Assembly: GCA_035501595.1 (NCBI GenBank)
Contig: DATJVX010000061.1
Coordinates: 66,233-130,232, forward strand
Reading direction: 5' to 3'
From: Casimicrobiaceae bacterium
GTDB taxonomy: Bacteria; Pseudomonadota; Gammaproteobacteria; Burkholderiales; Casimicrobiaceae
Length of the DNA stretch: 64,000 bases
Shown here: positions 1 through 64,000 of the stretch, piece after piece
Position numbering within the stretch: the first letter of the stretch is position 1
How the letters are laid out: every line of letters begins with the position of its first letter
Made by a program: the position numbers and the translations under genes
The notes under the pieces: model-generated
Seen by the model: the letters and a program-made list of their open reading frames with translations, nothing else
Database searches by the model: none
Told to the model about the DNA's origin: nothing

Positions 1-1322
1 TCCATCTCGCGGCGCAGCTTGAGCGCCGGCAGCGTTTCGTCGAGCGCGACGTCGTCCCAGGCGAGCGTCTGGCCGCTACGGATCGGGCGGGTGAGCCTGG
101 CACCGTGCGCGAGGCCCAGCGGCAACCCGCCGAGCGCGAGCGAGGCCCTCGCCGGCAGGAGCTTCCCCCACACGGTGTAGCCGCCCTCCCCGTCGAGCGT
201 CTCCCCGGCGCGGAGATCGCGCTTCGCGGTGGCGACGACGTCCGCGTTGAAGCACGTCGCCGCGCCCGTCGCCTCGCGTCGCAGGCCGACCGAAGCCACC
301 GAGATCCCGACCTCCAGGCCGATGAGGTGCCAGCGCTTGTACAGGCACGCGTAACGGCCGCTCGGATCGGTGCGCACCATATACTCGCGGAAGCAGTTGC
401 GGATGTACTCGGTGTCGCCCTCGAACACGACGAAGACGCCGAAGCGGATGTCGTACGGGATCGCGCGCCCGTCGCGCTCGAGCGACGAGACGACCTCGAC
501 CTGGCCCTTCGCGTGCAGCACGCCCCCCTCGGCGATCGGCCGGCACACGAAAGGAATGTCGTCGACCGATGCCGCGGGATAAGTGAGCCCGTCGGGCGGT
601 GCGACGAGGCCCGTCGCATTGCAGACCGCGGTGCTCTCGATCGCCGGCTTGGAGCCGTCGAGAAAGGAATTGAACATCTTCGGATTGAGCCCGCCGATGC
701 GGGCCTGCTCGGGCGTCAGCCCGTAGTGGCCCCAGACGGTTTCCGGCGTCGACTGCGCGAAGTGCGGCAGCCACTTGTGCCCGCGGCCCGCGGCAACGAC
801 GCCGAACCCGGCGGCGCGCGCCCAGTCGACGAGGTCGCAGATCAGCGCCGGCTGGTCGCCGTAGGCCAGGCTGTAAACGACGCCAGCCTCGGCGGCGCGG
901 CGCGCGAGCAGTGGCCCACACAGCGCGTCGGCCTCCACCGTGACGTTGACCACGTGCTTGCCCTGGCGGAACGCGCCGAGGCAGTGCTCGACGGCGGCCA
1001 GCGGATGTCCGGTGCACTCGATCACCACTTCGATCTTCGGATGGCGGACGAGCGCCTGCCAGTCGTCCGACACATGGGTCGTTCCGGCCGCGACGGCGGC
1101 GTCGATCGAGGGCGCGGCGCTGCGCTCGGCGGACCAGCCGACCCGGTGCAGGCTGGCGAGCGCGCTCGCCGGCTCGAGATCGGCGATCGCCGCGAGGTGC
1201 ACGCCGCGCGTCTTGGGCACCTGCGCAAGATACATCGCGCCGAACTTGCCCGCGCCGATCAGGCCGACGACGAGCGGCGCGCCCCGCGCGGCCCGCTCCG
1301 CGAGCTTCGCCGACAGGCTCAT
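1..1322 (-). CDS. NAD(P)-binding oxidoreductase, homoserine-dehydrogenase-like with SAF-type C-terminal domain (C-terminus lies beyond the window edge)
   Basis: Absent from the ORF track because it is edge-truncated. Hand translation of the minus strand from ATG 1322-1320 gives MSLSAKLAERAARGAPLVVGLIGAGKFGAMYLAQVPKTRGVHLAAIADLEP... (Rossmann GxGxxG). I met no stop down to base 1. The distal part (ATAKRDLRAGETLDGEGGYTVWGKL) resembles a SAF domain. Listed ORFs 76..1017(-) and 105..1397(+) are shadow frames. Confidence 0.7.
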   Translation of the reverse strand, partial: MSLSAKLAERAARGAPLVVGLIGAGKFGAMYLAQVPKTRGVHLAAIADLEPASALASLHRVGWSAERSAAPSIDAAVAAGTTHVSDDWQALVRHPKIEVVIECTGHPLAAVEHCLGAFRQGKHVVNVTVEADALCGPLLARRAAEAGVVYSLAYGDQPALICDLVDWARAAGFGVVAAGRGHKWLPHFAQSTPETVWGHYGLTPEQARIGGLNPKMFNSFLDGSKPAIESTAVCNATGLVAPPDGLTYPAASVDDIPFVCRPIAEGGVLHAKGQVEVVSSLERDGRAIPYDIRFGVFVVFEGDTEYIRNCFREYMVRTDPSGRYACLYKRWHLIGLEVGISVASVGLRREATGAATCFNADVVATAKRDLRAGETLDGEGGYTVWGKLLPARASLALGGLPLGLAHGARLTRPIRSGQTLAWDDVALDETLPALKLRREM

Positions 1323-1327
1323 TGCCG

Positions 1328-2170
1328 TCAGGCGGTCACCGCGCCCTCGAGCGCGGAGGCCGGCGTGCCGTCGCGCCAGGGCAGCGCCACGGCGTAGTCG
1401 CGCAGCAGACAATCGTCGGGCAGGCATTCGATCGGCGAGAAATCGCGATGCGCGATGAACTCCGGCCGCTTGAAGCGCCGGATGTGATTCGAGACGGCGC
1501 ACAGGCTCAGGTATACGCTCACGCGGTTCCAGGGCGAGAGGTTCGAACTCGACGCGTGCACGAGGCAGGAATGGAACAGGATCATCGATCCCGCCGGGCC
1601 CTTCGGAGCGACGATGCCGCCCCGCTTGACCAGCGCGGCGATGGTCTCGTGGTCGATCGTCCACAGTGGATAGCTCGTCGTCCTGACGTCGTGCCCCGCC
1701 GCGACGACCCCGAGCTTGTGGCTGCCCGGGATGAACATCAGCGGACCGTTGAACTCGTTGACTTCGTCGAGGAAGATCGCGACGTTCATCGCCCGGACGT
1801 CCGGCATGTCGTCGTCGCGCTTCCAGGTGCCGAAATCCTGGTGCCACTGCCAGACGTCGCCGTCGAACGCCATCTTGCCGTTGATCTTGAACTGGTGCAT
1901 GTAGACCGCCTCGCCGAAGATCTGCACGATGGGTTCGACCATGCGCGGATGCCGGGCCAGGCGTGCGAAGGGCTCGCTGTAGAGGTGCGCGGCAAAGTTC
2001 GTGCGCACCGCGTCGCTGCCCTTCTCGCGGATGTTCTCGGGGCGATGCTGCGCGAAGAGGCGCGGCACCTCGTCGGTGAGCACGCGGACCTCGTCGGGCT
2101 TGAACAGCGAAGGAAAGTACAGGTAGCCGTCGCGGTCGAAGCGCTCGACGTCCTGGGAGCTGAGTCGCAT
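1328..2170 (-). CDS. Fe(II)/2-oxoglutarate dioxygenase, PhyH family, ectoine-hydroxylase (EctD)-like
   Basis: C-terminal 280 aa of ORF 1328..2779 starting at MRLSSQDVERFDRDGYLYFPSLF (ATG 2170-2168). Contains WQWHQDFGTWKRDDDMP, which resembles the EctD signature FxWHSDFETWHxEDGMP. Only 5 nt from the downstream oxidoreductase start, so likely an operon. The upstream 200 aa of the listed ORF is Arg/Gly-rich junk. Confidence 0.85.
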   Translation of the reverse strand: MRLSSQDVERFDRDGYLYFPSLFKPDEVRVLTDEVPRLFAQHRPENIREKGSDAVRTNFAAHLYSEPFARLARHPRMVEPIVQIFGEAVYMHQFKINGKMAFDGDVWQWHQDFGTWKRDDDMPDVRAMNVAIFLDEVNEFNGPLMFIPGSHKLGVVAAGHDVRTTSYPLWTIDHETIAALVKRGGIVAPKGPAGSMILFHSCLVHASSSNLSPWNRVSVYLSLCAVSNHIRRFKRPEFIAHRDFSPIECLPDDCLLRDYAVALPWRDGTPASALEGAVTA

Positions 2171-2274
2171 GGGAGCCTCGCTTGGGCGGTGCGCCCCGGC
2201 CGCCCGTTGCGGCCGGGGCGCAGCAGCTGACGAGTGTACTCCGGCGGCGCGCGTCCGCGCGCCCCGGCCGCCCG

Positions 2275-2931
2275 CTAGCGGTAGTACTGCGGGAACTGCT
2301 CCTTCAGCTGGTAGAGCTTCGGCAGATCGTTCATCACGATGTACGGCTGCGTGCGGTGCAGCGCGAGGTAGTTCTGGTGATACGCCTCGGCCGGATAGAA
2401 CGCCGGCAGCGGGACGATCTGCGTGACGATAGGATCGGAGAAGGCCTTCGCCTGGGTGAGCTGCGCGACGTAGGCCTGCGCGACACGCTTTTGCTCGTCG
2501 TTGGAGTAGAAGATCGCCGAGCGGTACTGCGTTCCCCAGTCCGGACCCTGGCGATTGAGTTGCGTCGGATCGTGCGCGACCGAGAAGAACACGCGCAGCA
2601 GCTCGCCATAGGAAACCTGCGCGGGATCGTAGGTGACCTGCACCGACTCCGCGTGCCCCGTCCTGCCCGTGCTGACCGTCTCGTACTCGGCCGTCTTGGC
2701 GTCTCCGCCGGCGTAGCCGGACACCGCACTTGTGACGCCCTTGGTGTGCCGGAACACCGCTTCCACGCCCCAGAAGCAACCGCCGGCGAAGACGGCGGTC
2801 TGCGGAGCCTTCACCGAAGCCGCCGGGATGTCCTGCGCGGGCTCCGGAAGCGGTGACCCGAGCGCCGCCAGCGGCGGGATGGCGGCCGAAAAAGCCAGGG
2901 CGGCGAAGCGCCGGAAAGTAACGCGAGCCAT
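2275..2931 (-). CDS. msrA: peptide-methionine (S)-S-oxide reductase MsrA with N-terminal signal peptide
   Basis: Last 218 aa of the 1228-aa shadow-extended ORF 2275..5961: MARVTFRRFAALAFSAAIPPLAALG... AVFAGGCFWGVEAVF (GCFWG active site), ATG 2931-2929. Confidence 0.93.
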   Translation of the reverse strand: MARVTFRRFAALAFSAAIPPLAALGSPLPEPAQDIPAASVKAPQTAVFAGGCFWGVEAVFRHTKGVTSAVSGYAGGDAKTAEYETVSTGRTGHAESVQVTYDPAQVSYGELLRVFFSVAHDPTQLNRQGPDWGTQYRSAIFYSNDEQKRVAQAYVAQLTQAKAFSDPIVTQIVPLPAFYPAEAYHQNYLALHRTQPYIVMNDLPKLYQLKEQFPQYYR

Positions 2932-3255
2932 GATCGATCTCCTTTGCGCCGCGAAGCGCGGTCCGTGGTCCTTAGTCGAACGGGAGACGCCGTCCTGACG
3001 TTTCGGGTCCCGGGCTGCCGGCGGCGCAGCATAGAGTATATTCCGGCCGCCCAGGTTCCCGTCGGAACGGCCCGCTTGACGCGCTGCAACGCAGCGGGTT
3101 CCCGCGAGTTGGTATGATGCTGTGGCAGGCTTCGGCGCCGCCGTGCCGCCTGCGGCGGCACGATGAACAACAGATTGGGCCCCGGGCGCAGCGCGCGCGT
3201 CGGGATAACGGGCGGTCCATCCGAAACCGCCGGCATTGTCGAAAGGAAAGAAAAC

Positions 3256-3477
3256 ATGGCGAAGAAAGGTTCCGACGGCGTGTATCGCGTCATCGATGTC
3301 ATCGGCACGAGCACGACGTCGTGGGAAGACGCGGCGAGGAATGCCGTGTCGACGGCGAGCAAGTCGCTGCGCGACCTGCGCATAGCGGAGATCTCGAAGC
3401 TCGACATGAAGGTCGAAGGCGGGAAGGCGGTTGCCTTCCGCGCGCGCGTGCAGCTGTCTTTCAAGTACGAGGCCTGA
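3256..3477 (+). CDS. dodecin family flavin-binding protein
   Basis: MAKKGSDGVYRVIDVIGTSTTSWEDAARNAVSTASKSLRDLRIAEISKLDMKVEGGKAVAFRARVQLSFKYEA (73 aa, typical dodecin size). ATG 3256 is preceded by GAAAGGAAAG. The listed ORF start 3163 adds 31 non-conserved residues. Confidence 0.85.
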   Translation: MAKKGSDGVYRVIDVIGTSTTSWEDAARNAVSTASKSLRDLRIAEISKLDMKVEGGKAVAFRARVQLSFKYEA

Positions 3478-3555
3478 CCCGCCCGACCGGCGGCTCCCGA
3501 AACAGCTCGATCGGCGCGTCGCACCGAGGCGATCCGGGCGAGCGCCTTCTCCCGT

Positions 3556-3592
3556 CCGACCGCGGCGTCCCCGATCGGGTCGCCGCGGTCGG
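3556..3592. terminator. GC-rich hairpin between convergent dodecin and beta-propeller genes
   Basis: CCGACCGCGGCG (3556-3567) pairs perfectly with CGCCGCGGTCGG (3581-3592). The inner CCCGATCGGG is itself palindromic. Followed on the plus strand by ATCATTTC (weak T tract). It abuts the stop codon (3594-3596) of the minus-strand gene. Confidence 0.45.
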
Positions 3593-3593
3593 A

Positions 3594-4568
3594 TCATTTC
3601 GCCGGGATCATCACCAGGCGGTCGGTCCCGGACTCCGCAGCCCAGAGCTCGCCGGCGCGCCCGAGCATCTGTCGGACGTTGGCGCCGGTGCGGTTCGATT
3701 GAAAGCTCTCGAACGTCTCCGTCGTCGGATCGAAGCGGACGATGGCATTGGTCGTCCATTCGCTGAGCCAGACCTTGTCCAGACTGTCGACCCAGACCGC
3801 GTAGACGTGCGCGCTGCCGGGCAGCTTCCACTCGCGCCAGGCGTTGCCCGCGGGGTCGTACATGCCGACCTGGCCGGTGTTCCAGTAGCTCACCCAGATG
3901 CGGCCGCGCGAATCGGACCATACCCGCCGCGCGCCTTGCCCCGGTGTGGGCGGTTCGATCACCGTCGCGTTGCCCGACTCCACGTCGATGCGCGCGATGT
4001 GGTTGCCCGCGAGCGAGGCGTAATAGACGTCGCCTGAAGGGGTCGTGGTCATGCCGTACGGACCGCTGCCGCGCGGCGCCGTCCAGACTTTCATGTCCGA
4101 GGTCGCCGGATCGAGCCGGCCGTAGTAGCCGCTCTGTCCGGTAAACCACAAGCGACCCTTCTTGTCGAACGTGGCCGTGTTGAGGTTGGCGTAGGCAGCA
4201 TCGGCCGGCAGCTTCCAGAGCTTCACGGCGCGGGTCTTCGGATCGACGCGAACGATCGCATTCTGGCCTCCGTCGGTGATCCACGGCGCGCCGTCGGGAG
4301 CGACGATGACGCCGTGCGGCGCCGAGCCCGCGCCGAGCGCGATCTCCTCGAGCTTGCCGCTCTTCGGGTCGAGGATGCCGAGCTTGCCGGTCAACTGCGC
4401 CGTGTAATAGACGGGACCGTCCGCACCGGGCGCCGCGGCGACATCGTGCGGATGCGCGCCCTTCGAGACGTCGAAATACGCCGGCGCCGCCTGCGCGAGG
4501 AGCGGCCCCGCGGCCGCCAGCCACGCGAGCAGCCGCAAGAACCGCAATGCGCCATCGAGGTGATTCAT
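3594..4568 (-). CDS. secreted beta-propeller protein of the virginiamycin B lyase (Vgb)-like family
   Basis: 324 aa with signal peptide MNHLDGALRFLRLLAWLAAAGPLLAQA. Repeated ...G.LWFT / IARID / IVRFDP blade-like motifs as in Vgb-like six-bladed propellers. Confidence 0.8.
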   Translation of the reverse strand: MNHLDGALRFLRLLAWLAAAGPLLAQAAPAYFDVSKGAHPHDVAAAPGADGPVYYTAQLTGKLGILDPKSGKLEEIALGAGSAPHGVIVAPDGAPWITDGGQNAIVRVDPKTRAVKLWKLPADAAYANLNTATFDKKGRLWFTGQSGYYGRLDPATSDMKVWTAPRGSGPYGMTTTPSGDVYYASLAGNHIARIDVESGNATVIEPPTPGQGARRVWSDSRGRIWVSYWNTGQVGMYDPAGNAWREWKLPGSAHVYAVWVDSLDKVWLSEWTTNAIVRFDPTTETFESFQSNRTGANVRQMLGRAGELWAAESGTDRLVMIPAK

Positions 4569-4659
4569 GTTCGCCTCCAGCGGGGCGCGAGCGTTCGCCG
4601 CGGCACCCTCCCCTGCATTCTACGGTACGATCGCGGGGCCGCCCTCCCGCTCGCCGACC

Positions 4660-6075
4660 ATGATTCCCAGCCGCACCGCGGCGCTCGAGCGCGCCCTGTG
4701 CTACTTCGACTCCGGCGCGTTCCGCGACGATCTCGCGCGCCGCGTCGCGTACCGCACGGAGAGCCAGGAGCCCGCGCAAGCGCCGAGCCTGCGCGCGTAC
4801 CTGGGCGACGAGGTCGCGCCATCGGCGGCGCGCCTCGGGTTCCACTGCACGATCGTCGAGAACGACGCGCACGGTCCCATGCTGATCGGCGAGCGGCACG
4901 AAGACCCGTCGCTGCCGACGCTGCTCACTTACGGTCATGGCGACGTCGTGCGCGGGTACGACAGGCAGTGGCGCATGCCGCTCGTGCCGTGGTCGCTCAC
5001 GATCGAGGGCGATCGCTGGTACGGCCGTGGCACCGCCGACAACAAGGGGCAGCACAGCATCGTGCTCGGCGCGCTCGCGAGCGCTATCGAAGCCCGCGGC
5101 GGCAGGCTCGGCTACAACGTGAAGCTGCTCGTCGAAACAGGAGAGGAAGTCGGCTCCCCCGGGCTGCACGAGGTCTGTCGACTCCATCGCGACGAGCTTC
5201 GATCCGACGTGCTTATCGCCTCCGACGGCCCGCGGATTTCCGCCGGGCGGCCGACGATCTTCCTGGGCTCCCGCGGCTGCGTGAACTTCCTCCTCTCGCT
5301 GCGACTGCGCGACGGCGCTCATCACTCCGGCAACTGGGGCGGCTTGCTCGCCAACCCGGCGACGATCCTCGCGCACGCGCTGGCCGGCATGATCGGACCG
5401 CGGGGGACGATCGAGGTAGACGGCTTGCGCTCGCCGCCGCTGCCCGATGCGGTGCGGCGAGCGCTCGCCGGCGTCCGCATCGGGGGCGACGAAGGCGACC
5501 CGGACATCGACCGGACCTGGGGCGAGCCCGGGCTCTCTCCGAGCGAGCGCGTGTTCGGCGCCAACACGCTCGAGGTCCTCGCCTTCAAGGCCGGCAATCC
5601 CGACAACCCGGTCAACGCGATCCCGCCGAGCGCCACCGCGCATTGCCAGCTGCGCTTCGTCGTGGGAACCGACTGGCGCAATCTCGCCCGCCATGTGCGG
5701 TTGCATCTCGCGGCGCGCGGTCTCGAGGCGATCGACGTGGAGGTCCTGCAGGCGAGCGCCGCGACTCGCCTCTCGCCCGACGATCCCTGGGTGCGCTTCG
5801 CAGTCGCCTCGCTGGAGCGAACGACCGGCAAGCTCGTCGCCGTTCTGCCCAACCTCGGCGGCACGCTGCCGAACGACGCCTTCGCCGACATCCTCGGCCT
5901 GCCCACGATCTGGATCCCGCACTCGTATCCCGGCTGCTCGCAGCACGCGCCCGGCGAGCACCTGCTGGGCTCAGTCGCCCGCGAGGGACTGCTGATGATG
6001 GCCGGCCTGTTCTGGGACTTCGGCGACGGCGAGGCGGCGCGACTGAGCTCCGGGCGCCCGGGCGGCGCGCGCTAG
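4660..6075 (+). CDS. M20 family metallopeptidase (dipeptidase-like)
   Basis: MIPSRTAALERALCYFDSGAF... TYGHGDVV ... WYGRGTADNKGQ ... ETGEEVGSPG are M20 metal-binding/catalytic motifs. The start is taken at ATG 4660; the listed ORF begins at 4567 with Ala/Pro-rich sequence. Confidence 0.88.
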   Translation: MIPSRTAALERALCYFDSGAFRDDLARRVAYRTESQEPAQAPSLRAYLGDEVAPSAARLGFHCTIVENDAHGPMLIGERHEDPSLPTLLTYGHGDVVRGYDRQWRMPLVPWSLTIEGDRWYGRGTADNKGQHSIVLGALASAIEARGGRLGYNVKLLVETGEEVGSPGLHEVCRLHRDELRSDVLIASDGPRISAGRPTIFLGSRGCVNFLLSLRLRDGAHHSGNWGGLLANPATILAHALAGMIGPRGTIEVDGLRSPPLPDAVRRALAGVRIGGDEGDPDIDRTWGEPGLSPSERVFGANTLEVLAFKAGNPDNPVNAIPPSATAHCQLRFVVGTDWRNLARHVRLHLAARGLEAIDVEVLQASAATRLSPDDPWVRFAVASLERTTGKLVAVLPNLGGTLPNDAFADILGLPTIWIPHSYPGCSQHAPGEHLLGSVAREGLLMMAGLFWDFGDGEAARLSSGRPGGAR

Positions 6076-7019
6076 CCCGTCGCGATCAGCGGCTGGACGA
6101 AGATCCAGTAGACCAGTCCAGCGATGAGCGCGTACTTCACCGTCCGAAACGCGGTGCGGTTCCTGCGCTTGAGGCGCGTGAGCAGATCGCTGCCTTTGCC
6201 GAAGAAGGCGTAGATCCTGTTGAACGTGCCGACCTGCTCGTTCTCGAAATTCTGCGTCGCGGAGCCCCGGATGATGTTGCGCGACACCCAGCGGTTGAAC
6301 GCGGTCATGACGCGCGTGCGCAGCGGGCGCTCGACGTCGGCGAAGAGGATGATGCGCGTGACGCCGGTCCTGTTCTCCGCCGAATGGATGAAGGTTTCGT
6401 CGAACAGCACGTCCTGGCCGTCGCGCCAGGAGTAGGGCTCGCCGTCGACGAAGATCCGGCAATCGTCGGATTCGGGGCAGACCAGCCCCAGGTGGTAGCG
6501 CAGCGATCCCGCGAAGGGGTCACGGTGGCGGTTGAGCTTCCCGCCCGGCGGCAGGAGTGCGAACATCGCGCCGTTGACCTTCGGCAGCGACTCGAGCAGC
6601 GCCACCGTCTTCGGGCACAGCGCCTGCGCCGACGGCAGCGGGTGGCCGTACCAGGTGAGGTAGAAGCGCCTCCAGCCCTCCTTGAAGAAGGAATTGAAGC
6701 CGAGGTCGTTGTGCCCGGTGGCGGCGCGAATGCCGCCTTGCTGCATGAGGCCGAGGGCCTCCTCCCTGATCACCTGCCAGTTCTGGCGCAGCTTCGCGAG
6801 CTCAGGCACGCTGTTCACGTCGATGAAGGGCTTCGGCGGCACCGCTGAGAACAGGTACATAAGCGAGTTGTACGGCGCCATCAGGGTCGAGTGATCCTTG
6901 AGCTGGCGCACGAGCGTGTGCCGCACGCGTCCGCGCAGGTGCACGTACAGCGCCGAGGCGACGAACAGGTACACGACGATGAACTTGGGCGCGAGGAGCG
7001 ACCAGATCACCTGCGGCAA
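6072..7019 (-). CDS. aspartyl/asparaginyl beta-hydroxylase family protein (lipid A hydroxylase LpxO-like)
   Basis: C-terminal part of ORF 6072..7877: ...VIWSLLAPKFIVVYLFVASALYVHLRGRVRHTLVRQLKDHSTLMAPYN... NRHRDPFAGSLRYHLGL. I prefer the TTG start at 7019-7017, 6 nt after AAGGAG and downstream of a perfect TATAAT (7068-7063). The alternative is ATG 7100. Confidence 0.85.
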   Translation of the reverse strand: MPQVIWSLLAPKFIVVYLFVASALYVHLRGRVRHTLVRQLKDHSTLMAPYNSLMYLFSAVPPKPFIDVNSVPELAKLRQNWQVIREEALGLMQQGGIRAATGHNDLGFNSFFKEGWRRFYLTWYGHPLPSAQALCPKTVALLESLPKVNGAMFALLPPGGKLNRHRDPFAGSLRYHLGLVCPESDDCRIFVDGEPYSWRDGQDVLFDETFIHSAENRTGVTRIILFADVERPLRTRVMTAFNRWVSRNIIRGSATQNFENEQVGTFNRIYAFFGKGSDLLTRLKRRNRTAFRTVKYALIAGLVYWIFVQPLIATG

Positions 7020-7062
7020 GCGTGGCTCCTTGACGAGCCGCCAACCGGGCGGCGCAAGCGCA

Positions 7063-7068
7063 ATTATA
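7063..7068 (-). promoter_or_regulatory. putative -10 box (TATAAT) of the LpxO-like gene
   Basis: Plus-strand ATTATA is TATAAT on the minus strand. It lies 44 nt upstream of the TTG/AAGGAG start and downstream of the alternative ATG 7100. No convincing -35. Confidence 0.4.
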
Positions 7069-7218
7069 CTGCGCGGGCCGATGCCTCGAAGGGGCCACAT
7101 CGCGCGACTCGCGGCGGCGCGAGGGGCTCTGCTCGCGGAGAGGACCCCGGTGTAACCTTCCGCCGGGCTTCGGCGCCCGACCAACGACGGCTCAGAGGAT
7201 CCTCCGGAGGCGGCGCAC

Positions 7219-7983
7219 TTGCGAGCACCAATCGTTTCCCTGCTGACTCTGGTCCTGCTGATGGGCGGCTCGGCGCGCGCTTGCGACCCCTCGTCCCGAA
7301 GCATCACCTGAGCGAAGAGTCCCGCTCGCTCGCGATGGTGGGATCGGCTTCCTCGCCGCCCTGTGCGCGCGCTCGTGCTCGGCTTGATGATCGCCTCGGC
7401 GAAAGCGTCCTTCGATACCCGCAACGACGAAGTCCTGCGGGCGACGACGAACATCGTCCTGATCGACCGCAATCTGAGGCAGTACGGACCCGAGGCGACC
7501 GCGGCGCGGGCGCTGCTGCGGAGCCTCGTGGCGTCGCGCCCGGCGTCGCCCAACCCGGCCTCCTGACACGCCCGGGACCCCAGGCCGACGGCGCACCGCG
7601 GCTTACGGCCGATCGCGATCGAGGAGTTCCAGGCGCAGCTGCGCGAGCTCTCGCCCGCCAACGATTCGCAGCGGCTGATCCGAACGCGCGCCCTGCAGCT
7701 CAGCCAGGATCTCGCGCAGACGCGGTGGCTCGCGCTCGAGCAGACCGCGGGGTCGATCCCCACGTCGTTTCTGGTGCTGCTGATCTTCTGGGTGTGGGTC
7801 ATCGCGATCTGCGTCGGCGTTTTCTCGCCGCGCAACCGGATGCTGACGGCGGTCGCGCTCGCCTGCTCTCTGTGCACGGCCAGCGCACTGTTCCTGATCC
7901 TGGAGATGGACAGCCCGTTCGAAGGGCTGATCCAGGTCTCCGATGCTCCCTTGCGCGACGCGATCGGCTATCTCGGACGCTAG
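7219..7983 (+). pseudogene. decayed DUF4239 / bestrophin-like membrane protein gene
   Basis: Family-like sequence is spread over three frames: LRAPIVSLLTLVLLMGG (frame 1), LRPLVPKHHLSEESRSLAMVG (frame 3), GIGFLAALCA (frame 2), ALVLGLMIASAKASFDTRNDEVL...LRSLVAS (frame 1). An in-frame TGA follows at 7564-7566. The same frame then continues without any start codon (IEEFQAQLRELSPANDSQRLIRTRALQLSQDLAQTRWLALEQTAGSIPTSF) into LLIFWVWVIAICVGVFSPRNRMLTAVALACSLCTASALFLILEMDSPFEGLIQVSDAPLRDAIGYLGR. Confidence 0.55.
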
Positions 7984-8078
7984 CCGATTGCCGCGACCGC
8001 CGCGCTCGATCGCCTTGACGAACGCCGGTCCGCCGACGTCTACTTGAGCCCCGCGCCGCGAGGGAGCTTCGAGGCAGC

Positions 8079-9476
8079 GTGCGTTTAGCGTTCGCGAAGC
8101 AATTCCGGGAGCTGCTCAAGCCGGGGCAGATACCCTGGCGGAATGTGCTCGTCATCGCCGCGCTGTTCGCAACGGTCATCGGCGGCTTCCTCGTCGCCGC
8201 GGCCTCGCCGCGCGACCCGAACCTGTCATTCGTCAACGTTGCCATCCTGTCGGGGAGCCGGGAGGGCAACTACCACGCGATCGTCAACCGAGCGGCCGCC
8301 GACGCGCTGCGCCGACGCGGGCACATCGCCAACGTGCCGAGCGCCGGCTCGATCGAGAACCTCGCGCGCCTCGCCGCGGCGCGGTCGTCCTGCAACGTCC
8401 AGTTCGCGCTGGTCCAGGACGGCCTTCCCTGGCCCGAGTCGAGCCCCTTCGAGCTGATCGCGCGGCTCCCGGTGTCCGAGGCTTTCGTCGTGCTCGGGCG
8501 CGATGCCGACGCCATCCGTTCGGTGATCGACCTGCGCGGCAGGCGCATCGGCATCGGACCCGTCGGCAGCGGCACCGAGTACCTCGCGCGGCAGGTCATC
8601 GCGCAGCTTGCCGGGCTCGACATCACGGTCACGACGCAGCCGGTGACCGAGCAGCTCGCGATGCTCGAGCGCGGCGATCTGGACCTCGGCGCCATGGTCA
8701 TCGAACCCGATGCCGCCCAGCTGGTGCGGGCCGTGCGCGACAACAAGCTGCAGATCGTCGACATCGCCGGCGCGGAGGCGCTGGCGCACGGCCTGCCCGC
8801 GGCGCGGGCGGGCGTCATCACCGCCGGCTACTACGACCCCGTCCGCGGACTGCCGCCGACCAGCAAGCGCGTCATCAGGGTCGACACGCTGCTCATCGGC
8901 AACGGCTGCGCCCACGCCTCCGTCACCCAAGGCGTGATCACGGCCTTCGTGCGCGTGTTTCCCGAGCTGATCCGCGTGAATCGCGAGCAGGCGAGCCCCG
9001 GCGGCCTGGACTACGCCTCGGCGGCGCAGAGCTACTACGACGACCAGGGACCGGACCACGTGGGCGAATACGTGCCGTGGCTGATCGACATCATGCCCAC
9101 GGCGCGCTGGCTGCAGCTCATCTTCGTGTTCTCGATGCTGTTCGGCGCGCAGGCGCTGTGGCATCGCTTCCGGTTGTGGCGGCTGGACGCGCGACGGGTG
9201 GGCATCGAGCGCGAAGTCTCGCGGCTCTTCGGCTCGGATATCGGCCCACCGGAGATCGCGGATGCGACGCCCGAGGGCAAGCTGCGCAGCCCGCAGGCGC
9301 GGGCCCGCCTGGAAGGCCTCATCGCGCAGCTCGAGCGGCTCGGCAAGCTTTGCCGGCGCCAGTCGACCTCGATGCTCGTGCCGATGGGCCAGGAGATGAA
9401 CTATCGCTACCAGGAAGTGCTGATCGCCGACCTGTTGCACGCGCTGCGGCACTTCCGCGACAAGCTCGGTAACTGA
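8079..9476 (+). CDS. membrane-anchored TAXI-family (TRAP-type) solute-binding-like protein with C-terminal TM helix and coiled-coil tail
   Basis: 465 aa with a GTG start. N-terminal TM (VLVIAALFATVIGGFLVAAA), periplasmic-binding-protein-like core (SGSREGNYHAIV...GIGPVGSGTEYLARQV), second TM (WLQLIFVFSMLFGAQALW) and a charged helical tail. Confidence 0.75.
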   Translation: MRLAFAKQFRELLKPGQIPWRNVLVIAALFATVIGGFLVAAASPRDPNLSFVNVAILSGSREGNYHAIVNRAAADALRRRGHIANVPSAGSIENLARLAAARSSCNVQFALVQDGLPWPESSPFELIARLPVSEAFVVLGRDADAIRSVIDLRGRRIGIGPVGSGTEYLARQVIAQLAGLDITVTTQPVTEQLAMLERGDLDLGAMVIEPDAAQLVRAVRDNKLQIVDIAGAEALAHGLPAARAGVITAGYYDPVRGLPPTSKRVIRVDTLLIGNGCAHASVTQGVITAFVRVFPELIRVNREQASPGGLDYASAAQSYYDDQGPDHVGEYVPWLIDIMPTARWLQLIFVFSMLFGAQALWHRFRLWRLDARRVGIEREVSRLFGSDIGPPEIADATPEGKLRSPQARARLEGLIAQLERLGKLCRRQSTSMLVPMGQEMNYRYQEVLIADLLHALRHFRDKLGN

Positions 9477-9543
9477 CCCCTCGACCGGCGGCGAGCCGCC
9501 GCGGCCAAGGGGATCGGCGCGGCCGATCGCATTTATACTCCGC

Positions 9544-10827
9544 GTGGCCGGCCGCATTCGCGTCGGCCCCGGCGCTTCTCCAGTCTTGTCGACCTCCGCC
9601 ACCGATTTCCGCGCACTGCTCTCGCACCGATCGTTCCTGCGATTCTGGATCGCGCGGCTGGTCGGCGGATTCGCCAACCAGATGCAGGCGGTCGCGGTCG
9701 GCTGGCAGATGTATGCCCTGACGGGCAGCGCGCTCGATCTCGGTCTCGTGGGGCTCGCGCAGTTCGCACCGTCGGTGGCGCTGCTGCTCGTGGTGGGGCA
9801 CGTCGCGGATCACTACGACCGGCGCTGGGTGCTCGCAGCCTGCCAGCTCGTGGATGCGAGCGCTGCGACGACGCTCGCCGTGCTGAGCCTGCGCGGCACG
9901 ATCACCCGGGAGATGATCTTCGCGCTGGTGGCGCTCATCGGCGCGGCGCGCGCCTTCACGCTCCCGACGCAGCAGACGCTTCTCTCGGCGGTCGTCCCGG
10001 CGTCGCTCCTTCCCCGGGCGGTTGCGGCGAACGCGACGGCTGGCCAGACCGCGATCGTCGCGGGCCCCGCCCTCGGCGGCTTTCTGTATGCCGCGGGGCC
10101 GGCGGTCGTCTACGGGCTGTGCGCCGCGCTGCAGGTCAGCGCGAGCGCACTCAATGCGACCCTGCGCATCGAGCGGCGAAGCGCCTCGCGCAATCCGGCG
10201 ACGGCGGCGACCCTCTTCGCCGGCATCGGCTACATCCGCAAGCGCCGCGAGCTGCTGGGGGCGATCTCGCTCGACCTCTTCGCCGTCCTGTTCGGCGGCG
10301 CGGCCGCGCTGTTCCCGATCTACGCGCGCGACATCCTCCACACCGGGCCGTGGGGCCTCGGCCTGCTGCGCTCCGCACCCGCGGTGGGCGCGCTGACGAT
10401 GGCAGTCTGGCTCGCCCGCCATCCGATCGAGCGGCATGCGGGGCGCAGGATGTTCGCCGCGATCGCCCTCTTCGGCGCGTGCACCATCGTGTTCGGGCTT
10501 TCGCGCTCCTTCGCGCTCTCGATCGCCGCGCTGGTGGTGCTCGGGGCGGCGGACATGGTGAACGTCGTCGTGCGCATGTCGCTGGTGCAGCTGCGCACTC
10601 CCGACGAGATGCGCGGCCGCGTCTCGGCCGTCAGCGCGATGTTCATCGGCGCTTCCAATCAGCTGGGCGAGTTCGAGTCCGGCGTCACCGCGGCCTGGTT
10701 TGGCACGGTGCCGGCCGTGGTGCTCGGAGGGATCGGCACGCTCGTCGTCGCATGGCTGTGGACGCGGTGGTTCCGCGAGCTGGCGGGGCTCGACTCGCTG
10801 GCGGGCGAGCACCGGAGCCTGCGCTGA
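9544..10827 (+). CDS. MFS transporter (MFS_3 / EntS-like)
   Basis: 427 aa with 12 predicted hydrophobic segments; FRALLSHRSFLRFWIARLVGGFANQM is typical of this MFS subfamily. Start uncertain: a TATACT box at 9534-9539 sits only 4 nt before GTG 9544, so an in-frame TTG at 9586 is an alternative. Confidence 0.85.
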   Translation: MAGRIRVGPGASPVLSTSATDFRALLSHRSFLRFWIARLVGGFANQMQAVAVGWQMYALTGSALDLGLVGLAQFAPSVALLLVVGHVADHYDRRWVLAACQLVDASAATTLAVLSLRGTITREMIFALVALIGAARAFTLPTQQTLLSAVVPASLLPRAVAANATAGQTAIVAGPALGGFLYAAGPAVVYGLCAALQVSASALNATLRIERRSASRNPATAATLFAGIGYIRKRRELLGAISLDLFAVLFGGAAALFPIYARDILHTGPWGLGLLRSAPAVGALTMAVWLARHPIERHAGRRMFAAIALFGACTIVFGLSRSFALSIAALVVLGAADMVNVVVRMSLVQLRTPDEMRGRVSAVSAMFIGASNQLGEFESGVTAAWFGTVPAVVLGGIGTLVVAWLWTRWFRELAGLDSLAGEHRSLR

Positions 10828-10915
10828 ATCGCGCTGCGGCGGCGCCGAGCGCCGCGGCGATGGACGGGGTCGGTCCGGCGGCGTAGCCTATGCCTCGGCC
10901 CCACCCGGACCGACC

Positions 10916-11356
10916 ATGCACCGAGCCCGAGCGTTCGCGACGCTAGCCGCCGGCCTGTCGCTGGCCTGCGCGTCCTGCGTCGTAGCGCCTCCGCAGAGCG
11001 ACTACGACGCCTTCCTCGCGGCTGTGAGGCACGACTGCGAGCCGATCATCCTCGGATCGGACAACATGGGGCAGGCGATGCTCTACAACGGCTTCGGCGT
11101 CGACGCCGACAGCTACCACAGCTTCGCCAATCTGACCGAGGCGCTCTACTACGGCAAGATCTCGCCCGCGATGTACGTTCGCTCGCTCACCGCAACCGTG
11201 GGCTGGGGCAGCCACAACGATCGCAGCTTCGACTGCATCCTGGGACACCTTCCGAGGCAATCACTGAGCCGCGCGGCCGGCAGGCTGCGCGCCCCTCGCG
11301 ACGCCCCGGCGCAGCCCCCGCCGACGACCGAGCGACTCGCCGCGGCGACGCCCTAG
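10916..11356 (+). CDS. hypothetical secreted protein or lipoprotein
   Basis: MHRARAFATLAAGLSLACASCVVAPPQ... looks like a signal peptide with Cys residues near the cleavage region. The body has normal composition and the C-terminal 35 aa are low-complexity. No family recognised. Confidence 0.5.
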   Translation: MHRARAFATLAAGLSLACASCVVAPPQSDYDAFLAAVRHDCEPIILGSDNMGQAMLYNGFGVDADSYHSFANLTEALYYGKISPAMYVRSLTATVGWGSHNDRSFDCILGHLPRQSLSRAAGRLRAPRDAPAQPPPTTERLAAATP

Positions 11357-11480
11357 GCCCGACGGCCCGACCTGCGCGACGCACGCGCGGGCCGGCGCGG
11401 CCGCCCCGCCCCCCCCAAGACCGCTTCGTCGTGCCCCGGCGCGCTCCGTCGCCTGGCGGGCTGGCCCGGCACCGGCCGCG

Positions 11481-11486
11481 TACAAT
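11481..11486 (+). promoter_or_regulatory. putative -10 box (TACAAT) 8 nt upstream of the sensor-kinase ATG
   Basis: TACAAT-cgccgccc-ATG(11495). No Shine-Dalgarno in between, so the geometry is that of a leaderless or near-leaderless transcript. No clear -35. Confidence 0.3.
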
Positions 11487-11494
11487 CGCCGCCC

Positions 11495-12586
11495 ATGACC
11501 AGCTCCGCCAGCAGCTCGACCCTGCGTCCCTCGTCCTGGTGGACGCTTCTCGTGGCCGGCCTGTGCGGGATTTCCTGGCAGATCTTGGCGCTGATCATCG
11601 CGATCAACAGCGGGTACGCCGCGATGATGTCGATCGAGGATACCCGGCCGTTCTGGCATCCGTTCATCACGGCCCAGTGCCTCGGGCTCGCCATCGCCTT
11701 CTTCGTCTACGCGGCGGCGCCGTGGTACAAGCCGCGGCCCGTGCTCCGTCTCGCCGCCGCCGTCGCGGTCGGGACGCTGGTCGGCTATTGCCTGGTGTTC
11801 CTGGTGAAGGGAGCGATCATCCACGAGCCCGGCTATGGATTCGCGGACATGTACTCGGACAGCCACAAAGCCTGGACGCTGCTGTCCGGCTTCGGCAACG
11901 GGCTGTTCGTGAGCCTGTTCTTCCTGATCCAGTTCCGCGAAGCCCGCAGCCGGGCCGAGTTGCTGCGCGCGGAAGCCGACCGCAACCTGCTCTCCAAGCA
12001 GGCGATCGAAGCCGAGCTCAAGCTCATGCAGGCCCAGGTCGAGCCGCATTTCCTGTTCAACACGCTCGCCTCCGTGCAGTTCCTCGCCGAGACCGATCCT
12101 CCCAAGGCGAGCCTGATGCTCGGGCACCTGATCTCCTACCTGCGCGCGGCTCTGCCGCAGCTTCGCTCGAACAGCACGACGCTCGGCCAGGAAAGCGCGC
12201 TGGCCGAAGCCTATCTGTCGATCATGCAGATGCGCATGGGCGCGAGGCTGCGCTTCGCGATCGATGTTCCCGATGACCTGCGCTCGCACCGCTTCCCGCC
12301 GATGCTGCTGATGTCGCTCGTGGAGAATGCGATCCTGCACGGGATCGAGCCGCAGGCCGAGGGCGGCACGGTCCGGCTCGAAGCGCGCCACGAGGCAAAG
12401 CGCCTGATCGTTTCGGTCGCCGACGAGGGCCGCGGCCTCGGAGAGAAGATCGGCAACGGCGTGGGACTCACCAATCTGCGCGGACGCCTGGCGGCGCTCT
12501 ACGCCGACCAGGCGCGCTTCACCCTGGAAGAGCTCTCGCCGCACGGCGCCCGGGCCACCGTCGAGCTGCCCTATGAGCCAGCCTAG
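11495..12586 (+). CDS. LytS/YehU-type sensor histidine kinase (AlgZ/FimS-like)
   Basis: 363 aa: N-terminal multi-TM region, then the His_kinase motif QVEPHFLFNTL and an HATPase region (LVENAILHGIEP... DEGRGL... GVGLTNLRGRL). Confidence 0.9.
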   Translation: MTSSASSSTLRPSSWWTLLVAGLCGISWQILALIIAINSGYAAMMSIEDTRPFWHPFITAQCLGLAIAFFVYAAAPWYKPRPVLRLAAAVAVGTLVGYCLVFLVKGAIIHEPGYGFADMYSDSHKAWTLLSGFGNGLFVSLFFLIQFREARSRAELLRAEADRNLLSKQAIEAELKLMQAQVEPHFLFNTLASVQFLAETDPPKASLMLGHLISYLRAALPQLRSNSTTLGQESALAEAYLSIMQMRMGARLRFAIDVPDDLRSHRFPPMLLMSLVENAILHGIEPQAEGGTVRLEARHEAKRLIVSVADEGRGLGEKIGNGVGLTNLRGRLAALYADQARFTLEELSPHGARATVELPYEPA

Positions 12587-13328
12587 TCAGCCCACCGCGC
12601 TGATCGCCGAGGACGAGCCCATGCTGCGCGCGCAATTGCGTGCGCGCCTCACGCAGGCGTGGCCCGAGCTCGCGGTGGTCGCCGAGGCCGAGAACGGCGA
12701 ACAGGCCCTTGCGCTGCAGCGCGAGCTCGAGCCCGACATCGCTTTTCTCGACATCCGGATGCCGGTCAAATCCGGTCTCGAGGTCGCCGGGGAGCTCGCT
12801 GGAGCCTGCCACGTCGTGTTCGTGACGGCCTACGATCAGTACGCGGTCACCGCCTTCGAGCAGGGCGCGGTCGACTACGTGCTCAAGCCGGTGACGGCCG
12901 AGCGCCTGGTCAAGGTGGTCGAGCGCCTGAGGCAGCGCCTCGACCGGACTCCGGCCGATCTCGGCACGGTGCTCGCGCAGCTCAACGCCCGCGAGGCGAC
13001 CGGCCCGCTGCGCTGGATCAGGGCGTCCTTGGGAGCGTCGATGCGGCTGATCCCCGTCGACGAGGTGGTCTATTTTCACGCCGAAGACAAATACACCAAG
13101 GTCGTCACCGGCGACGGCGAAGCGCTGATCCGCAAGACAATCAAGGATCTCTTCGACGAACTCGACGGCGAGCAGTTCTGGCAGGTCCACCGCGGCACGA
13201 TCGTGAACCTGCGCGCGATCGCTCGCGTGGATCGAGACTATCGCGATCAGCCGCTGATCACGCTCAAGGCAAGACCGGAGAAGCTGACGGTCAGCCGGAC
13301 CTTCGCGCACCTGTTCAAGGCGATGTAG
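12573..13328 (+). CDS. LytTR-family response regulator (AlgR-like)
   Basis: 251 aa: receiver domain (ALIAEDEPMLR...IAFLDIRMP) plus C-terminal LytTR DNA-binding domain (VVYFHAEDKYTKVVT...FWQVHRGTIVN). Overlaps the kinase gene by 14 nt. Confidence 0.92.
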   Translation: MSQPSQPTALIAEDEPMLRAQLRARLTQAWPELAVVAEAENGEQALALQRELEPDIAFLDIRMPVKSGLEVAGELAGACHVVFVTAYDQYAVTAFEQGAVDYVLKPVTAERLVKVVERLRQRLDRTPADLGTVLAQLNAREATGPLRWIRASLGASMRLIPVDEVVYFHAEDKYTKVVTGDGEALIRKTIKDLFDELDGEQFWQVHRGTIVNLRAIARVDRDYRDQPLITLKARPEKLTVSRTFAHLFKAM

Positions 13329-13379
13329 CGGCGCCGGGCCGCCGATGCGCGGGCCCAGCGGCTTCACGGCCCCGAGGGC

Positions 13380-15122
13380 CTAAAGACCCGTATCCGCCAG
13401 GAGCGCCGAGAGCCGCTGCCTCTGCGGCGCGCTCGTCATGGGGTAGGTGTCCAGCCAGTGCGGCAACGAGAAGCCGGGCGCCAGCGCGCGGATCTCGACG
13501 CCTTCCCACTTCGCGGCCTGGTGATCCCCGGACGCAGCGAGCGCGGCCGCGAGGTACACCCGCGTCTCGACGTCAGCGGGATTGCGCATCGCGGCTGCGC
13601 GCAGATTGATGAGCGCCAGGTCGGCGTCGCCCACGAAGAGGTAGGCGCGGCCCAGCAGCAGGAGGTACAGGTATCCGCCGCCGGGATTGAGGCGCATCGC
13701 CGTTCGCAACGGTGCGATCGACTTCTCGGGCTGGCCCTCGTAGGTCAGAATGCCTCCGAGCAAGGCGTAAGCGTCGGCGAAGGACGGATCGAGATTGATG
13801 GCTTTCTCGAGCGACTCGATCGCCTCCGCATAGCGGCGGTTCTGCGTTTCGACGAAGCCGAGCGCCCAGTAGACTTCCGGTAGATCGGGATCGATCGACC
13901 GGGCGCTTTCCGCGAACTCGGTTGCGCGATCGAGCGCCGGCGACCGGTCGGGGGCCTCGCCCAGGCGATAGTCCATTGCATAGGTCATCGCCACACCCGC
14001 GTAGGCACGGGCGAACTTCGGGTCGAGCTCGATCGCCTTGCGATAGAAGGCTCGCGCCTCGTCGTTCTGCGCAGGCGACCGCATCAGGAAGAGCGCCTGT
14101 CCGCGCAAGAAATCGTCGTAGGCCTCGAGGCTCTGCGTATAACGCTTAGCGAGTCTCTCGCGCTCGACTTCGCTCAGCTTCGCTGGCAGCAGCTCCACGA
14201 GCCGGCCCGCCATCTCGTCCTGCACCGCGAAGAGATCGCCGACCGGCCGCTCGAATCGCCTCGACCAGAGCTCCTCGCCCGTAGGCGCGTCGACCAGATG
14301 AACGCTCACTCGCAGCGTGCCGGAATCCCGCTGCACGCTGCCGGAGATGCGGTACCGGGCTCTGACGGCATCGGATGCTTCACCGGACTCCCGGATCACG
14401 CGCAAGCCCGAAAGCCGCGACAGCCCGATGATCAGATCGTCGCTGATCCCCCGAGCGAAATAGGCCTGGTCGCGATCCGAACCCAAAGACTCGAAGGGGG
14501 AGACGGCCACGCCAACCCAGCCGGTCGCCCGTCCATCCTCCGCCTCGATGCTCTGCGCTGCCGGTACGCGCGGAAGCGCGTGGACGAGCGCGAAGCCGGC
14601 GAAGACTGCTGCAAGTGCGAGGCCCGCGAGCACCGCCGGCGACCACCGGCGCTCGCGCCCCGCCGGGCCGGCGCGAGGCGCGGCGTCGTGCGTGCGCTCG
14701 GCGCTTTTCCGAGCGGCGTCGGCTTCCTGCGCGCTTCCCCGAACCGGACCGTCGTCGCTTCGTTCGACCGATGCGATCAGCCGGTAGCCGCGTTTCGAGA
14801 CCGTGTCGATGTACGACGGCGAGCGCGAATCGTCGCCGAGCGCCTTGCGCAACTTGTTGATTGCCTGCGTCAGCGCCTCGTCGCCGACGACGACGTGCGG
14901 CCACACCGCGGCAAAAAGCTCCTCGCGACTGACGACGCAACCGACTCGCTCGGCGAGCAGCATCAGCACGTCCATGGCCTTCGGTTCGATGCGAACGATC
15001 CGTGCGCCGCGGCGCAGTGCGTTGACCTCCGGATCGGCCACCCATTCCCCGATGCGCAAGGGCCGGTGCGGTCGCCGACCCGGGCCTCCTTGCGCAATGG
15101 ATGTTCCAAAAAGGTCCGCCAT
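13380..15122 (-). CDS. CadC/ToxR-like membrane transcriptional regulator (winged-helix OmpR/PhoB-type DNA-binding domain, TM, TPR repeats)
   Basis: 580 aa: N-terminal trans_reg_C motif (IEPKAMDVLMLLAERVGCVVSREELFAAVWP...VSKRGYRL), one TM (AVLAGLALAAVFAGFALV), and a C-terminal TPR-rich periplasmic region. Confidence 0.88.
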   Translation of the reverse strand: MADLFGTSIAQGGPGRRPHRPLRIGEWVADPEVNALRRGARIVRIEPKAMDVLMLLAERVGCVVSREELFAAVWPHVVVGDEALTQAINKLRKALGDDSRSPSYIDTVSKRGYRLIASVERSDDGPVRGSAQEADAARKSAERTHDAAPRAGPAGRERRWSPAVLAGLALAAVFAGFALVHALPRVPAAQSIEAEDGRATGWVGVAVSPFESLGSDRDQAYFARGISDDLIIGLSRLSGLRVIRESGEASDAVRARYRISGSVQRDSGTLRVSVHLVDAPTGEELWSRRFERPVGDLFAVQDEMAGRLVELLPAKLSEVERERLAKRYTQSLEAYDDFLRGQALFLMRSPAQNDEARAFYRKAIELDPKFARAYAGVAMTYAMDYRLGEAPDRSPALDRATEFAESARSIDPDLPEVYWALGFVETQNRRYAEAIESLEKAINLDPSFADAYALLGGILTYEGQPEKSIAPLRTAMRLNPGGGYLYLLLLGRAYLFVGDADLALINLRAAAMRNPADVETRVYLAAALAASGDHQAAKWEGVEIRALAPGFSLPHWLDTYPMTSAPQRQRLSALLADTGL

Positions 15123-15581
15123 GGACTCGAACCCGCTGATCCGTCAGCCAAATGGTCTCATAGGAAAGGCAAAACCGTTTCGTCAGGCTTTATTGCCGTA
15201 CCGGCTTCGAAAGGGCGCTGCGCCTGGGCGGAAACTCTTGGCGAATACCTTCCAGGCCGCGGGGCCTCGGGCCGCCGCGCGCACTCGGTCCGAGTCCGGT
15301 GAGCCGTCCAGGCCGGCACGGCGAGGTTCTGCGAGGCCGACGAGCGGGACTGCCGGGACGTCGTGCGGAAGGGCGCGAGATTCGTCCAAGCATGCAGCGC
15401 CCACGTCCATCTCGTGCGCAACGGAGTCCGCGATGTGCTGGTGCCGGTCGCCCCGCAGATCCTTCCGGAGGGCGCAGCGAGGCGCGACGTGCTGGCGCCG
15501 CCTGCGAATGACCCGTCTTTCCGGTAGCGGCCCGCAAACCAACCCGCCGACGGGCGATCGTCGACTCGGACAGGAAGGGCG

Positions 15582-15985
15582 ATGCGAACGAATCTTGCGC
15601 TGCGCTGCCTGCTGAGGGCTCTCTTGCCGGCCGTCCTGGTCGCGGCGGATGCCCCCAGGCCGTCAACATCGACTCCGGGTTCACGGGCGCCTGGTACGAT
15701 CCGGCGCAGAGCGGCCACGAATTGTTCGTGGAGGTGCTGAACAACAATGCTTTCCTGGCCTGGTGGTTCACGTTTGATCCAACCGGCACCCAGCAGAGCT
15801 GGTTCGGCGGCGTCGGCACCTACAGCGGCAACACCGCGGTCATCAACCAGGTGATCCAGACGACGGGGGGACGCTGGATTCCCTTCTTCGATCCGAGCAG
15901 GCTCACGCTGGTTCCCTGGGGCACGCTCACCTTCACCGACTGCAACGACGGCCGAGTCGACTTCAATTCGCCCGTTCCGAGCTAG
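15582..15985 (+). pseudogene. frameshifted or truncated secreted repeat-domain protein (GxWYDP...WFTFD family)
   Basis: ATG 15582, preceded by GGAAGG, encodes signal peptide MRTNLALRCLLRALLPAVLVAADAP in frame 3. The domain AVNIDSGFTGAWYDPAQSGHELFVEVLNNNAFLAWWFTFDPTGTQQSWFGGVGTYSGNTAVINQVIQTTGGRWIPFFDPSRLTLVPWGTLTFTDCNDGRVDFNSPVPS is in frame 2. The switch occurs at a C5 run (15649-15653). The track lists only 15722..15985. Confidence 0.45.
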
Positions 15986-16291
15986 GGAACCGGCAGCATG
16001 CTAGACGCCCGCCGGAGCGGCGTTCCGTGCTACGACGAGCCGACTCGACAGATCCACGGCATGGCGCCATGGGGCGGCCGGACCGGCCTCTGGTATGCGA
16101 TCGGCACCAAGCAGTGACTCGCGAGAGCACGTGATCCCTCGGTCTCGACGAGGTTGACGACATCGCAGAGTGTCGCCGACACTCGTTTCGTCGCTTCGGA
16201 GCGCCTGACGGTGCGCTGATCCGCACGCGGATTCGGGCCACGCGCCGCGCCTCGACCGCGTCCCGGGGTAAAATCCGGCTTTTGCGCCACG

Positions 16292-17140
16292 GTGGCGCCT
16301 TTCTGCCCGGTGCCGGACCTCCAATCCACCATCGAAGCCGCCTGGGAGCGACGCACGGAGCTCGCCCCGCAATCCGCGCCCGCGGAGGTCCGCGAAGCGG
16401 TCGAGGCGACCATCGCGGAGCTCGATGCCGGCCGATTGCGCGTCGCCGAGAAGCGAGACGGGCGCTGGGCGACGCACCAGTGGCTCAAGAAGGCGGTGCT
16501 GCTGTCGTTCCGCCTGGCCGAGAGCGTGCCCATCGGACTGGCGGCGCCGGGCGCGCCGTTCCGCTTCTACGACAAGCTGCCCACCAAGTTCGCCCGCTTC
16601 GACGACAAGGCCTTCGCCGAAGCGGGCGTGCGCGTCGTGCCGCCGGCGGTCGCACGCCGTGGCGCGTACATCGCACGCAACGTGGTGCTCATGCCGTCGT
16701 ACGTGAACATCGGCGCCTACGTCGACGAGGGCACGATGGTCGATACCTGGGTGACGGTCGGCTCGTGCGCGCAGATCGGGCGCAACGTCCACCTCTCGGG
16801 CGGCGTCGGGATCGGCGGGGTGCTTGAACCGCTGCAAGCCAACCCCACCATCATCGAAGACAACTGCTTCGTCGGCGCGCGCTCCGAGGTCGTCGAGGGC
16901 GTGATCGTCGAGGAGAACTCGGTGCTGGGCATGGGCGTGTTCATCGGTCAGAGCACCAAGATCTACAACCGGGCCACCGGCGAAGTGAGCTACGGGCGGG
17001 TTCCGTCCGGCTCGGTGGTCGTCGCGGGCAGCCTGCCCTCCGGCGATGGGGGCTGCCAGCTCTACTGCGCGGTGATCGTGAAGCAGGTCGACGCCAGGAC
17101 GCGGGCGAAGACCGCCATCAACGAGCTCCTGCGCGCCTAG
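16292..17140 (+). CDS. dapD: 2,3,4,5-tetrahydropyridine-2,6-dicarboxylate N-succinyltransferase
   Basis: 282 aa: [15 protein letters not shown]..., hexapeptide-repeat region [43 protein letters not shown] 16292 listed; in-frame GTG 16310 (VPDLQSTIE) is an alternative. TAAAAT box at 16269-16274. Confidence 0.93.
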
Positions 17141-17189
17141 CCGGGCAATGAACCAGAAACCCAGCACATCGATGCCGGAATCCCGATCC

Positions 17190-17981
17190 ATGTCCGTCTC
17201 GCTCAAGTCCGCCGAAGACGTCGCGAAGATGCGCGTCGCCGGCAGGCTCGCCTCCGAGGTCCTCGACTACATCGGCCCGCACGTCACCGCGGGCGCGACG
17301 ACGCGCGAGCTCGATCGCCTGTGCCACGACTACATGGTCGACGTGCAGGGCACGATCCCGGCACCGCTCAACTATGCGCCGCCGGGCTACCTGCCGTATC
17401 CGGCCTCGATCTGCACGTCCGTCAATCACGTCGTCTGCCACGGGATCCCGGGCGACAAGAAGCTCAAGCCCGGCGACATCGTCAACGTCGACGTCACAGT
17501 GATCAAGGACGGATTCCACGGCGACACGAGCCGCATGTTCTACGTGGGCACCCCGCCGATCCAGGCCCGGCGGCTGTGCGAGGTGACCTACGAGGCGATG
17601 TGGCGCGGGATTCGCGCGGTCAGGAAGGACGCGCATCTGGGCGACATCGGCGCGACGATCCAGCGCTTCGCGGAGGGCCACGGCTTCTCGGTCGTTCGCG
17701 AGTTCTGCGGCCACGGCATCGGCCGCCAGTTTCACGAGGAGCCGCAGGTGCTGCACTACGGTCGCGCCGGCACGGGGCTAAAGCTGCAGCCCGGCATGGT
17801 CTTCACCATCGAGCCGATGATCAATGCCGGCCGTTCCGCGATCCGCTGTCTCGCCGACGGCTGGACGGTCGTGACCGCCGATCACAGCCTCTCCGCGCAA
17901 TGGGAGCACACCATCCTCGTCACCGAGACCGGTTTCGAGGTGCTGACGCTCTCGGCCGGATCGCCGCCACCGCCGAGCTAG
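17190..17981 (+). CDS. map: type I methionine aminopeptidase
   Basis: MSVSLKSAEDVAKMRVAGRLASEVL... VCHGIPGDKKLKPGDIVNVDVTVIKDGFHGDTSRMF matches the E. coli Map N-terminus pattern. The listed ORF starts 14 codons earlier (17148). Confidence 0.93.
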   Translation: MSVSLKSAEDVAKMRVAGRLASEVLDYIGPHVTAGATTRELDRLCHDYMVDVQGTIPAPLNYAPPGYLPYPASICTSVNHVVCHGIPGDKKLKPGDIVNVDVTVIKDGFHGDTSRMFYVGTPPIQARRLCEVTYEAMWRGIRAVRKDAHLGDIGATIQRFAEGHGFSVVREFCGHGIGRQFHEEPQVLHYGRAGTGLKLQPGMVFTIEPMINAGRSAIRCLADGWTVVTADHSLSAQWEHTILVTETGFEVLTLSAGSPPPPS

Positions 17982-17988
17982 AGCGCGC

Positions 17989-20589
17989 GTGAGCACCGCG
18001 GTCGCGTCCGCAGCGGAGCGCGCTGCCCCGGTTTCCCGCTGGAAGCGCGAGCTCGACGCCGGTCGCGAGGCGTTGCGCGCCGCGTATCGCGAGCACGGCC
18101 AGCCCCACCGGCTGCTCGCAGCGCAGGCGCGGCTCGCCGACCGCGTGTTGCGCGGCCTCTGGACCGAGATCGCTCCTCCTGCAGGCTGCGCCCTGGTCGC
18201 GATCGGCGGCTACGGCCGCGGCCAGCTCTTCCCGTACTCCGACGTCGACGTCGTCATTCTCCTGCCGCGGGCGCTGGTCGAAGACTCGGGCGAGGAAAGC
18301 CGCAGCGCGATCGAGCGCTTCGTGCGGCTGATGTGGGACACCGGCCTCGAGATCGGCCACAGCGTGCGCACGGTCGACGAATGCGAGGCCGAGATGAGCG
18401 GCGACGCCGTCATCCGGACGAGCATGCTGGAGCGGCGCCTGCTCGCCGGCTCGCGGCCGCTGTACGCCCGGTTCTGCCGGCGGTTCGACGCTACGCTCGA
18501 TGTGCGCGCGTTCTACGAAGCGAAGATGCTCGAGCAGCAGCAGCGGCATCTTCGCTACCAGGACACGGCGTACAACCTCGAGCCGAACGTCAAGGAAAGC
18601 CCGGGCGGCCGCCGCGACCTGCAGACGATTCTTTGGATCTCGCGTGCTGCGGGCCTCGGCCGGAGCTGGCGCGAGCTGGCGGCGAACGGCCTCATGACCG
18701 AAGCCGAAGCGCGCGACGTGGCGCGCCACGAACGGCTGATCGACGACCTCCGGATCCGGCTGCACTACCTCGCGGGCCGGCGGGAGGACCGCCTCGTGTT
18801 CGACGTGCAGAGCGCGCTCGCCCGCGAATTGGGGCTCGCCGATACCCCGGCGCGGCGTGCCTCCGAGCAGCTCATGCAGCGCTACTACCGCGCCGCGAAG
18901 GCCATCCGGCAGATCAACGTCATCCTGCTGCAGAACCTGCACGCGCGGCTGTTCCCGGCGCAGGTCGCGGTGAGGCCGATCGACGCGGACTTCCAGGCGG
19001 TCGACGAGCTGCTCGACGTGCGCGACGAGCAGATCTTCGAGCGGCGCCCCGGCGCGATGCTGGACGCCTTCCTGATGCTGCAGCGGCACCCGGAGCTGAA
19101 GGGCATGTCGGCGCCGACGCTCCGCGCGCTGTGGCGCAATCGCCATCGCGTCGACGCCTCCTTCCGGCGCGACCCCGCCAACCGGGCGCGCTTCCTCGAC
19201 ATCCTGCGCGAGCCCCGGGGCGTCACCCACGAGCTGCGCCGGATGAACCAGTACGGCATCCTCGGCCGGTACCTGCCCGCCTTCGGCCGTATCGTGGGCC
19301 AGATGCAGCACGACCTCTACCACGTCTACACGGTCGACGAGCACATCCTGATGGTGATCAGGAACCTGCGCCGCTTCACCGAGGCGCAGCACGCGCACGA
19401 GTATCCGCTGTGCTCGCGGCTGATCGCCGATTTCGCCCGCCCCGAGGTGTTGTATCTGGCGGCGCTGTTCCACGACATCGCCAAGGGACGCGGCGGCGAT
19501 CACTCGAGGCTGGGCTCGACCGACGCCCGGCGCTTCTGTCGGGCGCACGGGCTCGAGCCCGAGGACGTCGCGCTCGCGAGCTGGCTCGTCGAGCAGCACC
19601 TCACGATGTCGCTGACCGCCCAGAAGCAGGACATCCACGACCCGGCGGTCGTCGCGGCCTTCGCTGCGAAAGTGAAGACCGAGCGCAGGCTCGCCGCGCT
19701 CTATCTGCTCACGGTCGCCGACATCCGCGGGACGAGCCCGAAGGTGTGGAACGGGTGGAAAGCCAAGCTTCTCGAGGAGCTCTTCCACGCCACACAAGCG
19801 CGGCTCACCGGCAGCGCGGCCAGCCGCACGCTCGACGACAGCCTCGAAGCGCGCCGGCGCGAGGCGGTGCGGCAGCTGCGGCTCTACGCCGTTCCGCAGG
19901 ACGCCGAGCAGGCGCTGTGGCGCAACCTCGACAACGTCTATTTCCAGCGCCACGGCGCGGACGAGATCGCCTGGCACGCCCGCCAGCTCTACTTCCGGGT
20001 CGAGGGTCGCGAGCCGGTCGTCAGGGCGCGGCTGTCGCGCTCAGGCGTGGGGCTGCAGGTGATGATCTATCTGCCCGACCAGAAAGCGCTGTTCGCGCGC
20101 ATCTGCGGCTTCTTCGGCCGCGAGCGGCTGTCGATCCTGGACGCGAAGATCTACACCACGCGGCACGGCTACGCCCTCGACACCTTCACGGTGCACGATC
20201 CGGGCAATCCCAACGCCGCCTACAGGGCGGCGATCAGCTACGTGGAGTTCGAGCTCAAGCGCATTCTCACCGAGGCGGGGCCGCTCGAGCCGCCGCCGGT
20301 GGGCCGGGTGAGCCGCCACCTCAAGCATTTTCCGCTGACGCCCGAGGTGAGCCTCTTCCCCGACGACAAGGGGACGCACTACATCCTGGAGATCGTCGCC
20401 GGCGACCGGCCGGGGCTGCTCGCGCGGATCGCCTATACGCTCGCGACCGCCAACGTCAACGTCGAGAGCGCGAGGATCAACACGCTGGGCGAGCGGGCCG
20501 AGGACGTCTTCCTGCTCGACGGGGCACGCCTGCACGACGATGCGGCGCTGCTCCGCCTCGAGACCGCGCTCTACGCCCAGCTGTCGTAG
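17989..20589 (+). CDS. glnD: [protein-PII] uridylyltransferase / uridylyl-removing enzyme
   Basis: 866 aa with a GTG start. Nucleotidyltransferase motif (GGYGRGQLFPYSDVDVVILL), HD domain (LAALFHDIAKGRGGDHS) and two C-terminal ACT domains. map-glnD adjacency is typical. Confidence 0.95.
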   Translation: MSTAVASAAERAAPVSRWKRELDAGREALRAAYREHGQPHRLLAAQARLADRVLRGLWTEIAPPAGCALVAIGGYGRGQLFPYSDVDVVILLPRALVEDSGEESRSAIERFVRLMWDTGLEIGHSVRTVDECEAEMSGDAVIRTSMLERRLLAGSRPLYARFCRRFDATLDVRAFYEAKMLEQQQRHLRYQDTAYNLEPNVKESPGGRRDLQTILWISRAAGLGRSWRELAANGLMTEAEARDVARHERLIDDLRIRLHYLAGRREDRLVFDVQSALARELGLADTPARRASEQLMQRYYRAAKAIRQINVILLQNLHARLFPAQVAVRPIDADFQAVDELLDVRDEQIFERRPGAMLDAFLMLQRHPELKGMSAPTLRALWRNRHRVDASFRRDPANRARFLDILREPRGVTHELRRMNQYGILGRYLPAFGRIVGQMQHDLYHVYTVDEHILMVIRNLRRFTEAQHAHEYPLCSRLIADFARPEVLYLAALFHDIAKGRGGDHSRLGSTDARRFCRAHGLEPEDVALASWLVEQHLTMSLTAQKQDIHDPAVVAAFAAKVKTERRLAALYLLTVADIRGTSPKVWNGWKAKLLEELFHATQARLTGSAASRTLDDSLEARRREAVRQLRLYAVPQDAEQALWRNLDNVYFQRHGADEIAWHARQLYFRVEGREPVVRARLSRSGVGLQVMIYLPDQKALFARICGFFGRERLSILDAKIYTTRHGYALDTFTVHDPGNPNAAYRAAISYVEFELKRILTEAGPLEPPPVGRVSRHLKHFPLTPEVSLFPDDKGTHYILEIVAGDRPGLLARIAYTLATANVNVESARINTLGERAEDVFLLDGARLHDDAALLRLETALYAQLS

Positions 20590-20603
20590 GCGCGCCGCTT
20601 CCT

Positions 20604-21134
20604 CTATTCGTCGATGACTTCCTCGTCGGGGAAGAGCACGTCGGTGTAGCCCAGCGAGCGCATGTCGCGAATGCGCATCGGGTAGAGGATGCCGTCGAGG
20701 TGATCGACCTCGTGCTGCACGACGCGGGCGTGGAAACCCGAGACCTCGCGCTGGATCGGCCGCCCGTCGGGATCGAATCCCGTGTAGCGCAGGCGGGTGA
20801 AACGCGGAACCCGGCCGCGCAGGCCCGGCACGGACAGGCAGCCCTCCCAGCCCTCCTCCATTTCGCTCATGAGCGGGATCAGCAGCGGGTTCACCAGCTC
20901 GGTATAGGGCACGGGCTCGGCGTCGGGATAGCGCTCGTTGTGCTCGAAGCCGAAGATCACGACCCGCAAGCCCACGCCGATCTGCGGCGCAGCCAGTCCC
21001 GCGCCGTGGGCCCCGATCATCGTGTCGCGCATATCGGCGATGAGCTGCCTCAACTCCGGTGTACCGAAGCGATCCACGGAGCTCGACCGCTCGAGCAGCC
21101 GCGGGTCGCCCATCTTGAGGATCGGTCGGATCAT
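20604..21134 (-). CDS. def: peptide deformylase
   Basis: 176 aa: [18 protein letters not shown] and QHEVDHLDG motifs. Confidence 0.95.
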
Positions 21135-21901
21135 TTCTTCTCCTGTCGCACGCCGCGCACGGCATCCTGCTGCACGAGCTGGTCGATGAGTATCTTGACC
21201 TTGTCCATCGCCTTTTCAAGCACCCGTGCGATGCGCTCCATCGAGACCCCCGCCGCACTGTCGCCGCGGCCCGCGGCGTGGTTGACCACCACCGCGATGG
21301 AGGCATAGGCGATCCCGAGCTCGCGCGCGAGCGCGGCCTCGGGCATGCCGGTCATCCCGACCAGCGTCGCGCCGTCGCGCTCCATGCGGTCGATCTCCGC
21401 GGCGGTCTCGAGGCGCGGCCCGGAAACCGCGCCGTAGACTCCGCCGTCGTGGACGTCGATCTTCGCCGTCTGCGCCGCGGCAAGGCAGCGGGCCCGCAGC
21501 TCGGCGCTGTACGGCTGCGTGAAGTCGACGTGCACGACCTGGCGGTCCCCGCCGTCGAAGAACGTCTGCTGGCGCCCGCTCGTGTAGTCGATGAGCTGAT
21601 GCGGGACCACCAGATCGCCCGGACCATGGCGAGGGCTGATCGCGCCGACCGACGCCACGGCGAGTATGCTGTCGACGCCGCGCTGCTTGAGTGCCCAGAG
21701 GTTCGCCCGGTAGTTCACCCGGTGCGGGGGGATGGTGTGGCCGTGGCCGTGGCGCGCCATGAACACTACATCTCGTCCGGCGAGCTGGCCGAACACCAGC
21801 GCCGACGACGGCTCGCCGTAGGGGGTACGCACCACTTCGCGGTGGGCAACGGCGAGCGTCGACAGCCGGGTGAGCCCGCTGCCGCCGATGATGGCCAGCA
21901 T
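21131..21901 (-). CDS. mtnP: S-methyl-5'-thioadenosine / thioinosine phosphorylase (MTAP family)
   Basis: 256 aa: [10 protein letters not shown]...[26 protein letters not shown]. 4-nt overlap with def. Whether the substrate is MTA or MTI cannot be decided from the sequence. Confidence 0.85.
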
Positions 21902-21986
21902 GGATCGCTTCGGTGGAAGAGTCGGAAGCGCCCCGTCGGTCGGCCCAAGGCAACGCGTACCGACGACGGGGCTGCCAGTTGTTACT

Positions 21987-22029
21987 TTGCTTGAGCAAGG
22001 TTATTCTTGTCAATTCATGACATTGTCAA
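21987..22029. promoter_or_regulatory. AT-rich operator-like repeat cluster in the mtnP / pilU divergent intergenic region
   Basis: Inverted repeat TTGCT-tg-AGCAA (21987-21998). TTGTCAA occurs twice (22007-22013 and 22023-29). Half-sites TGTCA (22008-12) / TGACA (22018-22) / TGTCA (22024-28) form TGTCA-N5-TGACA and the 11-bp palindrome TGACATTGTCA. Confidence 0.35.
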
Positions 22030-22091
22030 GCGCGTCGGCGGGTGGAGGCGAGCGCCCTCGCCCGGCCGCGGGACAGGTCAGCGGGACAACC

Positions 22092-25304
<3,213 letters not shown>

Positions 25305-25323
<19 letters not shown>

Positions 25324-28300
25324 GGCGCGGACGCGCCCGGGCTCGTGGAAGCGAGCCGCAGCGCGTCCGCCAAACCCTCGATCGTCGCGTGTGCGAGAAA
25401 CAGCTCGAGCGGCACCTCCAGGTGCCGCGCGCTGCCGACCGTGCCGAGCATCCGCATCGCGAGCAACGAGTCGCCGCCCAGGTCGAAGAAGTGATCGCCG
25501 ATGCCGATCCGCGGGATGCGCAGGAGCTCCTGCCAGATATCGGCGAGCTCGCGTTCCAGCGCATCGCGCGGGGCCACGTAGCCGCCGGCGCGCCGCTCGG
25601 GGGCCTCGGGCACCGGCAACGCCGCATAGTCGATCTTGCCGTTGGCCGCGCGCGGCAGCGAAGCGAGCGTGACGATGGCCGCCGGGACCATGTAATCGGG
25701 GAGCGACCGGCGCAACTGCCGGCGCAGCTGATCGGTCCCCAGGTCGGAGCCGTCGGCAACGACGTAGGCGATGAGCCTGCGCGCCTCGCCCGCCGCGCCA
25801 TGTCCGACGACGGCGGCATCGCGGACCTGCGGCAGGGCGCGCAAGGCCGACTCGACCTCGGCAGGCTCGACGCGGTAGCCGCGGATCTTGATCTGGCTGT
25901 CGGCCCGGCCGAGGAACTCGACGTTTCCGTCGGGGAGGTAGCGTCCCAAGTCGCCGGTGCGGTAGAGCCGGTCGCCCGGCCGGTCGCTGAACGGGTCGCG
26001 CACGAAGCTCAGCGCCGTCAGGTCCGGCCGGTTGCGGTAGCCGAGCGCCACGCCGCGCCCGGCGATGCAGATCTCGCCGGGCACGCCCACGGGAACGGGA
26101 TGGCCGTAGGGGTCGAGCACGTGGATGCGCACGTTGGCGATCGGACGGCCGATCGGAACGGTCGCGAGCGGCCGGTCGCCCGCGGTCTCGGCGTCGAAGA
26201 TCGTCGCGGTGCATGTCGCCTCGGACGGTCCGTAGGCGTTGCACCACCGCACGCGCCGTCCCACGCGCGCCCTCCAGGCCGCGAACGCCTCCGGGCGCAC
26301 CGTATCCATCCCTGAGACCACCACGCGCAGCGAATCCGGGAGCGGAGCTGCGCCCGGTGCGGTCATGGTCTCGACCCACTCGTGCCAGTAGGCGCTCGGG
26401 ATCCCCGTTATCGTCACCCGGCGGCTGGCCACGAAGCGCAGGAACTGGGCAATGGAGATGAGCTGCGAATCCGGTCGCAGGACGGCGGCGCCACCGGAGA
26501 CGAGAACCGGGAACAGGTCGGCGATCAGGACGTCGGCGCTGAGCGAGACGAACTGCAGCCTCCGGTCTCGGGGCGAGACCGCGTAATGCTCGGCGAGCGC
26601 CAGCGTATGGTTGGTGAGCGCGCCGTGCGGGACCTCGATTCCCTTCGGCCGCCCGGTCGACCCCGACGTGTAGACGACGTAGGCGAGCTGCTGCGCTCCG
26701 ACGCGGACGTCCAGCCGCGCGGCAGTCTCCCGCGCGATCGCTTCGCGCTCCGCGTCGAGCAGGATCGTCGTCGCCCGCGCCTCGCCCAGGCGCGCCGAGA
26801 GCGCCTGCGTGGTGATCGCACAGGAAACAGCCGCGTCCCGGAGGATGCCCTCGAGGCGCTCGGGAGGATGCCCGGGATCGAGCGGAAGGTACGCGCAGCC
26901 CGCCTTGAGGATGCCGAGGAGCGCCGCCACGAGCTCGGGCGTCCGAGGCAGGCACAAGGCGACGAGAGCCTCGCGCTCGACGGCGCGCCCGCGCAGGTAC
27001 CGGGCGAGCTGATTGGCGCGACCATCGAGCTCGCGGTAGCTCAGGCTGCCCGCCGTAGACTCCACGGCGAGCGCCTCGGGTGTGCGCGCGGCCTGACGCT
27101 CGAAGAGCTCGTGGACGCCGCAGTCCGCCGGATAGTCCCGCGCCGTGTCGTTCCACTCGACCACGATCCGCCGCCTTTCGCTTGGGGAGAGCATCTGCTG
27201 CTCCCGGATCGGCCGGTGCAGGCCGTCGATCGCGCTCTCGAGCAGGTTGCGCAGATGCTCCAGCATCGCGGCGATCGTGGCTGCGTCGTAGTGCGAGCGC
27301 GCGTAGGCGATCTTGAGCGCGAGCTCCGGGCCTCCGAAGCAGGCGAGCGTGAGCGGGTGTCCCGGCGTCGATCGGCGGGCGAAGCTGCGCGTCGACCAGC
27401 CGCGGTCCTCGTGCAGCAGGGCATCGAGCGTGGCGTGCTCGAAGACCACCAGCGTCGACATCGCGCGCTCCGCGCGCGAGCCCCTGCCTCCGCGATGGAT
27501 GGCGGCGAGCGGCAGCCACGCGTGCGGACGCATCGCGAGCCATTGCGCCCGCAATCCGTCGAGCCAGGGCGCGAGCGCCATCTCCGGCTCGACCCGCAGC
27601 CGCATCGGCACGGTGTTGATGCACAGCCCCACGATGTCCTGCGACTCGTCGCGGCGATCCCCGCGCAGGGCGAGCGTCGTGTCGAAAATCACGTCGGTCT
27701 CGCCGCTGTAGCGGCTCAGAAGCTGCGCCCAGGCGCCCAGCAGAAGCGTGTTGAGCGTGAGGCCCTGCTCCCGCGCGATGCGCCGCAGTGCGTCGGTCGA
27801 CTCCCGCCCGAGCGTCAGCTCCGCAGTCGCCGAGCCCTCGTCCCTGCCGTCGTCCTTGCCCCTCTGCGAGCGCGGACGCTCCACCGGCAGCCGGGTCGGC
27901 GCGGCGAAGCCTTCGAGCGCCGCGCGCCAGAATGACTCGGCCGCCGCCGCGTCCTGGCGTCCGAGCCAGTCGATGTAGCCGCGATACGCGCGGGCCGCGG
28001 GGAGCGCGAGGTCACGCCCCGCGAGGCGCGCATCGTAGAGATCGAAGAGCTCCCTCAGCACGATGCGGATGGAGCGGCCGTCCAGCAGCGCGTGATGGTA
28101 GGTCCAGAGCAGGCGATAGTGCGCATCGGCGAGCTGGAGCAGCGCAAATCGCATCGGCGGCGAATCGAGCGCGAATTCCCGCTGCCGGTCCGCGTCGAGA
28201 AAGGCATCGAAGCGCGATTCCTGTTCGGCGGGCGGGCCGCCGCGCCAGTCGAGATGCGCCCAGGAAATCGCGGCGTGCGAGCGGACTTCCTGCACCGGGT

Positions 28301-28535
28301 CGCGGTCGATGCGAAAGCTCGTCCTGAGGATCGCGTGCCGCGCGACGATGGTTCGCCAGGCGTGCTCGAGCTGGGCCGGCTGCAGCCGCTCGCGCAAGTC
28401 GCAGATCGCCTGCTGCACGTACGCACCGGAACCCGGCGCGGACAGGCTGTGGACCAGCATCTCGCTCTGCATCGGCGCGAGCGGATACGCGTCCTCGACA
28501 CCGGAGTCCGCCGCGAGGGTTCGAGGCTCAGCCAT
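25305..28535 (-). CDS. single-module non-ribosomal peptide synthetase, domain order C-A-T, no thioesterase or reductase
   Basis: 1076 aa. C domain: YPLAPMQSEML, HHALLDGRS (HH codons 28092-28097). A domain: LSYRELDGRANQLA, YVVYTSGSTGRPKG, NAYGPSE, YRTGDLGRY, GRADSQIKIRGYRVE, NGKIDYAAL. T domain: FFDLGGDSLLAM (Ser codon 25467-25469). The protein ends about 40 aa after the carrier Ser. Confidence 0.93.
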
Positions 28536-29418
28536 GCCCCGGCACCCTGCGGCGCGCCCGGTAGGTCGCGATGGGGCAACGATCGCCCATCTCGTAGTCG
28601 AGGTAGCGCGTCTCCCGGTGATCGAAGAACTCGCCCATCACCCGCTCGATCTCGCTGACGTCCGGGAACGTCAGGCGCGAGGTCTTGCCTTCGTAGAGAT
28701 AGATCATTTCCACCGTCTCGCGCTGCCAGCCCGTCATCGCCAGGAGCCGATCCATGTCCACGCGCGCGCGCTTCCAGGCGGCGAGCACGTCGGCGACTGC
28801 CACGCCCGCCTCCACGCGCTCCTGCAATGCCGCGGCGAGCCTGAACTTGAAGGCGTGGAAGCTCCGGATCCGGTTCGCGAGGAGATCGTCGAATACCGCC
28901 TCTGGGGTCTCGCGCTCGGCGGGGCGCACGAAGAAGCGGCTGATGACGATCCCGCCGTCGGTCAGCGCTTCACGGCCAGCGGCGGCCAGCGCTCGATAGC
29001 CTGCCGGATAGTCGAGCGGCGCGAAGTTGCCGTCGCCGATCACGACGTCGTGACGGCCTTCGCCGCGGTAGCAGAACCAGTCGACCAGGGCCGCGCGGCG
29101 CAGTCCGGGCACATCTCCGGGCCACACCAGGTCGATCATCGCCTGCGACTTGTCGATGGCGAGCAGCCGCGTTCCCTTAGGCCACGACATCGCGGCGATC
29201 TCGGGCGTGACACCCCACAGGAGAACCTCGAGCGATTCGCCGCGGGCATCGGCGAACGCGTGGACGATCTCCCGCACGACCCGGACGTCCGCGGCGGAAG
29301 GCCGCAGCGGCGGCCCGTAGAGATCCCACTGGTGGGCGACATCGCTGCCCCAGTACGGCGCCTGGGGATCCTGCGTGGCGGGCGCCTCCGGAGCCTCGTC
29401 GTCAGGGCGGGCGGACAT
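28528..29418 (-). CDS. class I SAM-dependent methyltransferase-like protein (degenerate motif I)
   Basis: 296 aa: EVLLWGVTPEIAAM ... DVVIGDGNF ... LTDGGIVISRFF fits a Rossmann methyltransferase fold of the LGVTPE subtype. 8-nt overlap with the NRPS start and 1-nt gap after the upstream OMT stop. Confidence 0.65.
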   Translation of the reverse strand: MSARPDDEAPEAPATQDPQAPYWGSDVAHQWDLYGPPLRPSAADVRVVREIVHAFADARGESLEVLLWGVTPEIAAMSWPKGTRLLAIDKSQAMIDLVWPGDVPGLRRAALVDWFCYRGEGRHDVVIGDGNFAPLDYPAGYRALAAAGREALTDGGIVISRFFVRPAERETPEAVFDDLLANRIRSFHAFKFRLAAALQERVEAGVAVADVLAAWKRARVDMDRLLAMTGWQRETVEMIYLYEGKTSRLTFPDVSEIERVMGEFFDHRETRYLDYEMGDRCPIATYRARRRVPGHG

Positions 29419-29419
29419 G

Positions 29420-30466
29420 TCACGTCCGAGCTTGCGCGCTGTCGCGCGCGGCGACGATGATCTCCGCGCCGGGTCGGTGGCCTGCCAGCGAATCGCGGAT
29501 CTCGAAGCCCTCGGAGCGCAGGAGCGATCGATATTCCTCTGCCGTGCGCTCCCGGCCGCCGAGCATCACCATCATGTGCAGATCGAGCATGGCCAGGGGC
29601 ACCGAGGGGCGCGCTCCTTCCACGATCGTGTTCTCGACCACGAGCAGCACGCTCGAGGCCCCCATCGCGTCGCGGCAGCGGCGCAGGATCGTCGCACAGT
29701 CGCGGTCGCTCCAGTCGTGCAGGACGTAGCGCAGCACGTAGGCGTCGCCCCCCGCCGGGACCGCATCGAGGAACGACCCGCCCGCGACGCGGCAACGGTC
29801 GAGGACGCCTTCGGCCGCGAGCAGGGCTCGCGCCTGCTCGACGACGTGCGGCTGGTCGAACACCACGCCCGTCGCCCCGGGGTAGCGCCGGAGAATCTCC
29901 GCCATGAGCGCACCGCTCCCTCCGCCCACGTCGACGACCACGCGGCAGCCGGAGAAGTCGTACGCGGCCAGCACCGAGCTGCGGCCCCGCGCTTCCTGAT
30001 CGCCCATCGCGCGATTGAACGAAGCGTCGAGCTCGGGATGCGCCCTGCGGTGCTCCCAGACGCTCATCCCGAACGCGGCGGGAAACGCGGGCTCGCCGGT
30101 CCGCACGGCCTCGCCGAGCCTGCTCCAGGCCGGCAGGTACTCCTCGCCGACGAGCAGCGCACGCTCGCGGACGCCTGCGTGCGAATCGAGCAGCACGCGA
30201 CCCAGGGAGGTGAGGCTGAAGCCGCTCGCGCCCGGCGCCACGATGTCGAGAGCCTCGAGCGCCCGCAGGAACCGGAGCAGCGACGACTCATGTGCGCCGA
30301 CGCGCTTCGCGAGCTCCTCCGCGGTCAACGGGCCCGCGGCGAGCCGATCGAGAACCCCGAGCTCGACCGCCGCCGCGATCACGCAGCTCGGGCGAAAGCC
30401 GTGCAGCAGGCTCAGCAGCCGTGCGGCGAGCGCCTCGGTCGATCCCGACCCGACGGCGGTCTGCAT
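29420..30466 (-). CDS. family-2 O-methyltransferase (dimerisation domain plus Methyltransf_2)
   Basis: 348 aa: N-terminal winged-helix dimerisation region (AAAVELGVLDRLAAGPLTAEELA), SAM motif VVDVGGGSGAL, and YVLRYVLHDWSD with the catalytic His. Confidence 0.9.
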   Translation of the reverse strand: MQTAVGSGSTEALAARLLSLLHGFRPSCVIAAAVELGVLDRLAAGPLTAEELAKRVGAHESSLLRFLRALEALDIVAPGASGFSLTSLGRVLLDSHAGVRERALLVGEEYLPAWSRLGEAVRTGEPAFPAAFGMSVWEHRRAHPELDASFNRAMGDQEARGRSSVLAAYDFSGCRVVVDVGGGSGALMAEILRRYPGATGVVFDQPHVVEQARALLAAEGVLDRCRVAGGSFLDAVPAGGDAYVLRYVLHDWSDRDCATILRRCRDAMGASSVLLVVENTIVEGARPSVPLAMLDLHMMVMLGGRERTAEEYRSLLRSEGFEIRDSLAGHRPGAEIIVAARDSAQART

Positions 30467-31980
30467 CAGGCATCCAGCCCGAAGAACTGGCGGATGCGTC
30501 TTACGAGCTCACTCGCGCGCGTGCCGGTAGCCTGCGCCCGGGCTTCCGCCGAGAGCGACGCGAGCGTCGCGTCGTTAGCCGCCTGTCGGGCCGCCACGGT
30601 CCGCGACATCGCCTCGGCCAGCTCGGGGCGAGCCTGGATGATCGCCTCGAAGCCACTCTTGTCGAGGCCGTAGCAAAGCACCTCCGATTCCGCGATGATC
30701 GTCGCGGTTCGCGCCTGACCCGTGAGAAGCCCCATCTCGCCGAAGAACGCCGGGGCCGTGAGCTTGGCGAGCAGCTTGCGCCCTTTGCCGTGCTCGCCGT
30801 CACGGAAGATCGCGACCACGCCGCGCGCGAGGATGTACAGCGAATCGGAGGGCTCGCCCTGCCGGGTCACGACGTCGCCGGGCGCGAGCGGCGCGATGCG
30901 GAGCTGGGTCGCCAGCGCGTACGTCTCGTCGTCGGTGAGCGGCGCAAACAGCTCGAGCGAGCGCAACAGCGTCACGCGCGACTTCTGCTCGCTCTCCCCG
31001 AGCATGGCCGCGAGCCGGCGCGCCGAGTGCAGGTAGAGTTCCTGGCGCGAGACCGGAAACTCCATGCCCGCCCGCCCCAGCGCGGCGTAGACGTGAAGGC
31101 GCACCTGCGAGTCGGTCTCGAGGTAGGACTTCATGTCGGTGAGCCAGTAATAAACGATGTACTTGATCGCGCTCGCGTCGAACTCCGCGCACACGCAGCG
31201 CGCCGTCGGCTTCGTCGCCATCAGCGGCACTTCCATGCGCTCGATCGCGGAGGCGACGACCGCGAGCACCTGCCCGGGCGTCCATTCGTAGCCGATGCTG
31301 AACTCGATCGACCGCCGCCACGCGACGCGCTCGTCTCCCCGCCGGCCGAGCAGCGTAACCTTGCTCTTCATGAGTTCCGCGTTCGGGATCACGATGGTCA
31401 CGTTGGTAATCGTCGCGATCGCGGTGTAGCGCCAGCGGATCGAGACGACCTCTCCCATCACGCCTTCGATCTCGATCCAGTCCCCGATCCGGCAGGTGTT
31501 GTCGAGCTGCAGCGAGATGCCGCCCATCAGGTTGCCGAGGGTAGCCTGAGCCGCAAAGGCGATGACTGCGGTCAGCGCGCCCGCCGACACCGTGATCGCC
31601 GTGAGGTTCACGCCCATCGCGTTGAGGCGGAACAGCGCATAGACGACGATCGACACGAACATGCTCACTTCGGCCAGGATCCGCGGCACGGTGCGGCGCG
31701 CGAGCAGCACGTTGCCGAGGAAGGCGATCCAGACCTTGATGTTGCCCAGCGCGACGATGAACAGGCACAGCTCGCGCGGCAGCACCGCGATCGCGAGCTG
31801 CGGGGGGATCGGCGTGTAGCGGGTGAAGGCGGCGAGGCCGCTCAGGCCGAGGACGATGATGAACAGGGTGACGAGCGTCGAGCGCCGCAGCTCGGGCTTG
31901 AAGCGCATCGTGATCAGGCCCAGGAGCAGGGCAAACGCGCTGAACCCGAGCGCTTCCTGCAGCGTGATCGTCTCAACCAT
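30466..31980 (-). CDS. MscS-family mechanosensitive channel with C-terminal cyclic-nucleotide-binding domain (bCNG type)
   Basis: 504 aa: TM region plus MscS beta domain (IGDWIEIEGVMGEVVSIRWRYT), then a CAP_ED domain (GDVVTRQGEPSDSLYILARGVV...FFGEMGLLTGQARTATIIA). Its stop overlaps the OMT start by 1 nt (TGATG, 30464-30468). Confidence 0.9.
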   Translation of the reverse strand: MVETITLQEALGFSAFALLLGLITMRFKPELRRSTLVTLFIIVLGLSGLAAFTRYTPIPPQLAIAVLPRELCLFIVALGNIKVWIAFLGNVLLARRTVPRILAEVSMFVSIVVYALFRLNAMGVNLTAITVSAGALTAVIAFAAQATLGNLMGGISLQLDNTCRIGDWIEIEGVMGEVVSIRWRYTAIATITNVTIVIPNAELMKSKVTLLGRRGDERVAWRRSIEFSIGYEWTPGQVLAVVASAIERMEVPLMATKPTARCVCAEFDASAIKYIVYYWLTDMKSYLETDSQVRLHVYAALGRAGMEFPVSRQELYLHSARRLAAMLGESEQKSRVTLLRSLELFAPLTDDETYALATQLRIAPLAPGDVVTRQGEPSDSLYILARGVVAIFRDGEHGKGRKLLAKLTAPAFFGEMGLLTGQARTATIIAESEVLCYGLDKSGFEAIIQARPELAEAMSRTVAARQAANDATLASLSAEARAQATGTRASELVRRIRQFFGLDA

Positions 31981-32026
31981 CGACGGCCGTTTTCCCCTGA
32001 CCGACGGGAGGCGCCGGCCAGCGCGG

Positions 32027-32055
32027 ATTATACGGCCGGGCAGCGCATCTGCCGA
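32027..32055 (-). promoter_or_regulatory. putative sigma70 promoter TCGGCA-N17-TATAAT of the channel-MT-NRPS operon
   Basis: Minus strand: -35 TCGGCA (32055-32050), 17-nt spacer, perfect -10 TATAAT (32032-32027), 46 nt upstream of ATG 31980. Confidence 0.4.
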
Positions 32056-32104
32056 ATCACGCTAGAATGCTGCAGACCCGCAGCCAATACCGCGGTCCCC
32101 ACCG

Positions 32105-33769
32105 ATGCGCACCGGCGGCCGAATACTCGTCGACAATCTGCTCGCCCAGGGGGTCGACCTCGCGTTTTGCGTTCCCGGCGAGAGCTACCTCGCGGTGCTC
32201 GATGCGCTCTTCGACGTGCGCGAGCGGTTGCGGCTCATCGTCTGCCGGCAGGAAGGCGGGGCCGCGTACATGGCCGAGGCCTACGGCAAGCTGACCGGTC
32301 GCCCCGGCGTGCTTTTCGTGACCCGCGGTCCCGGAGCCTCGAACGCCGCGATCGGCATACACACGGCGATGCAGGATTCCACGCCCCTGGTGGCGTTCGT
32401 CGGGCAGATCGGCGGCGACGTCGTCGACCGCGAATCCTTCCAGGAGATCGACTACCGGCGCATGTTCGCGAGCGTGGCGAAATGGGCTGCGCAGATCGAC
32501 CGCGCGGAGCGAATTCCCGAGTACGTCGCGCGGGCGTTTCGCGTGGCGATGTCGGGTCGCCCCGGCCCGGTCGTCCTCGCGCTGCCCGAGGACATGCTCG
32601 TCGCCACCGCCGAGGTCGCAGATGCGCGACGCGTTGAGCCGGCGACGGTCCATCCCTCGGCCTCCCAGATGCGCGAGCTCACCTCGCTGCTGCGCGGCGC
32701 GAAGCGGCCGCTCGCGATCGCCGGCGGCAGCGGCTGGAGCGCGGAGGCCTGCGCGAATCTTGCGCGGTTCGCGGAGGCGAGCGCGCTCCCCGTCGCTTGC
32801 GCGTTCAGAAACCAGGACGTCTTCGACAACCGGCACCCCAACTACGCCGGCGACGTCGGCATCGGCATCAACCCGAGGCTCGCGGAGCGCGTGCGAGGCG
32901 CCGATGTCCTGCTGGTCATCGGCGAGCGGCTGGGCGAGATGGTGACGGGCGGCTATTCGCTCGTCGAGCCGCCGACGCCGAAGCAGACGCTGGTCCACGT
33001 CCATCCCGGAGGCGACGAGCTCGGCCGGGTGTATCAGCCCGCGCTTCCGATCGAGTCCAGCGTCGCGGCATTCTGCGCGTCGCTGACGACGATGGAGCGC
33101 ATCGACGCGTCGTCCTGGGCGGGCAGTGCGCAGCTCGCCCACGCGGCGTATCTCGAGTGGCAGACGCCGCGCCCGATGCCCGGTCCGGTCGACCTCTGGC
33201 AGGTCGTTGCCGCGTTGCGCGAGCGGCTTCCGGAAAATGCGATCGTCGCCAACGGCGCGGGCAACTACGTGAGCTGGTTGGCCCGGCTCTACCGCTATCC
33301 CCGGTATCGCACGCAGCTCGCGCCCTACAACGGATCGATGGGCTACGGAGTGCCCGCGGCGATCGCGGCGAAGGCCGTGCACCCCGACCGCGTCGTCGTC
33401 TCGTGGAACGGCGACGGCTGCTTCCTCATGAACGGGCAGGAGCTCGCGACCGCCGTGCAATACGGGCTGCCGATCGTCTTCGTCATCGTGGATAATGGCA
33501 TGTACGGAACCATCCGCATGCACCAGGAGCGCCACTACCCGAGGCGGGTCTACGGCACGGCGCTCGAGAACCCGGACTTCGCCGCGCTGGCGCGAGCCTA
33601 CGGCGCCGCCGGAGAGACCGTCAGCCGGACCGAGGAGTTCGCTCCGGCGTTCGAACGCGCCCTCGCTGCGAACCGCCCTGCCCTCCTGCATCTCGTCGTC
33701 GATCCGCAGGCGGTCACCATGAACGCCACCATCGACGATCTGCGCCGCCAGTCGGCCGCTCGAAGCTGA
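32105..33769 (+). CDS. thiamine-diphosphate-dependent enzyme, acetolactate-synthase large-subunit family
   Basis: 554 aa: N-terminal TPP pyrimidine-binding domain ([13 protein letters not shown]...TRGPGASNA), and the C-terminal TPP-binding motif [11 protein letters not shown]...[12 protein letters not shown]. The physiological substrate cannot be determined. Confidence 0.88.
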
Positions 33770-33783
33770 GCGGCTCGCGCGTC

Positions 33784-35628
33784 ATGGCCTCCGCCGACCT
33801 GCTCTCGGTGGCTTCGCTCTCGGTCGAGTTCCGCAGCTCCGAGCGCGTCGTCGCGGCGGTTCGGAACGTTTCCTTCACGGTCGGCCGGGGCGAGACGATC
33901 GCGATCGTCGGCGAATCCGGGTCCGGCAAGTCCGTGACCGCGCTGTCGCTGATGCGCCTCGTCGAGCACGGCGGAGGCACGATCACCTCGGGCAGCCTCG
34001 AGTTCCAGCGCCCGGGCGGCGAGCGCATCGACCTCGCGCGTGCCGACGGCGCGACCATGCGCGCAATCCGCGGCGCGGAGATCGCGATGATCTTCCAGGA
34101 GCCGATGACCTCGCTCAATCCGGTCTATACCGTGGGCGAGCAGATCGCGGAGTCCATTCGCCTGCACCAGGGCAAGGATCGATCCGCCGCGCGGCGCGGC
34201 GCGCTCGGCATGCTCGAGCAGGTTCGCATTCCCGAGGCGAGGCAGGTCCTCGATCGCTACCCGCACCAGCTCTCCGGGGGCATGCGCCAGCGAGTGATGA
34301 TCGCGATGGCGCTGTCCTGCCAGCCGGCGCTCCTGATCGCGGACGAGCCCACGACCGCTCTCGACGTGACGATCCAGGCGCAGATCCTGCAGCTCATCCG
34401 AGCGCTGCAGGACGAGATGCACATGGCGGTCATCTTCATCACCCACGACATGGGGGTGGTCGCCGAAGTCGCCGAGCGCGTCGTCGTCATGTACCAGGGC
34501 AGCAAGGTGGAGGACGGTCCGGCCGAGGCGATCTTCCACGCGCCCCAGCACGCCTACACGCGGGCGCTGCTGGCGGCGGTCCCGACCCTGGGCTCGATGC
34601 GAGGAACCGACAAGCCGGAGCGCTTCTCGCTCGTCGGCGCCGACGCCGGCATGTCCGGATCCGCGCCGACGCGGCCCGCCGTTCCCTCCACCGCTGCGCC
34701 GATTCTCCGCGTGCGCGGGCTCAAGACGGGCTTCGACCTGCCCTCCGGTTTCTTCGGCCGCGTGCACCGGCGCGTGCACGCCGTCGAGCAGGTCACGTTC
34801 GATTTGAACGCGGGCGAGACCCTCGCGCTGGTGGGCGAATCCGGCTGCGGGAAGTCCACCACCGGGCGTTCGCTCCTGCGGCTGGTCGACATCGACGCCG
34901 GCTCGATCGAATTCGGCGGCCGCGACATCGCCCGCCTCCCGGCCGACGAGCTGCGGCCGCTCCGGCGCGAGATCCAGATGGTGTTCCAGGATCCCTATGC
35001 GTCGCTCGACCCGCGGCTGACGGTCGGCTTCTCGATCGCCGAGCCGCTGTACGTCCACGACGCGGCGCGCGGCACGGAAGCCGACGCCCGCGTGGCGTGG
35101 CTGCTCTCGCACGTCGGACTCGCGCCGGAGCACGCGCAACGCTACCCGCACGAGTTCTCAGGCGGCCAGCGGCAGCGGATCGCCATCGCGCGCGCGCTCG
35201 CCCTGCAGCCGAAGATCATCATCGCCGACGAGGCCGTGTCGGCGCTCGACGTGTCGATCCGCGCGCAGATCGTCAACCTCATGCTCGATCTGCAGGCGGA
35301 GTTCGGCCTGTCCTATCTGTTCATTTCCCACGACATGGCGGTCGTCGAGCGCGTGAGTCACCGCGTGGCCGTGATGTACCTGGGGCAGATCGTGGAGATC
35401 GGCCCGAGGCGGGCCGTCTTCGAGGATCCCCGCCACCCCTATACCCGGAAGCTGCTCGCGGCCGTGCCGATCGCCGACCCCGCGCGACGGCAGCGAAAAA
35501 GGGAGTTATCATCCGACGAAATACCGAGCCCCGTGCGCGCCGTCGGCGACGAGCCGATCGTGCTTCCGCTGCAAGAAGTCGCTCCGGGACACTTCGTGGC
35601 CAAGCATCGCGTCGGCGGCGCCTATTGA
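33784..35628 (+). CDS. gsiA: fused double ATP-binding subunit of a peptide/glutathione ABC importer
   Basis: 614 aa with two Walker A sites ([16 protein letters not shown]) and two signatures ([16 protein letters not shown]). Same order as the E. coli gsiABCD operon. Confidence 0.88.
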
Positions 35629-35684
35629 CGGCTCCGCCCGTACCCGTCGACCTGTAGACGAATCGCCGAAACTGGAGAACCTGC

Positions 35685-37229
35685 ATGAAATCGCTTTTTC
35701 GCCTGCTTCTCGCTTCCGCCGCAGCCGTCGCGCTCCTCGCGGTCGCGCCGGCTTTCGCCAGCAAGGACGTCGTCTTCGCGGTCGCCTCGACGTTCACGAC
35801 CACCGACCCCTACGACGCGAACGACACGCTGTCGCAGGCGATGGCCAAGTCCTTCTACGAAGGGCTGTACGGCTTCGACAAGGACATGAAGATGATCCCC
35901 GTGCTGGCCGAGAGCTACGAGGTCAGCAAGGACGGGCTGGTCTACACCATCAAGCTCAGGAAAGGCGTGAAGTTCCACGACGGCACCGACTTCAAGGCCG
36001 ACGCGGTCAAGGTGAATCTCGACCGGGTGACCAATCCGGACAACCACCTCAAGCGCTACGGCCTCTACAACAACAACATCGCCAAGGTCGAGGTCGTCGA
36101 CGATTACACCGCGCGCATCACGCTCAAGACGCCGTTCTCGCCCTTCATCGCCCAGCTCGCCCATCCATCGACGGTGATGATCAGCCCCACGGCGCTCAAG
36201 CAATGGGGCAGCAAGGACATCGCGTTCCATCCCGTGGGTACCGGACCGTTCAAGTTCGTCGAATGGAAGCAGACCGACTACCTCAGGGTCGCGAAGTTCG
36301 ACGGCTACTGGAGGAAGGGCTATCCCAAGATCGATACGATCACCTGGAAGCCGGTCGTCGACAACAACTCGCGCGCGGCGCTGATGCAGACCGGAGAGGC
36401 GCAGTTCACGTTTCCGCTGCCCTACGAGCAGGCCGAGCTGCTCAAGACCAAGCCGGACCTGGAAGTCGTCGCCGCGCCGTCGATCGTGCTGCGCTACCTG
36501 TCGATGAACACCCAGAAGAAGCCGTTCGACAACGTCAAGGTGCGGCAGGCGATCGCGTATGCGATCAACAAGGAAGCGCTGGCCAAGGTCGCGTTCAACG
36601 GCTACGCCACGCCGGCGTTGGGCGTCGCGCCGCAGGGCGTGGAGTACGCGGTCAAGATCGGCGAATGGCCCTATGACCTCGCCAAGGCCAAGGAGCTGAT
36701 GAAGGAGGCCGGCTATCCGGACGGATTCGAGACCGAGCTGTGGTCGGCGTACAACCACACGACCGCGCAGAAGGTCACGCAATTCATTCAGCAGCAGCTC
36801 CAGCAGATCGGGATCCGGACCAAGATCACACTCCTCGAAGCCGGACAGCGGGTGGAGAAGGTCGAGAGCTGGCAGGATCCGGCGACGGCGCCGGTGCGTC
36901 TGTACTACGTGGGCTGGTCGACGTCGACGGGCGAGGCGGACTGGGCGCTGCGGCCGCTGCTCGACGGCGGTTCGTGGCCGCCGCGGCTCTTCAACACCGC
37001 GTACTACAAGAACCCTCAGGTCGACGCCGACATCAAGAACGCGCAGCTCACGACCAGCGACGCCGAGAAGGCGAAGCTCTACAAGGACGCGCAGGAAACC
37101 ATCTGGAAGGACGCGCCGTGGGCGCCGCTGGTCGTCGAGAAGCTGCTCTCGGCGCACAACAGGAAGCTCACGGGCGTCTACGTCATTCCCGATGCGTCGT
37201 TCAATTTCACCGAGGTCGATTTGCAGTGA
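35685..37229 (+). CDS. gsiB: family-5 periplasmic substrate-binding protein (glutathione/dipeptide type)
   Basis: 514 aa with signal peptide [25 protein letters not shown]. Strong resemblance along its length to GsiB/DppA-type binding proteins ([28 protein letters not shown]). RBS GGAGA 7 nt upstream. Confidence 0.9.
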
Positions 37230-37405
37230 CGCCTTCGTCCAAGAGCGGGCCGCGGAGCCGGCCCGCGATTGGAAGCCAATGCATCATCCCCGCGAACGCG
37301 GGGCTCCGGCGTCGTTCCCGGGATAAGTAGCGACGACACCGGGTCTACGCCTGCGCGGGGACGACCAAGCCTCGTCGAGCCACAGGCACCCGGCCGAACG
37401 CGCGC

Positions 37406-38326
37406 ATGCTCCCCTACCTCGTCAAGCGCCTGCTCGGGCTGGTCCCCACGCTGCTTCTCGTCGCGGTCCTGGTGTTCCTGTTCGTGCACCTGCTGCCCGG
37501 CGATCCGGCGCGGCTGGCGGCGGGGCCGGATGCGACGGCCGAGACGGTGGCGCTGGTGCGCCAGGATCTCGACCTCGACAAGTCGCTCCCCGAGCAGTTC
37601 GCGCGCTTCGCCTCCGGGGCGCTGCGTGGCGACCTCGGGCGCTCGGTGCGCACCAAGCGTCCGGTCTCGACCGAGATCGCCGAGCGCTTCTGGCCGACGT
37701 TCTGGCTTACCGTCGCCGCCATGGCCTGGTCGGTGACCTTCGGGATGGCGATCGGCATCGCGTCGGCGGTGTGGCGCAATCGCTGGCCCGACCGCATCGG
37801 CATGACCCTCGCCGTCTCCGGCATCTCCTTCCCGGCGTTCGCGCTCGGGATGGTGCTGATGCAGGTCTTCTCGGTCCAGCTCGGCTGGCTCCCAACCGTC
37901 GGCGCCGATACCTGGCGGCACTACATCCTGCCGTCGCTCACCCTAGGCGCGGCCGTCGCTGCGATCATGGCGCGCTTCACCCGCTCGTCGTTCGTCGACA
38001 TCTTGAAGGAGGACTACGTCCGGACGGCGCGAGCCAAGGGCCTGCGCGAGACCATCGTCGTGATCAAGCACGGCTTGCGCAACGCGCTCATCCCCGTGGT
38101 GACGATGATGGGGCTGCAGTTCGGCTTCCTCCTCGGCGGCTCGATCGTGGTCGAGGTCGTGTTCAACTGGCCGGGGATGGGACGGCTGCTCGTCGACGCG
38201 GTGGACATGCGCGACTATCCGGTGATCCAAGGCCTGGTGCTGCTGTTCTCGCTCGAGTTCGTCCTGATCAACCTCATCGTCGACGTCCTCTACGCGGTCA
38301 TCAATCCCGCCATTCGCTACCGATGA
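37406..38326 (+). CDS. gsiC: ABC transporter permease (DppB/GsiC type)
   Basis: 306 aa: [24 protein letters not shown]..., with the EAA-loop region [12 protein letters not shown]. Confidence 0.9.
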
Positions 38327-39210
38327 CCACCGCGACCGCCTCTGCCACGCTGCCGGCTGAAGTCCGCACGCCGTGGACCGAGTTCTGGCGCAAGTTCAAG
38401 AAGCAGCGCGTGGCCTGCGCGGCCGGCGGCTTCGTCGCGCTGCTGGTCGTCGTGGCCATCCTCGCCCCGTGGATCGTTCCGTACGACGCCGAGAATTTCT
38501 TCGACTACGACAGCCTGAACGCGCTGCCCTCGCTCAAGCACTGGTTCGGCGTCGATCCACTTGGCCGCGACATCTTCAGCCGCATCGTCGTCGGCTCGCG
38601 CATCTCGCTCACCGCCGGCTTCGTCTCGGTCGCCGTCGGCGCGGTCGTGGGCACGGCGCTCGGTCTGGTCGCCGGCTACTACGAAGGGCTCTGGGATCGC
38701 CTGATCATGCGCGTCTGCGACGTGCTCTTCGCCTTCCCCGGGATCCTGCTCGCGATCGGCATCGTCGCGATTCTCGGCGGCGGCATGGTCAACGTGATCA
38801 TCGCGGTGGCGATCTTCAGCATTCCCACTTTCGCGAGGCTGGTCCGCGGCAACACGCTCGCGCTCAAGCATCTGACCTTCGTCGAGGCGGCGCGGAGCAT
38901 CGGGGCGTCGGACTGGACGATCGTGACGCGCCACATCTTTCCCGGGACGATTCCCGCCGTGGTCGTGTACTTCTCGCTGCGCATCGGCACCTCGATCATC
39001 ACCGCCGCGAGCCTCTCCTTCATCGGGATGGGCGCACAGCCGCCGACGCCAGAGTGGGGCGCCATGCTGAACGAAGCGCGCGCCGACATGATGACCTCGC
39101 CTCATGTGGCGCTGTTCCCGAGCCTGGCGATCTTCCTGACCGTGCTGGCGTTCAACCTTCTGGGCGACGGCCTGCGCGACGCGCTCGATCCCAAGCTCGA
39201 GCGCCAATGA
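38323..39210 (+). CDS. gsiD: ABC transporter permease (DppC/GsiD type)
   Basis: [29 protein letters not shown]... from ATG 38323 (ATGA overlap with the gsiC stop). EAA-like [11 protein letters not shown]. The listed ORF 37771..39210 carries an out-of-gene N-terminal extension. Confidence 0.9.
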
Positions 39211-39905
39211 GCCCGGCGGCGGGCCGGCGGGCATGGCCCAGGCTGGTCCTGCTCGCCGCGTTCGGCGTCGCGCTGGCCGCCTTCCTCGTCTTCGGCGGCG
39301 AGCGCTACCTGACGCTCGATTGGGTGAAGGAGCGCGCCGCCTCGCTGCAGGGCTTCACCGACGCTCACTACGCCGAAGCGCTCGCACTCGCTTTCGCGAT
39401 CTATGTGACCGCGATCACGTTGAGCCTGCCGAGCGGCACGATCCTTTCGCTCACCTTCGGCTTCCTGTTCGGCCGCTGGGTCGCCAGCGCGCTGGTCGTC
39501 ACGGCAGGCACGCTCGGCGCCACCCTGGTCTTTCTCGGCGCCCGCTACCTCTTCGGCAACGCGGTGCGCGCGCGGCTCGGTCGCGTCGGCGCGAAGATCA
39601 ACGAGGGATTCACGCGCGACGGGTTCAGCTGGCTCCTCTTCTTGCGCCTGATGCCGGTCTTTCCCCACTTCCTGGTCAATCTCGTGCCGGCGCTGACCGC
39701 CATCCGCGTGCCCAGCTACGTCGCCGCAACCTGCATCGGGATTCTGCCGAGCACGCTGATCATCACCAACCTGGGCCAGGCGCTGGGCCATCTCGAATCC
39801 ACGCGGGGGCTGCTGACGCCCGAGGCGCTGATCGCGCTGAGCCTGCTGGGCCTGCTCGCACTGCTCCCCGTGCTGGCGCACTACCGGCGCGCGCGCAGGC
39901 GGTGA
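39207..39905 (+). CDS. TVP38/TMEM64 (DedA-related, SNARE-associated) family membrane protein
   Basis: [29 protein letters not shown]... [24 protein letters not shown] 39207 overlaps the gsiD stop (ATGA). Confidence 0.85.
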
Positions 39906-39924
39906 CGCCCGGGTACGCGAGGGA

Positions 39925-40944
39925 CTAGTCGTCGCTGGTCGCGCAGGCCACCGACGGCCCGAGCTTTTCCTTCGCCGCGGCGACCTGCGTGGTCTCGGGC
40001 AGCGCCACGCCGTTCTTGGCGGCGGTGATCTCGGCCAGGATGGAGATCGCGATCTCGGGCGGCGTGCGGCTGCCGATGTAGAGGCCGATCGGCCCGTGCA
40101 GCCGCTCGATCTGCCTGGGTGTCAGCTCGAATTCCTCGAGCCGCCGGCGGCGCTTGGCGTTGTTGGCGCGCGAGCCCAGCGCGCCGACGTAGAACGCGCG
40201 CGACTTGAGCGCCTCCATCAGCGCGAGATCGTCGAGCTTCGGGTCGTGGGTCAGCGCGACCACGGCGCAGCGCTCGTCGAGCTGCATGTCGATCACGGTA
40301 TCGTCGGGCATCGTGCGCACCAGCGCCACGCCCGGGACGTCCCAGGTCTCGACGTACTCCTCGCGCGGATCGCACACCGTGACCTGGTAGTCGAGGCCGA
40401 CGGCGATCTGCGCCAGATACTTGGAGAGCTGCCCCGCGCCGATCACCAGCATGCGGTAGCGCGGTCCGTGCACGGTCGTGAGCACCTGGCCGTCGAATGC
40501 GAGACCGTCGGTCGCGCGCCCCGCCCCGAGGCGAACCTCGGCCGTATCGAGATCGAGGCTGCGGGCGACGAGCCGGCCGGAGCGCACCTGGTCGAGCAGC
40601 TCGCCGATGCGGCTGTTCGCGCCGAGCGGCTCCAGGACGAGCTGAATCGTGCCGCCGCAGGGGAGCCCGAACCTCCGCGCATCGTCGGCAGACACGCCGT
40701 AGGTCACCGCGCGCGGCTCGGTGACGTACGCGCCCTCGCGCCGCGAGCGCTCGACGATGTCGTCCTCGATGCAGCCGCCGGACACCGAGCCGACGACGTG
40801 GCCGTCGTCGCGCACCGCCAGCAGCGCGCCCGGCGGCCGCGGAGAGCTGCCCCAGGTCTTCACGACCGTGACCAGCAGCACGCGGCGGCCCGCGGCGAGC
40901 CATTCCGCGCTCTTGCGCAGCACTTCGAGATCGACGCTATCCAT
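39925..40944 (-). CDS. XdhC/CoxI-family molybdoenzyme maturation factor
   Basis: 339 aa: VVKTWGSSPRPPGALLAVRDDGHVVGSVSGGCIE (XdhC_CoxI N-domain) plus a Rossmann-like C-domain (MLVIGAGQLSKYL). Confidence 0.9.
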   Translation of the reverse strand: MDSVDLEVLRKSAEWLAAGRRVLLVTVVKTWGSSPRPPGALLAVRDDGHVVGSVSGGCIEDDIVERSRREGAYVTEPRAVTYGVSADDARRFGLPCGGTIQLVLEPLGANSRIGELLDQVRSGRLVARSLDLDTAEVRLGAGRATDGLAFDGQVLTTVHGPRYRMLVIGAGQLSKYLAQIAVGLDYQVTVCDPREEYVETWDVPGVALVRTMPDDTVIDMQLDERCAVVALTHDPKLDDLALMEALKSRAFYVGALGSRANNAKRRRRLEEFELTPRQIERLHGPIGLYIGSRTPPEIAISILAEITAAKNGVALPETTQVAAAKEKLGPSVACATSDD

Positions 40945-41015
40945 GAGGAGGATCGGTTCGGGAGGTCAATCCCTGGGACCGACGAAGCGCGCTCAGGGTT
41001 CGTCCGAAGTCCATT

Positions 41016-41579
41016 CTACCCTCGTCGCGTCAGCCAGTAGATCGCCACGGCGACGATGACGGCGATCGCGAGCCCGAGGCGCCAGACCAGCGACCGGGAG
41101 GCCGCGAGAGGCGCCTGAGCCGGCTGCGCCGCTGCCGCGGCCCCGCCGACGCGCTCGACGAAGCGCGCGAAAAAATCCTCGGCGACCTTCGCTGCCGCCG
41201 CGTCGACGAGGCGCGAGCCGATCTGCGCCAGCTTGCCGCCGACCTGTGCAGTCGCGCTGTAGTCGATGCGCGTTCCGCCGTCCTCGGTCACGAGTGCGAT
41301 CTTGGCCTCGCCGCGAGCGAAGCCCGCCGCGCCGCCCTGCCCCTCGAAGCTCATGCGGTACGACGACGGCGGGACGACGTCGGAAAGCGCGATCCGGCCG
41401 TTGAACTTCGCGGAAACGGGACCGACCCGGGCCGTCATCCCGACCTTGAACTCGTGATCCGAAGTGCGCTCGACCGATTCGCAGCCAGGAATGCATGCCT
41501 TGAGCGTTTCCGGATCGTTGAGCGCGGCCCAGGTCGCTTCGATCGGGGCCGGGACGGTGCGGTGACTGATGAGCTGCAT
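41016..41579 (-). CDS. CoxG-family SRPBCC protein with C-terminal membrane anchor
   Basis: 187 aa: MQLISHRTVPAPIEATWAALNDPETLKACIPGCESVE..., with tail WRLGLAIAVIVAVAIYWL. Confidence 0.88.
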   Translation of the reverse strand: MQLISHRTVPAPIEATWAALNDPETLKACIPGCESVERTSDHEFKVGMTARVGPVSAKFNGRIALSDVVPPSSYRMSFEGQGGAAGFARGEAKIALVTEDGGTRIDYSATAQVGGKLAQIGSRLVDAAAAKVAEDFFARFVERVGGAAAAAQPAQAPLAASRSLVWRLGLAIAVIVAVAIYWLTRRG

Positions 41580-41592
41580 CGAAGGTGCCTCC

Positions 41593-42834
41593 TCAAGCGG
41601 CGAACAGGGTCGCGGGGCTGCGCCATGCCGCTCGGCGCGACGCGCCGCGCAACGCGTGGCGCTCCTGGAAGCTCGCCGCGAGCTGCTTCAGGCTTTCGAG
41701 ATTGTGCACGGGCAGGAACTCGTCGACGTAGGGCAGCATCGCCCGGATCCCCGCCGGGCGCGCCTCGAACTTGTCGTAGCGCAGAAGCGGATTGAGCCAG
41801 ATCAGGCGCCGGCAGGATTTCGCGAGGCGCTCCATCTCGCGCGCGAGACCCGCGCCGACGTCGCTGTCGAGGCCGTCGCTGATGAGCAGCACGATGGCGC
41901 CCTGGCCGAGCAGCCGGCGCGACCAGCGGCGGTTGAACTCGCCGAGGCAGGCGCCGATGCGCGTGCCGCCCGCCCAGTCGGAGACTGCGGCCGAGACCCG
42001 GGCGACGGCGACATCGACGTCGCGCCGGCGCAGGTGGCGGGTGATGTTGGTGAGCCGCGTGCCGAAGAGCAGGGTGTGCACGCGGTCGCGGTCGTTGGTG
42101 ATCGCGTGCAGGAAAAAGAGCAGCATGCGCGAATAGCGGTCCATCGACCCCGAGATGTCGCAGAGCACGACGAGCGGCGGCCGGCGCCGCCGCCGCTCCC
42201 GCCATGCGAGCGGCACGACCGCTCCGCCGGCGGAGGCCATCGCGCGCAGCGACGCGCGCAGGTCGATCGCCGAGCCGTGGCGCGCGGCGACCGTCCGGCG
42301 CACTGGCCGCTCGGGCAGCGGCAGCCTAAGCCGCGCGATCATCGTCTTCACCTCGGAGAGCTCGGCTGAGGTCATGGTCTCGAAGTCCCGGGTCTGCAGC
42401 ACCTCGCGCGGCGAGAACGTGAACGCGGCATCGATCGTCGTTTCCTGCTCCTGCGCACGGGCGTCCTCGGCTCGCGGCGGCGCCAGCGCCTCGGCGAGAC
42501 GCGCCGGCAGCGGCGCTTCCGCCTCGGCTCGCGGCGCGCGGCTGTATACCTTGGGGAGGAGGAGCTGCATCATGCGCTCGAGCAGCCGCGGGTTGCGCCA
42601 GTAGAGCTCGAAGGCCTGGTCGAACAGCGCGGCCTGCTCGTGTCGCTCGATGAACACGGCCGCCAGCGCGGTGCGGAAGTCCTCGCGCTGCTCGACGCCC
42701 ACCGCCTGTACGGCCTCGAGCGCGGCGATCACCTTGGACGGCCCGACCGGGAGCCCGGCGGCGCGCAGCACGCGGGCGAAGTGCAGGATATTCTCCGCGA
42801 GCCGCCCGCTCGAGGCGCGCGCGAGGCTGGTCAC
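41593..42834 (-). CDS. VWA-domain protein, CoxE-like
   Basis: Real part of ORF 41593..43542 from GTG 42834 (VTSLARASSGRLAENILHFARVLRAAGLPVG...). VWA/MIDAS motif VVLCDISGSMD. GTGA overlap with the upstream MoxR stop. Confidence 0.88.
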   Translation of the reverse strand: MTSLARASSGRLAENILHFARVLRAAGLPVGPSKVIAALEAVQAVGVEQREDFRTALAAVFIERHEQAALFDQAFELYWRNPRLLERMMQLLLPKVYSRAPRAEAEAPLPARLAEALAPPRAEDARAQEQETTIDAAFTFSPREVLQTRDFETMTSAELSEVKTMIARLRLPLPERPVRRTVAARHGSAIDLRASLRAMASAGGAVVPLAWRERRRRRPPLVVLCDISGSMDRYSRMLLFFLHAITNDRDRVHTLLFGTRLTNITRHLRRRDVDVAVARVSAAVSDWAGGTRIGACLGEFNRRWSRRLLGQGAIVLLISDGLDSDVGAGLAREMERLAKSCRRLIWLNPLLRYDKFEARPAGIRAMLPYVDEFLPVHNLESLKQLAASFQERHALRGASRRAAWRSPATLFAA

Positions 42835-43754
42835 GATCGCAACTCGGCGGCCTCGGCGCGCGCCTCGGCGATGAGCTGCGCCGCCACCTCCGGCGTCACG
42901 GCACCGATGTCGTCCTGGTACTTCAGCAGCGCCCCGAGCGTGCTCGAGACCGTCTCCGGATCGAGAGCGATCCGGTCCAGCGCGACCAGCGCCTCCGCCC
43001 AGTCGAGGGTCTCGGCGATGCCCGGCGCCTTGAAGAGGTCCATCGCCCGCAGCCGCTGCGTGAAGGCCACGACTTCCCGCGACAGCTCCGTCGACGCGCC
43101 GGGAGCCTTGCGGCGGACGATCGCGAGCTCGCGCGCGGCGCTCGGATAGTCCACCCAGTGGTACAGGCACCGGCGCTTGATCGCGTCGTGGATCTCGCGC
43201 GTGCGGTTGGAGGTGATGACGACGATCGGCGGCGACGGCGCCTTGATCGGCCCGAGCTCCGGGATCGTGACCTGGTATTCGGCGAGCACCTCGAGCAGAT
43301 ACGCCTCGAAGGGCTCGTCGGTGCGATCGAGCTCGTCGATCAGGAGCACGGGCGCGGCACCCACCTGCGACGAGAGCGCCTGGAGAATCGGCCGGCGGAT
43401 CAGGAAATCCTCGCCGAAGATGTCGCCCGCGAGCGCGTCGCGGTCCACTTTGCCGATCGCCTCCGCGAGCCGGATCTCGATCATCTGGCGCGGGTAATTC
43501 CACTCGTACACCGCGGAGGCCGTGTCGAGGCCTTCGTAGCATTGCAGGCGCACGAGCTCGCGTCCGAGCGCGCGGGCGAGGACCTTGGCGATCTCCGTCT
43601 TGCCCACGCCCGCCTCGCCCTCGAGGAACAGCGGCCGGCTCATCTTCAGCGCGAGGAAGACGCTGGTCGCGAGCCGCCGGTCGGCGAAATAGTCGTGCTG
43701 CTCGAGCAAGCCGACGACGTCGTCGACGCTGCCGGGGAGAGGCTTGGGAGACAT
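42831..43754 (-). CDS. MoxR-family AAA+ ATPase, CoxD-like
   Basis: MSPKPLPGSVDDVVGLLEQHDYFADRR... Walker A GEAGVGKT, Walker B LLIDELDR. I prefer ATG 43754 because a perfect TATAAT (43787-43782) lies between it and the listed GTG 43805. Confidence 0.9.
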   Translation of the reverse strand: MSPKPLPGSVDDVVGLLEQHDYFADRRLATSVFLALKMSRPLFLEGEAGVGKTEIAKVLARALGRELVRLQCYEGLDTASAVYEWNYPRQMIEIRLAEAIGKVDRDALAGDIFGEDFLIRRPILQALSSQVGAAPVLLIDELDRTDEPFEAYLLEVLAEYQVTIPELGPIKAPSPPIVVITSNRTREIHDAIKRRCLYHWVDYPSAARELAIVRRKAPGASTELSREVVAFTQRLRAMDLFKAPGIAETLDWAEALVALDRIALDPETVSSTLGALLKYQDDIGAVTPEVAAQLIAEARAEAAELRS

Positions 43755-43781
43755 GGCGGAAGGCTGCGAAGAGACGGCCCG

Positions 43782-43787
43782 ATTATA
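43782..43787 (-). promoter_or_regulatory. putative -10 box (TATAAT) of the coxD-E-G-like genes
   Basis: Plus-strand ATTATA is TATAAT on the minus strand, 28 nt upstream of ATG 43754, inside an AT-richer stretch following the dnaE2 stop. Confidence 0.35.
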
Positions 43788-43857
43788 GCCCGCGCGAGGA
43801 GGCACGCCTTCGACATTATGCCATTGTCATTAGACGAACCGGCACCCGACGCAACCG

Positions 43858-46800
43858 TCAACGAAAATCGCGCGAGCGGGTTACCAGCCTGCCGAGCAGC
43901 GCCGTCTGATCGCGCAAGCGCGCGGCGATGAGATGCATGACCTCGCCTTCGCGCTCGAGCGTGCCGTAGACGGTCATCAGGCTCGAGCGCAGGAGCTCCT
44001 TGCGCTGCCGCTCGGCGAGATCGTTCCAGACGATGACGTTGACCATGCCGGTCTCGTCCTCGAGCGTGACGAACGTGACGCCGCTCGCAGTGCCCGGACG
44101 CTGACGCCCGGTGACGAGCCCGGTGAAGCGTGCGGCGCGCCCGTGCGGCAGCGCCTTGAGCTCCACGGCCGTCGCCATGCGCTGGCGCGCGAGCCGCGCG
44201 CGCAGCAGCGCCAGCGGATGACGGCCCAGCGACAGGCCCAGGCTCGCGTAGTCGGCGACGATGTCTTCGCCTTCGCTGGGCGGCGCCAGCACCGCCGGCG
44301 CCTCGGCGATCGCCGAGCGCTCGAGCACTTCCGGCAATCGCTCGACGCCGGAGACGTCCCAGACCGCGCGGCGGCGATGGCCAGAGAGGCTGGCGAGGGC
44401 GCCGGCGGCCGCCAGCGCCTCGCTGTCGCGCGGGTTCAAGCTCGCGCGGCGAACGAGATCGTCCACGCTCGCGAACGGCGCCTGCTTGCGGGCACTCGCG
44501 ACACGCTTGCCGCCCGCCTCGGAAAGACCTTTGACGAGGCACAGACCTAGGCGGAGCGCGGGCTGCGGAATGGTCGTCCCCGCGCAAGCGGAGACCCGGC
44601 GTCGTTCGACAAAAGTCACGGGGTCCCGGCTCTCGCTGCGTTCGGCCGGGACGACGTCTGCCATCTCCTCCAGCGTGCACTCCCACTCGCTCACGCCCAC
44701 GTCGGGCGAGCGAACGATCACGTCGTGCCGGCGCAGATCCTGGACGAGCTGCGACGGCGAATAGAAGCCCATCGGCTGCGAATTCAAAAGCGCGCAGGTG
44801 AACGCCGCAGGCTCGTAGTGCTTGAGCCACGACGAGACGTAGACGAGCAGCGCAAAGCTGGCGCTGTGACTTTCCGGGAAGCCGTATTCCCCGAAGCCCA
44901 GGATCTGCTGATAGATCTGCCGGGCGAAGGATTCGTCGTAGCCGCGCTCGCGCATGCCGTCGACCAGCCGCTTCTCGAACGGCTCGAGCCCGCCCTTGCG
45001 CTTCCACGCCGCCATCGACCGGCGCAGCTGGTCGGATTCGCCGGGCGTGAACCCGGCTGCGACGACCGCGAGCTGCATCACCTGCTCCTGGAAGATCGGC
45101 ACGCCGAGCGTGCGCTCGAGCACGCCTTTCACCGCATCGCTGGGATAGCTCACCGGCTCGATGCCCTGCCGGCGGCGCAGATAGGGATGCACCATCCCGC
45201 CCTGGATCGGTCCCGGCCGGACGATCGCGACTTCGATCACCAGGTCGTAGAAGCTCTTGGGCTTCAACCGCGGCAGCATCGCCATCTGCGCGCGCGATTC
45301 GACCTGGAACACGCCCACGGTGTCGCCGTGGCCGATCATCTCGTAGACCGCCGGATCCTCGGATGGAATGTCGTTCAGCGCGAAGGGCTTCCCGTGCCGC
45401 GCCGCGACGAGATCGAGCGCGCGGCGGATCGCGGATAGCATGCCCAGCGCGAGCACGTCGACCTTCAGGAGCCCCAGCGCGTCGAGATCGTCCTTGTCCC
45501 ACTCGATCACCGTGCGCCCGGGCATCGCCGCGTTTTCCGTCGGCACGAGCTGTGCGAGCGGTCCGCGGGAGATCACGAAGCCGCCCGTGTGCTGCGACAA
45601 GTGCCGCGGGAAGCCCAGCAGCGTCGTCACCAGCTCGAACAGCCGCCGCATCACAGGGCTCTTAGGATCGAAGCCCGCTTCGGCCAGACGCTTCGGCAGC
45701 GCCTGCCGGCCGTCCCACCAGGCCATCGACTTCGCCAAGCGATCGACCTCGGCGAGATCGAGCCCGAGCGCCTTGCCGACGTCGCGCAGCGCCGATCGCG
45801 GCCGATAGCAGATCACGGTCGCGGTCAGCGCGGCGCGATCGCGGCCGTACTTGCCGTAGAGGTACTGGATGACTTCCTCGCGCCGCTGATGCTCGAAATC
45901 GACGTCGATGTCGGGAGGCTCGTTCCTCTCGCGCGAGATGAAGCGCTCGAAGAGCATCTCCATGCGCGACGGATCGACCGCGGTGATGCCGAGGCAGTAG
46001 CATACTGCCGAGTTCGCGGCCGACCCGCGTCCCTGGCAGAGAATCTCCTTCGAGCGCGCGAACTCGACCACGTCGTGGACGGTGAGGAAGAACGCCTCGT
46101 ATTTCGCCTCGGCGATGATCCGGAGCTCGTGCTCGATGAGCTTCCGCACCTTGGCGCGCTGCGCTTCGGTCGTGTCTTGCGGCGGGAACCGGCGGGCGAA
46201 GCCTTCCTCGGTGAGCCGCCGCAGGTAGGTGGTGGGCGTCTCGCCCTTCGGCACGATCTCGTCGGGATACTCGTAGCGCAGCTCGTCGAGCGAAAAGGCG
46301 CAGCGTGAGGCGATGCCCAGGGTCTCGGCGCGCCATGCGGGCGGGTAGATCCGCTCGAGGGTCGACAGCGGTCTCAAGTACCGCTCGCCGTTGGGAAACA
46401 ACGCGTGCCCGGCGTCGCGAACGGGCTTCCCGAGCCGGATCGCGGTCAGCGTGTCCTGCAGAGCGCGCCGATCGCGGCTGTGCATGTGAACGTCGCCCGC
46501 GGCCACGAGAGGGAGACCGGCGGCCGCGCCGATGGCGGCGAGCCGCTCGCAGCGCTCGTCATCGTCGGCGGCGAACAGGCGCTCCACGGCGATCCACGAT
46601 GCCTGCGGAAAGCGGCTCGCGAGCCAGCGCAGAGCCTCGGGGTCGGGATCGCTTTCCGGAAGCCACAGGGCGAGGCAGCCCGCGATGCCGTCCGCGAGAT
46701 CGCCGCGCGTCAGCCGATAGCAGCCCTTTTCGGCGTTGCGCCGGCCACGAGTGATCAGCGCCGAGAGATTGCCGTAACCCGCGCGGCTCGTCGCGAGCAG

Positions 46801-47028
46801 CACGAAGCGCATGCCGTCCTCGAGACGGAGCTCGGCGCCGACGATGAGCCGGAGGCTGCACTTCTTCGCCTCCACGTGCGCCCGGACCACGCCGGCGAGC
46901 GAGCATTCGTCGGTGATCGCCAGCGCCGCGTAGCCCAGCTCGCGGGCCCGCGCGACGAGCTCCTCGGGGTGCGACGCGCCGCGCAGAAAGCTGAAATTGC
47001 TGAGGCAGTGCAGCTCGGCGTATGGCAT
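43858..47028 (-). CDS. dnaE2: error-prone DNA polymerase III alpha-like subunit DnaE2 (ImuC)
   Basis: [48 protein letters not shown] (PHP domain) through 1056 aa, ATG 47028. The listed ORF has a 92-aa Arg-rich extension. Third gene of the imuA-imuB-dnaE2 cassette. Confidence 0.95.
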
Positions 47029-47032
47029 GACG

Positions 47033-48472
47033 TCATGCGAAAACGCCGTGCACGAACCATCGCCCGCCGCGATCGCGGTAAAGCCACAGCGCTTCGCCGC
47101 GCTCGTTGCGGCCGACGAAATAATCGCGTGCGGCGTCGTGGCCGTCCCACCAGCCGCTCTCGATGCGCTCCGGACCCGATTCGAGCTGCACCGAGGCCTC
47201 CGCGGGTCCGGCGGCGAGCGCGTGCGGCTCCGGGAGAAGCCACAGGGGACGCACCGGCGCCGGCCGCGAGGCATCGCCGCGCTGGCGCAACCCGGTCGCC
47301 GCACCGGACGCGTTCAGCGCGGGCTCCCATCGCCACGCGCGCTCCGGCCGGTGATCGGCCTGGAGCGCGAGCGAGCGCACGGCATCCTCGCCCAGGCGGG
47401 CGCGCAGCCGCTCGACGAGCTGCGCGCCGGCTTCGGAACTGGCGCCCGCCGCGAAGAAATCGCCGTCTCGTCCCGCGAGCGGAGCGATTTCCTCGGTCGC
47501 GAGCCGGATCGCCGCGACGCGATCCGGCAGCGTTTCGCGTGCGAGCCGCTCCCGCAGCACGGTCATGATGTGCTCGACCTGCCGCGTGGATCGCAAGCCC
47601 AGCCCGATCGAGGTCGGCGCCGTATCCCGGTGGACGAGGTCGCAGGCGAGCCGGGTGACGCCCGCCCCGCGGGCGTGCAGGAATCCGCAGAGCTCGACGA
47701 CGAGTCGCCGCGCACCGAACAGCAGCGCCTCGGCCTCCTCGACCGGCGCCGGCAATTCGAGCTGGCCCTCGTAGCGCTCGGGAGCCGTGAAAGGAGCGCG
47801 TGCTTCGGGGAGCTTCCCCAGCGCGCGGTCGACCTCGTCCAGGAGCGCCTGACCGAAGCGCCGGGCCACGCCGTCGCGCGGCAACGCGAGGAGCTCGCCG
47901 ATCGATTCCACGCCGACCGCCTGGAGCGTCGCGATCGAGCTTCGCGCGTGCCGCAACAGATCGACCGGCAGCGGCGCGAGAGCGCGCGCGAGGCTCGATG
48001 CGTCGATCTCGACCGCGCAGCCGGCGCGCGCGAGCAGGCTCGCCGCGCCGGCAGTCGGCGCCACGGCGATCGCGCTCTCGAAGCCCATCTCGTCGAGCCC
48101 GGCGCGAATCCGCTGCGCCAGCCGCTCGAGGCCCTCGAAGTAGCGCAGCACCCCGGCGACTTCCAGCAGCACGCAGCCTGGAAGCTCGATGCTGACCGCG
48201 GGCGTCCATTGTCCCGCCCACAGCGCGATGCGCTCGAGCGCCGCGGCTTCCGCGCGCTCGTCGCGCAGATGGACGACGAGATCCGGGTCGAGCGCCAGCG
48301 CCGCCGCGATCGACAGTCCGGCGACGACGCCGCGCTTCCTGGCCGCGACATTGGCGACGATCACATCGGGGCGATGACTGGCGCTCGCGGTGACGGCAGG
48401 CGATCGGCGCGCGTCGGCCCGCGCGAAAACCGCGAGCGGCAGGTCGGGGAACGAAAGGCAGATCCAGAGCAC
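47033..48472 (-). CDS. imuB: ImuB, Y-family-polymerase-like translesion synthesis protein
   Basis: 479 aa: [19 protein letters not shown]... is a typical ImuB N-terminus. Flanked by 4-nt gaps to imuA and dnaE2. Confidence 0.9.
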
Positions 48473-48476
48473 CGGA

Positions 48477-49310
48477 TCATTCCCGGGACGTCCCGCGCGG
48501 ATCCGGGCCGGGCACGCGGCGGCCTTCGTCGGCGCGCACCAGCGCGCGATTCCAGATCCGGGCCGAGGGCATGCCGACGGGGTAGTGGCGATTGAAGCTC
48601 GGAGACAGGTTCCGCGGACCGGCCGCGCGGCGAACTGCGGTCAGAGGAGGCTTCGGCGGCAGCGAAGCCCCTTCGACGACTCTCGCCGGCGGCGCCGCCC
48701 CGAAGTCGATCGACACCGGTTTGCTGCAGACTCCGCCGCGGCGCTTGAACACGTCCAGCCGCAGCTCTCTCCCGACCGGCGACAAGCGCATGCGCAGCGG
48801 AGCCGGCGAAGCCGACGCTGCGCGCTCGCAGCCGGCGAAGAGGAACGCGATCGCTGCGGTCTCCTGCGTGGCCACGGCCAGGCGCCGCAGGCGCGCATCG
48901 TTGACCGACTGCGGCCAGAACAGCAGCCCGCCAACGCTGTCGGAACGCAGCACCTGTTCCGCCGCCCACCAGCGGTCCTTCTCCTCGCCGGCGTCGATGA
49001 CCATCGCCCGTCCCGGATCGATGCCGGCGCGCGAGAGCGCCGGGGCGTAGGGCAGGTGCGGCGGGGCGACCAGCGCGATCCACCGGCCCGAGTGCGCAAG
49101 CCTTGCCAGCGCCGGCAGGAGCAGCCGCAATTCGCCGATGCCTTCGCCGTCGATCAGGAGCTCGGTCAGCGAACCCTGCGGCCAGCCACCCCCGGGCAAT
49201 TCGCGGTCGAGCTCGGCAAAGCCGGTCGCCACGGCTCGCTCGACGCGTGCCTTGGCGTCGCCGCGCCAGAGCAAAGGGTTGTGGAGCAGTTGAGCGACCG
49301 CGGGCCTCAT
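48477..49310 (-). CDS. imuA: ImuA, RecA/SulA-fold translesion synthesis-associated protein
   Basis: 277 aa: ...ATGFAELDRELPGGGWPQGSLTELLIDGEGIGELRLLLPALARL...LFWP is the characteristic proteobacterial ImuA pattern. Confidence 0.88.
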   Translation of the reverse strand: MRPAVAQLLHNPLLWRGDAKARVERAVATGFAELDRELPGGGWPQGSLTELLIDGEGIGELRLLLPALARLAHSGRWIALVAPPHLPYAPALSRAGIDPGRAMVIDAGEEKDRWWAAEQVLRSDSVGGLLFWPQSVNDARLRRLAVATQETAAIAFLFAGCERAASASPAPLRMRLSPVGRELRLDVFKRRGGVCSKPVSIDFGAAPPARVVEGASLPPKPPLTAVRRAAGPRNLSPSFNRHYPVGMPSARIWNRALVRADEGRRVPGPDPRGTSRE

Positions 49311-49368
49311 GGCGGATCCAAGCCCGCCAGGCTTTCACCGGGCGAGCTTCGATCAGACAGGAGGGGAT

Positions 49369-49398
49369 AGTTTATCGAACGATCGTTCGATTTGGCAA
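49369..49398 (-). promoter_or_regulatory. putative imuA promoter (TTGCCA-N18-TAAACT) with an 18-bp perfect palindromic operator of the TCGAAC-N4-GTTCGA SOS-box type
   Basis: Minus strand: -35 TTGCCA (49398-49393) and -10 TAAACT (49374-49369). The spacer is essentially filled by ATCGAACGATCGTTCGAT (49374-49391), a perfect 18-bp palindrome 64 nt upstream of the imuA ATG. Confidence 0.55.
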
Positions 49399-49410
49399 GC
49401 CCGGAGGATA

Positions 49411-49500
49411 ATGCTCCCGAAAAGGGACCCCATGCCCGCGATCCCACGGCCACGCAACCCAGCGGCGCTCGGAGCAGGAGACGCCGCGCTCCAGGCATGA
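49411..49500 (+). CDS. possible 29-codon upstream ORF translationally coupled to the Memo-like gene
   Basis: GGAGG (49403-49407), then ATG 49411: MLPKRDPMPAIPRPRNPAALGAGDAALQA. Its TGA (49498-49500) overlaps ATG 49497 of the next gene (ATGA), which has no Shine-Dalgarno of its own. No homology evidence. Confidence 0.3.
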   Translation: MLPKRDPMPAIPRPRNPAALGAGDAALQA

Positions 49501-50522
49501 CCCTGCGCGGGCTCGCCGATCCGGTCGGCTTCGCCCATCGGGCCTCGCAGATGGATCGTCTGATGGAGCGCATGCTCGCGCGCGACGGCGCGAGACTGGA
49601 GCGCATGCTCGCCGAAAGAGGGATCGAGGCGGCCGATCGCTGGCGCATGGCGATCGCGCCGCACGACGATTATGCATACGCCGGCTTCATGTACCCGCTG
49701 GTGCTGCGCAACCTGACCGCCGCCACCGTGGTCGTCTTCGGCGTCGCCCACAAGGCGCGCCAGCTCGACCTGGAAGATGCGCTGGTCTTCGACAGCTTCA
49801 CCCACTGGCGCGGCCCGTACGGTGATATCCCGGTTTCGCCGCTGCGCGAGAAGCTCATGGACCGGCTGCCTCCCCGGAGCTTCGTCGTGAGCGACGAGAT
49901 GCAATCGATCGAGCATTCGGTCGAGGCGAAGCTTCCCTTCCTGCAGCGCGCCAATCGCTCGATCAGCTTCGTGCCGATCCTCGTCCCGTTCATGTCCTTC
50001 GCGCGCATGGACGCGCTCGCACTGCCGCTCGCCCGCGCACTGGCGGCGAGCCTCGGCGAGGAACGGCTCGAGTGGGGAAGCGACATCGCGCTGCTCTCCT
50101 CGACCGACGCGGTCCACTACGGGGACGAAGGCTGGAACGGCAGGAATTTCGCGCGCTACGGGGTCGATGCCGCGGGCTACGACGAGGCGCTGCGGCACGA
50201 GGCGCGGATCATGGCCGATTGCTTCGCGGGTGCACTGTCGCCCGAAAGGGTCGAGCGCTTCACGCGCTATACGCTCGCGGACCACGACCACCGCGAATAC
50301 AAGTGGACGTGGTGCGGGCGCTACTCGGTGCCCTTCGGCTTGCTCGTCGCCTGGCACCTCGCGCGGGTTCGAGACGCGCCGGCGCTGTCAGGCACGATCC
50401 TCGGCTACGCGACCTCGCTCGACGATCAGCGCATCGCGGTCGACGACCTCGACGGCATGGGCGTGACCGCCCCCGCCACCTTGCGACACTGGGTCGGCTA
50501 CGCCGCGGTGGGCTACCGCTAG
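49497..50522 (+). CDS. MEMO1 / AmmeMemoRadiSam system protein B-family protein
   Basis: MTLRGLADPVGFAHRASQMDRLMERML... IAPHDDYAYAGFMY ... SIEHSVEAKLPFL ... STDAVHYG resembles the Memo-like fold motifs. The listed ORF starts at 49392 inside the palindrome, which is unlikely. Confidence 0.75.
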   Translation: MTLRGLADPVGFAHRASQMDRLMERMLARDGARLERMLAERGIEAADRWRMAIAPHDDYAYAGFMYPLVLRNLTAATVVVFGVAHKARQLDLEDALVFDSFTHWRGPYGDIPVSPLREKLMDRLPPRSFVVSDEMQSIEHSVEAKLPFLQRANRSISFVPILVPFMSFARMDALALPLARALAASLGEERLEWGSDIALLSSTDAVHYGDEGWNGRNFARYGVDAAGYDEALRHEARIMADCFAGALSPERVERFTRYTLADHDHREYKWTWCGRYSVPFGLLVAWHLARVRDAPALSGTILGYATSLDDQRIAVDDLDGMGVTAPATLRHWVGYAAVGYR

Positions 50523-50557
50523 CCCGGGCCCGGGTGGGCGAAGCCAACGGCGGAGAT

Positions 50558-50590
50558 CCCGGGCACCGCGCGTTCGCGCGGGAGCCCGGG
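50558..50590. terminator. long GC hairpin between convergent Memo-like and coxM-like genes
   Basis: CCCGGGC-a-CCGCGCG-tt-CGCGCGG-ga-GCCCGGG: 14 paired positions with small bulges and no T tract. Confidence 0.4.
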
Positions 50591-50597
50591 CTGCGGC

Positions 50598-51389
50598 TCA
50601 GGCCATCGCCGCGACCGCCCTCCCCGCCAGCACCGACACGAGGTGTGCGCGATACTCCGCCGATCCGTGCAGGTCGCTGTTGAGATGCCCCGGCGGGATC
50701 TTCACCGTCTTGGCTGCATCGGCGGTGAACGACTTGGCGAGCGCGTCCTCGATGGGCTTGGCGCGGTGCGCGTGGGACGCCGCCCCTGTGACGCCGACCC
50801 GCACGCCGCTCCCCGTCTGCGCGACGAAGACGCCGACCAGCGCGAAGCGCGACGCCGGCTGCGGGAACTTGACGTAGGCAGCCTTCTTCGGGATCGGGAA
50901 GCTCACCGCCGTGATGATCTCGTCGGCGCCGAGCGCGGTCTCGTAAAGACCCTTGAAGAAGTCGTCGGCGGAGATCTTGCGCTTGTTGGTCTGGATGGTG
51001 GCATTGAGCCCCACGACCGCGGCCGGATAGTCGGCCGCGGGATCGTTGTTGGCGATGGAGCCGCCGATCGTGCCGCGGTTGCGCACCTGGCGATCGCCGA
51101 TGCCCTCGGCGAGCGCGGCCAGCGCGGGAATCGCCTGCTGCACGGTCGACGACGACGCGACCTCCGCGTGCGTGGCGAGCGCGCCGATCACGATGGCGTC
51201 GCCCTCCTTCCGGATGCCCTTGAGTTCGGCGATGCCGGAGAGATCGACGACCGTGCCAGGGTTCGCGAGCCGAAGCTTCATCGCCCCCACCAGGCTCTGG
51301 CCGCCCGCCAGCGCCTTGCCGCCCGTCTTGGCGAGCGCGGCGACCGCGTCGGCCAGCGACTTCGCGCGCTGATATTCGACTGCGTACAT
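50598..51389 (-). CDS. FAD-binding medium subunit of a xanthine-dehydrogenase/CODH-family molybdoenzyme (CoxM-like)
   Basis: 263 aa: AGGQSLVGAMKLRLANP...NRGTIGGSIANNDPAADYPA (FAD_binding_5 / CO_deh_flav_C). Confidence 0.92.
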   Translation of the reverse strand: MYAVEYQRAKSLADAVAALAKTGGKALAGGQSLVGAMKLRLANPGTVVDLSGIAELKGIRKEGDAIVIGALATHAEVASSSTVQQAIPALAALAEGIGDRQVRNRGTIGGSIANNDPAADYPAAVVGLNATIQTNKRKISADDFFKGLYETALGADEIITAVSFPIPKKAAYVKFPQPASRFALVGVFVAQTGSGVRVGVTGAASHAHRAKPIEDALAKSFTADAAKTVKIPPGHLNSDLHGSAEYRAHLVSVLAGRAVAAMA

Positions 51390-51408
51390 GATGTCGTCTC
51401 CGATTGCG

Positions 51409-53775
51409 TTAGTGCTTCGCCGCCTGGATCGCGCTCCACACCCGGTGCGGCGATGCCGGCATGTCGATGCCCTTCACCCCGACGGCCGACAGCGCGTCGT
51501 GGACGGCGTTCATCAGCGCCGCCGGCGCGCCGATCGCCCCGGCTTCGCCGCAGCCCTTCACGCCCAGCGGGTTGTGCGTGCAGGGAGTGACCTTGGTCGC
51601 GACCTTGAACGACGGCAGATCGTCGGCGCGCGGCATGGCGTAGTCCATGTAGCTGCCGGTCAGCAGCTGCCCGCTCTCCTTGTCGTAGACGCAGGCCTCG
51701 AGCAGCGCCTGGCCGATGCCCTGCGCCAGCCCGCCGTGCACCTGCCCCTCGACGATCATCGGGTTGATGATGTTGCCGAAGTCGTCGCAGGCGGAGAAAT
51801 TGACGACCTGCACCGCGCCCGTGTCGGGATCGATCTCCACCTCGCAGATGTGCGTGCCCGCCGGGAAAGTGAAGTTGGTCGGATCGTAGAACGCCGTCTC
51901 GTCGAGGCCGGGCTCGAGCTTGTCCAGCGGATAGTTGTGCGGGACATAGGCCGCGAGCGCCACTTCGCCGAATGCCTTGCTGCGATCGGTCCCGGCCACG
52001 GTGAACTTGCCGTCCTTGAATTCGACGTCGGCTTCCGCCGCTTCGAGGAGGTGCGCAGCAATCTTGCGGCCCTTGGCGACGATCTTGTCCAGCGCCTTCA
52101 CGATCGCCGTACCGCCGACGGCGAGCGAGCGCGAGCCGTAGGTCCCCATGCCGAACGGGATGCGACCGGTGTCGCCGTGCACGACCTCGACGCTGTCGAT
52201 GGGAATGCCCAGCCGCGTCGCGACCACCTGCGCGAAGGTCGTCTCGTGCCCTTGCCCGTGGCTGTGCGATCCGGTGAACACCGTCACGCCGCCCGTGGGA
52301 TTGACGCGCACTTCGCCGGCCTCGTAGAGCCCGGCGCGCGCGCCGAGGGCGCCGGCGATGTTCGAGGGTGCGATGCCGCAGGCCTCGATGTACGACGCGT
52401 AGCCGAGGCCGCGCAGCTTGCCGCGTTTGGCCGCCTCGGCCTTGCGCGCCGAGAAGCCCTTCGCATCGGCGATCTTCATCGCCTCGTCGAGGCAGGCGTC
52501 GTAGCCGCCGACATCGTAGGTGAGCGCGACCGGCGTCTGGTACGGGAAGCTCCGGATGAAGTTGCGCCGCCGGATCTCGTCCTGGGCGATGCCCATCTCG
52601 GCGCCCGCGGCGTGCACCAGACGCTCGACGACGAAGGTCGCCTCGGGGCGTCCCGCACCGCGATACGCGTCGACCGGCGCCGTATTCGTGAACGAGGCAG
52701 TTACTTCGCAGTAGATGACCGGCGTCGTGTACTGGCCGGCGAGCAGCGTCGCGTACAGGATCGTCGGGATGCACGATGCGAAGGTCGAGAGATACGCCCC
52801 CATCGCGGCCGTCGTGTGCACGCGCATCGCCAGGAACTTTCCGTCCTTGTCCAGCGCGAGCTCCGCGTGAGTCATGTGGTCGCGCCCGTGAGCGTCGGAG
52901 AGGAACGACTCGCTGCGCTCGGCCGTCCACTTGATCGGCCGACCGACGCGCTTCGATGCCCACACCATCGCCGTCTCTTCAGGATAGAGATAGATCTTCG
53001 AGCCGAAGCCGCCGCCGACGTCCGGCGCGATCACGCGCACTTTCGTCTCCGGCAGGCCCAGCACGAAGGCCGTCATCAGCAGGCGCTCGACGTGCGGGTT
53101 CTGGCTCGTGACATAGAGCGTGTAGCTGTCGTCGGCGCGGCTGTAGCTCGCGACCGCCGCGCGCGGCTCGATCGCGTTGGGAATGAGGCGGTTGTTGACG
53201 ATGTCGAGCTTGGTCACGTGCGCCGCCTTGGCGAATGCGGCGTCGACCGCCGCTTTGTCGCCCAGCGCCCAGGTGTAGCACCTGTTCGCCGGCGCGCCGT
53301 CGTGGATCTGCGGCGCGCCGCTCTTGAGCGCGTCGACCGCGTTGACCACCGCCGGCAGCACCTGGTAGTCGACCTCGATCAGCTCGGCCGCGTCCTTCGC
53401 CTGCTCGGGCGTCTCGGCGATCACCATCGCCACGCCGTCGCCGACGTAGCGGACCTTGCCCTGCGCGAGCACCGGGTGCGGCGGCTCCTTCATCGGTTGG
53501 CCGTCGCTGCCGGTGATGAGCCACCCGCAGGGCAAGCCGTTGACGCCGGTCAGGTCGGCACCGGTGTAGATAGCGACGACGCCCGGCGCGCTCTTCGCCT
53601 TGCCCGTATCGATGCCGCGGATGCTGGCGTGCGCGTGCGGCGAGCGCAGGAAATAGGCGTGCGTGTGATGCGGCGGGTTCACGTCGTCGGTGTACTGCCC
53701 CGCGCCGATCAGGAAGCGCACGTCCTCCTTGCGCTTGACCGACTGGCCGATGAAATTCGTGTCGTTGGCGCCCAT
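51409..53775 (-). CDS. molybdopterin-binding large subunit, form-II CoxL-like (AYRGAGR active-site loop)
   Basis: [31 protein letters not shown]... 788 aa from ATG 53775 (GGAGG 5 nt upstream). Active-site loop [12 protein letters not shown] is encoded at 52648-52668, not the VAYRCSFR of bona fide CO dehydrogenases. Confidence 0.92.
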
Positions 53776-53777
53776 GG

Positions 53778-54248
53778 TCACCTCCGCATGGCCACGGCGC
53801 CCTGGGCGACCGCCTTGACGATGTTCTGGTAGCCGGTGCAGCGGCAGAGGTTGCCCTCCAGCTCGGCGCGGATCGTCTTCTCGTCGGCGTTGGGATGGCG
53901 CTGAACCAGATCGATGGCGCTCATCACCATGCCCGGGGTGCAGAAGCCGCACTGCAGCCCGTGGCATTCCTTGAAAGCCGCCTGCATCGGGTGCAGCTCG
54001 CCGTCCGCGGCGAGACCTTCGATGGTCGTGACCTTCGAGCCTTCGGCCTGGAGCGCGAGGATCGTGCACGCCTTCACGGCGCGGCCGTCGATGAGCACGG
54101 TGCACGCGCCGCACTGCCCGGTGTCGCAGCCGACGTGAGTGCCCGTAAGCGCGAGCTGCGTGCGGATGAAATCGACCAGCAGCGTGCGCGCATCGACCTC
54201 GGCGCGCACGGGCTTGCCGTTGATGGTGAACGAAAGCGGAACGGACAC
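53778..54248 (-). CDS. [2Fe-2S]-binding small subunit (CoxS-like)
   Basis: 156 aa with a GTG start after CAGGAGG. Cys clusters [11 protein letters not shown] and CGFCTPG...CRCTGY. Confidence 0.93.
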
Positions 54249-54401
54249 GAGCGACCTCCTGCGAATGGGTACCGGCGCTTTGGGAAGGAGTCTTCGAGAG
54301 CTTGTTGCGACGGCGAAGCTAGAATACTCCGCGTCGAAGGCGTCGGCAACGTGGCGGGACGGCCGGCGCGCGGTGCGGGTCCCGTCGCTCGCCGCCTCGC
54401 G

Positions 54402-54992
54402 TCAGGGCCCGAGGTTGCCGATGTACTGCGACAGGTTCTCGATGTCCGCGTCGGACAGGCCGGCAGCGACGCTGGTCATGTTGCCGGCGTCGTTGGTGCG
54501 CCGCTTCGCCCTGAAGTCCTCGAGCTGCTTCTTGACGTACTGCGGCCACTGCCCGGCCGCGCGCGGGATCTCGTTCTGGCCGACGAAGCCGCCCAGGTGG
54601 CACATCGGGCAAAGGGCCGCGTCGGATACCTTGCGCCCCGCTTCGATCTTGGCGCCGTCGAACTGGAACTTGATCGGCGCCTGCTTCTGGGCCGCGAAAT
54701 AGTTGCCGAGCGCGACCATGTCGTCCTGCGACAGGCTCGCGGCCATCGGCGACATCTGCGGATCGCTGCGGCGGCCTTCCTTGAAGTCCTTGAGCTCGAT
54801 GTAGATGTAGCGCCAGCTCTGTCCGGCCAGGATCGGATACTGCGGATCCAGCGAATTGCCTCCCTCGCCGTGACAGGCCGCGCAGATCTTGGCTTTCTCC
54901 TGCGCGGCGGCCAGCTGCGCAGGATCGGGCTGGGCAAGCGCGGGCGCAGCGGCGGCGATCGCGCCCAGCACGGCGAACGAGGCTCGGATCAT
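54402..54992 (-). CDS. dihaem c-type cytochrome (c4-like), periplasmic
   Basis: MIRASFAVLGAIAAAAPALAQ signal peptide, and two haem motifs, CAACH and CPMCH. ATG 54992; the listed ORF 54402..55787 is extended through the ADH antisense frame. Confidence 0.88.
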   Translation of the reverse strand: MIRASFAVLGAIAAAAPALAQPDPAQLAAAQEKAKICAACHGEGGNSLDPQYPILAGQSWRYIYIELKDFKEGRRSDPQMSPMAASLSQDDMVALGNYFAAQKQAPIKFQFDGAKIEAGRKVSDAALCPMCHLGGFVGQNEIPRAAGQWPQYVKKQLEDFRAKRRTNDAGNMTSVAAGLSDADIENLSQYIGNLGP

Positions 54993-54997
54993 GGATG

Positions 54998-55036
54998 AAA
55001 AAACGCGGCCACCCGGGCTGACCCGAGCTAGCCGCG
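54998..55036 (-). terminator. Rho-independent terminator / attenuator between the PQQ-ADH and cytochrome c genes
   Basis: Minus strand reads CGCGGC-(21 nt, internally self-pairing CGGG..CCCG)-GCCGCG followed by TTTTTT. The T tract ends 5 nt before the cytochrome ATG. Confidence 0.6.
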
Positions 55037-55060
55037 TTTGGTTTGGGGGCCCCTGGCGGC

Positions 55061-56785
55061 CTAGGGCAGCGCGAAGACGAACACGCTGTTGCCGCGCTTG
55101 GCGTCGATCTGGTTGTTGCCGCCGGCGGCGACGGCGACGTACTGCTTGCCGCCTACCGTGTACGAAACGGCCGGGGCGTTGACGCCGGCGCCGCAGTTGT
55201 ACTTCCAGAGCTCCCTGCCGTCCTTGGCATCGTAGGCCTTGAACCAGCCGTTGGCCTCGCCATTGAACACCAGGTTGCCCGCCGTGGCGAGCACGCCGCC
55301 GATCAGCGGCTGCGGCGTCGTGACGCTCCAGGCCACCTTTCCCGTGTCGAGGTTCACGGCGACCAGCCGCCCGGATTGCTGCTCGGTCGGGATCACCTTG
55401 AACGCGCCGCCGAGCCACAGCTTCCCGCCGGGGTAGGCCGCCTCCTCGACCTGGTAGGTCATCGGCTGGTGCAGGTTCGCCGCGTAGGCGAAGTGCAGCG
55501 TGGGATTCACCGCCATCGGCGACCATTCCACGCCGCCGTTCGCGCCCGGCAGCATGCGCGCGCCCTCCTTGGTGGGCAGCACCCACATGTTCTCCTGCGG
55601 CACCATCGCCTGCGAGAAGCGGATCAGCTTGCCGGTGTTGCGGTCGTGCACGTAGATGTGGCCGGTCTTGCCGCCGTGGATCACGACGTCCACCATCCTG
55701 CCGCTCGCGTCGCGCGCCTGCGTCAGGATCGGCGGGCTGACCGCGTCGAGGTCCCAGAGGTCGTGGGCGATGTACTGGAAGTGCCACTTGTACGTGCCCT
55801 TGTCGAGGTCGATCGCGACCATCGAGTCGGTGTACAGGTTGTCGCCCGGGCGGATCGCACCGTAGAGGTCAGGCGAGGGATTGCCGACGACGAAGAAGAT
55901 GGTGCGCGTCTTCTTGTCGATCGCCGGCGTCATCCAGACCCCTCCGCCCAGCTTGTCGAAGAAGGAGCTGTCCTTGGCGAACGCGGCCTTCTCCGCCGCG
56001 ATGTCGCGGTGCATGTCGCGGCCGGTCGCATCCTTCGGGTCCCACACGCCTTCGTGGCCCTTCTCCGGGATCGTGTAGAAGGTCCAGAGCAGCTTGCCGT
56101 CGTTGGCGTCGTACGCCTTCACGAAGCCGCGGATGCCGTACTCGCCGCCGTTGGTGCCGATGATGACCTTGCCGTCGACCACCGCGGGCGCCATCGTCTC
56201 GGAGTAGCCCTTGTCCGGGTCGGCGATCTGCGTCTCCCAGAGAACCTTGCCGGTCTTGGCATCGAGCGCCACCAGCTTGGCATCGATCGTCCCCATGAAG
56301 AGCTTGCCTTCGGAGATCGCCACACCGCGGTTGTTGTTGCCGCAGCACACCGTGACGATCGGCCCGAGCTTGTGCTTGTAGTGCCAGAACTCCTCGCCGG
56401 TCGTGGCGTCGATCGCGTAGACGTGGTTGAACGACGTCGTGAGGAACATCACGCCGTTGTCGACGATCGGCGCGGTCTCCATCGACTCGAGCACCGCGGT
56501 CTGGAACACGAACGCCGGCCGCAAATGGCTGACGTTGTCCGTGGTGAGCTGCTTGCCGGGGTAGAAGCGGGTCTGCTCGTAGCTGCCGTTCGGATGCAGC
56601 CAGTTCTTGCTGTCCTTGCCGGCGCCGTCGAGCATCGCCTGCGAGATCGGCGCCAGATTCGCCGACATCGCCCGTGACGTGGTCGTCGCGCCGGCAGCCA
56701 TCTCCTGTGCGCCGCTGATTCCGGGCGCCAGCACGCAAGCGGTTGCAACGGCGGCAGCACCCAAGCCGTAGAAACGAGCTGACAT
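55061..56785 (-). CDS. PQQ-dependent alcohol dehydrogenase (methanol/ethanol family), predicted lanthanide-type
   Basis: [28 protein letters not shown] signal peptide; ATG 56785 after GGAGGG. Vicinal Cys ring [22 protein letters not shown], and catalytic region HDLWDLDA (WDLD at 55745-55756). Confidence 0.92.
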
Positions 56786-56964
56786 AGACCCTCCTCTGAT
56801 GAGCTGTGTCCTCGTCGGCGCCACCTTGCCCGCCAGCGCCGGGAATTTTTCCCTGCGGGGAGCACTTATAGTCGAAAATATTGGGCAATGCAAACTCGCC
56901 GGCCAGCGCCTCGCCGGCGATGAGGCCAGAATCGCAAGGCCGGGGCGCTTGAGGAGTCGGATCG

Positions 56965-57627
56965 ATGTTTTGTGCGCGTGCTGCACTTGCCTGCTCGTTC
57001 CTCGCCGTCGTTGGCATCGCGCTCCACGGCGCGGCGGCTCAGGATGCGAGCCCGAACCTGCAGTTGCTCGCGGCAGCGCGCGCCGGCGACTCCGCGGGCG
57101 TGACGCGGGCGCTGGCCGGCGGCGCGACACCCGATGCACGCAACCGGGATGGGGAGACCGCGCTGGTCATCGCGCTGAAGGCCGGGCGCCCGGAGATCGC
57201 CCGCCAGATGCTCGACGCCGGTACCGACGTCAACCTCGCCGCCGCCAACGGCGTCACGCCTCTAATGGCCGCCGCGTACGCCGGCCAGACCGAGATCGCC
57301 CGCGCGCTGCTGGCGAAAGGCGCGGCGCTCGACACGGTCGACCGGCTCAAGAAGAACGCGATGACCTACGCCGCGGGCCAGGGGAGCACCGAGATCGTCC
57401 GCCTGCTGCTCGCCCAAGGGGTCGATCCGAACGCCACGTACGCGCACGACTTGACGGCGCTCATGTGGGCCGCGGGCTACGGCCAGACCGAGACGGTGCG
57501 AGCGCTCCTCGCGGCCGGCGCGCGGACCGAGGCCCGGGACGATCGCGGCAAGAGCGCGCTGGACATCGCCCGCGAAGGCAATTTTGCCGAGACCGTGAAG
57601 ATCCTCGAGGCCGCGGTCAAGACCTAG
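56965..57627 (+). CDS. periplasmic ankyrin-repeat protein
   Basis: 220 aa with signal peptide [26 protein letters not shown] and about 5 ankyrin repeats ([53 protein letters not shown]...). Confidence 0.88.
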
Positions 57628-57736
57628 AGTCGCCCCGCGTGACTGGAGTCGCCCGTGGCCGGCACCGCGCGAACCCCGAGAGGGACCGACGGCGGGACGC
57701 CGCGAGGTTCGCTGCGCTCAGCCTCGGGCTGCGTAC

Positions 57737-58288
57737 CTACGCGCCCAGCCCCCATGGCCACATGCGGCGGACCAGCCCGTCGCGATCGATCAGCGCGTGC
57801 TTGAGCGCACCCGCGACGTGGAGCGCGATCGCCGCGAGCAGGACCCCGCTGTTGACAAGGTGCACGACGGCCATCGCCTCCTTCAGCGCATCGCTCTTCG
57901 GCCCCCACGCAGGCAGCACGTAGCCGTAGATCCTGACCGGATAGCCGCTGAACATCGAGCCCAGGTAGCCGCTCAAGGGCTGGATGAACAGGCAGACATA
58001 GAGAAGCGCGTGCACGGCGCGCGCGGTCCGCGCCTGCCAGCACGGCATCGGCGGCAGACCCGGCGCGGGGTGCGCCGCCCGCCAGGCGCTGCGCAGGACC
58101 ATCAGGAGCAGGATGGTGAGCCCGATCGACTTGTGCAGGTTGAACGCGTCGACGCGCGGACCGACGGGCACCTTGGGAATCGACTGCATCGACCAGCCGA
58201 GGACGATCATCCCGACGACCAGCGCGGCGATCAGCCAGTGCAGCGCGGCCGCCGTCGCGGTGTAGCGGGCGCGATCAGAACTTGGCAT
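57737..58288 (-). CDS. cytochrome b561 family membrane protein (CybB-like)
   Basis: 183 aa: RYTATAAALHWLIAALVV ... LHKSIGLTILLL ... HALLYVCLF ... HVAGALKH (four TM helices with conserved His ligands). Overlaps the upstream TonB receptor gene by 14 nt. Confidence 0.9.
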   Translation of the reverse strand: MPSSDRARYTATAAALHWLIAALVVGMIVLGWSMQSIPKVPVGPRVDAFNLHKSIGLTILLLMVLRSAWRAAHPAPGLPPMPCWQARTARAVHALLYVCLFIQPLSGYLGSMFSGYPVRIYGYVLPAWGPKSDALKEAMAVVHLVNSGVLLAAIALHVAGALKHALIDRDGLVRRMWPWGLGA

Positions 58289-60371
58289 TGGCGGTCAGCC
58301 CGGCGAGGAAGTTGCGCCCGGGCGACGGCTCGAAGAACCGGGAATTGGTGTCGCCGACGATCACGGATCCGGAATAATTGCGGTCGAAGAGATTGTTCAC
58401 CCGCGCGAACTCGCGGAAAGTCCACGCGCCGGCGGACTGCTCGAAGCCGAGGCGCAGGTTGGCGATCGCATAGCTCGGAGCCGCGTCCGTGTTGCGGTCG
58501 TTGACGTAGACCTTGCCGGCGTACTGGCCTTCGATCCCCGCCGAGATCCCGTACCACTCGGGCCGCGCCCAGGCGAGCTCCGCGTATCCGGTCGCCTGCG
58601 GCACCCCCGGCAGGCGGTTGCCCGCCGGAATCACCTGCGGCGGCTGACCCGTCGTCGCATCCGAAGCGAACTCCGCCGACAGGTACGTGTACATGGCGTA
58701 GGCGTTGAAGCCGTTCCCCAGCGGCGCGTCCCACTCGGCCTCGATGCCGCGGCGGCGTGTCTTGCTCGCGTTCTTGTACGTCGTCCGGCCGCCCGTCGCG
58801 GTGTCGATCACGATCTCGTCCGAGGTGCGCGTCGTGAAGACCGAGATGTTGATGCGCTGGCGGCCGAGCAGATAGGCCTTGATGCCGGCTTCCGCCGAGC
58901 GGCTGACGGCGGGCTGAAGGGCGAAGTTGAGCCCGCTTCCCGAGTCCTGATAGGCGAGCTCGATGAAGCTCGGCGTCTCGAAGCCCTCGCCCCAGTTCAC
59001 GTAGAAGTTGACGTCGGCGGCGACATGCCAGACCGCTCCGGCGACCGGCGTGAAGCGGTTGTAGTGGACGCGGCCGCTGTCGTCGGGGTTCGTATCGGTG
59101 ATGTAGTGATCGACCGAGTTGAATCTGACGTCGCTGTAGCGCGCGCCGAGGAGAAACGAGAGCGGTCCGGCCGGCGACCACTCCGCCTGCACGTAGGCGT
59201 CGGTGGAGTTGACGAAGTCGTCCTCGTCGCGCCGCAGGTCGCCAAGATCGCCGTTGTTGTTGACGAAGCCCTTGCGGCGCTGGTGCTGGGTGTCGTAGGC
59301 CGTTCCCACGGTGAACGTGACCGGCCCTCCGCCGGCCATGAATCCCGCGCTCACCCGCGCGTCGATGCCGTCGAAGTCACCGTTGAGGTCGGTCACGCCG
59401 CCGGAGGAGGTCGCGCCGTTGCCGTTGAGCGCGAGGTACTGGCGCACCAGCCGCCTTCCGCCGTAGCCTGTGATCCGCAACTGCGCGTCCGCGCCGAGCT
59501 GGCGCTCGAAGGTCGCGCCGCCCTGAGTCTGGTTGACGGTCTTGCGCGTGTTGAACTGCTCGGCGGACGGGTCGACCTGGCGCGGATCGGCCTCCCATTG
59601 CGCGCGGGTGAGTCCCAGGGGATCCTGCGCCTCCGGCTGGTAGAGGGAATTTCCGATCAGGGTGATGCGCGTATCCGGATCGACGTCGAAGCCGACCTTC
59701 GCATTGAGGAGGCTGCGCGAAGCTTCGCTGTGGTCGCGATAGCCGTCGGTCGCGAAGTGGTTGCCGGCGACGACGTAGTTCACGCCACGGTAGATGCCGC
59801 CGGCCTTGGCGATCGCGTTGTACGTGCCATAGCTCCCGCCCACGATCTGTGCCTGGGCCTGCGGAGGATCGGTGCCGTCCTCGGTGAACACCGAGATCAC
59901 GCCGCCCGCGGCGTTGCCATACAGCGTCGAGAACGGGCCGCGCAGCACCTCGATGCGCTTGGCGGACGCTAGGCTGAAGCTCCCGCTCTGGCCCTGGCCG
60001 TCGGGCATCGTCGCGGGAATGTTGTCCTGGTAGAGCCGGACGCCGCGCACGCCGAAGTTGGCACGCGCGCCGAAGCCCCGTATCGACACCTGCAGGTCCT
60101 GCGCGTAGTTGTTGCGATTGGCCACGACCACGCCCGGAACGCGCACCAGAGTCTCGGACAGGTTGAGCTCGAGCTGGTTTCGCTGGATCAGCAGCGCGTC
60201 GATGCTGTCGATCGCCACCGGGACGTCGAAAGAGCGCTCCTCGTGGCGCGTCGCCGTGACGACCACCGGATCGAGGCGCTCCGGAACCTGCGCCGCGGCC
60301 GGCGCAATCGTCAGCGCCGCGCTCACGGCCGCCGCGCGCAGCTGCCGCGCCGCATTCCCTCGACGGTTCAT
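58275..60371 (-). CDS. TonB-dependent outer-membrane receptor
   Basis: MNRRGNAARQLRAAAVSAALTIAPAAAQ signal peptide, TonB-box/plug (LDPVVVTATR, RIEVLRGPFSTLYGNAAGGVISV), and a beta-barrel ending in ...LTANAKF. ATG 60371; the listed ORF extends to 60551. Confidence 0.92.
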   Translation of the reverse strand: MNRRGNAARQLRAAAVSAALTIAPAAAQVPERLDPVVVTATRHEERSFDVPVAIDSIDALLIQRNQLELNLSETLVRVPGVVVANRNNYAQDLQVSIRGFGARANFGVRGVRLYQDNIPATMPDGQGQSGSFSLASAKRIEVLRGPFSTLYGNAAGGVISVFTEDGTDPPQAQAQIVGGSYGTYNAIAKAGGIYRGVNYVVAGNHFATDGYRDHSEASRSLLNAKVGFDVDPDTRITLIGNSLYQPEAQDPLGLTRAQWEADPRQVDPSAEQFNTRKTVNQTQGGATFERQLGADAQLRITGYGGRRLVRQYLALNGNGATSSGGVTDLNGDFDGIDARVSAGFMAGGGPVTFTVGTAYDTQHQRRKGFVNNNGDLGDLRRDEDDFVNSTDAYVQAEWSPAGPLSFLLGARYSDVRFNSVDHYITDTNPDDSGRVHYNRFTPVAGAVWHVAADVNFYVNWGEGFETPSFIELAYQDSGSGLNFALQPAVSRSAEAGIKAYLLGRQRINISVFTTRTSDEIVIDTATGGRTTYKNASKTRRRGIEAEWDAPLGNGFNAYAMYTYLSAEFASDATTGQPPQVIPAGNRLPGVPQATGYAELAWARPEWYGISAGIEGQYAGKVYVNDRNTDAAPSYAIANLRLGFEQSAGAWTFREFARVNNLFDRNYSGSVIVGDTNSRFFEPSPGRNFLAGLTANAKF

Positions 60372-60490
60372 CGTGTCCTGGGCGATCCCTTTGCGGCAGA
60401 CCGGCCGCAAGCACCGGCGTAGGATAGCCGATCGTCGACGGCGCTTCCAATACCGCAGCGTGCTCGCGACCACGCGGAGATGACCTGGCG

Positions 60491-61765
60491 ATGAGCGATC
60501 CGATCGAACGCCGCAGGGACGGGCGTGGCGTCCGAGCTTCCGTTGCCGCACCCCGGGCGGAGCACTCGATGCGGCCGGCGAGCGTGCCGCGCACGATGCT
60601 CGCGCCGCTCCTCGCCGGTCTGGCGGGCCTCGCGCCGTTCGCCCTGGATACCTATCTCGTCGCCTTTCCCGAGATCGCGGGCACGTTCGGCACCGATCGA
60701 CCGAGCGTACAGCAGTCCCTGACCAGCTACCTCGCGCCCTACGCCGTGATGATGCTCGTGCACGGCCCGCTCTCCGATCGCTACGGCCGGCGCGCTTCGA
60801 TCATCGGGGCCCTGCTCGTCTTCTGCGCGGCGACCTTCGGTTGCGCAACGGCGCAGAGCATCGATGTCTTCCTCGGCTGCCGCGCGCTGCAGGGCATTTC
60901 GGTCGGCGCGACGACCGTGGTGGGCCGCGCGCTGGTCCGCGATCTCTACGAGGGTGCCGAGGCGCAGCGCGTGTTCGCGCATGTGAACCTGATGTTCACG
61001 CTCGCGCCGGTCGCGGCGCCGATCGTCGGGGCTTGCCTGCTGGCGATCGGGGGATGGCGGTCGATCTTCTGGTTCCTGCTCGCCTATCCCATGGCGCTCG
61101 TCGGGGCGAGCTGGCGCTGGCTGCCGGAGACACTACCCGCGTCGAGCCGGGTCGCGCTCAGGCTCGCCGCTATCCCCGGACATCTGACGACGCTGGTGCG
61201 CAGTCCTCGCTTCGGAGCGCTCGTGCTGATGGCGGCGGCGAGCTTCTGCGGCTTCTTCGTCTACGTGCTTGCCGCCCCGAGCTTCATGCGTGACCTTCTC
61301 GCGCTCGAGCCCCGGCAGTTCGGCTGGCTGTTCCTCGCGACCGCCAGCGGGACGATGCTCGGCTCGTGGTGGGCGGGCCGCCGCGCAGGCAGGCACCCGG
61401 CCGGCGCCACCATCAGACTCGGCCTCGCCCTCGGCGCTCTGGCGGCCTGCGCCAACGTCGCGTACCACGCGGCGCTGCCGCCCGCGCTGCCCTGGAGCCT
61501 CCTCCCGCTCACGCTGTACTGCTGCGGCAACGGGCTCCTGCTGCCCGCAGCGACGCTGTCCATCCTCGATGCTTCGCCGCTGCCCCGGGGCGCGACCTCC
61601 TCGCTGCAGAGCTTCGCGCAGATCGCCTGCGCGGCGATCACCTCGGCGCTGGTCGTGCCGCTCGCCGCCAGCTCCGCCGCGTGGCTCGCGTGGGCGATGC
61701 TCGCCTGGTGGCTGCTCGCCGTCGCCTGCTGGCTTGCGGGCAGGCCGCTTACATCCCCTCGCTGA
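60491..61765 (+). CDS. MFS transporter, Bcr/CflA drug-resistance subfamily
   Basis: ...LAPFALDTYLVAFPEIAGTFG...GPLSDRYGRR...LQGISVGA. Start uncertain: ATG 60491 is listed, but ATG 60569 (MRPASVPRTMLAPLL) is equally plausible. Confidence 0.88.
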   Translation: MSDPIERRRDGRGVRASVAAPRAEHSMRPASVPRTMLAPLLAGLAGLAPFALDTYLVAFPEIAGTFGTDRPSVQQSLTSYLAPYAVMMLVHGPLSDRYGRRASIIGALLVFCAATFGCATAQSIDVFLGCRALQGISVGATTVVGRALVRDLYEGAEAQRVFAHVNLMFTLAPVAAPIVGACLLAIGGWRSIFWFLLAYPMALVGASWRWLPETLPASSRVALRLAAIPGHLTTLVRSPRFGALVLMAAASFCGFFVYVLAAPSFMRDLLALEPRQFGWLFLATASGTMLGSWWAGRRAGRHPAGATIRLGLALGALAACANVAYHAALPPALPWSLLPLTLYCCGNGLLLPAATLSILDASPLPRGATSSLQSFAQIACAAITSALVVPLAASSAAWLAWAMLAWWLLAVACWLAGRPLTSPR

Positions 61766-62414
61766 GCAGTCCCGAGCGCAGCGCGGTCAGGGTCAGCTCC
61801 GCGGCGTTCTGCGCGCCGAGCTTCTGCTTGACGTTGTAGAGGTGCGTGCCGACCGTCCGCGGGCTCAAGGACAGGAGCTCCGCGATCTGCACAACGCTCC
61901 GGCCTTCGGCGAGGTGCAGGAAGACCTCGAATTCGCGCTCCGACAGCAGGTCGACCGGTCCGGCCACGCCCTTCGCTCCCTGGACCGCGAGCTTCTGGGC
62001 GATCCCCGGCTCGAGATAGGTCCGCCCCTGCGCGACCGCGTGCACGGCCTGCAGGAGCTCGCCCGGCGCGCCGCGCTTGGAAAGATAGCCGAGAGCGCCG
62101 GCGTGCATCGCGCGCCGTGGGTAGCTCGTGTTCTCGTGCGCGGAGAGTACGAGAATGCGCGCCTCCGGGTCGCGGGCGCGGATGCGATTCATCGCCTCCA
62201 GCCCGCCCATTCCCGGCATCGCGATGTCCATCACCAGCACGTCCGGCGAGAGCTTGAAGTAGAGCGCACAGGCCTCCTCGCCGCTCTCGGCTTCGCCGAT
62301 CACCCGGCACTTGCCCGTCGTCTCCAGGAGCAGGCGGAAGCCCATGCGCACGATCGCATGGTCATCGGCCAGGATTACCGTCGTCGCCGCGCCGTCGGAG
62401 CCGACTGCCGCCAT
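61749..62414 (-). CDS. NarL/FixJ (LuxR-type HTH) response regulator
   Basis: 221 aa: receiver domain (VILADDHAIVR...VLVMDIAMPGMGG) plus GerE HTH (LSEREFEVFLHLAEGRSVVQIAELLSLSPRTVGTHLYNVKQKLG). Confidence 0.92.
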   Translation of the reverse strand: MAAVGSDGAATTVILADDHAIVRMGFRLLLETTGKCRVIGEAESGEEACALYFKLSPDVLVMDIAMPGMGGLEAMNRIRARDPEARILVLSAHENTSYPRRAMHAGALGYLSKRGAPGELLQAVHAVAQGRTYLEPGIAQKLAVQGAKGVAGPVDLLSEREFEVFLHLAEGRSVVQIAELLSLSPRTVGTHLYNVKQKLGAQNAAELTLTALRSGLLSEGM

Positions 62415-62427
62415 GGGCTTCGCGCTT

Positions 62428-63885
62428 TCAGTCCTGCGCCGCGGCCGCCAGCGGCAGCCTGGCGACGACGGCCAGGCCGCCGAGCCCCGCCCGGGCGAAG
62501 CTCAAGCTTCCTCCGAGGGATTCGATTCGCTCGCGCATGCCCCGAACGCCGAACCGGCCCGGCTTCGCCAGGTCCGTCTCCGCCACGCCGCTGCCGTCGT
62601 CTTCCACCCGCAGGGAAAGCTCCTCGGTCTGCGCCGCGACGCTGACCGCGCAGCGGGTCGCGCGGGCGTGCTTGACGACGTTGGTGAGGCTCTCCTGAGC
62701 GACGCGGTACAAAGCGATGGCCAGCTCGCCGGGGACGCCGTCGAGGCTGCCATCGATCGCGAGCTCGAAGGCGATGGCCGGATGATGCAGCCGGTGATCC
62801 TCGACCAGATCCCGCAGCGCTTCGGCGAGGCCGAGCTCGTCGAGTGCGAGCGGCCGCAGGCGCGGGATCAGCTCGCGCATGCCCTCCTGAAGTCCGACCG
62901 CGAGCTCCTCGATCATGCGGATCCTTCGCGTCGTCTCGTCGTCGCGCCCCGCAGCATCGATCGAGGCCGCGATCGACCGGATGGCGGTGACGGTCTGGCC
63001 AAGCTCGTCGTGCAGCTCGCGGGCGAGGAACCGCCGCTCCTCTTCCATGCGCTGCTGGATCACGCGCGCCAGCGCGCGTCCGTCGGCGAGCTGGGCGCGC
63101 GCCCGCTCCGCCTGCTCGCGGATGCGCATCGTCTCCTCCACCGCCGAGGCCATGCGGTTGAAGCTCTCTCCGATCTGTCGCGCTTCGCGCCCGCGCAGCA
63201 GCGGCAATCGCGTGTCGAGCGCTCCGCGCTCGATGTGCGACAGCGCGCCGGTGATGCGCTCGAGCGGCGCCACCGCCCGCCCCGTGAACCAGAAGACCGC
63301 CACGTTGACCACGACCAGGAATGCGCCGCAGATGAGCGCGAAGCGCTTGAGGTCGTCCCAGGCATCGAGGACCGATCGCGAGGCGTTCGGGGTCACGCTC
63401 AGCCTGCCGTCGCGCAGGAGGATCGTCGACGAACCGATCTGCGGCGTCATGAGCCGCGCGAACCAGGGCGGTGCGTCGCGCCCGGCCTTGTAGGTCGGGG
63501 GCGGCGAGCGATAAAGCACTTCACCGTCGTGCCCGGTGAGCTCGATCTCGTTGGCGCGGACCCGCCCGAGCTTGAGCAGGAACGCCCGGACGCTGGCCGC
63601 GTCGGAGCTCTGGTCGAGGCGGGCGATCTCCGTCAGCAGCTGGCCCGCGATGCGGCTCGAGGCTTCTATTTCCTCGGCGACCGACCGGCGCGAGTCGTCG
63701 ATTTCCAGCGCCACCAGCGCGCCGATGAACAGCAGCATCAGCACGGTCAAGGCACTGTTGATCTGCAGTCGCAGGCTCACCGGACCGAAGCGCCTCCTTT
63801 CGCCCACGCCGGTGCCGGCGTTTCCCGCCCGCGGAGCCAGGTCGGCGCCGAAATTCATGATTTTCATGAGCCCCATCGCGTGCAT
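62428..63885 (-). CDS. sensor histidine kinase (two TM, LapD/MoxY-like periplasmic domain, HAMP, HisKA_3, HATPase)
   Basis: TM1 ALTVLMLLFIGALVALEI; periplasmic part with PPWFARLM; TM2 plus HAMP; H-box FLARELHDELGQ; HATPase VEDDGSGV...GVRGMRERI. Start set at ATG 63885 because a TATTAT box (63922-63917) lies 4 nt before the listed GTG 63912. ATGs at 63876, 63867 and 63858 are also possible. Confidence 0.88.
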   Translation of the reverse strand: MHAMGLMKIMNFGADLAPRAGNAGTGVGERRRFGPVSLRLQINSALTVLMLLFIGALVALEIDDSRRSVAEEIEASSRIAGQLLTEIARLDQSSDAASVRAFLLKLGRVRANEIELTGHDGEVLYRSPPPTYKAGRDAPPWFARLMTPQIGSSTILLRDGRLSVTPNASRSVLDAWDDLKRFALICGAFLVVVNVAVFWFTGRAVAPLERITGALSHIERGALDTRLPLLRGREARQIGESFNRMASAVEETMRIREQAERARAQLADGRALARVIQQRMEEERRFLARELHDELGQTVTAIRSIAASIDAAGRDDETTRRIRMIEELAVGLQEGMRELIPRLRPLALDELGLAEALRDLVEDHRLHHPAIAFELAIDGSLDGVPGELAIALYRVAQESLTNVVKHARATRCAVSVAAQTEELSLRVEDDGSGVAETDLAKPGRFGVRGMRERIESLGGSLSFARAGLGGLAVVARLPLAAAAQD

Positions 63886-64000
63886 TGCACGACCACGGAA
63901 ACCGCCCCGCACGTCGATAATAGTCCCGCTCCCGAGGGTGGGTCACCACCATATGCCCGACGGGGTGTGGAAGACAACTGCTCCAGGAGACAGCGATGCA

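Follow-up and report, generated by a model that had tools for sequence, protein, structure and literature searches.

Why should a gene for a bCNG-type channel stand at the head of what looks like a small nonribosomal peptide synthetase (NRPS) operon? The question is raised by a locus in a 64-kb stretch of Casimicrobiaceae DNA (hereafter the window), for which a sequence-only reading had proposed a methylated (N-acyl-)amino-acid metabolite whose synthesis or release is tied to a cyclic-nucleotide-gated channel. The host clade consists of uncultured soil Betaproteobacteria, the nearest genomes being Casimicrobiaceae-like MAGs. The explanation that we favour, with a probability of about 65%, is that the locus represents a three-gene accessory NRPS cassette inserted in the short spacer behind a conserved channel gene.

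Layout and expression of the locus

The features of the locus and of its flanks are given below in window coordinates.

24372-25323, plus strand: PrmC/HemK-like methyltransferase gene (MTS, PrmC_N), backbone flank by synteny
25305-30465, minus strand: three-gene accessory cassette, whole extent, flanked by the stop codon of the channel gene and the 3′ end of the PrmC-like gene, which is convergent with the NRPS gene
25305-28535, minus strand: NRPS gene (C-A-T), 1076 aa, stand-alone module without release domain
~25359-25550, minus strand: T domain of the NRPS
~25635-27104, minus strand: A domain of the NRPS
~27165-28496, minus strand: C domain of the NRPS
28528-29418, minus strand: MT-like gene, 296 aa, hub gene of the cassette
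29420-30466, minus strand: family-2 SAM-dependent O-methyltransferase (OMT) gene, 348 aa, first gene of the cassette
30466-31980, minus strand: bCNG-type channel gene, 504 aa, conserved backbone gene outside the cassette
30638-30665, minus strand: weak promoter-like site TCGACA-N16-GATCAT (9/12 matches), within the channel gene, towards its 3′ end
32027-32055, minus strand: sigma-70-like promoter TCGGCA-N17-TATAAT (10/12 consensus matches), upstream of the channel gene
32105-33769, plus strand: ThDP-dependent enzyme gene, divergent from the channel gene, backbone flank by synteny
33784-38326: peptide ABC transporter, following the ThDP-dependent enzyme gene

The four minus-strand reading frames were found at the positions first described for them, with the GC3 of real genes (0.87-0.92 in all four) and dN/dS ratios of 0.14-0.35, which indicate purifying selection. 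Their junctions also read as claimed: the OMT ATG overlaps the channel TGA (TGATG), a 1-nt gap separates the OMT and MT-like genes (TGAcATG), and the MT-like and NRPS genes overlap by 8 nt (ATGGCTGA). The 3′ ends of the convergent NRPS and PrmC-like genes overlap by 19 nt. The TGATG overlap is kept in five of the six other cassette-bearing loci (L010, L083, L086, L087 and L114).

Two promoter-like sites were observed in the region against 0.3 expected from shuffles, and the only strong one is the TCGGCA-N17-TATAAT element upstream of the channel gene, present as reported. No terminator-like site was found in the four-gene region. Because of this absence, the conserved TGATG overlap and the single strong promoter-like site, the lineage of the window very probably transcribes the four genes together, and to that extent the proposed operon stands. 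The strong site is the promoter of the channel gene itself and the probable driver of the whole four-gene transcript; the weak site may act as an internal promoter driving the cassette independently. Lacking its own strong promoter and starting with an ATG that overlaps the channel TGA, the cassette would probably owe its expression to read-through from the channel promoter and to translational coupling. The channel would be a neighbour and a source of transcription, not a component of biosynthesis or export.

Pfam scans covered 34 ORFs of the window (the four genes above and 30 others), and the others have housekeeping functions only, while tblastn of the 64 kb with TE, C, A, T, MbtH and Sfp queries gave no match beyond the NRPS. 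These searches bear out the claimed absence of a TE, R domain, second module and MbtH; a divergent PPTase could sit in the few small or unscanned ORFs that remain.

Insertion site and distribution of the cassette

The channel protein is built of N-terminal TM segments (the TM3-like one being AAQATLGNLMGGISL), an MscS pore helix and beta-domain, and a C-terminal CNBD with a canonical phosphate-binding cassette (PBC), FGEMGLLTGQARTA; Pfam assigns the MscS beta-domain and cNMP_binding. It shares this pore, beta-domain, CNBD and PBC with the bCNG channels, which the passages of PMC13591265 citing Caldwell et al. 2010 and Malcolm et al. 2012 describe mainly from cyanobacteria, and whose physiological role is unknown (PMC13591265). 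Unlike the channels reviewed there, that of the window belongs to the conserved backbone of a betaproteobacterial lineage from soil, and no finding ties it mechanistically to the cassette. No paper was found in the literature that connects a bCNG-type channel with an NRPS cluster.

The channel gene was found in 80 related loci, mostly without the cassette. Channel homologs of 46-86% identity occur at 68 metagenome loci that could be evaluated; PrmC lies directly downstream in 56 of these, at a median distance of ~62 bp, four carry the cassette and eight show another arrangement. The cassette-bearing loci of this survey all fall in one clade, which also holds the empty sites L080, L081/82 and L085; L080 (86% identity) is the closest relative of all. 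Homology to the empty-site relatives ends at the channel stop codon and restarts at the 3′ end of PrmC, where the empty sites have a spacer of only ~17-60 nt. The promoter element, GATTCGGC...CGTATAATCC, is conserved 5′ of the channel gene in cassette-free and cassette-bearing relatives alike. The ancestral chromosomal backbone thus comprises the channel gene with its promoter and the two flanks, and the cassette is a three-gene accessory unit, present or absent at one fixed site. A cluster that opens with the channel, as the sequence-only reading described it, is not a conserved layout, and the occurrence of the four-gene set in related genomes, a check which that reading had named, speaks against it.

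The cassette also occurs elsewhere. The trio of OMT, MT-like and NRPS genes is found without the channel in at least five other genomic contexts (L001/L002, L005, L012, L160/161, L165 and L166). The MT-like and NRPS genes are adjacent in 15 of the 70 genome loci with an MT-like homolog, spanning Betaproteobacteria, Acidobacteriota, Verrucomicrobia and Lentisphaerales, and in three cyanobacterial loci an NRPS lies within 3-6 kb of the MT-like homolog. The specificity code D-x-A-G-[IV]-G-A-x-T-K is conserved across Betaproteobacteria, Acidobacteriota and Lentisphaerales. The core of the cassette is the MT-like gene together with an NRPS module of this code, paired in several phyla.

Encoded enzymes and predicted product

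The OMT was correctly placed in family 2: it is of the aromatic type with intact catalytic residues (Pfam Methyltransf_2, 1.3e-55, and Dimerisation; conserved motifs VVDVGGGSG, VLHDW and GGRERT). Its nearest solved relatives are 6c5b, CalO6 and MmcR (E 1e-64 to 1e-67, full length), with which it shares the SAM motif and the catalytic His/Glu, but its partner is an NRPS module instead of a pathway to aromatic polyketides or phenazines. Of the two methyltransferases claimed, the OMT is confirmed, and the second is supported by distant annotated homologs and its predicted fold only, as the MT-like protein has no match in Pfam or NCBIfam. It has 459 homologs, and its family shows an invariant GVTPE where the Gly-rich motif I would be. 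The AF2 model (pLDDT 92.6) has SAM MTases as top fold matches (prob 1.0, TM 0.5-0.68), and its motifs were mapped onto PE N-methyltransferase. By its modelled structure the protein represents an unnamed family with the class I methyltransferase fold, and since the canonical Gly-rich SAM loop is lacking, methyltransferase activity stays putative.

The NRPS is a single C-A-T module as described, with Condensation at aa 14-457 (HHALLDG at 147-153), AMP-binding and AMP-binding_C at aa 478-967 and PP-binding at aa 996-1059 (GGDSL, Ser1023); the chain has 1076 residues, 53 of them beyond the carrier Ser, against the ~40 first estimated. All core catalytic motifs, those of the C domain included, are intact and there are no frameshifts.

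The A-domain code DVAGVGACTK has no match to an assignable specificity code. The nearest solved pocket is that of ApnA A1 (PDB 4D4G; 83.7 bits against at most 47.6 for others), with D235, V236, G301 and K517 in common. In the anabaenopeptin synthetase this domain is Arg/Tyr-bispecific, with E204 and S243 as polar anchors (PMC11253843). In the window domain these are Ala and Gly, and position 331 is Thr, so that a larger, apolar pocket and a different substrate are predicted. The domain would probably load a bulky, uncharged and probably aromatic alpha-amino acid.

The C domain carries the motif VEDAYPLAPMQ, and its best solved matches are PvdL (276 bits), McyB C1 (263 bits) and the SrfA-A starter C (181 bits), with LgrA (56 bits) and TycC (84 bits) far lower. 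In sequence, DCL domains are closer to it than verified starter C domains, so a carrier protein with its gene elsewhere, bearing a D-aminoacyl or peptidyl group, could be the donor. The starter-like reading, in which the domain initiates and accepts an acyl group, is nevertheless reasonable, since homologous modules stand first in a longer NRPS or are supplied with an acyl group by a preceding A-T without Asp235. The module resembles SrfA-A-type initiation modules in having C first and no upstream module in cis, and serrawettin SwrW is a single-module C-A-T-TE synthetase; it differs from both in its best-matching DCL domains (the PvdL C after an E-like domain, and McyB C1), in lacking a TE and acyl donor genes, and in having two dedicated methyltransferases. 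The aryl-capping EntF and MxcG, C-A-T-(TE/R), likewise take the donor from a separate carrier protein. Over the whole NRPS they score 402 and 496 bits, far under the NCBIfam equivalog cut-offs (2300-2400); at E<=1e-10 the C-domain search did not pick up that of EntF, and genes for aryl-acid activation or an aryl carrier are absent from the window, as are a TE and an R domain.

Homologous modules occur as C-A-T, C-A-T-TE, C-A-T-C... and A-T + dock-C-A-T-TE. A TE follows in L160 and in Acidobacteriota, and the module is fused to further modules, standing first, in L165, L166 and L168; in L015 a separate A-T with a TubC-type docking domain precedes it. These fused and docked forms, the DCL-like C domain and the missing TE would also suit a dissociated initiation or acceptor module of an assembly line encoded elsewhere, which alone makes no free product. 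We consider this unlikely: Pfam detected no docking domain at either end of the window NRPS, no partner lies within the 64 kb, and TE-less C-A-T cassettes of the same length are kept in three genomic contexts (the window clade, L001 and L005), which suggests a self-sufficient unit.

For the accessory cassette we propose that the N-terminal C domain, of a DCL/starter-like clade, probably N-acylates the loaded residue, the acyl or aroyl group coming as a thioester in trans, and that both methyltransferases probably tailor the substrate or the product. As the NRPS has no TE, the product would probably be freed by a trans-acting hydrolase or passed to another synthetase. The product itself would probably be a bulky amino acid carrying an N-acyl group and methylation.

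Relation of the cassette to the channel and to cNMP signalling

Genes related to cNMP, a class defined post hoc, lie within ~7 kb of the cassette in 4 of ~8 independent contexts (raw count). The CNBD channel adjoins it in the window clade; elsewhere there is a class III cyclase 3.5 kb upstream, with a multi-GAF protein immediately downstream (L001), a response-regulator cyclase 2 kb upstream (L161) and a Crp-type CNBD regulator 6 kb upstream (L005), so that, leaving the window clade aside, ~63 flanking genes include some 3-4 of this kind. This recurrence is suggestive of a link to cNMP signalling, and the adjacency to the channel is maybe not purely accidental. That the cassette is wired to such signalling, by control or feedback, and that its landing behind a CNBD channel was selected, is however rather improbable, as no cNMP genes lie by the Pfam-annotated L012 cassette, by L164, among the few flanking genes on the short contigs L165 and L166, or in any Acidobacteriota, Verrucomicrobia or Lentisphaerales locus examined, and the tblastn control was of low sensitivity.

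A single functional unit of all four genes, with the channel taking a mechanistic part in synthesis or release (acting, say, as an export valve), is very unlikely. The retained TGATG overlap, the single strong promoter-like site with no terminator and the unknown role of bCNG channels would allow it. The distribution largely refutes it, as 56 of the 68 evaluable relatives have the channel and the same promoter without the cassette and the cassette lives without any channel gene in other phyla too; the literature offers no such pairing, and nothing was found in support of a tie to channel gating. A truncated, decaying and non-functional leftover of a C-A-T-TE or multi-module cluster, which the relatives with a TE or further modules and the NRPS 3′ end abutting and overlapping PrmC might suggest, can hardly be reconciled with the intact motifs and reading frame and with a dN/dS of 0.26-0.34 over ~1060 codons in comparison with four orthologs, some of them non-syntenic and of equal length.

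On the favoured explanation of an inserted accessory cassette, the apparent "channel-led antibiotic operon" reflects the landing site of the cassette, and the four genes are no conserved system.

Channel locus and cassette insertion site

The four open reading frames were recovered exactly where the sequence-only reading had placed them:

30466-31980, minus strand: predicted bCNG-type channel (MscS with a cyclic-nucleotide-binding domain, CNBD)
29420-30466, minus strand: O-methyltransferase (OMT)
28528-29418, minus strand: methyltransferase-like protein of 296 aa (MT-like)
25305-28535, minus strand: NRPS with C, A and T domains

Their GC3 is 0.87-0.92 with GC1 above GC2, as in real genes (the window has about 70% GC), and the junction sequences TGATG, TGAcATG and ATGGCTGA were confirmed. 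The TCGGCA-N17-TATAAT site was likewise found (32055-32027, minus strand); it lies in the spacer from which the channel gene and a ThDP-enzyme gene diverge. Scanning of 25000-32300 gave 2 promoter-like sites, this one included, against 0.3 from shuffled sequences, and no terminator-like site.

Judged from its sequence, the channel is of the bCNG type, as the pore helix, the beta-domain and the CNBD were all recognised. The N-terminus has several hydrophobic segments, the MscS part was detected in Pfam (PF00924, 3.1e-16, and PF21082), residues 71-318 match the MscS and YnaI structures and the pore-lining helix is MscS TM3-like (AAQATLGNLMGGISL). The C-terminal CNBD (PF00027, 2.2e-21, residues 365-450) matches CNBD structures of PKA and PKG and has a canonical phosphate-binding cassette (pattern FGE...R[ST]A; FGEMGLLTGQARTA at 414). 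The bCNG channels form an established family for which a role in physiology has yet to be found (PMC13591265).

The genomic setting of the channel was surveyed by a scan of metagenome contigs with the channel protein, which gave 80 loci of 46-86% identity, 68 of them evaluable downstream. A common backbone was found in all 80: Opp ATPase <- ThDP enzyme <-> channel -> <- PrmC <- M20 <- T2SSE.

Genes downstream of the channel (68 evaluable loci)
PrmC directly downstream, median gap about 62 bp: 56/68
Cassette (OMT, MT-like and NRPS): 4/68
Neither PrmC nor cassette (more distant loci): 8/68

The channel-led, channel-coupled operon proposed by the sequence-only reading is not borne out by these counts as a conserved system. 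Even the nearest relative of all (L080, 86%) is an empty site, in which PrmC directly follows the channel. On alignment to empty sites the homology ends at the channel stop codon and restarts at the 3′ end of PrmC; the spacer that is filled by the cassette measures only about 17-60 nt in the empty sites, and in the window the 3′ end of the NRPS gene overlaps PrmC by 19 nt. All the cassette-bearing loci fall in one clade of the neighbour-joining tree of channel proteins, together with the empty L080, L081/82 and L085, and thus the cassette is a presence/absence islet at a fixed site. No long direct repeats, integrase or transposase were found at its boundaries.

The distribution of the cassette was surveyed in the neighbourhoods of MT-like homologs and in a scan of 185,579 species genomes, and all loci were then scored by tblastn. 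Close relatives were confined to L010, L011 (Casimicrobiaceae) and L012, three MAGs of uncultured Betaproteobacteria from soil. Channel and cassette stand together only at loci syntenic with the window (L003/L087, L010, L011, L083, L086, L114 and L167), and OMT, MT-like and NRPS genes without any channel gene were found in L001/L002, L005, L012, L160/L161, L165 and L166. Co-occurrence of the four genes in related genomes, which had been set as a test of the operon, therefore did not hold, the cassette occurring without the channel in at least five other contexts. The flanks of L012 carry TerB, DUF2189, an EgtD-like MTase, a phosphonate ABC transporter, an HNH endonuclease and an MFS transporter (Pfam), and L166-L168 are short contigs from which no usable context was gained. 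The locus consists of a three-gene accessory cassette behind a core channel gene, and the channel is probably no component of the pathway.

The promoter element of the channel (GATTCGGC...CGTATAATCC) is kept upstream of the channel gene in the empty sites too, and therefore the promoter is older than the cassette. The TGATG overlap between the channel stop and the OMT start is present in the window and in 5 of the 6 other cassette-bearing loci examined. The cassette is probably dependent on the promoter of the channel; a weak internal promoter-like site at 30665-30638 may drive it instead.

Two further features were observed at this site. In the 5′ leader of the channel (31978-32026, minus strand), which runs from the -10 element to the start codon, an inverted repeat (CUGGCCGGCG...CGUCGGUCAG) was seen that recurs in relatives with altered sequence; the stability of the hairpin is no higher than that of shuffles (z = 0.11), and the leader has no Rfam match, the scan having given only a sub-threshold chance hit. 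In L086, a locus with the same insertion site and TGATG junction, positions 2193-2546 encode an OMT fragment with 49% identity to the window's OMT over 116 aa, against 66-69% in other cassette-bearing relatives; it may represent another version of the cassette, or an N-terminus that evolves fast.

The remaining window encodes housekeeping and other functions (DapD, Map, GlnD, Def, a phosphorylase, the T2SSE ATPase, PrmC, a peptide ABC transporter, an ImuB/DnaE2 mutasome, Mo-hydroxylase genes, a PQQ dehydrogenase, a TonB receptor and two-component systems). The mutasome (SOS mutagenesis) cassette spans 43858-49310:

48477-49310, minus strand: ImuA′-like ORF, no Pfam match
47033-48472, minus strand: ImuB-like Y-family polymerase
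43858-47304, minus strand: DnaE2-type Pol III alpha

Molybdenum-hydroxylase (CoxL/CoxM-type) genes with CoxG, XdhC and a MoxR-type AAA ATPase lie in two blocks (39925-43805 and 50598-54114), with the mutasome cassette and a Memo-like gene between them. An M20 peptidase gene is indicated at about 23255-24415 on the plus strand by GC3 frames and by synteny (M20 between T2SSE and PrmC in relatives); the Pfam scan of this interval, which covered wrong-frame overlapping ORFs only, gave no M20 match. The minus-strand gene at 6072-7877 encodes a protein of 601 aa whose C-terminal domain is an Asp/Asn beta-hydroxylase and whose long N-terminal part is without family match.

The two methyltransferases

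The OMT is of the family-2 (plant-type) kind: it has the dimerisation domain PF08100 and the Methyltransf_2 domain PF00891, a SAM motif and the catalytic His/Glu residues. Its nearest solved relatives are the aromatic small-molecule O-methyltransferases 6c5b, CalO6 and MmcR (E 1e-64 to 1e-67), with which the motifs VVDVGGGSG, VLHDW and GGRERT line up.

The 296-aa protein has no match in Pfam or NCBIfam, and a search of its sequence against PDB returned only noise. Of its 459 homologs at E<=0.001, those close to it are unnamed, and a class I SAM methyltransferase annotation is given to some of the distant ones. An AlphaFold (AF2) model built on the family alignment (pLDDT 92.6, pTM 0.87) gave more than 1000 PDB structure matches at E<=0.001, and the top-ranked ones are almost all annotated as SAM MTases; its neighbours include PE and phosphoethanolamine N-MTs, CysG, NodS, CcbJ and NovO (prob 1.0, TM 0.5-0.68). 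The Gly-rich motif I (GxGxG) is absent, and in its position stands G69-V-T-P-E73, invariant in 31/31 aligned family members, along with many invariant Trp, Pro and Asp residues, the conserved post-I Asp89 and the conserved Asp113/Asp129. The family profile aligned GVTPE to the GVGTG of PE N-methyltransferase with the post-I Asp kept, at a marginal E = 0.1 which is usable for motif mapping only. The structural neighbours and the profile alignment therefore uphold the term "second methyltransferase" at the level of the fold, which is Rossmann-like, while the SAM loop is atypical. As modelled, the protein has the class I SAM-dependent MTase fold and is a putative enzyme.

Many more distant members of the MT-like family are solitary or have only an OMT as partner. 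L024, L063, L074 and L164, from other phyla and one betaproteobacterial contig, have MT-like and family-2 OMT genes with no adjacent NRPS, and therefore the two methyltransferases may have a small-molecule substrate in common and act on it without the NRPS. In L018, a Verrucomicrobia MAG, a single ORF of 2293 aa (9935-16816) has MT-like N-terminal to A(Thr code DFWNIGMVHK)-T-C-A-T-TE; this apparent fusion, if real, argues that the MT-like protein works directly with the assembly line.

The NRPS module and its relatives

The condensation domain (PF00668, 7.7e-81, residues 14-457) opens with VEDAYPLAPMQ and has the HHxxxDG active-site motif intact (HHALLDG at 147-153). The adenylation domain (PF00501 and PF13193) has all the core motifs (YTSGSTGRPKG, NAYGPSE, YRTGDL and NGKID) and the alpha-amino-acid anchors Asp235 and Lys517. 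It is followed by a carrier domain (PF00550, 9.3e-14; GGDSL with the phosphopantetheinyl Ser1023), which completes an NRPS elongation or initiation module, and the protein ends at residue 1076, 17 aa past the PP-binding match. Pfam scans and tblastn agree with the sequence-only reading that no TE, R, terminal C, MbtH or second module occurs elsewhere in the 64 kb; tblastn of the window gave no further match to TE, C, A, T, MbtH or Sfp queries, a result that is weak for Sfp in particular. Chain release in cis or nearby, as in a self-contained pathway, was not found, and relatives have a TE or a further C domain.

Specificity codes of the modules (Stachelhaus positions read against a PheA fragment; the reference self-check returns DAWTIAAICK)
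Window: DVAGVGACTK
L001: DAAGIGSCTK
L005: DVASIGACTK
L011: DVAGIGACTK
Acidobacteriota: DFAG[VI]GACTK, DVAGIGAPTK, DMAGIGAPTK, DMAGVGAPTG (L034)
L015 module 2: DVGGIGAGTK

From the similarity of these codes across phyla, the MT-like-linked modules appear to load one and the same substrate. By pocket segment the closest solved A domain is ApnA A1 (83.7 bits, against at most 47.6 for any other), which uses the polar residues E204 and S243 as anchors to position Arg and Tyr (PMC11253843); the window A domain differs in having Ala and Gly at these positions. The substrate is inferred to be a large, uncharged and probably aromatic alpha-amino acid.

Solved matches of the window C domain
PvdL, C domain after an E-like domain in the same chain: 276 bits
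McyB C1: 263 bits
BacC: 191 bits
SrfA-A starter C: 181 bits
SrfA-C: 178 bits
LCL domains: 56-88 bits
RzmA-type (7c1k): 45 bits

The top matches follow E domains in their assembly lines. The name DCL applies to a C domain that comes after an E domain, and starter C to one that stands first (PMC11546977). The best solved matches, set against the low LCL scores, therefore probably place the window C domain by sequence in the joint DCL/starter-like clade, and it stands in the position of a starter (lipo-initiation) C as the first domain of the protein.

Architectures of the homologous modules
C-A-T: window clade, L001, L005, L167
C-A-T-TE: L160 (with OMT); Acidobacteriota (without OMT)
C-A-T-C...: L165, L166, L168
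Separate A-T without Asp235 (GYWSFSLGAK), then TubC-dock-C-A-T-TE: L015

A further C follows the homologous module in L165, L166 and L168, so it is module 1 there; in L015 the donor to the C domain appears to be the A-T protein, whose A domain is without Asp235. The variety of architectures among homologs of the same code indicates that the TE-less form is a derived minimal variant. That it is a remnant was rejected, dN/dS being 0.26-0.34 for the NRPS and 0.14-0.35 over all four genes, non-syntenic comparisons with L001 and L005 included. A replacement of the missing TE by the OMT was also rejected, as L160 has OMT, MT-like and C-A-T-TE, and L015 has both too.

The NRPS gene directly follows the MT-like gene in Acidobacteriota/Bryobacterales (L017, L019, L022, L023, L031, L034, L036, L069 and L078), and in Verrucomicrobia (L018) and Lentisphaerales (L015) as well. 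The neighbours in Bryobacterales are unrelated housekeeping genes (aldose epimerase, MsrB, GMC oxidoreductase), and no extra pathway genes were found there. Cyanobacterial NRPSs near MT-like genes (L032, L035) have the Pro-type code DVQFIA[HQ]VVK, so these modules are unrelated and were rejected as relatives.

Fuller clusters were observed around the MT-like gene at two loci. L015 (7787-18484) encodes an OMT, a DHQ-synthase-like enzyme, MT-like, a fusion of a cytidine-deaminase-like domain with a class I MT, an A-T protein (GYWSFSLGAK, a non-amino-acid code) and dock-C-A-T-TE; L077 (3025-10786) encodes A(GFWSISMGEK)-T-deaminase-MT as one protein, C-A, a Zn-ADH and MT-like. To our knowledge, no deaminase-MT unit attached to NRPS modules has been described.

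Cyclic-nucleotide neighbours and the proposed model

Three further independent contexts, unrelated to the window, have genes related to cyclic nucleotides (cNMP) close to the cassette:

L001 4175-5452 and 14289-16628: class III cyclase upstream and multi-GAF protein downstream of the cassette
L161 624-1772: response-regulator cyclase (class III)
L005 1176-1964: Crp-type CNBD regulator

The cassette may be wired to cyclic-nucleotide signalling, with the production of its putative methylated metabolite, derived from an amino acid, controlled by, or the metabolite acting on, cAMP/cGMP. This reading draws on the presence of a CNBD protein or class III cyclase within a few kb in about half of the independent contexts of the cassette, and on the translational coupling of the cassette to a CNBD-gated channel in the window lineage. 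No such genes were found in L012, L164, L165, L166 or any non-betaproteobacterial locus; the enrichment control was done by tblastn only and is of low sensitivity. The recurrence of cNMP neighbours favours the sequence-only reading in part, is suggestive only, and we consider the wiring unlikely.

As an accessory cassette, the three genes would depend for their expression on read-through and on translational coupling. The A domain would load a bulky neutral amino acid, which the N-terminal C domain would acylate. The donor would be supplied in trans and may be an acyl or aroyl group on CoA or ACP, or else a carrier protein from another locus. The precursor or the product would be tailored by the two methyltransferases, and release would require a trans-acting hydrolase or a partner synthetase.

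A literature search returned nothing tying an MscS/CNBD channel to an NRPS cluster and nothing on this gene set. The locus is an orphan NRPS cassette of a known kind, whose unusual features are the Pfam-less GVTPE MT partner, one conserved unassigned code across phyla and the TE-less minimal form.

That a gene belongs to a biosynthetic unit is not shown by tight packing and translational coupling; here such a reading was overturned by comparison of genomic contexts. The recurrent cNMP neighbours offer a lead that can be tested, and a cNMP-wired cassette, if real, would give a first physiological handle on bCNG channels. For genome miners it is a clean, small target (about 5.2 kb, three genes, heterologously expressible) from Betaproteobacteria of soil that are uncultured. 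The cassette is also a probable example of accessory genes gaining expression by insertion precisely at a core gene's stop codon, and it defines a unit in which a Pfam-less GVTPE family of methyltransferase fold is specifically partnered with a one-code NRPS module in at least four phyla.

Follow-up and report, generated by a model that had tools for sequence, protein, structure and literature searches.

Which repressor controls the imuA-imuB-dnaE2 mutagenesis cassette in a genome of proteobacterial character, when the site filling its imuA promoter reads TCGAAC-N4-GTTCGA and resembles the SOS boxes of Gram-positive bacteria and actinobacteria? An earlier note on this DNA had raised the question on the premise that beta- and gammaproteobacterial LexA binds CTGT-N8-ACAG, and had offered three explanations, namely a non-canonical LexA specificity in this lineage, a foreign operator that arrived with the cassette, or control by a different repressor. 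LexA-binding motifs vary widely, with 17 reported so far, and their divergence has been tied to duplication of lexA followed by takeover of the regulon (PMC8565304). The follow-up analysis of the window (the whole stretch of DNA under study, 64 kb) and of related genomes, metagenomes and proteins suggests that the palindrome is, in all likelihood, the SOS operator of imuA-imuB-dnaE2, bound and controlled by a divergent LexA of 191 aa that belongs to the lineage itself.

The imuA promoter, its leader and the cassette

On the minus strand, the palindrome fills the 18-nt spacer between the hexamers TTGCCA and TAAACT, the first T of the latter being the last base of the palindrome, and the imuA ATG (49310) lies 64 nt downstream (Table 1). 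The perfect 18-bp palindrome had been described correctly in the earlier note, in sequence as well as in position, and its placement between the two hexamers agrees with the promoter scan, in which TTGCCA/TAAACT is the only sigma-70-like site within 49150-49650 (0.0 in shuffles). The palindrome overlaps the core promoter of a known SOS gene, as would an SOS box. In orthologous imuA promoters the -35 element stands in the same place and reads TTGAC(N) or TTGCC(N), while the -10 element reads TAGACT, TAGAGT, TAAAGT, TAGAAT or TAGCAT.

Table 1. Coordinates of the imuA promoter, its leader, the cassette genes and the divergent neighbour in the window
Feature	Position	Strand	Basis or remark
18-bp perfect palindrome ATCGAACGATCGTTCGAT	49374-49391	.	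Proposed LexA operator (SOS box) of imuA
Palindrome core GAACGATCGTTC	49377-49388		Within ATCGAACGATCGTTCGAT
-35 hexamer TTGCCA, imuA promoter	49393-49398	minus	Promoter scan and orthologous promoters
-10 hexamer TAAACT, imuA promoter	49369-49374	minus	Promoter scan and orthologous promoters
imuA 5' leader	49311-49368	minus	Alignment of 26 distinct promoters
Invariant leader element TCCTGTCTGATCG	49362-49350	minus	Alignment of 26 distinct promoters
G+C-rich leader hairpin	about 49354-49315	minus	Stops about 5 nt short of the imuA ATG
imuA, 277 aa	48477-49310	minus	NCBIfam NF033429 ImuA_translesion, 6.6e-63
imuB, Y-family polymerase-like, 479 aa	47033-48472	minus	Pfam IMS, 3.5e-09
dnaE2 (imuC) ORF	43858-47304	minus	NCBIfam NF004225 error-prone DNA polymerase, 1488.7 bits
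Memo-like / AmmeMemoRadiSam B family gene, called as 341 aa	49498-50522	plus	Divergent neighbour, outside the unit

The reading of the three genes as an imuA-imuB-dnaE2 cassette, likewise taken from the earlier note, is upheld by the NCBIfam ImuA model, Pfam IMS and the error-prone polymerase model, and imuB holds the same position in related loci. The true start of dnaE2 is probably close to 47030, given that residue 92 is the first to align with the family model. Which gene lies upstream of imuA varies by locus (Memo-like, PALP-CBS, an HTH gene or a PIN toxin), from which it follows that the operator travels with, and belongs to, imuA. An operator serving the divergent Memo-like gene was considered and rejected, since the upstream neighbour varies among related loci and the promoter scan gave nothing on the plus strand.

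The leader of imuA contains a hairpin with compensatory changes in 5 of its 11 predicted pairs (RNAalifold, 18 leaders), whereby an additional, post-transcriptional control of the mutasome may be provided. The invariant TCCTGTCTGAYCG element adjoins this hairpin. Comparison of the leader with Rfam returned no match, only sub-threshold noise.

Statistics of the palindrome within the window

At the composition of the window (69% G+C), a perfectly palindromic 18-bp stretch is nothing out of the ordinary: the window has one, and Markov-1 simulations give 1.8 on average. What is rare is the sequence pattern TCGAAC-N4-GTTCGA, with one exact occurrence in the window and 0.00 in 100 shuffles. The core GAACGNNCGTTC, allowing at most one mismatch, was found once against 4.0 expected and is, if anything, avoided; the palindrome is therefore not a dispersed repeat, and this possibility, named in the earlier note, falls away with the single copy and the under-represented core. 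Scans of the 64-kb window for other proteobacterial LexA sites gave no match to CTGT-N8-ACAG and one match to the alphaproteobacterial direct repeat GTTC-N7-GTTC against 1.18 expected, which is no enrichment. The decisive evidence for the significance of the palindrome is its conservation.

Conservation of the box at imuA

Relatives of the cassette were collected by scanning one genome per species with the ImuA of the window. The six closest (L001-L006; ImuA 58-77% identical) are MAGs titled Casimicrobiaceae bacterium or uncultured beta proteobacterium, Casimicrobiaceae being a betaproteobacterial family placed in Betaproteobacteria incertae sedis (NCBI taxonomy); the proteobacterial setting assumed from the neighbouring genes is hereby confirmed. 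An identical 19-mer, ATCGAACGATCGTTCGATA, occupies the interval between TTGAC/TTGCC and TAnnnT in all six, and the flanking DNA upstream of these promoters fails to align. More distant beta- and gammaproteobacterial cassettes retrieved in the same scan, in contrast, have a canonical lexA directly upstream along with CTGT-N8-ACAG boxes.

A metagenome scan with a relaxed 18-mer pattern, ATCGAACGWWCGTTCGAT, yielded 120 loci, in 24 of which the identical 18-mer ATCGAACGATCGTTCGAT precedes imuA with the same promoter architecture; the same box was also found at further ImuA homologues fetched by protein identity. Altogether, 26 distinct imuA promoters share the layout TTGACn-18mer-AnAnT, while the ImuA proteins behind them are about 55-78% identical to that of the window. 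One natural variant, ATAGAACGATCGTTCGAT, occurs among the imuA promoters and keeps the 12-bp core. The metagenome matches to the motif come in part from other phyla, similar LexA boxes being present in Actinobacteria and Firmicutes. On viral contigs, 27 matches of the 16-mer were obtained, mostly from one phage family with TTCGAACGATCGTTCGAA in seemingly coding sequence, and these are irrelevant to the operator.

A divergent LexA of 191 amino acids

In two metagenome loci (L126 and L133) a divergent LexA gene lies immediately beside ATCGAACGAACGTTCGAT. With the LexA protein of L126 as query, a family numbering over 3000 proteins, each about 191 aa long, was retrieved; its members are annotated at source either as LexA family transcriptional regulator or as S24 family peptidase. 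The hosts named for this family are Casimicrobiaceae bacterium (P0113, P0119, P0120 and P0192), Sulfuricella sp., Sulfuricellaceae, Burkholderiales and Betaproteobacteria, so that all members bearing a source name are betaproteobacterial.

The hallmarks of LexA are present, i.e. the VRAG Ala-Gly site, the GDSM serine and the TLKRL lysine. Against the TIGR00498 lexA model the 191-aa LexA aligns over its full length with 104 bits, just below the cut-off of 110.95, whereas the canonical-type LexA of L016 (a MAG labelled Casimicrobiaceae) scores 235 bits. Matches to PDB chains comprise both LexA and UmuD, with the C-terminal domain scoring higher with UmuD, and some family members carry a PF01726 annotation. 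The Casimicrobiaceae member P0120 shares about 31% identity with the canonical-type LexA of L016 and 68% with the LexA of Sulfuricella; orthology with the standard beta/gamma LexA does not hold, yet P0120 retains the winged helix-turn-helix, the Ala-Gly site and the Ser/Lys dyad. Judged from these sequence features, the 191-aa LexA is a divergent repressor with a predicted winged-helix domain and S24 peptidase domain, and not of the E. coli type.

The box at lexA, recA and cho-like genes

Loci of the 191-aa lexA were gathered from MAGs (DATIUK01, DASVBL01, DATKLH01, JBDSND01, JAANMV01, the JADJ-series sludge MAGs and others) as well as from ENA, JGI and Logan contigs. All the loci so gathered have lexA transcribed divergently from a DEDD-exonuclease/Cho fusion gene, and the synteny with cho-like and molybdopterin-oxidoreductase genes is conserved. 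Two boxes accompany lexA. The first lies in the -35/-10 spacer and carries GAACGnnCGTTC in Casimicrobiaceae MAGs; across seven distinct promoters of the gene, drawn from Casimicrobiaceae and related MAGs, the layout is TTGACn-N3-4-GAACG(AT/AA/TT/CT)CGTTC-G-TATnnT. The second, GAACGATCGTTC, extends over codons 2-6, the encoded N-terminus MSNDRS being kept as far as Sulfuricella. The core of the window's palindrome recurs unchanged as box 2 and, in three of these seven promoters, also as box 1, and the inner G and C of GAACG..CGTTC are fixed in the lexA boxes; the inverted repeat at imuA consequently matches the LexA consensus of the host lineage, GAACG-N2-CGTTC, as seen at lexA in Casimicrobiaceae and related MAGs. 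The lexA promoter of L126 has the layout TTGACC-18mer-AGTCTA, and its box reads GAACGTTCGTTC, or GAACGAACGTTC on the other strand.

Apart from lexA, the exact 18-mer stands before recA in L163 (TTGACG-18mer) and L120, both metagenome contigs of unassigned taxon, and before DEDD-exonuclease/Cho genes in four metagenome loci, with four more showing a different centre. Taken at the level of sequence, the presence of one box at lexA, recA, cho and imuABC is the signature of an SOS regulon. That the box recurs at lexA, recA and cho-like genes argues that it is very probably the lineage's own SOS operator, and not a foreign one or a dispersed repeat.

Linking the repressor to the organism of the window

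A LexA/S24 ORF was found neither in the 64-kb window nor in the loci of its six closest relatives by tblastn with E. coli LexA, with a LexA profile, or with the noncanonical LexA and its neighbours. The exact ImuA protein of the window was located on a 267-kb ENA contig (ERZ27256511), in ERZ27256474 and in JGI 3300032828, and the Casimicrobiaceae LexA P0120 in ERZ27256600, JGI 3300032829 and MAG DATKLH01. The two proteins are therefore both present in sibling samples that belong to a single metagenome series (JGI 3300032828/3300032829; ERZ272564xx-6xx), while a comparison of assembly accessions between 191-aa lexA loci and boxed imuA loci gave no assembly or contig in common. The 191-aa LexA is presumably encoded by the window's own genome.

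A different inverted repeat accompanies the canonical-type lexA in L016 and L020, two MAGs labelled Casimicrobiaceae. In these two as well as in L051 (a Burkholderiales MAG) the canonical-type lexA lies inside another kind of imuABC cassette, where its box reads GGTACCG-N10-CGGTACC and follows directly after TATAAT; the cassette-linked lexA box in Luteibacter is TGTACAAATGTACA. More than one LexA may exist in Casimicrobiaceae, and the assignment of the imuA box to the 191-aa LexA rests on identity of the motif.

Proposed mechanism and alternative explanations

In the proposed scheme, a dimer of the 191-aa LexA would bind the GAACG-N2-CGTTC half-sites between the -35 and -10 hexamers and would occlude the promoter, whereby RNA polymerase would be blocked. 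Upon DNA damage, RecA-stimulated self-cleavage of LexA would free the imuA promoter and allow transcription of the error-prone polymerase genes imuA-imuB-dnaE2. Binding of LexA to the box and damage-inducibility of imuA are thus expected features of the locus. Among the three explanations of the earlier note, the scheme retains a non-canonical LexA specificity, as a divergent LexA exists with the same box at its own promoter in MAGs of the same family; the foreign operator and the different repressor lack support.

The division of labour known from Pseudomonas putida offers another arrangement, with one regulon in which the 191-aa LexA serves itself, cho and imuABC, and a second in which a canonical LexA governs the main SOS response. 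The canonical-type lexA genes of the Casimicrobiaceae-labelled L016 and L020 with their GGTACCG-N10-CGGTACC box would suit such an arrangement, and the recA contigs bearing the 18-mer could not be assigned to Casimicrobiaceae. Nevertheless, two separate regulons are unlikely, as the canonical lexA of L016 and L020 sits in a different, lexA-linked imuABC cassette and not in a genome known to contain the orphan one, a recA with the exact 18-mer and the same promoter architecture exists (L163), and the regulon described for Sideroxydans is reportedly of normal size. Moreover, this alternative bears on how large the regulon is; the box would be a LexA operator all the same.

Control by a repressor other than LexA, for instance a TetR-, Xre- or other HTH-type dimer that binds the palindrome independently of the SOS response, is very unlikely. 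Although the exact 18-mer also occurs between non-repair genes (FAD oxidoreductase/SDR, ETF-QO and LysE; L152, L167 and L121), neither the window nor L001-L006 has a regulator gene linked to the cassette, and two boxes at lexA in addition to those at recA and cho-like genes form the signature of a LexA regulon. Furthermore, the motif equals that reportedly published for a related LexA.

A foreign operator would imply that the cassette was transferred from a Gram-positive or actinobacterial donor, or came with a lexA2 that was later lost, and that the site goes unread by the SOS repressor of the host. Cassettes of the imuABC type are reportedly mobile and in many cases bring a lexA of their own (Abella et al. 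2004; Erill et al. 2006), most of the distant relatives in the scan have lexA directly upstream of imuA, and the differing genes upstream of imuA in related loci are consistent with mobility. Such an origin is nonetheless extremely unlikely given that a chromosomal lexA within the same bacterial family has this core box in its promoter, in conserved synteny, and that the box recurs before recA and cho-like genes; in addition, an unread site would not stay 100% identical across 26 promoters with ImuA diverged to about 55-60% identity, and ImuA itself is of the proteobacterial type. A chance palindrome or REP-like dispersed repeat devoid of any regulatory role, to which the expectation of about 1.8 perfect 18-bp palindromes per window of such composition might lend itself, has a negligible probability and is refuted by conservation, the site being single in the window, with an under-represented core, and unchanged, at the equivalent place in the promoter, across dozens of diverged loci.

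With the palindrome read as the operator of the 191-aa LexA, the observations on the operator, the leader and the second lexA can be combined into a broader picture, offered tentatively and with doubt, of an orphan imuABC cassette under a rigid LexA site and a leader hairpin, in a family with two cohabiting LexA systems. The invariant 18-bp site at imuA may then be one of maximal affinity, as against box 1 of lexA, which is free to vary at its centre, and the covarying hairpin beside the TCCTGTCTGAYCG element could gate translation or mRNA stability. The second LexA may be the canonical-type protein, with a CCG-N10-CGG variant box, on the second type of cassette. If true, the cohabitation of two LexA proteins would capture in nature a moment of the ‘duplicate, diverge, take over’ model for how SOS systems evolve.

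Comparison with known systems

The lexA2-imuA-imuB-dnaE2 cassette reportedly found in Pseudomonas putida and Xanthomonadales (Abella et al. 2004, 2007) has the repressor gene in first position. It shares with the present cassette the same mutagenesis genes and a LexA box other than CTGT-N8-ACAG. In the window, however, a divergent Memo-like gene stands upstream of imuA instead of a boxed lexA as first cassette gene; the window and L001-L006 have no linked lexA, and the 191-aa lexA lies elsewhere, beside a cho-like gene. The cassette is therefore not a self-contained one of the lexA2 type.

A closer counterpart in organisation is the imuABC operon of Caulobacter crescentus, which is LexA-regulated, damage-inducible and required for induced mutagenesis, according to the summary of Galhardo et al. 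(2005) given in PMC9578287. The orphan imuA-imuB-dnaE2 operon of the window would likewise be placed under a chromosomal LexA. The two differ in the operator, the alphaproteobacterial box being the direct repeat GTTC-N7-GTTC.

As regards the motif, the SOS box of Mycobacterium is TCGAAC-N4-GTTCGA. The Cheo box of Bacillus and Staphylococcus is given as CGAAC-N4-GTTCG in Table 1 of PMC9578287. The site in the window matches both consensus strings perfectly, in half-sites and in spacing, and its proposed mode of action, occlusion of the promoter by a LexA dimer, would be the same as that of the Cheo box; the host here is betaproteobacterial, and the inner G/C is fixed as against the free N4 of the Cheo box. 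Only the motif string is shared, the evidence placing neither the host among Firmicutes or Actinobacteria nor the operator and repressor as acquired from one. The description of the site as an actinobacterial or Gram-positive-type box accordingly stands as a statement of resemblance but fails as one of origin, the host and the named members of the LexA family being betaproteobacterial and ImuA of the proteobacterial type.

The nearest match is found within the betaproteobacteria. A noncanonical LexA with the motif GAACGaaCGTTC has reportedly been described in Sideroxydans lithotrophicus and Gallionella by Sanchez-Alberola et al. (2015, J Bacteriol 197:2622; listed among the references of PMC8565304), and is said to occur, by inference, in Nitrosomonadales and Methylophilales as well. 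This LexA is reportedly unrelated to the standard beta/gamma LexA, its DNA-binding domain is said to bear little similarity to that of Gram-positive LexA, and its targets reportedly include imuA-imuB-dnaE2 and lexA. The hosts in both cases are betaproteobacteria, and the motif reported equals the GAACG-N2-CGTTC found here; the 68% identity of the present LexA to that of Sulfuricella, a member of Nitrosomonadales, provides an indirect link. The present case differs in its host, Casimicrobiaceae, known largely from uncultured soil and sludge MAGs of 65-71% G+C, and in the site at imuA, an extended and invariant perfect palindrome of 18 bp with a GATC centre. On the strength of the shared motif and of the 68% identity to the LexA of a Nitrosomonadales member, the system is therefore filed with the noncanonical betaproteobacterial LexA proteins, in a new host family. 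What is new is the example in this family; the type of LexA motif is already described in betaproteobacteria, and no new mechanism is involved.

The premise on which the question arose, that beta- and gammaproteobacterial LexA binds CTGT-N8-ACAG, is in this light incomplete, a Bacillus-like motif having reportedly been published for betaproteobacteria already. An annotation that assumes this site would miss the SOS regulon in such genomes and is to be corrected. The noncanonical, Bacillus-like LexA motif of betaproteobacteria is hereby extended to Casimicrobiaceae and related uncultured lineages of soil and sludge, in which TTGACn-ATCGAACGATCGTTCGAT-AnAnT can serve as a sequence-level marker for putatively damage-inducible mutagenesis genes across the clade.

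The noncanonical LexA and its gene neighbourhood

The noncanonical lexA of Casimicrobiaceae and related metagenome-assembled genomes (MAGs) carries a second LexA box inside its coding sequence, where ATG TCG AAC GAT CGT TCC encodes the residues MSNDRS, and the N-terminus MSNDR(S/T) is kept as far as the LexA of Sulfuricella. Placement of this box within the reading frame means that the LexA N-terminus and the operator constrain each other. The C-terminal domain of two Casimicrobiaceae MAG members of this family (P0113 and P0120) matched E. coli UmuD/UmuD' structures at 1.8e-22, as against 1.4e-14 for the best LexA structure, and NCBI labels some members of the family “polymerase V autoproteolytic subunit”, a name that has probably been misapplied to a true repressor.

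The noncanonical lexA always has as its divergent neighbour a gene whose product joins a DEDD 3'-5' exonuclease to a Cho/UvrC-like nuclease. Homologues of this gene adjoin the searched 18-mer pattern (a relaxed form of the window's palindrome) in eight metagenome loci, half of which (4/8) have the GATC centre. The fusion gene probably belongs to the SOS core of these lineages.

Positions of the features discussed (L numbers denote genome or metagenome loci)
Feature	Position	Strand	Further loci
DEDD exonuclease/Cho-like gene	L228 4487-5917 and equivalents		L112, L134, L135, L139, L149, L154, L223, L226
Noncanonical lexA start region	L228 5975-6020		L238, L239, L262, L273, L283, L293
imuA 5' leader	window 49311-49368	minus	equivalent region in L001-L006 and imuA loci among L114-L222
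lexA upstream region, second-type imuABC cassette	L016 4140-4200		L020 and L051, upstream of lexA
Upstream regions of cassette-linked lexA2, Luteibacter	L030-L080 Luteibacter loci

The imuA leader and its product

The imuA leader contains TCCTGTCTGAYCG directly 3' of the -10 element, invariant in the window, in the six genomes closest by ImuA (L001-L006) and in those of the loci L114-L222 that hold imuA. Next comes a G+C-rich hairpin that ends a few nucleotides short of the ATG and whose arms co-vary, with compensatory changes in five of 11 pairs across 18 leaders. The leader lacks a clear Shine-Dalgarno sequence and matches no Rfam family; the element could serve translational or stability control of the mutasome operon. 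The ImuA of the window's clade is at least 277 aa long (window 48477-49310), while the family model and more distant homologues span only its first ~190-200 residues, and it therefore has a C-terminal extension; a weak match to PF27531 (MT3502_N) was recorded for this protein. The 16-mer TCGAACGATCGTTCGA was also found repeatedly, in the form TTCGAACGATCGTTCGAA, in about 20 related phage contigs among the viral contigs L081-L107, and these copies, lying in conserved and apparently coding surroundings, are unrelated to imuA.

Other cassettes with their own lexA

Two MAGs labelled Casimicrobiaceae (L016 and L020) and one Burkholderiales MAG (L051) hold imuABC cassettes of a second kind, each with its own canonical-type lexA, the product of which is 58-61% identical to E. 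coli LexA (TIGR00498, 235 bits, for L016). The cassette of L016 runs from lexA through ~1.1 kb with two open reading frames to imuA. The lexA promoters of L016 and L020 contain the inverted repeat GGTACCG-N10-CGGTACC, of which L051 has an imperfect copy (GGTACCG-N10-CGGTATC), and the repeat resembles a CCG-N10-CGG variant of the CTG-N10-CAG box. These features hint at two LexA systems in the group. In Luteibacter (Xanthomonadales), TGTACAAATGTACA (GTAC-N4-GTAC) lies upstream of the cassette-linked lexA2 genes and is another LexA2-type box, unlike both CTGT-N8-ACAG and the window's box.
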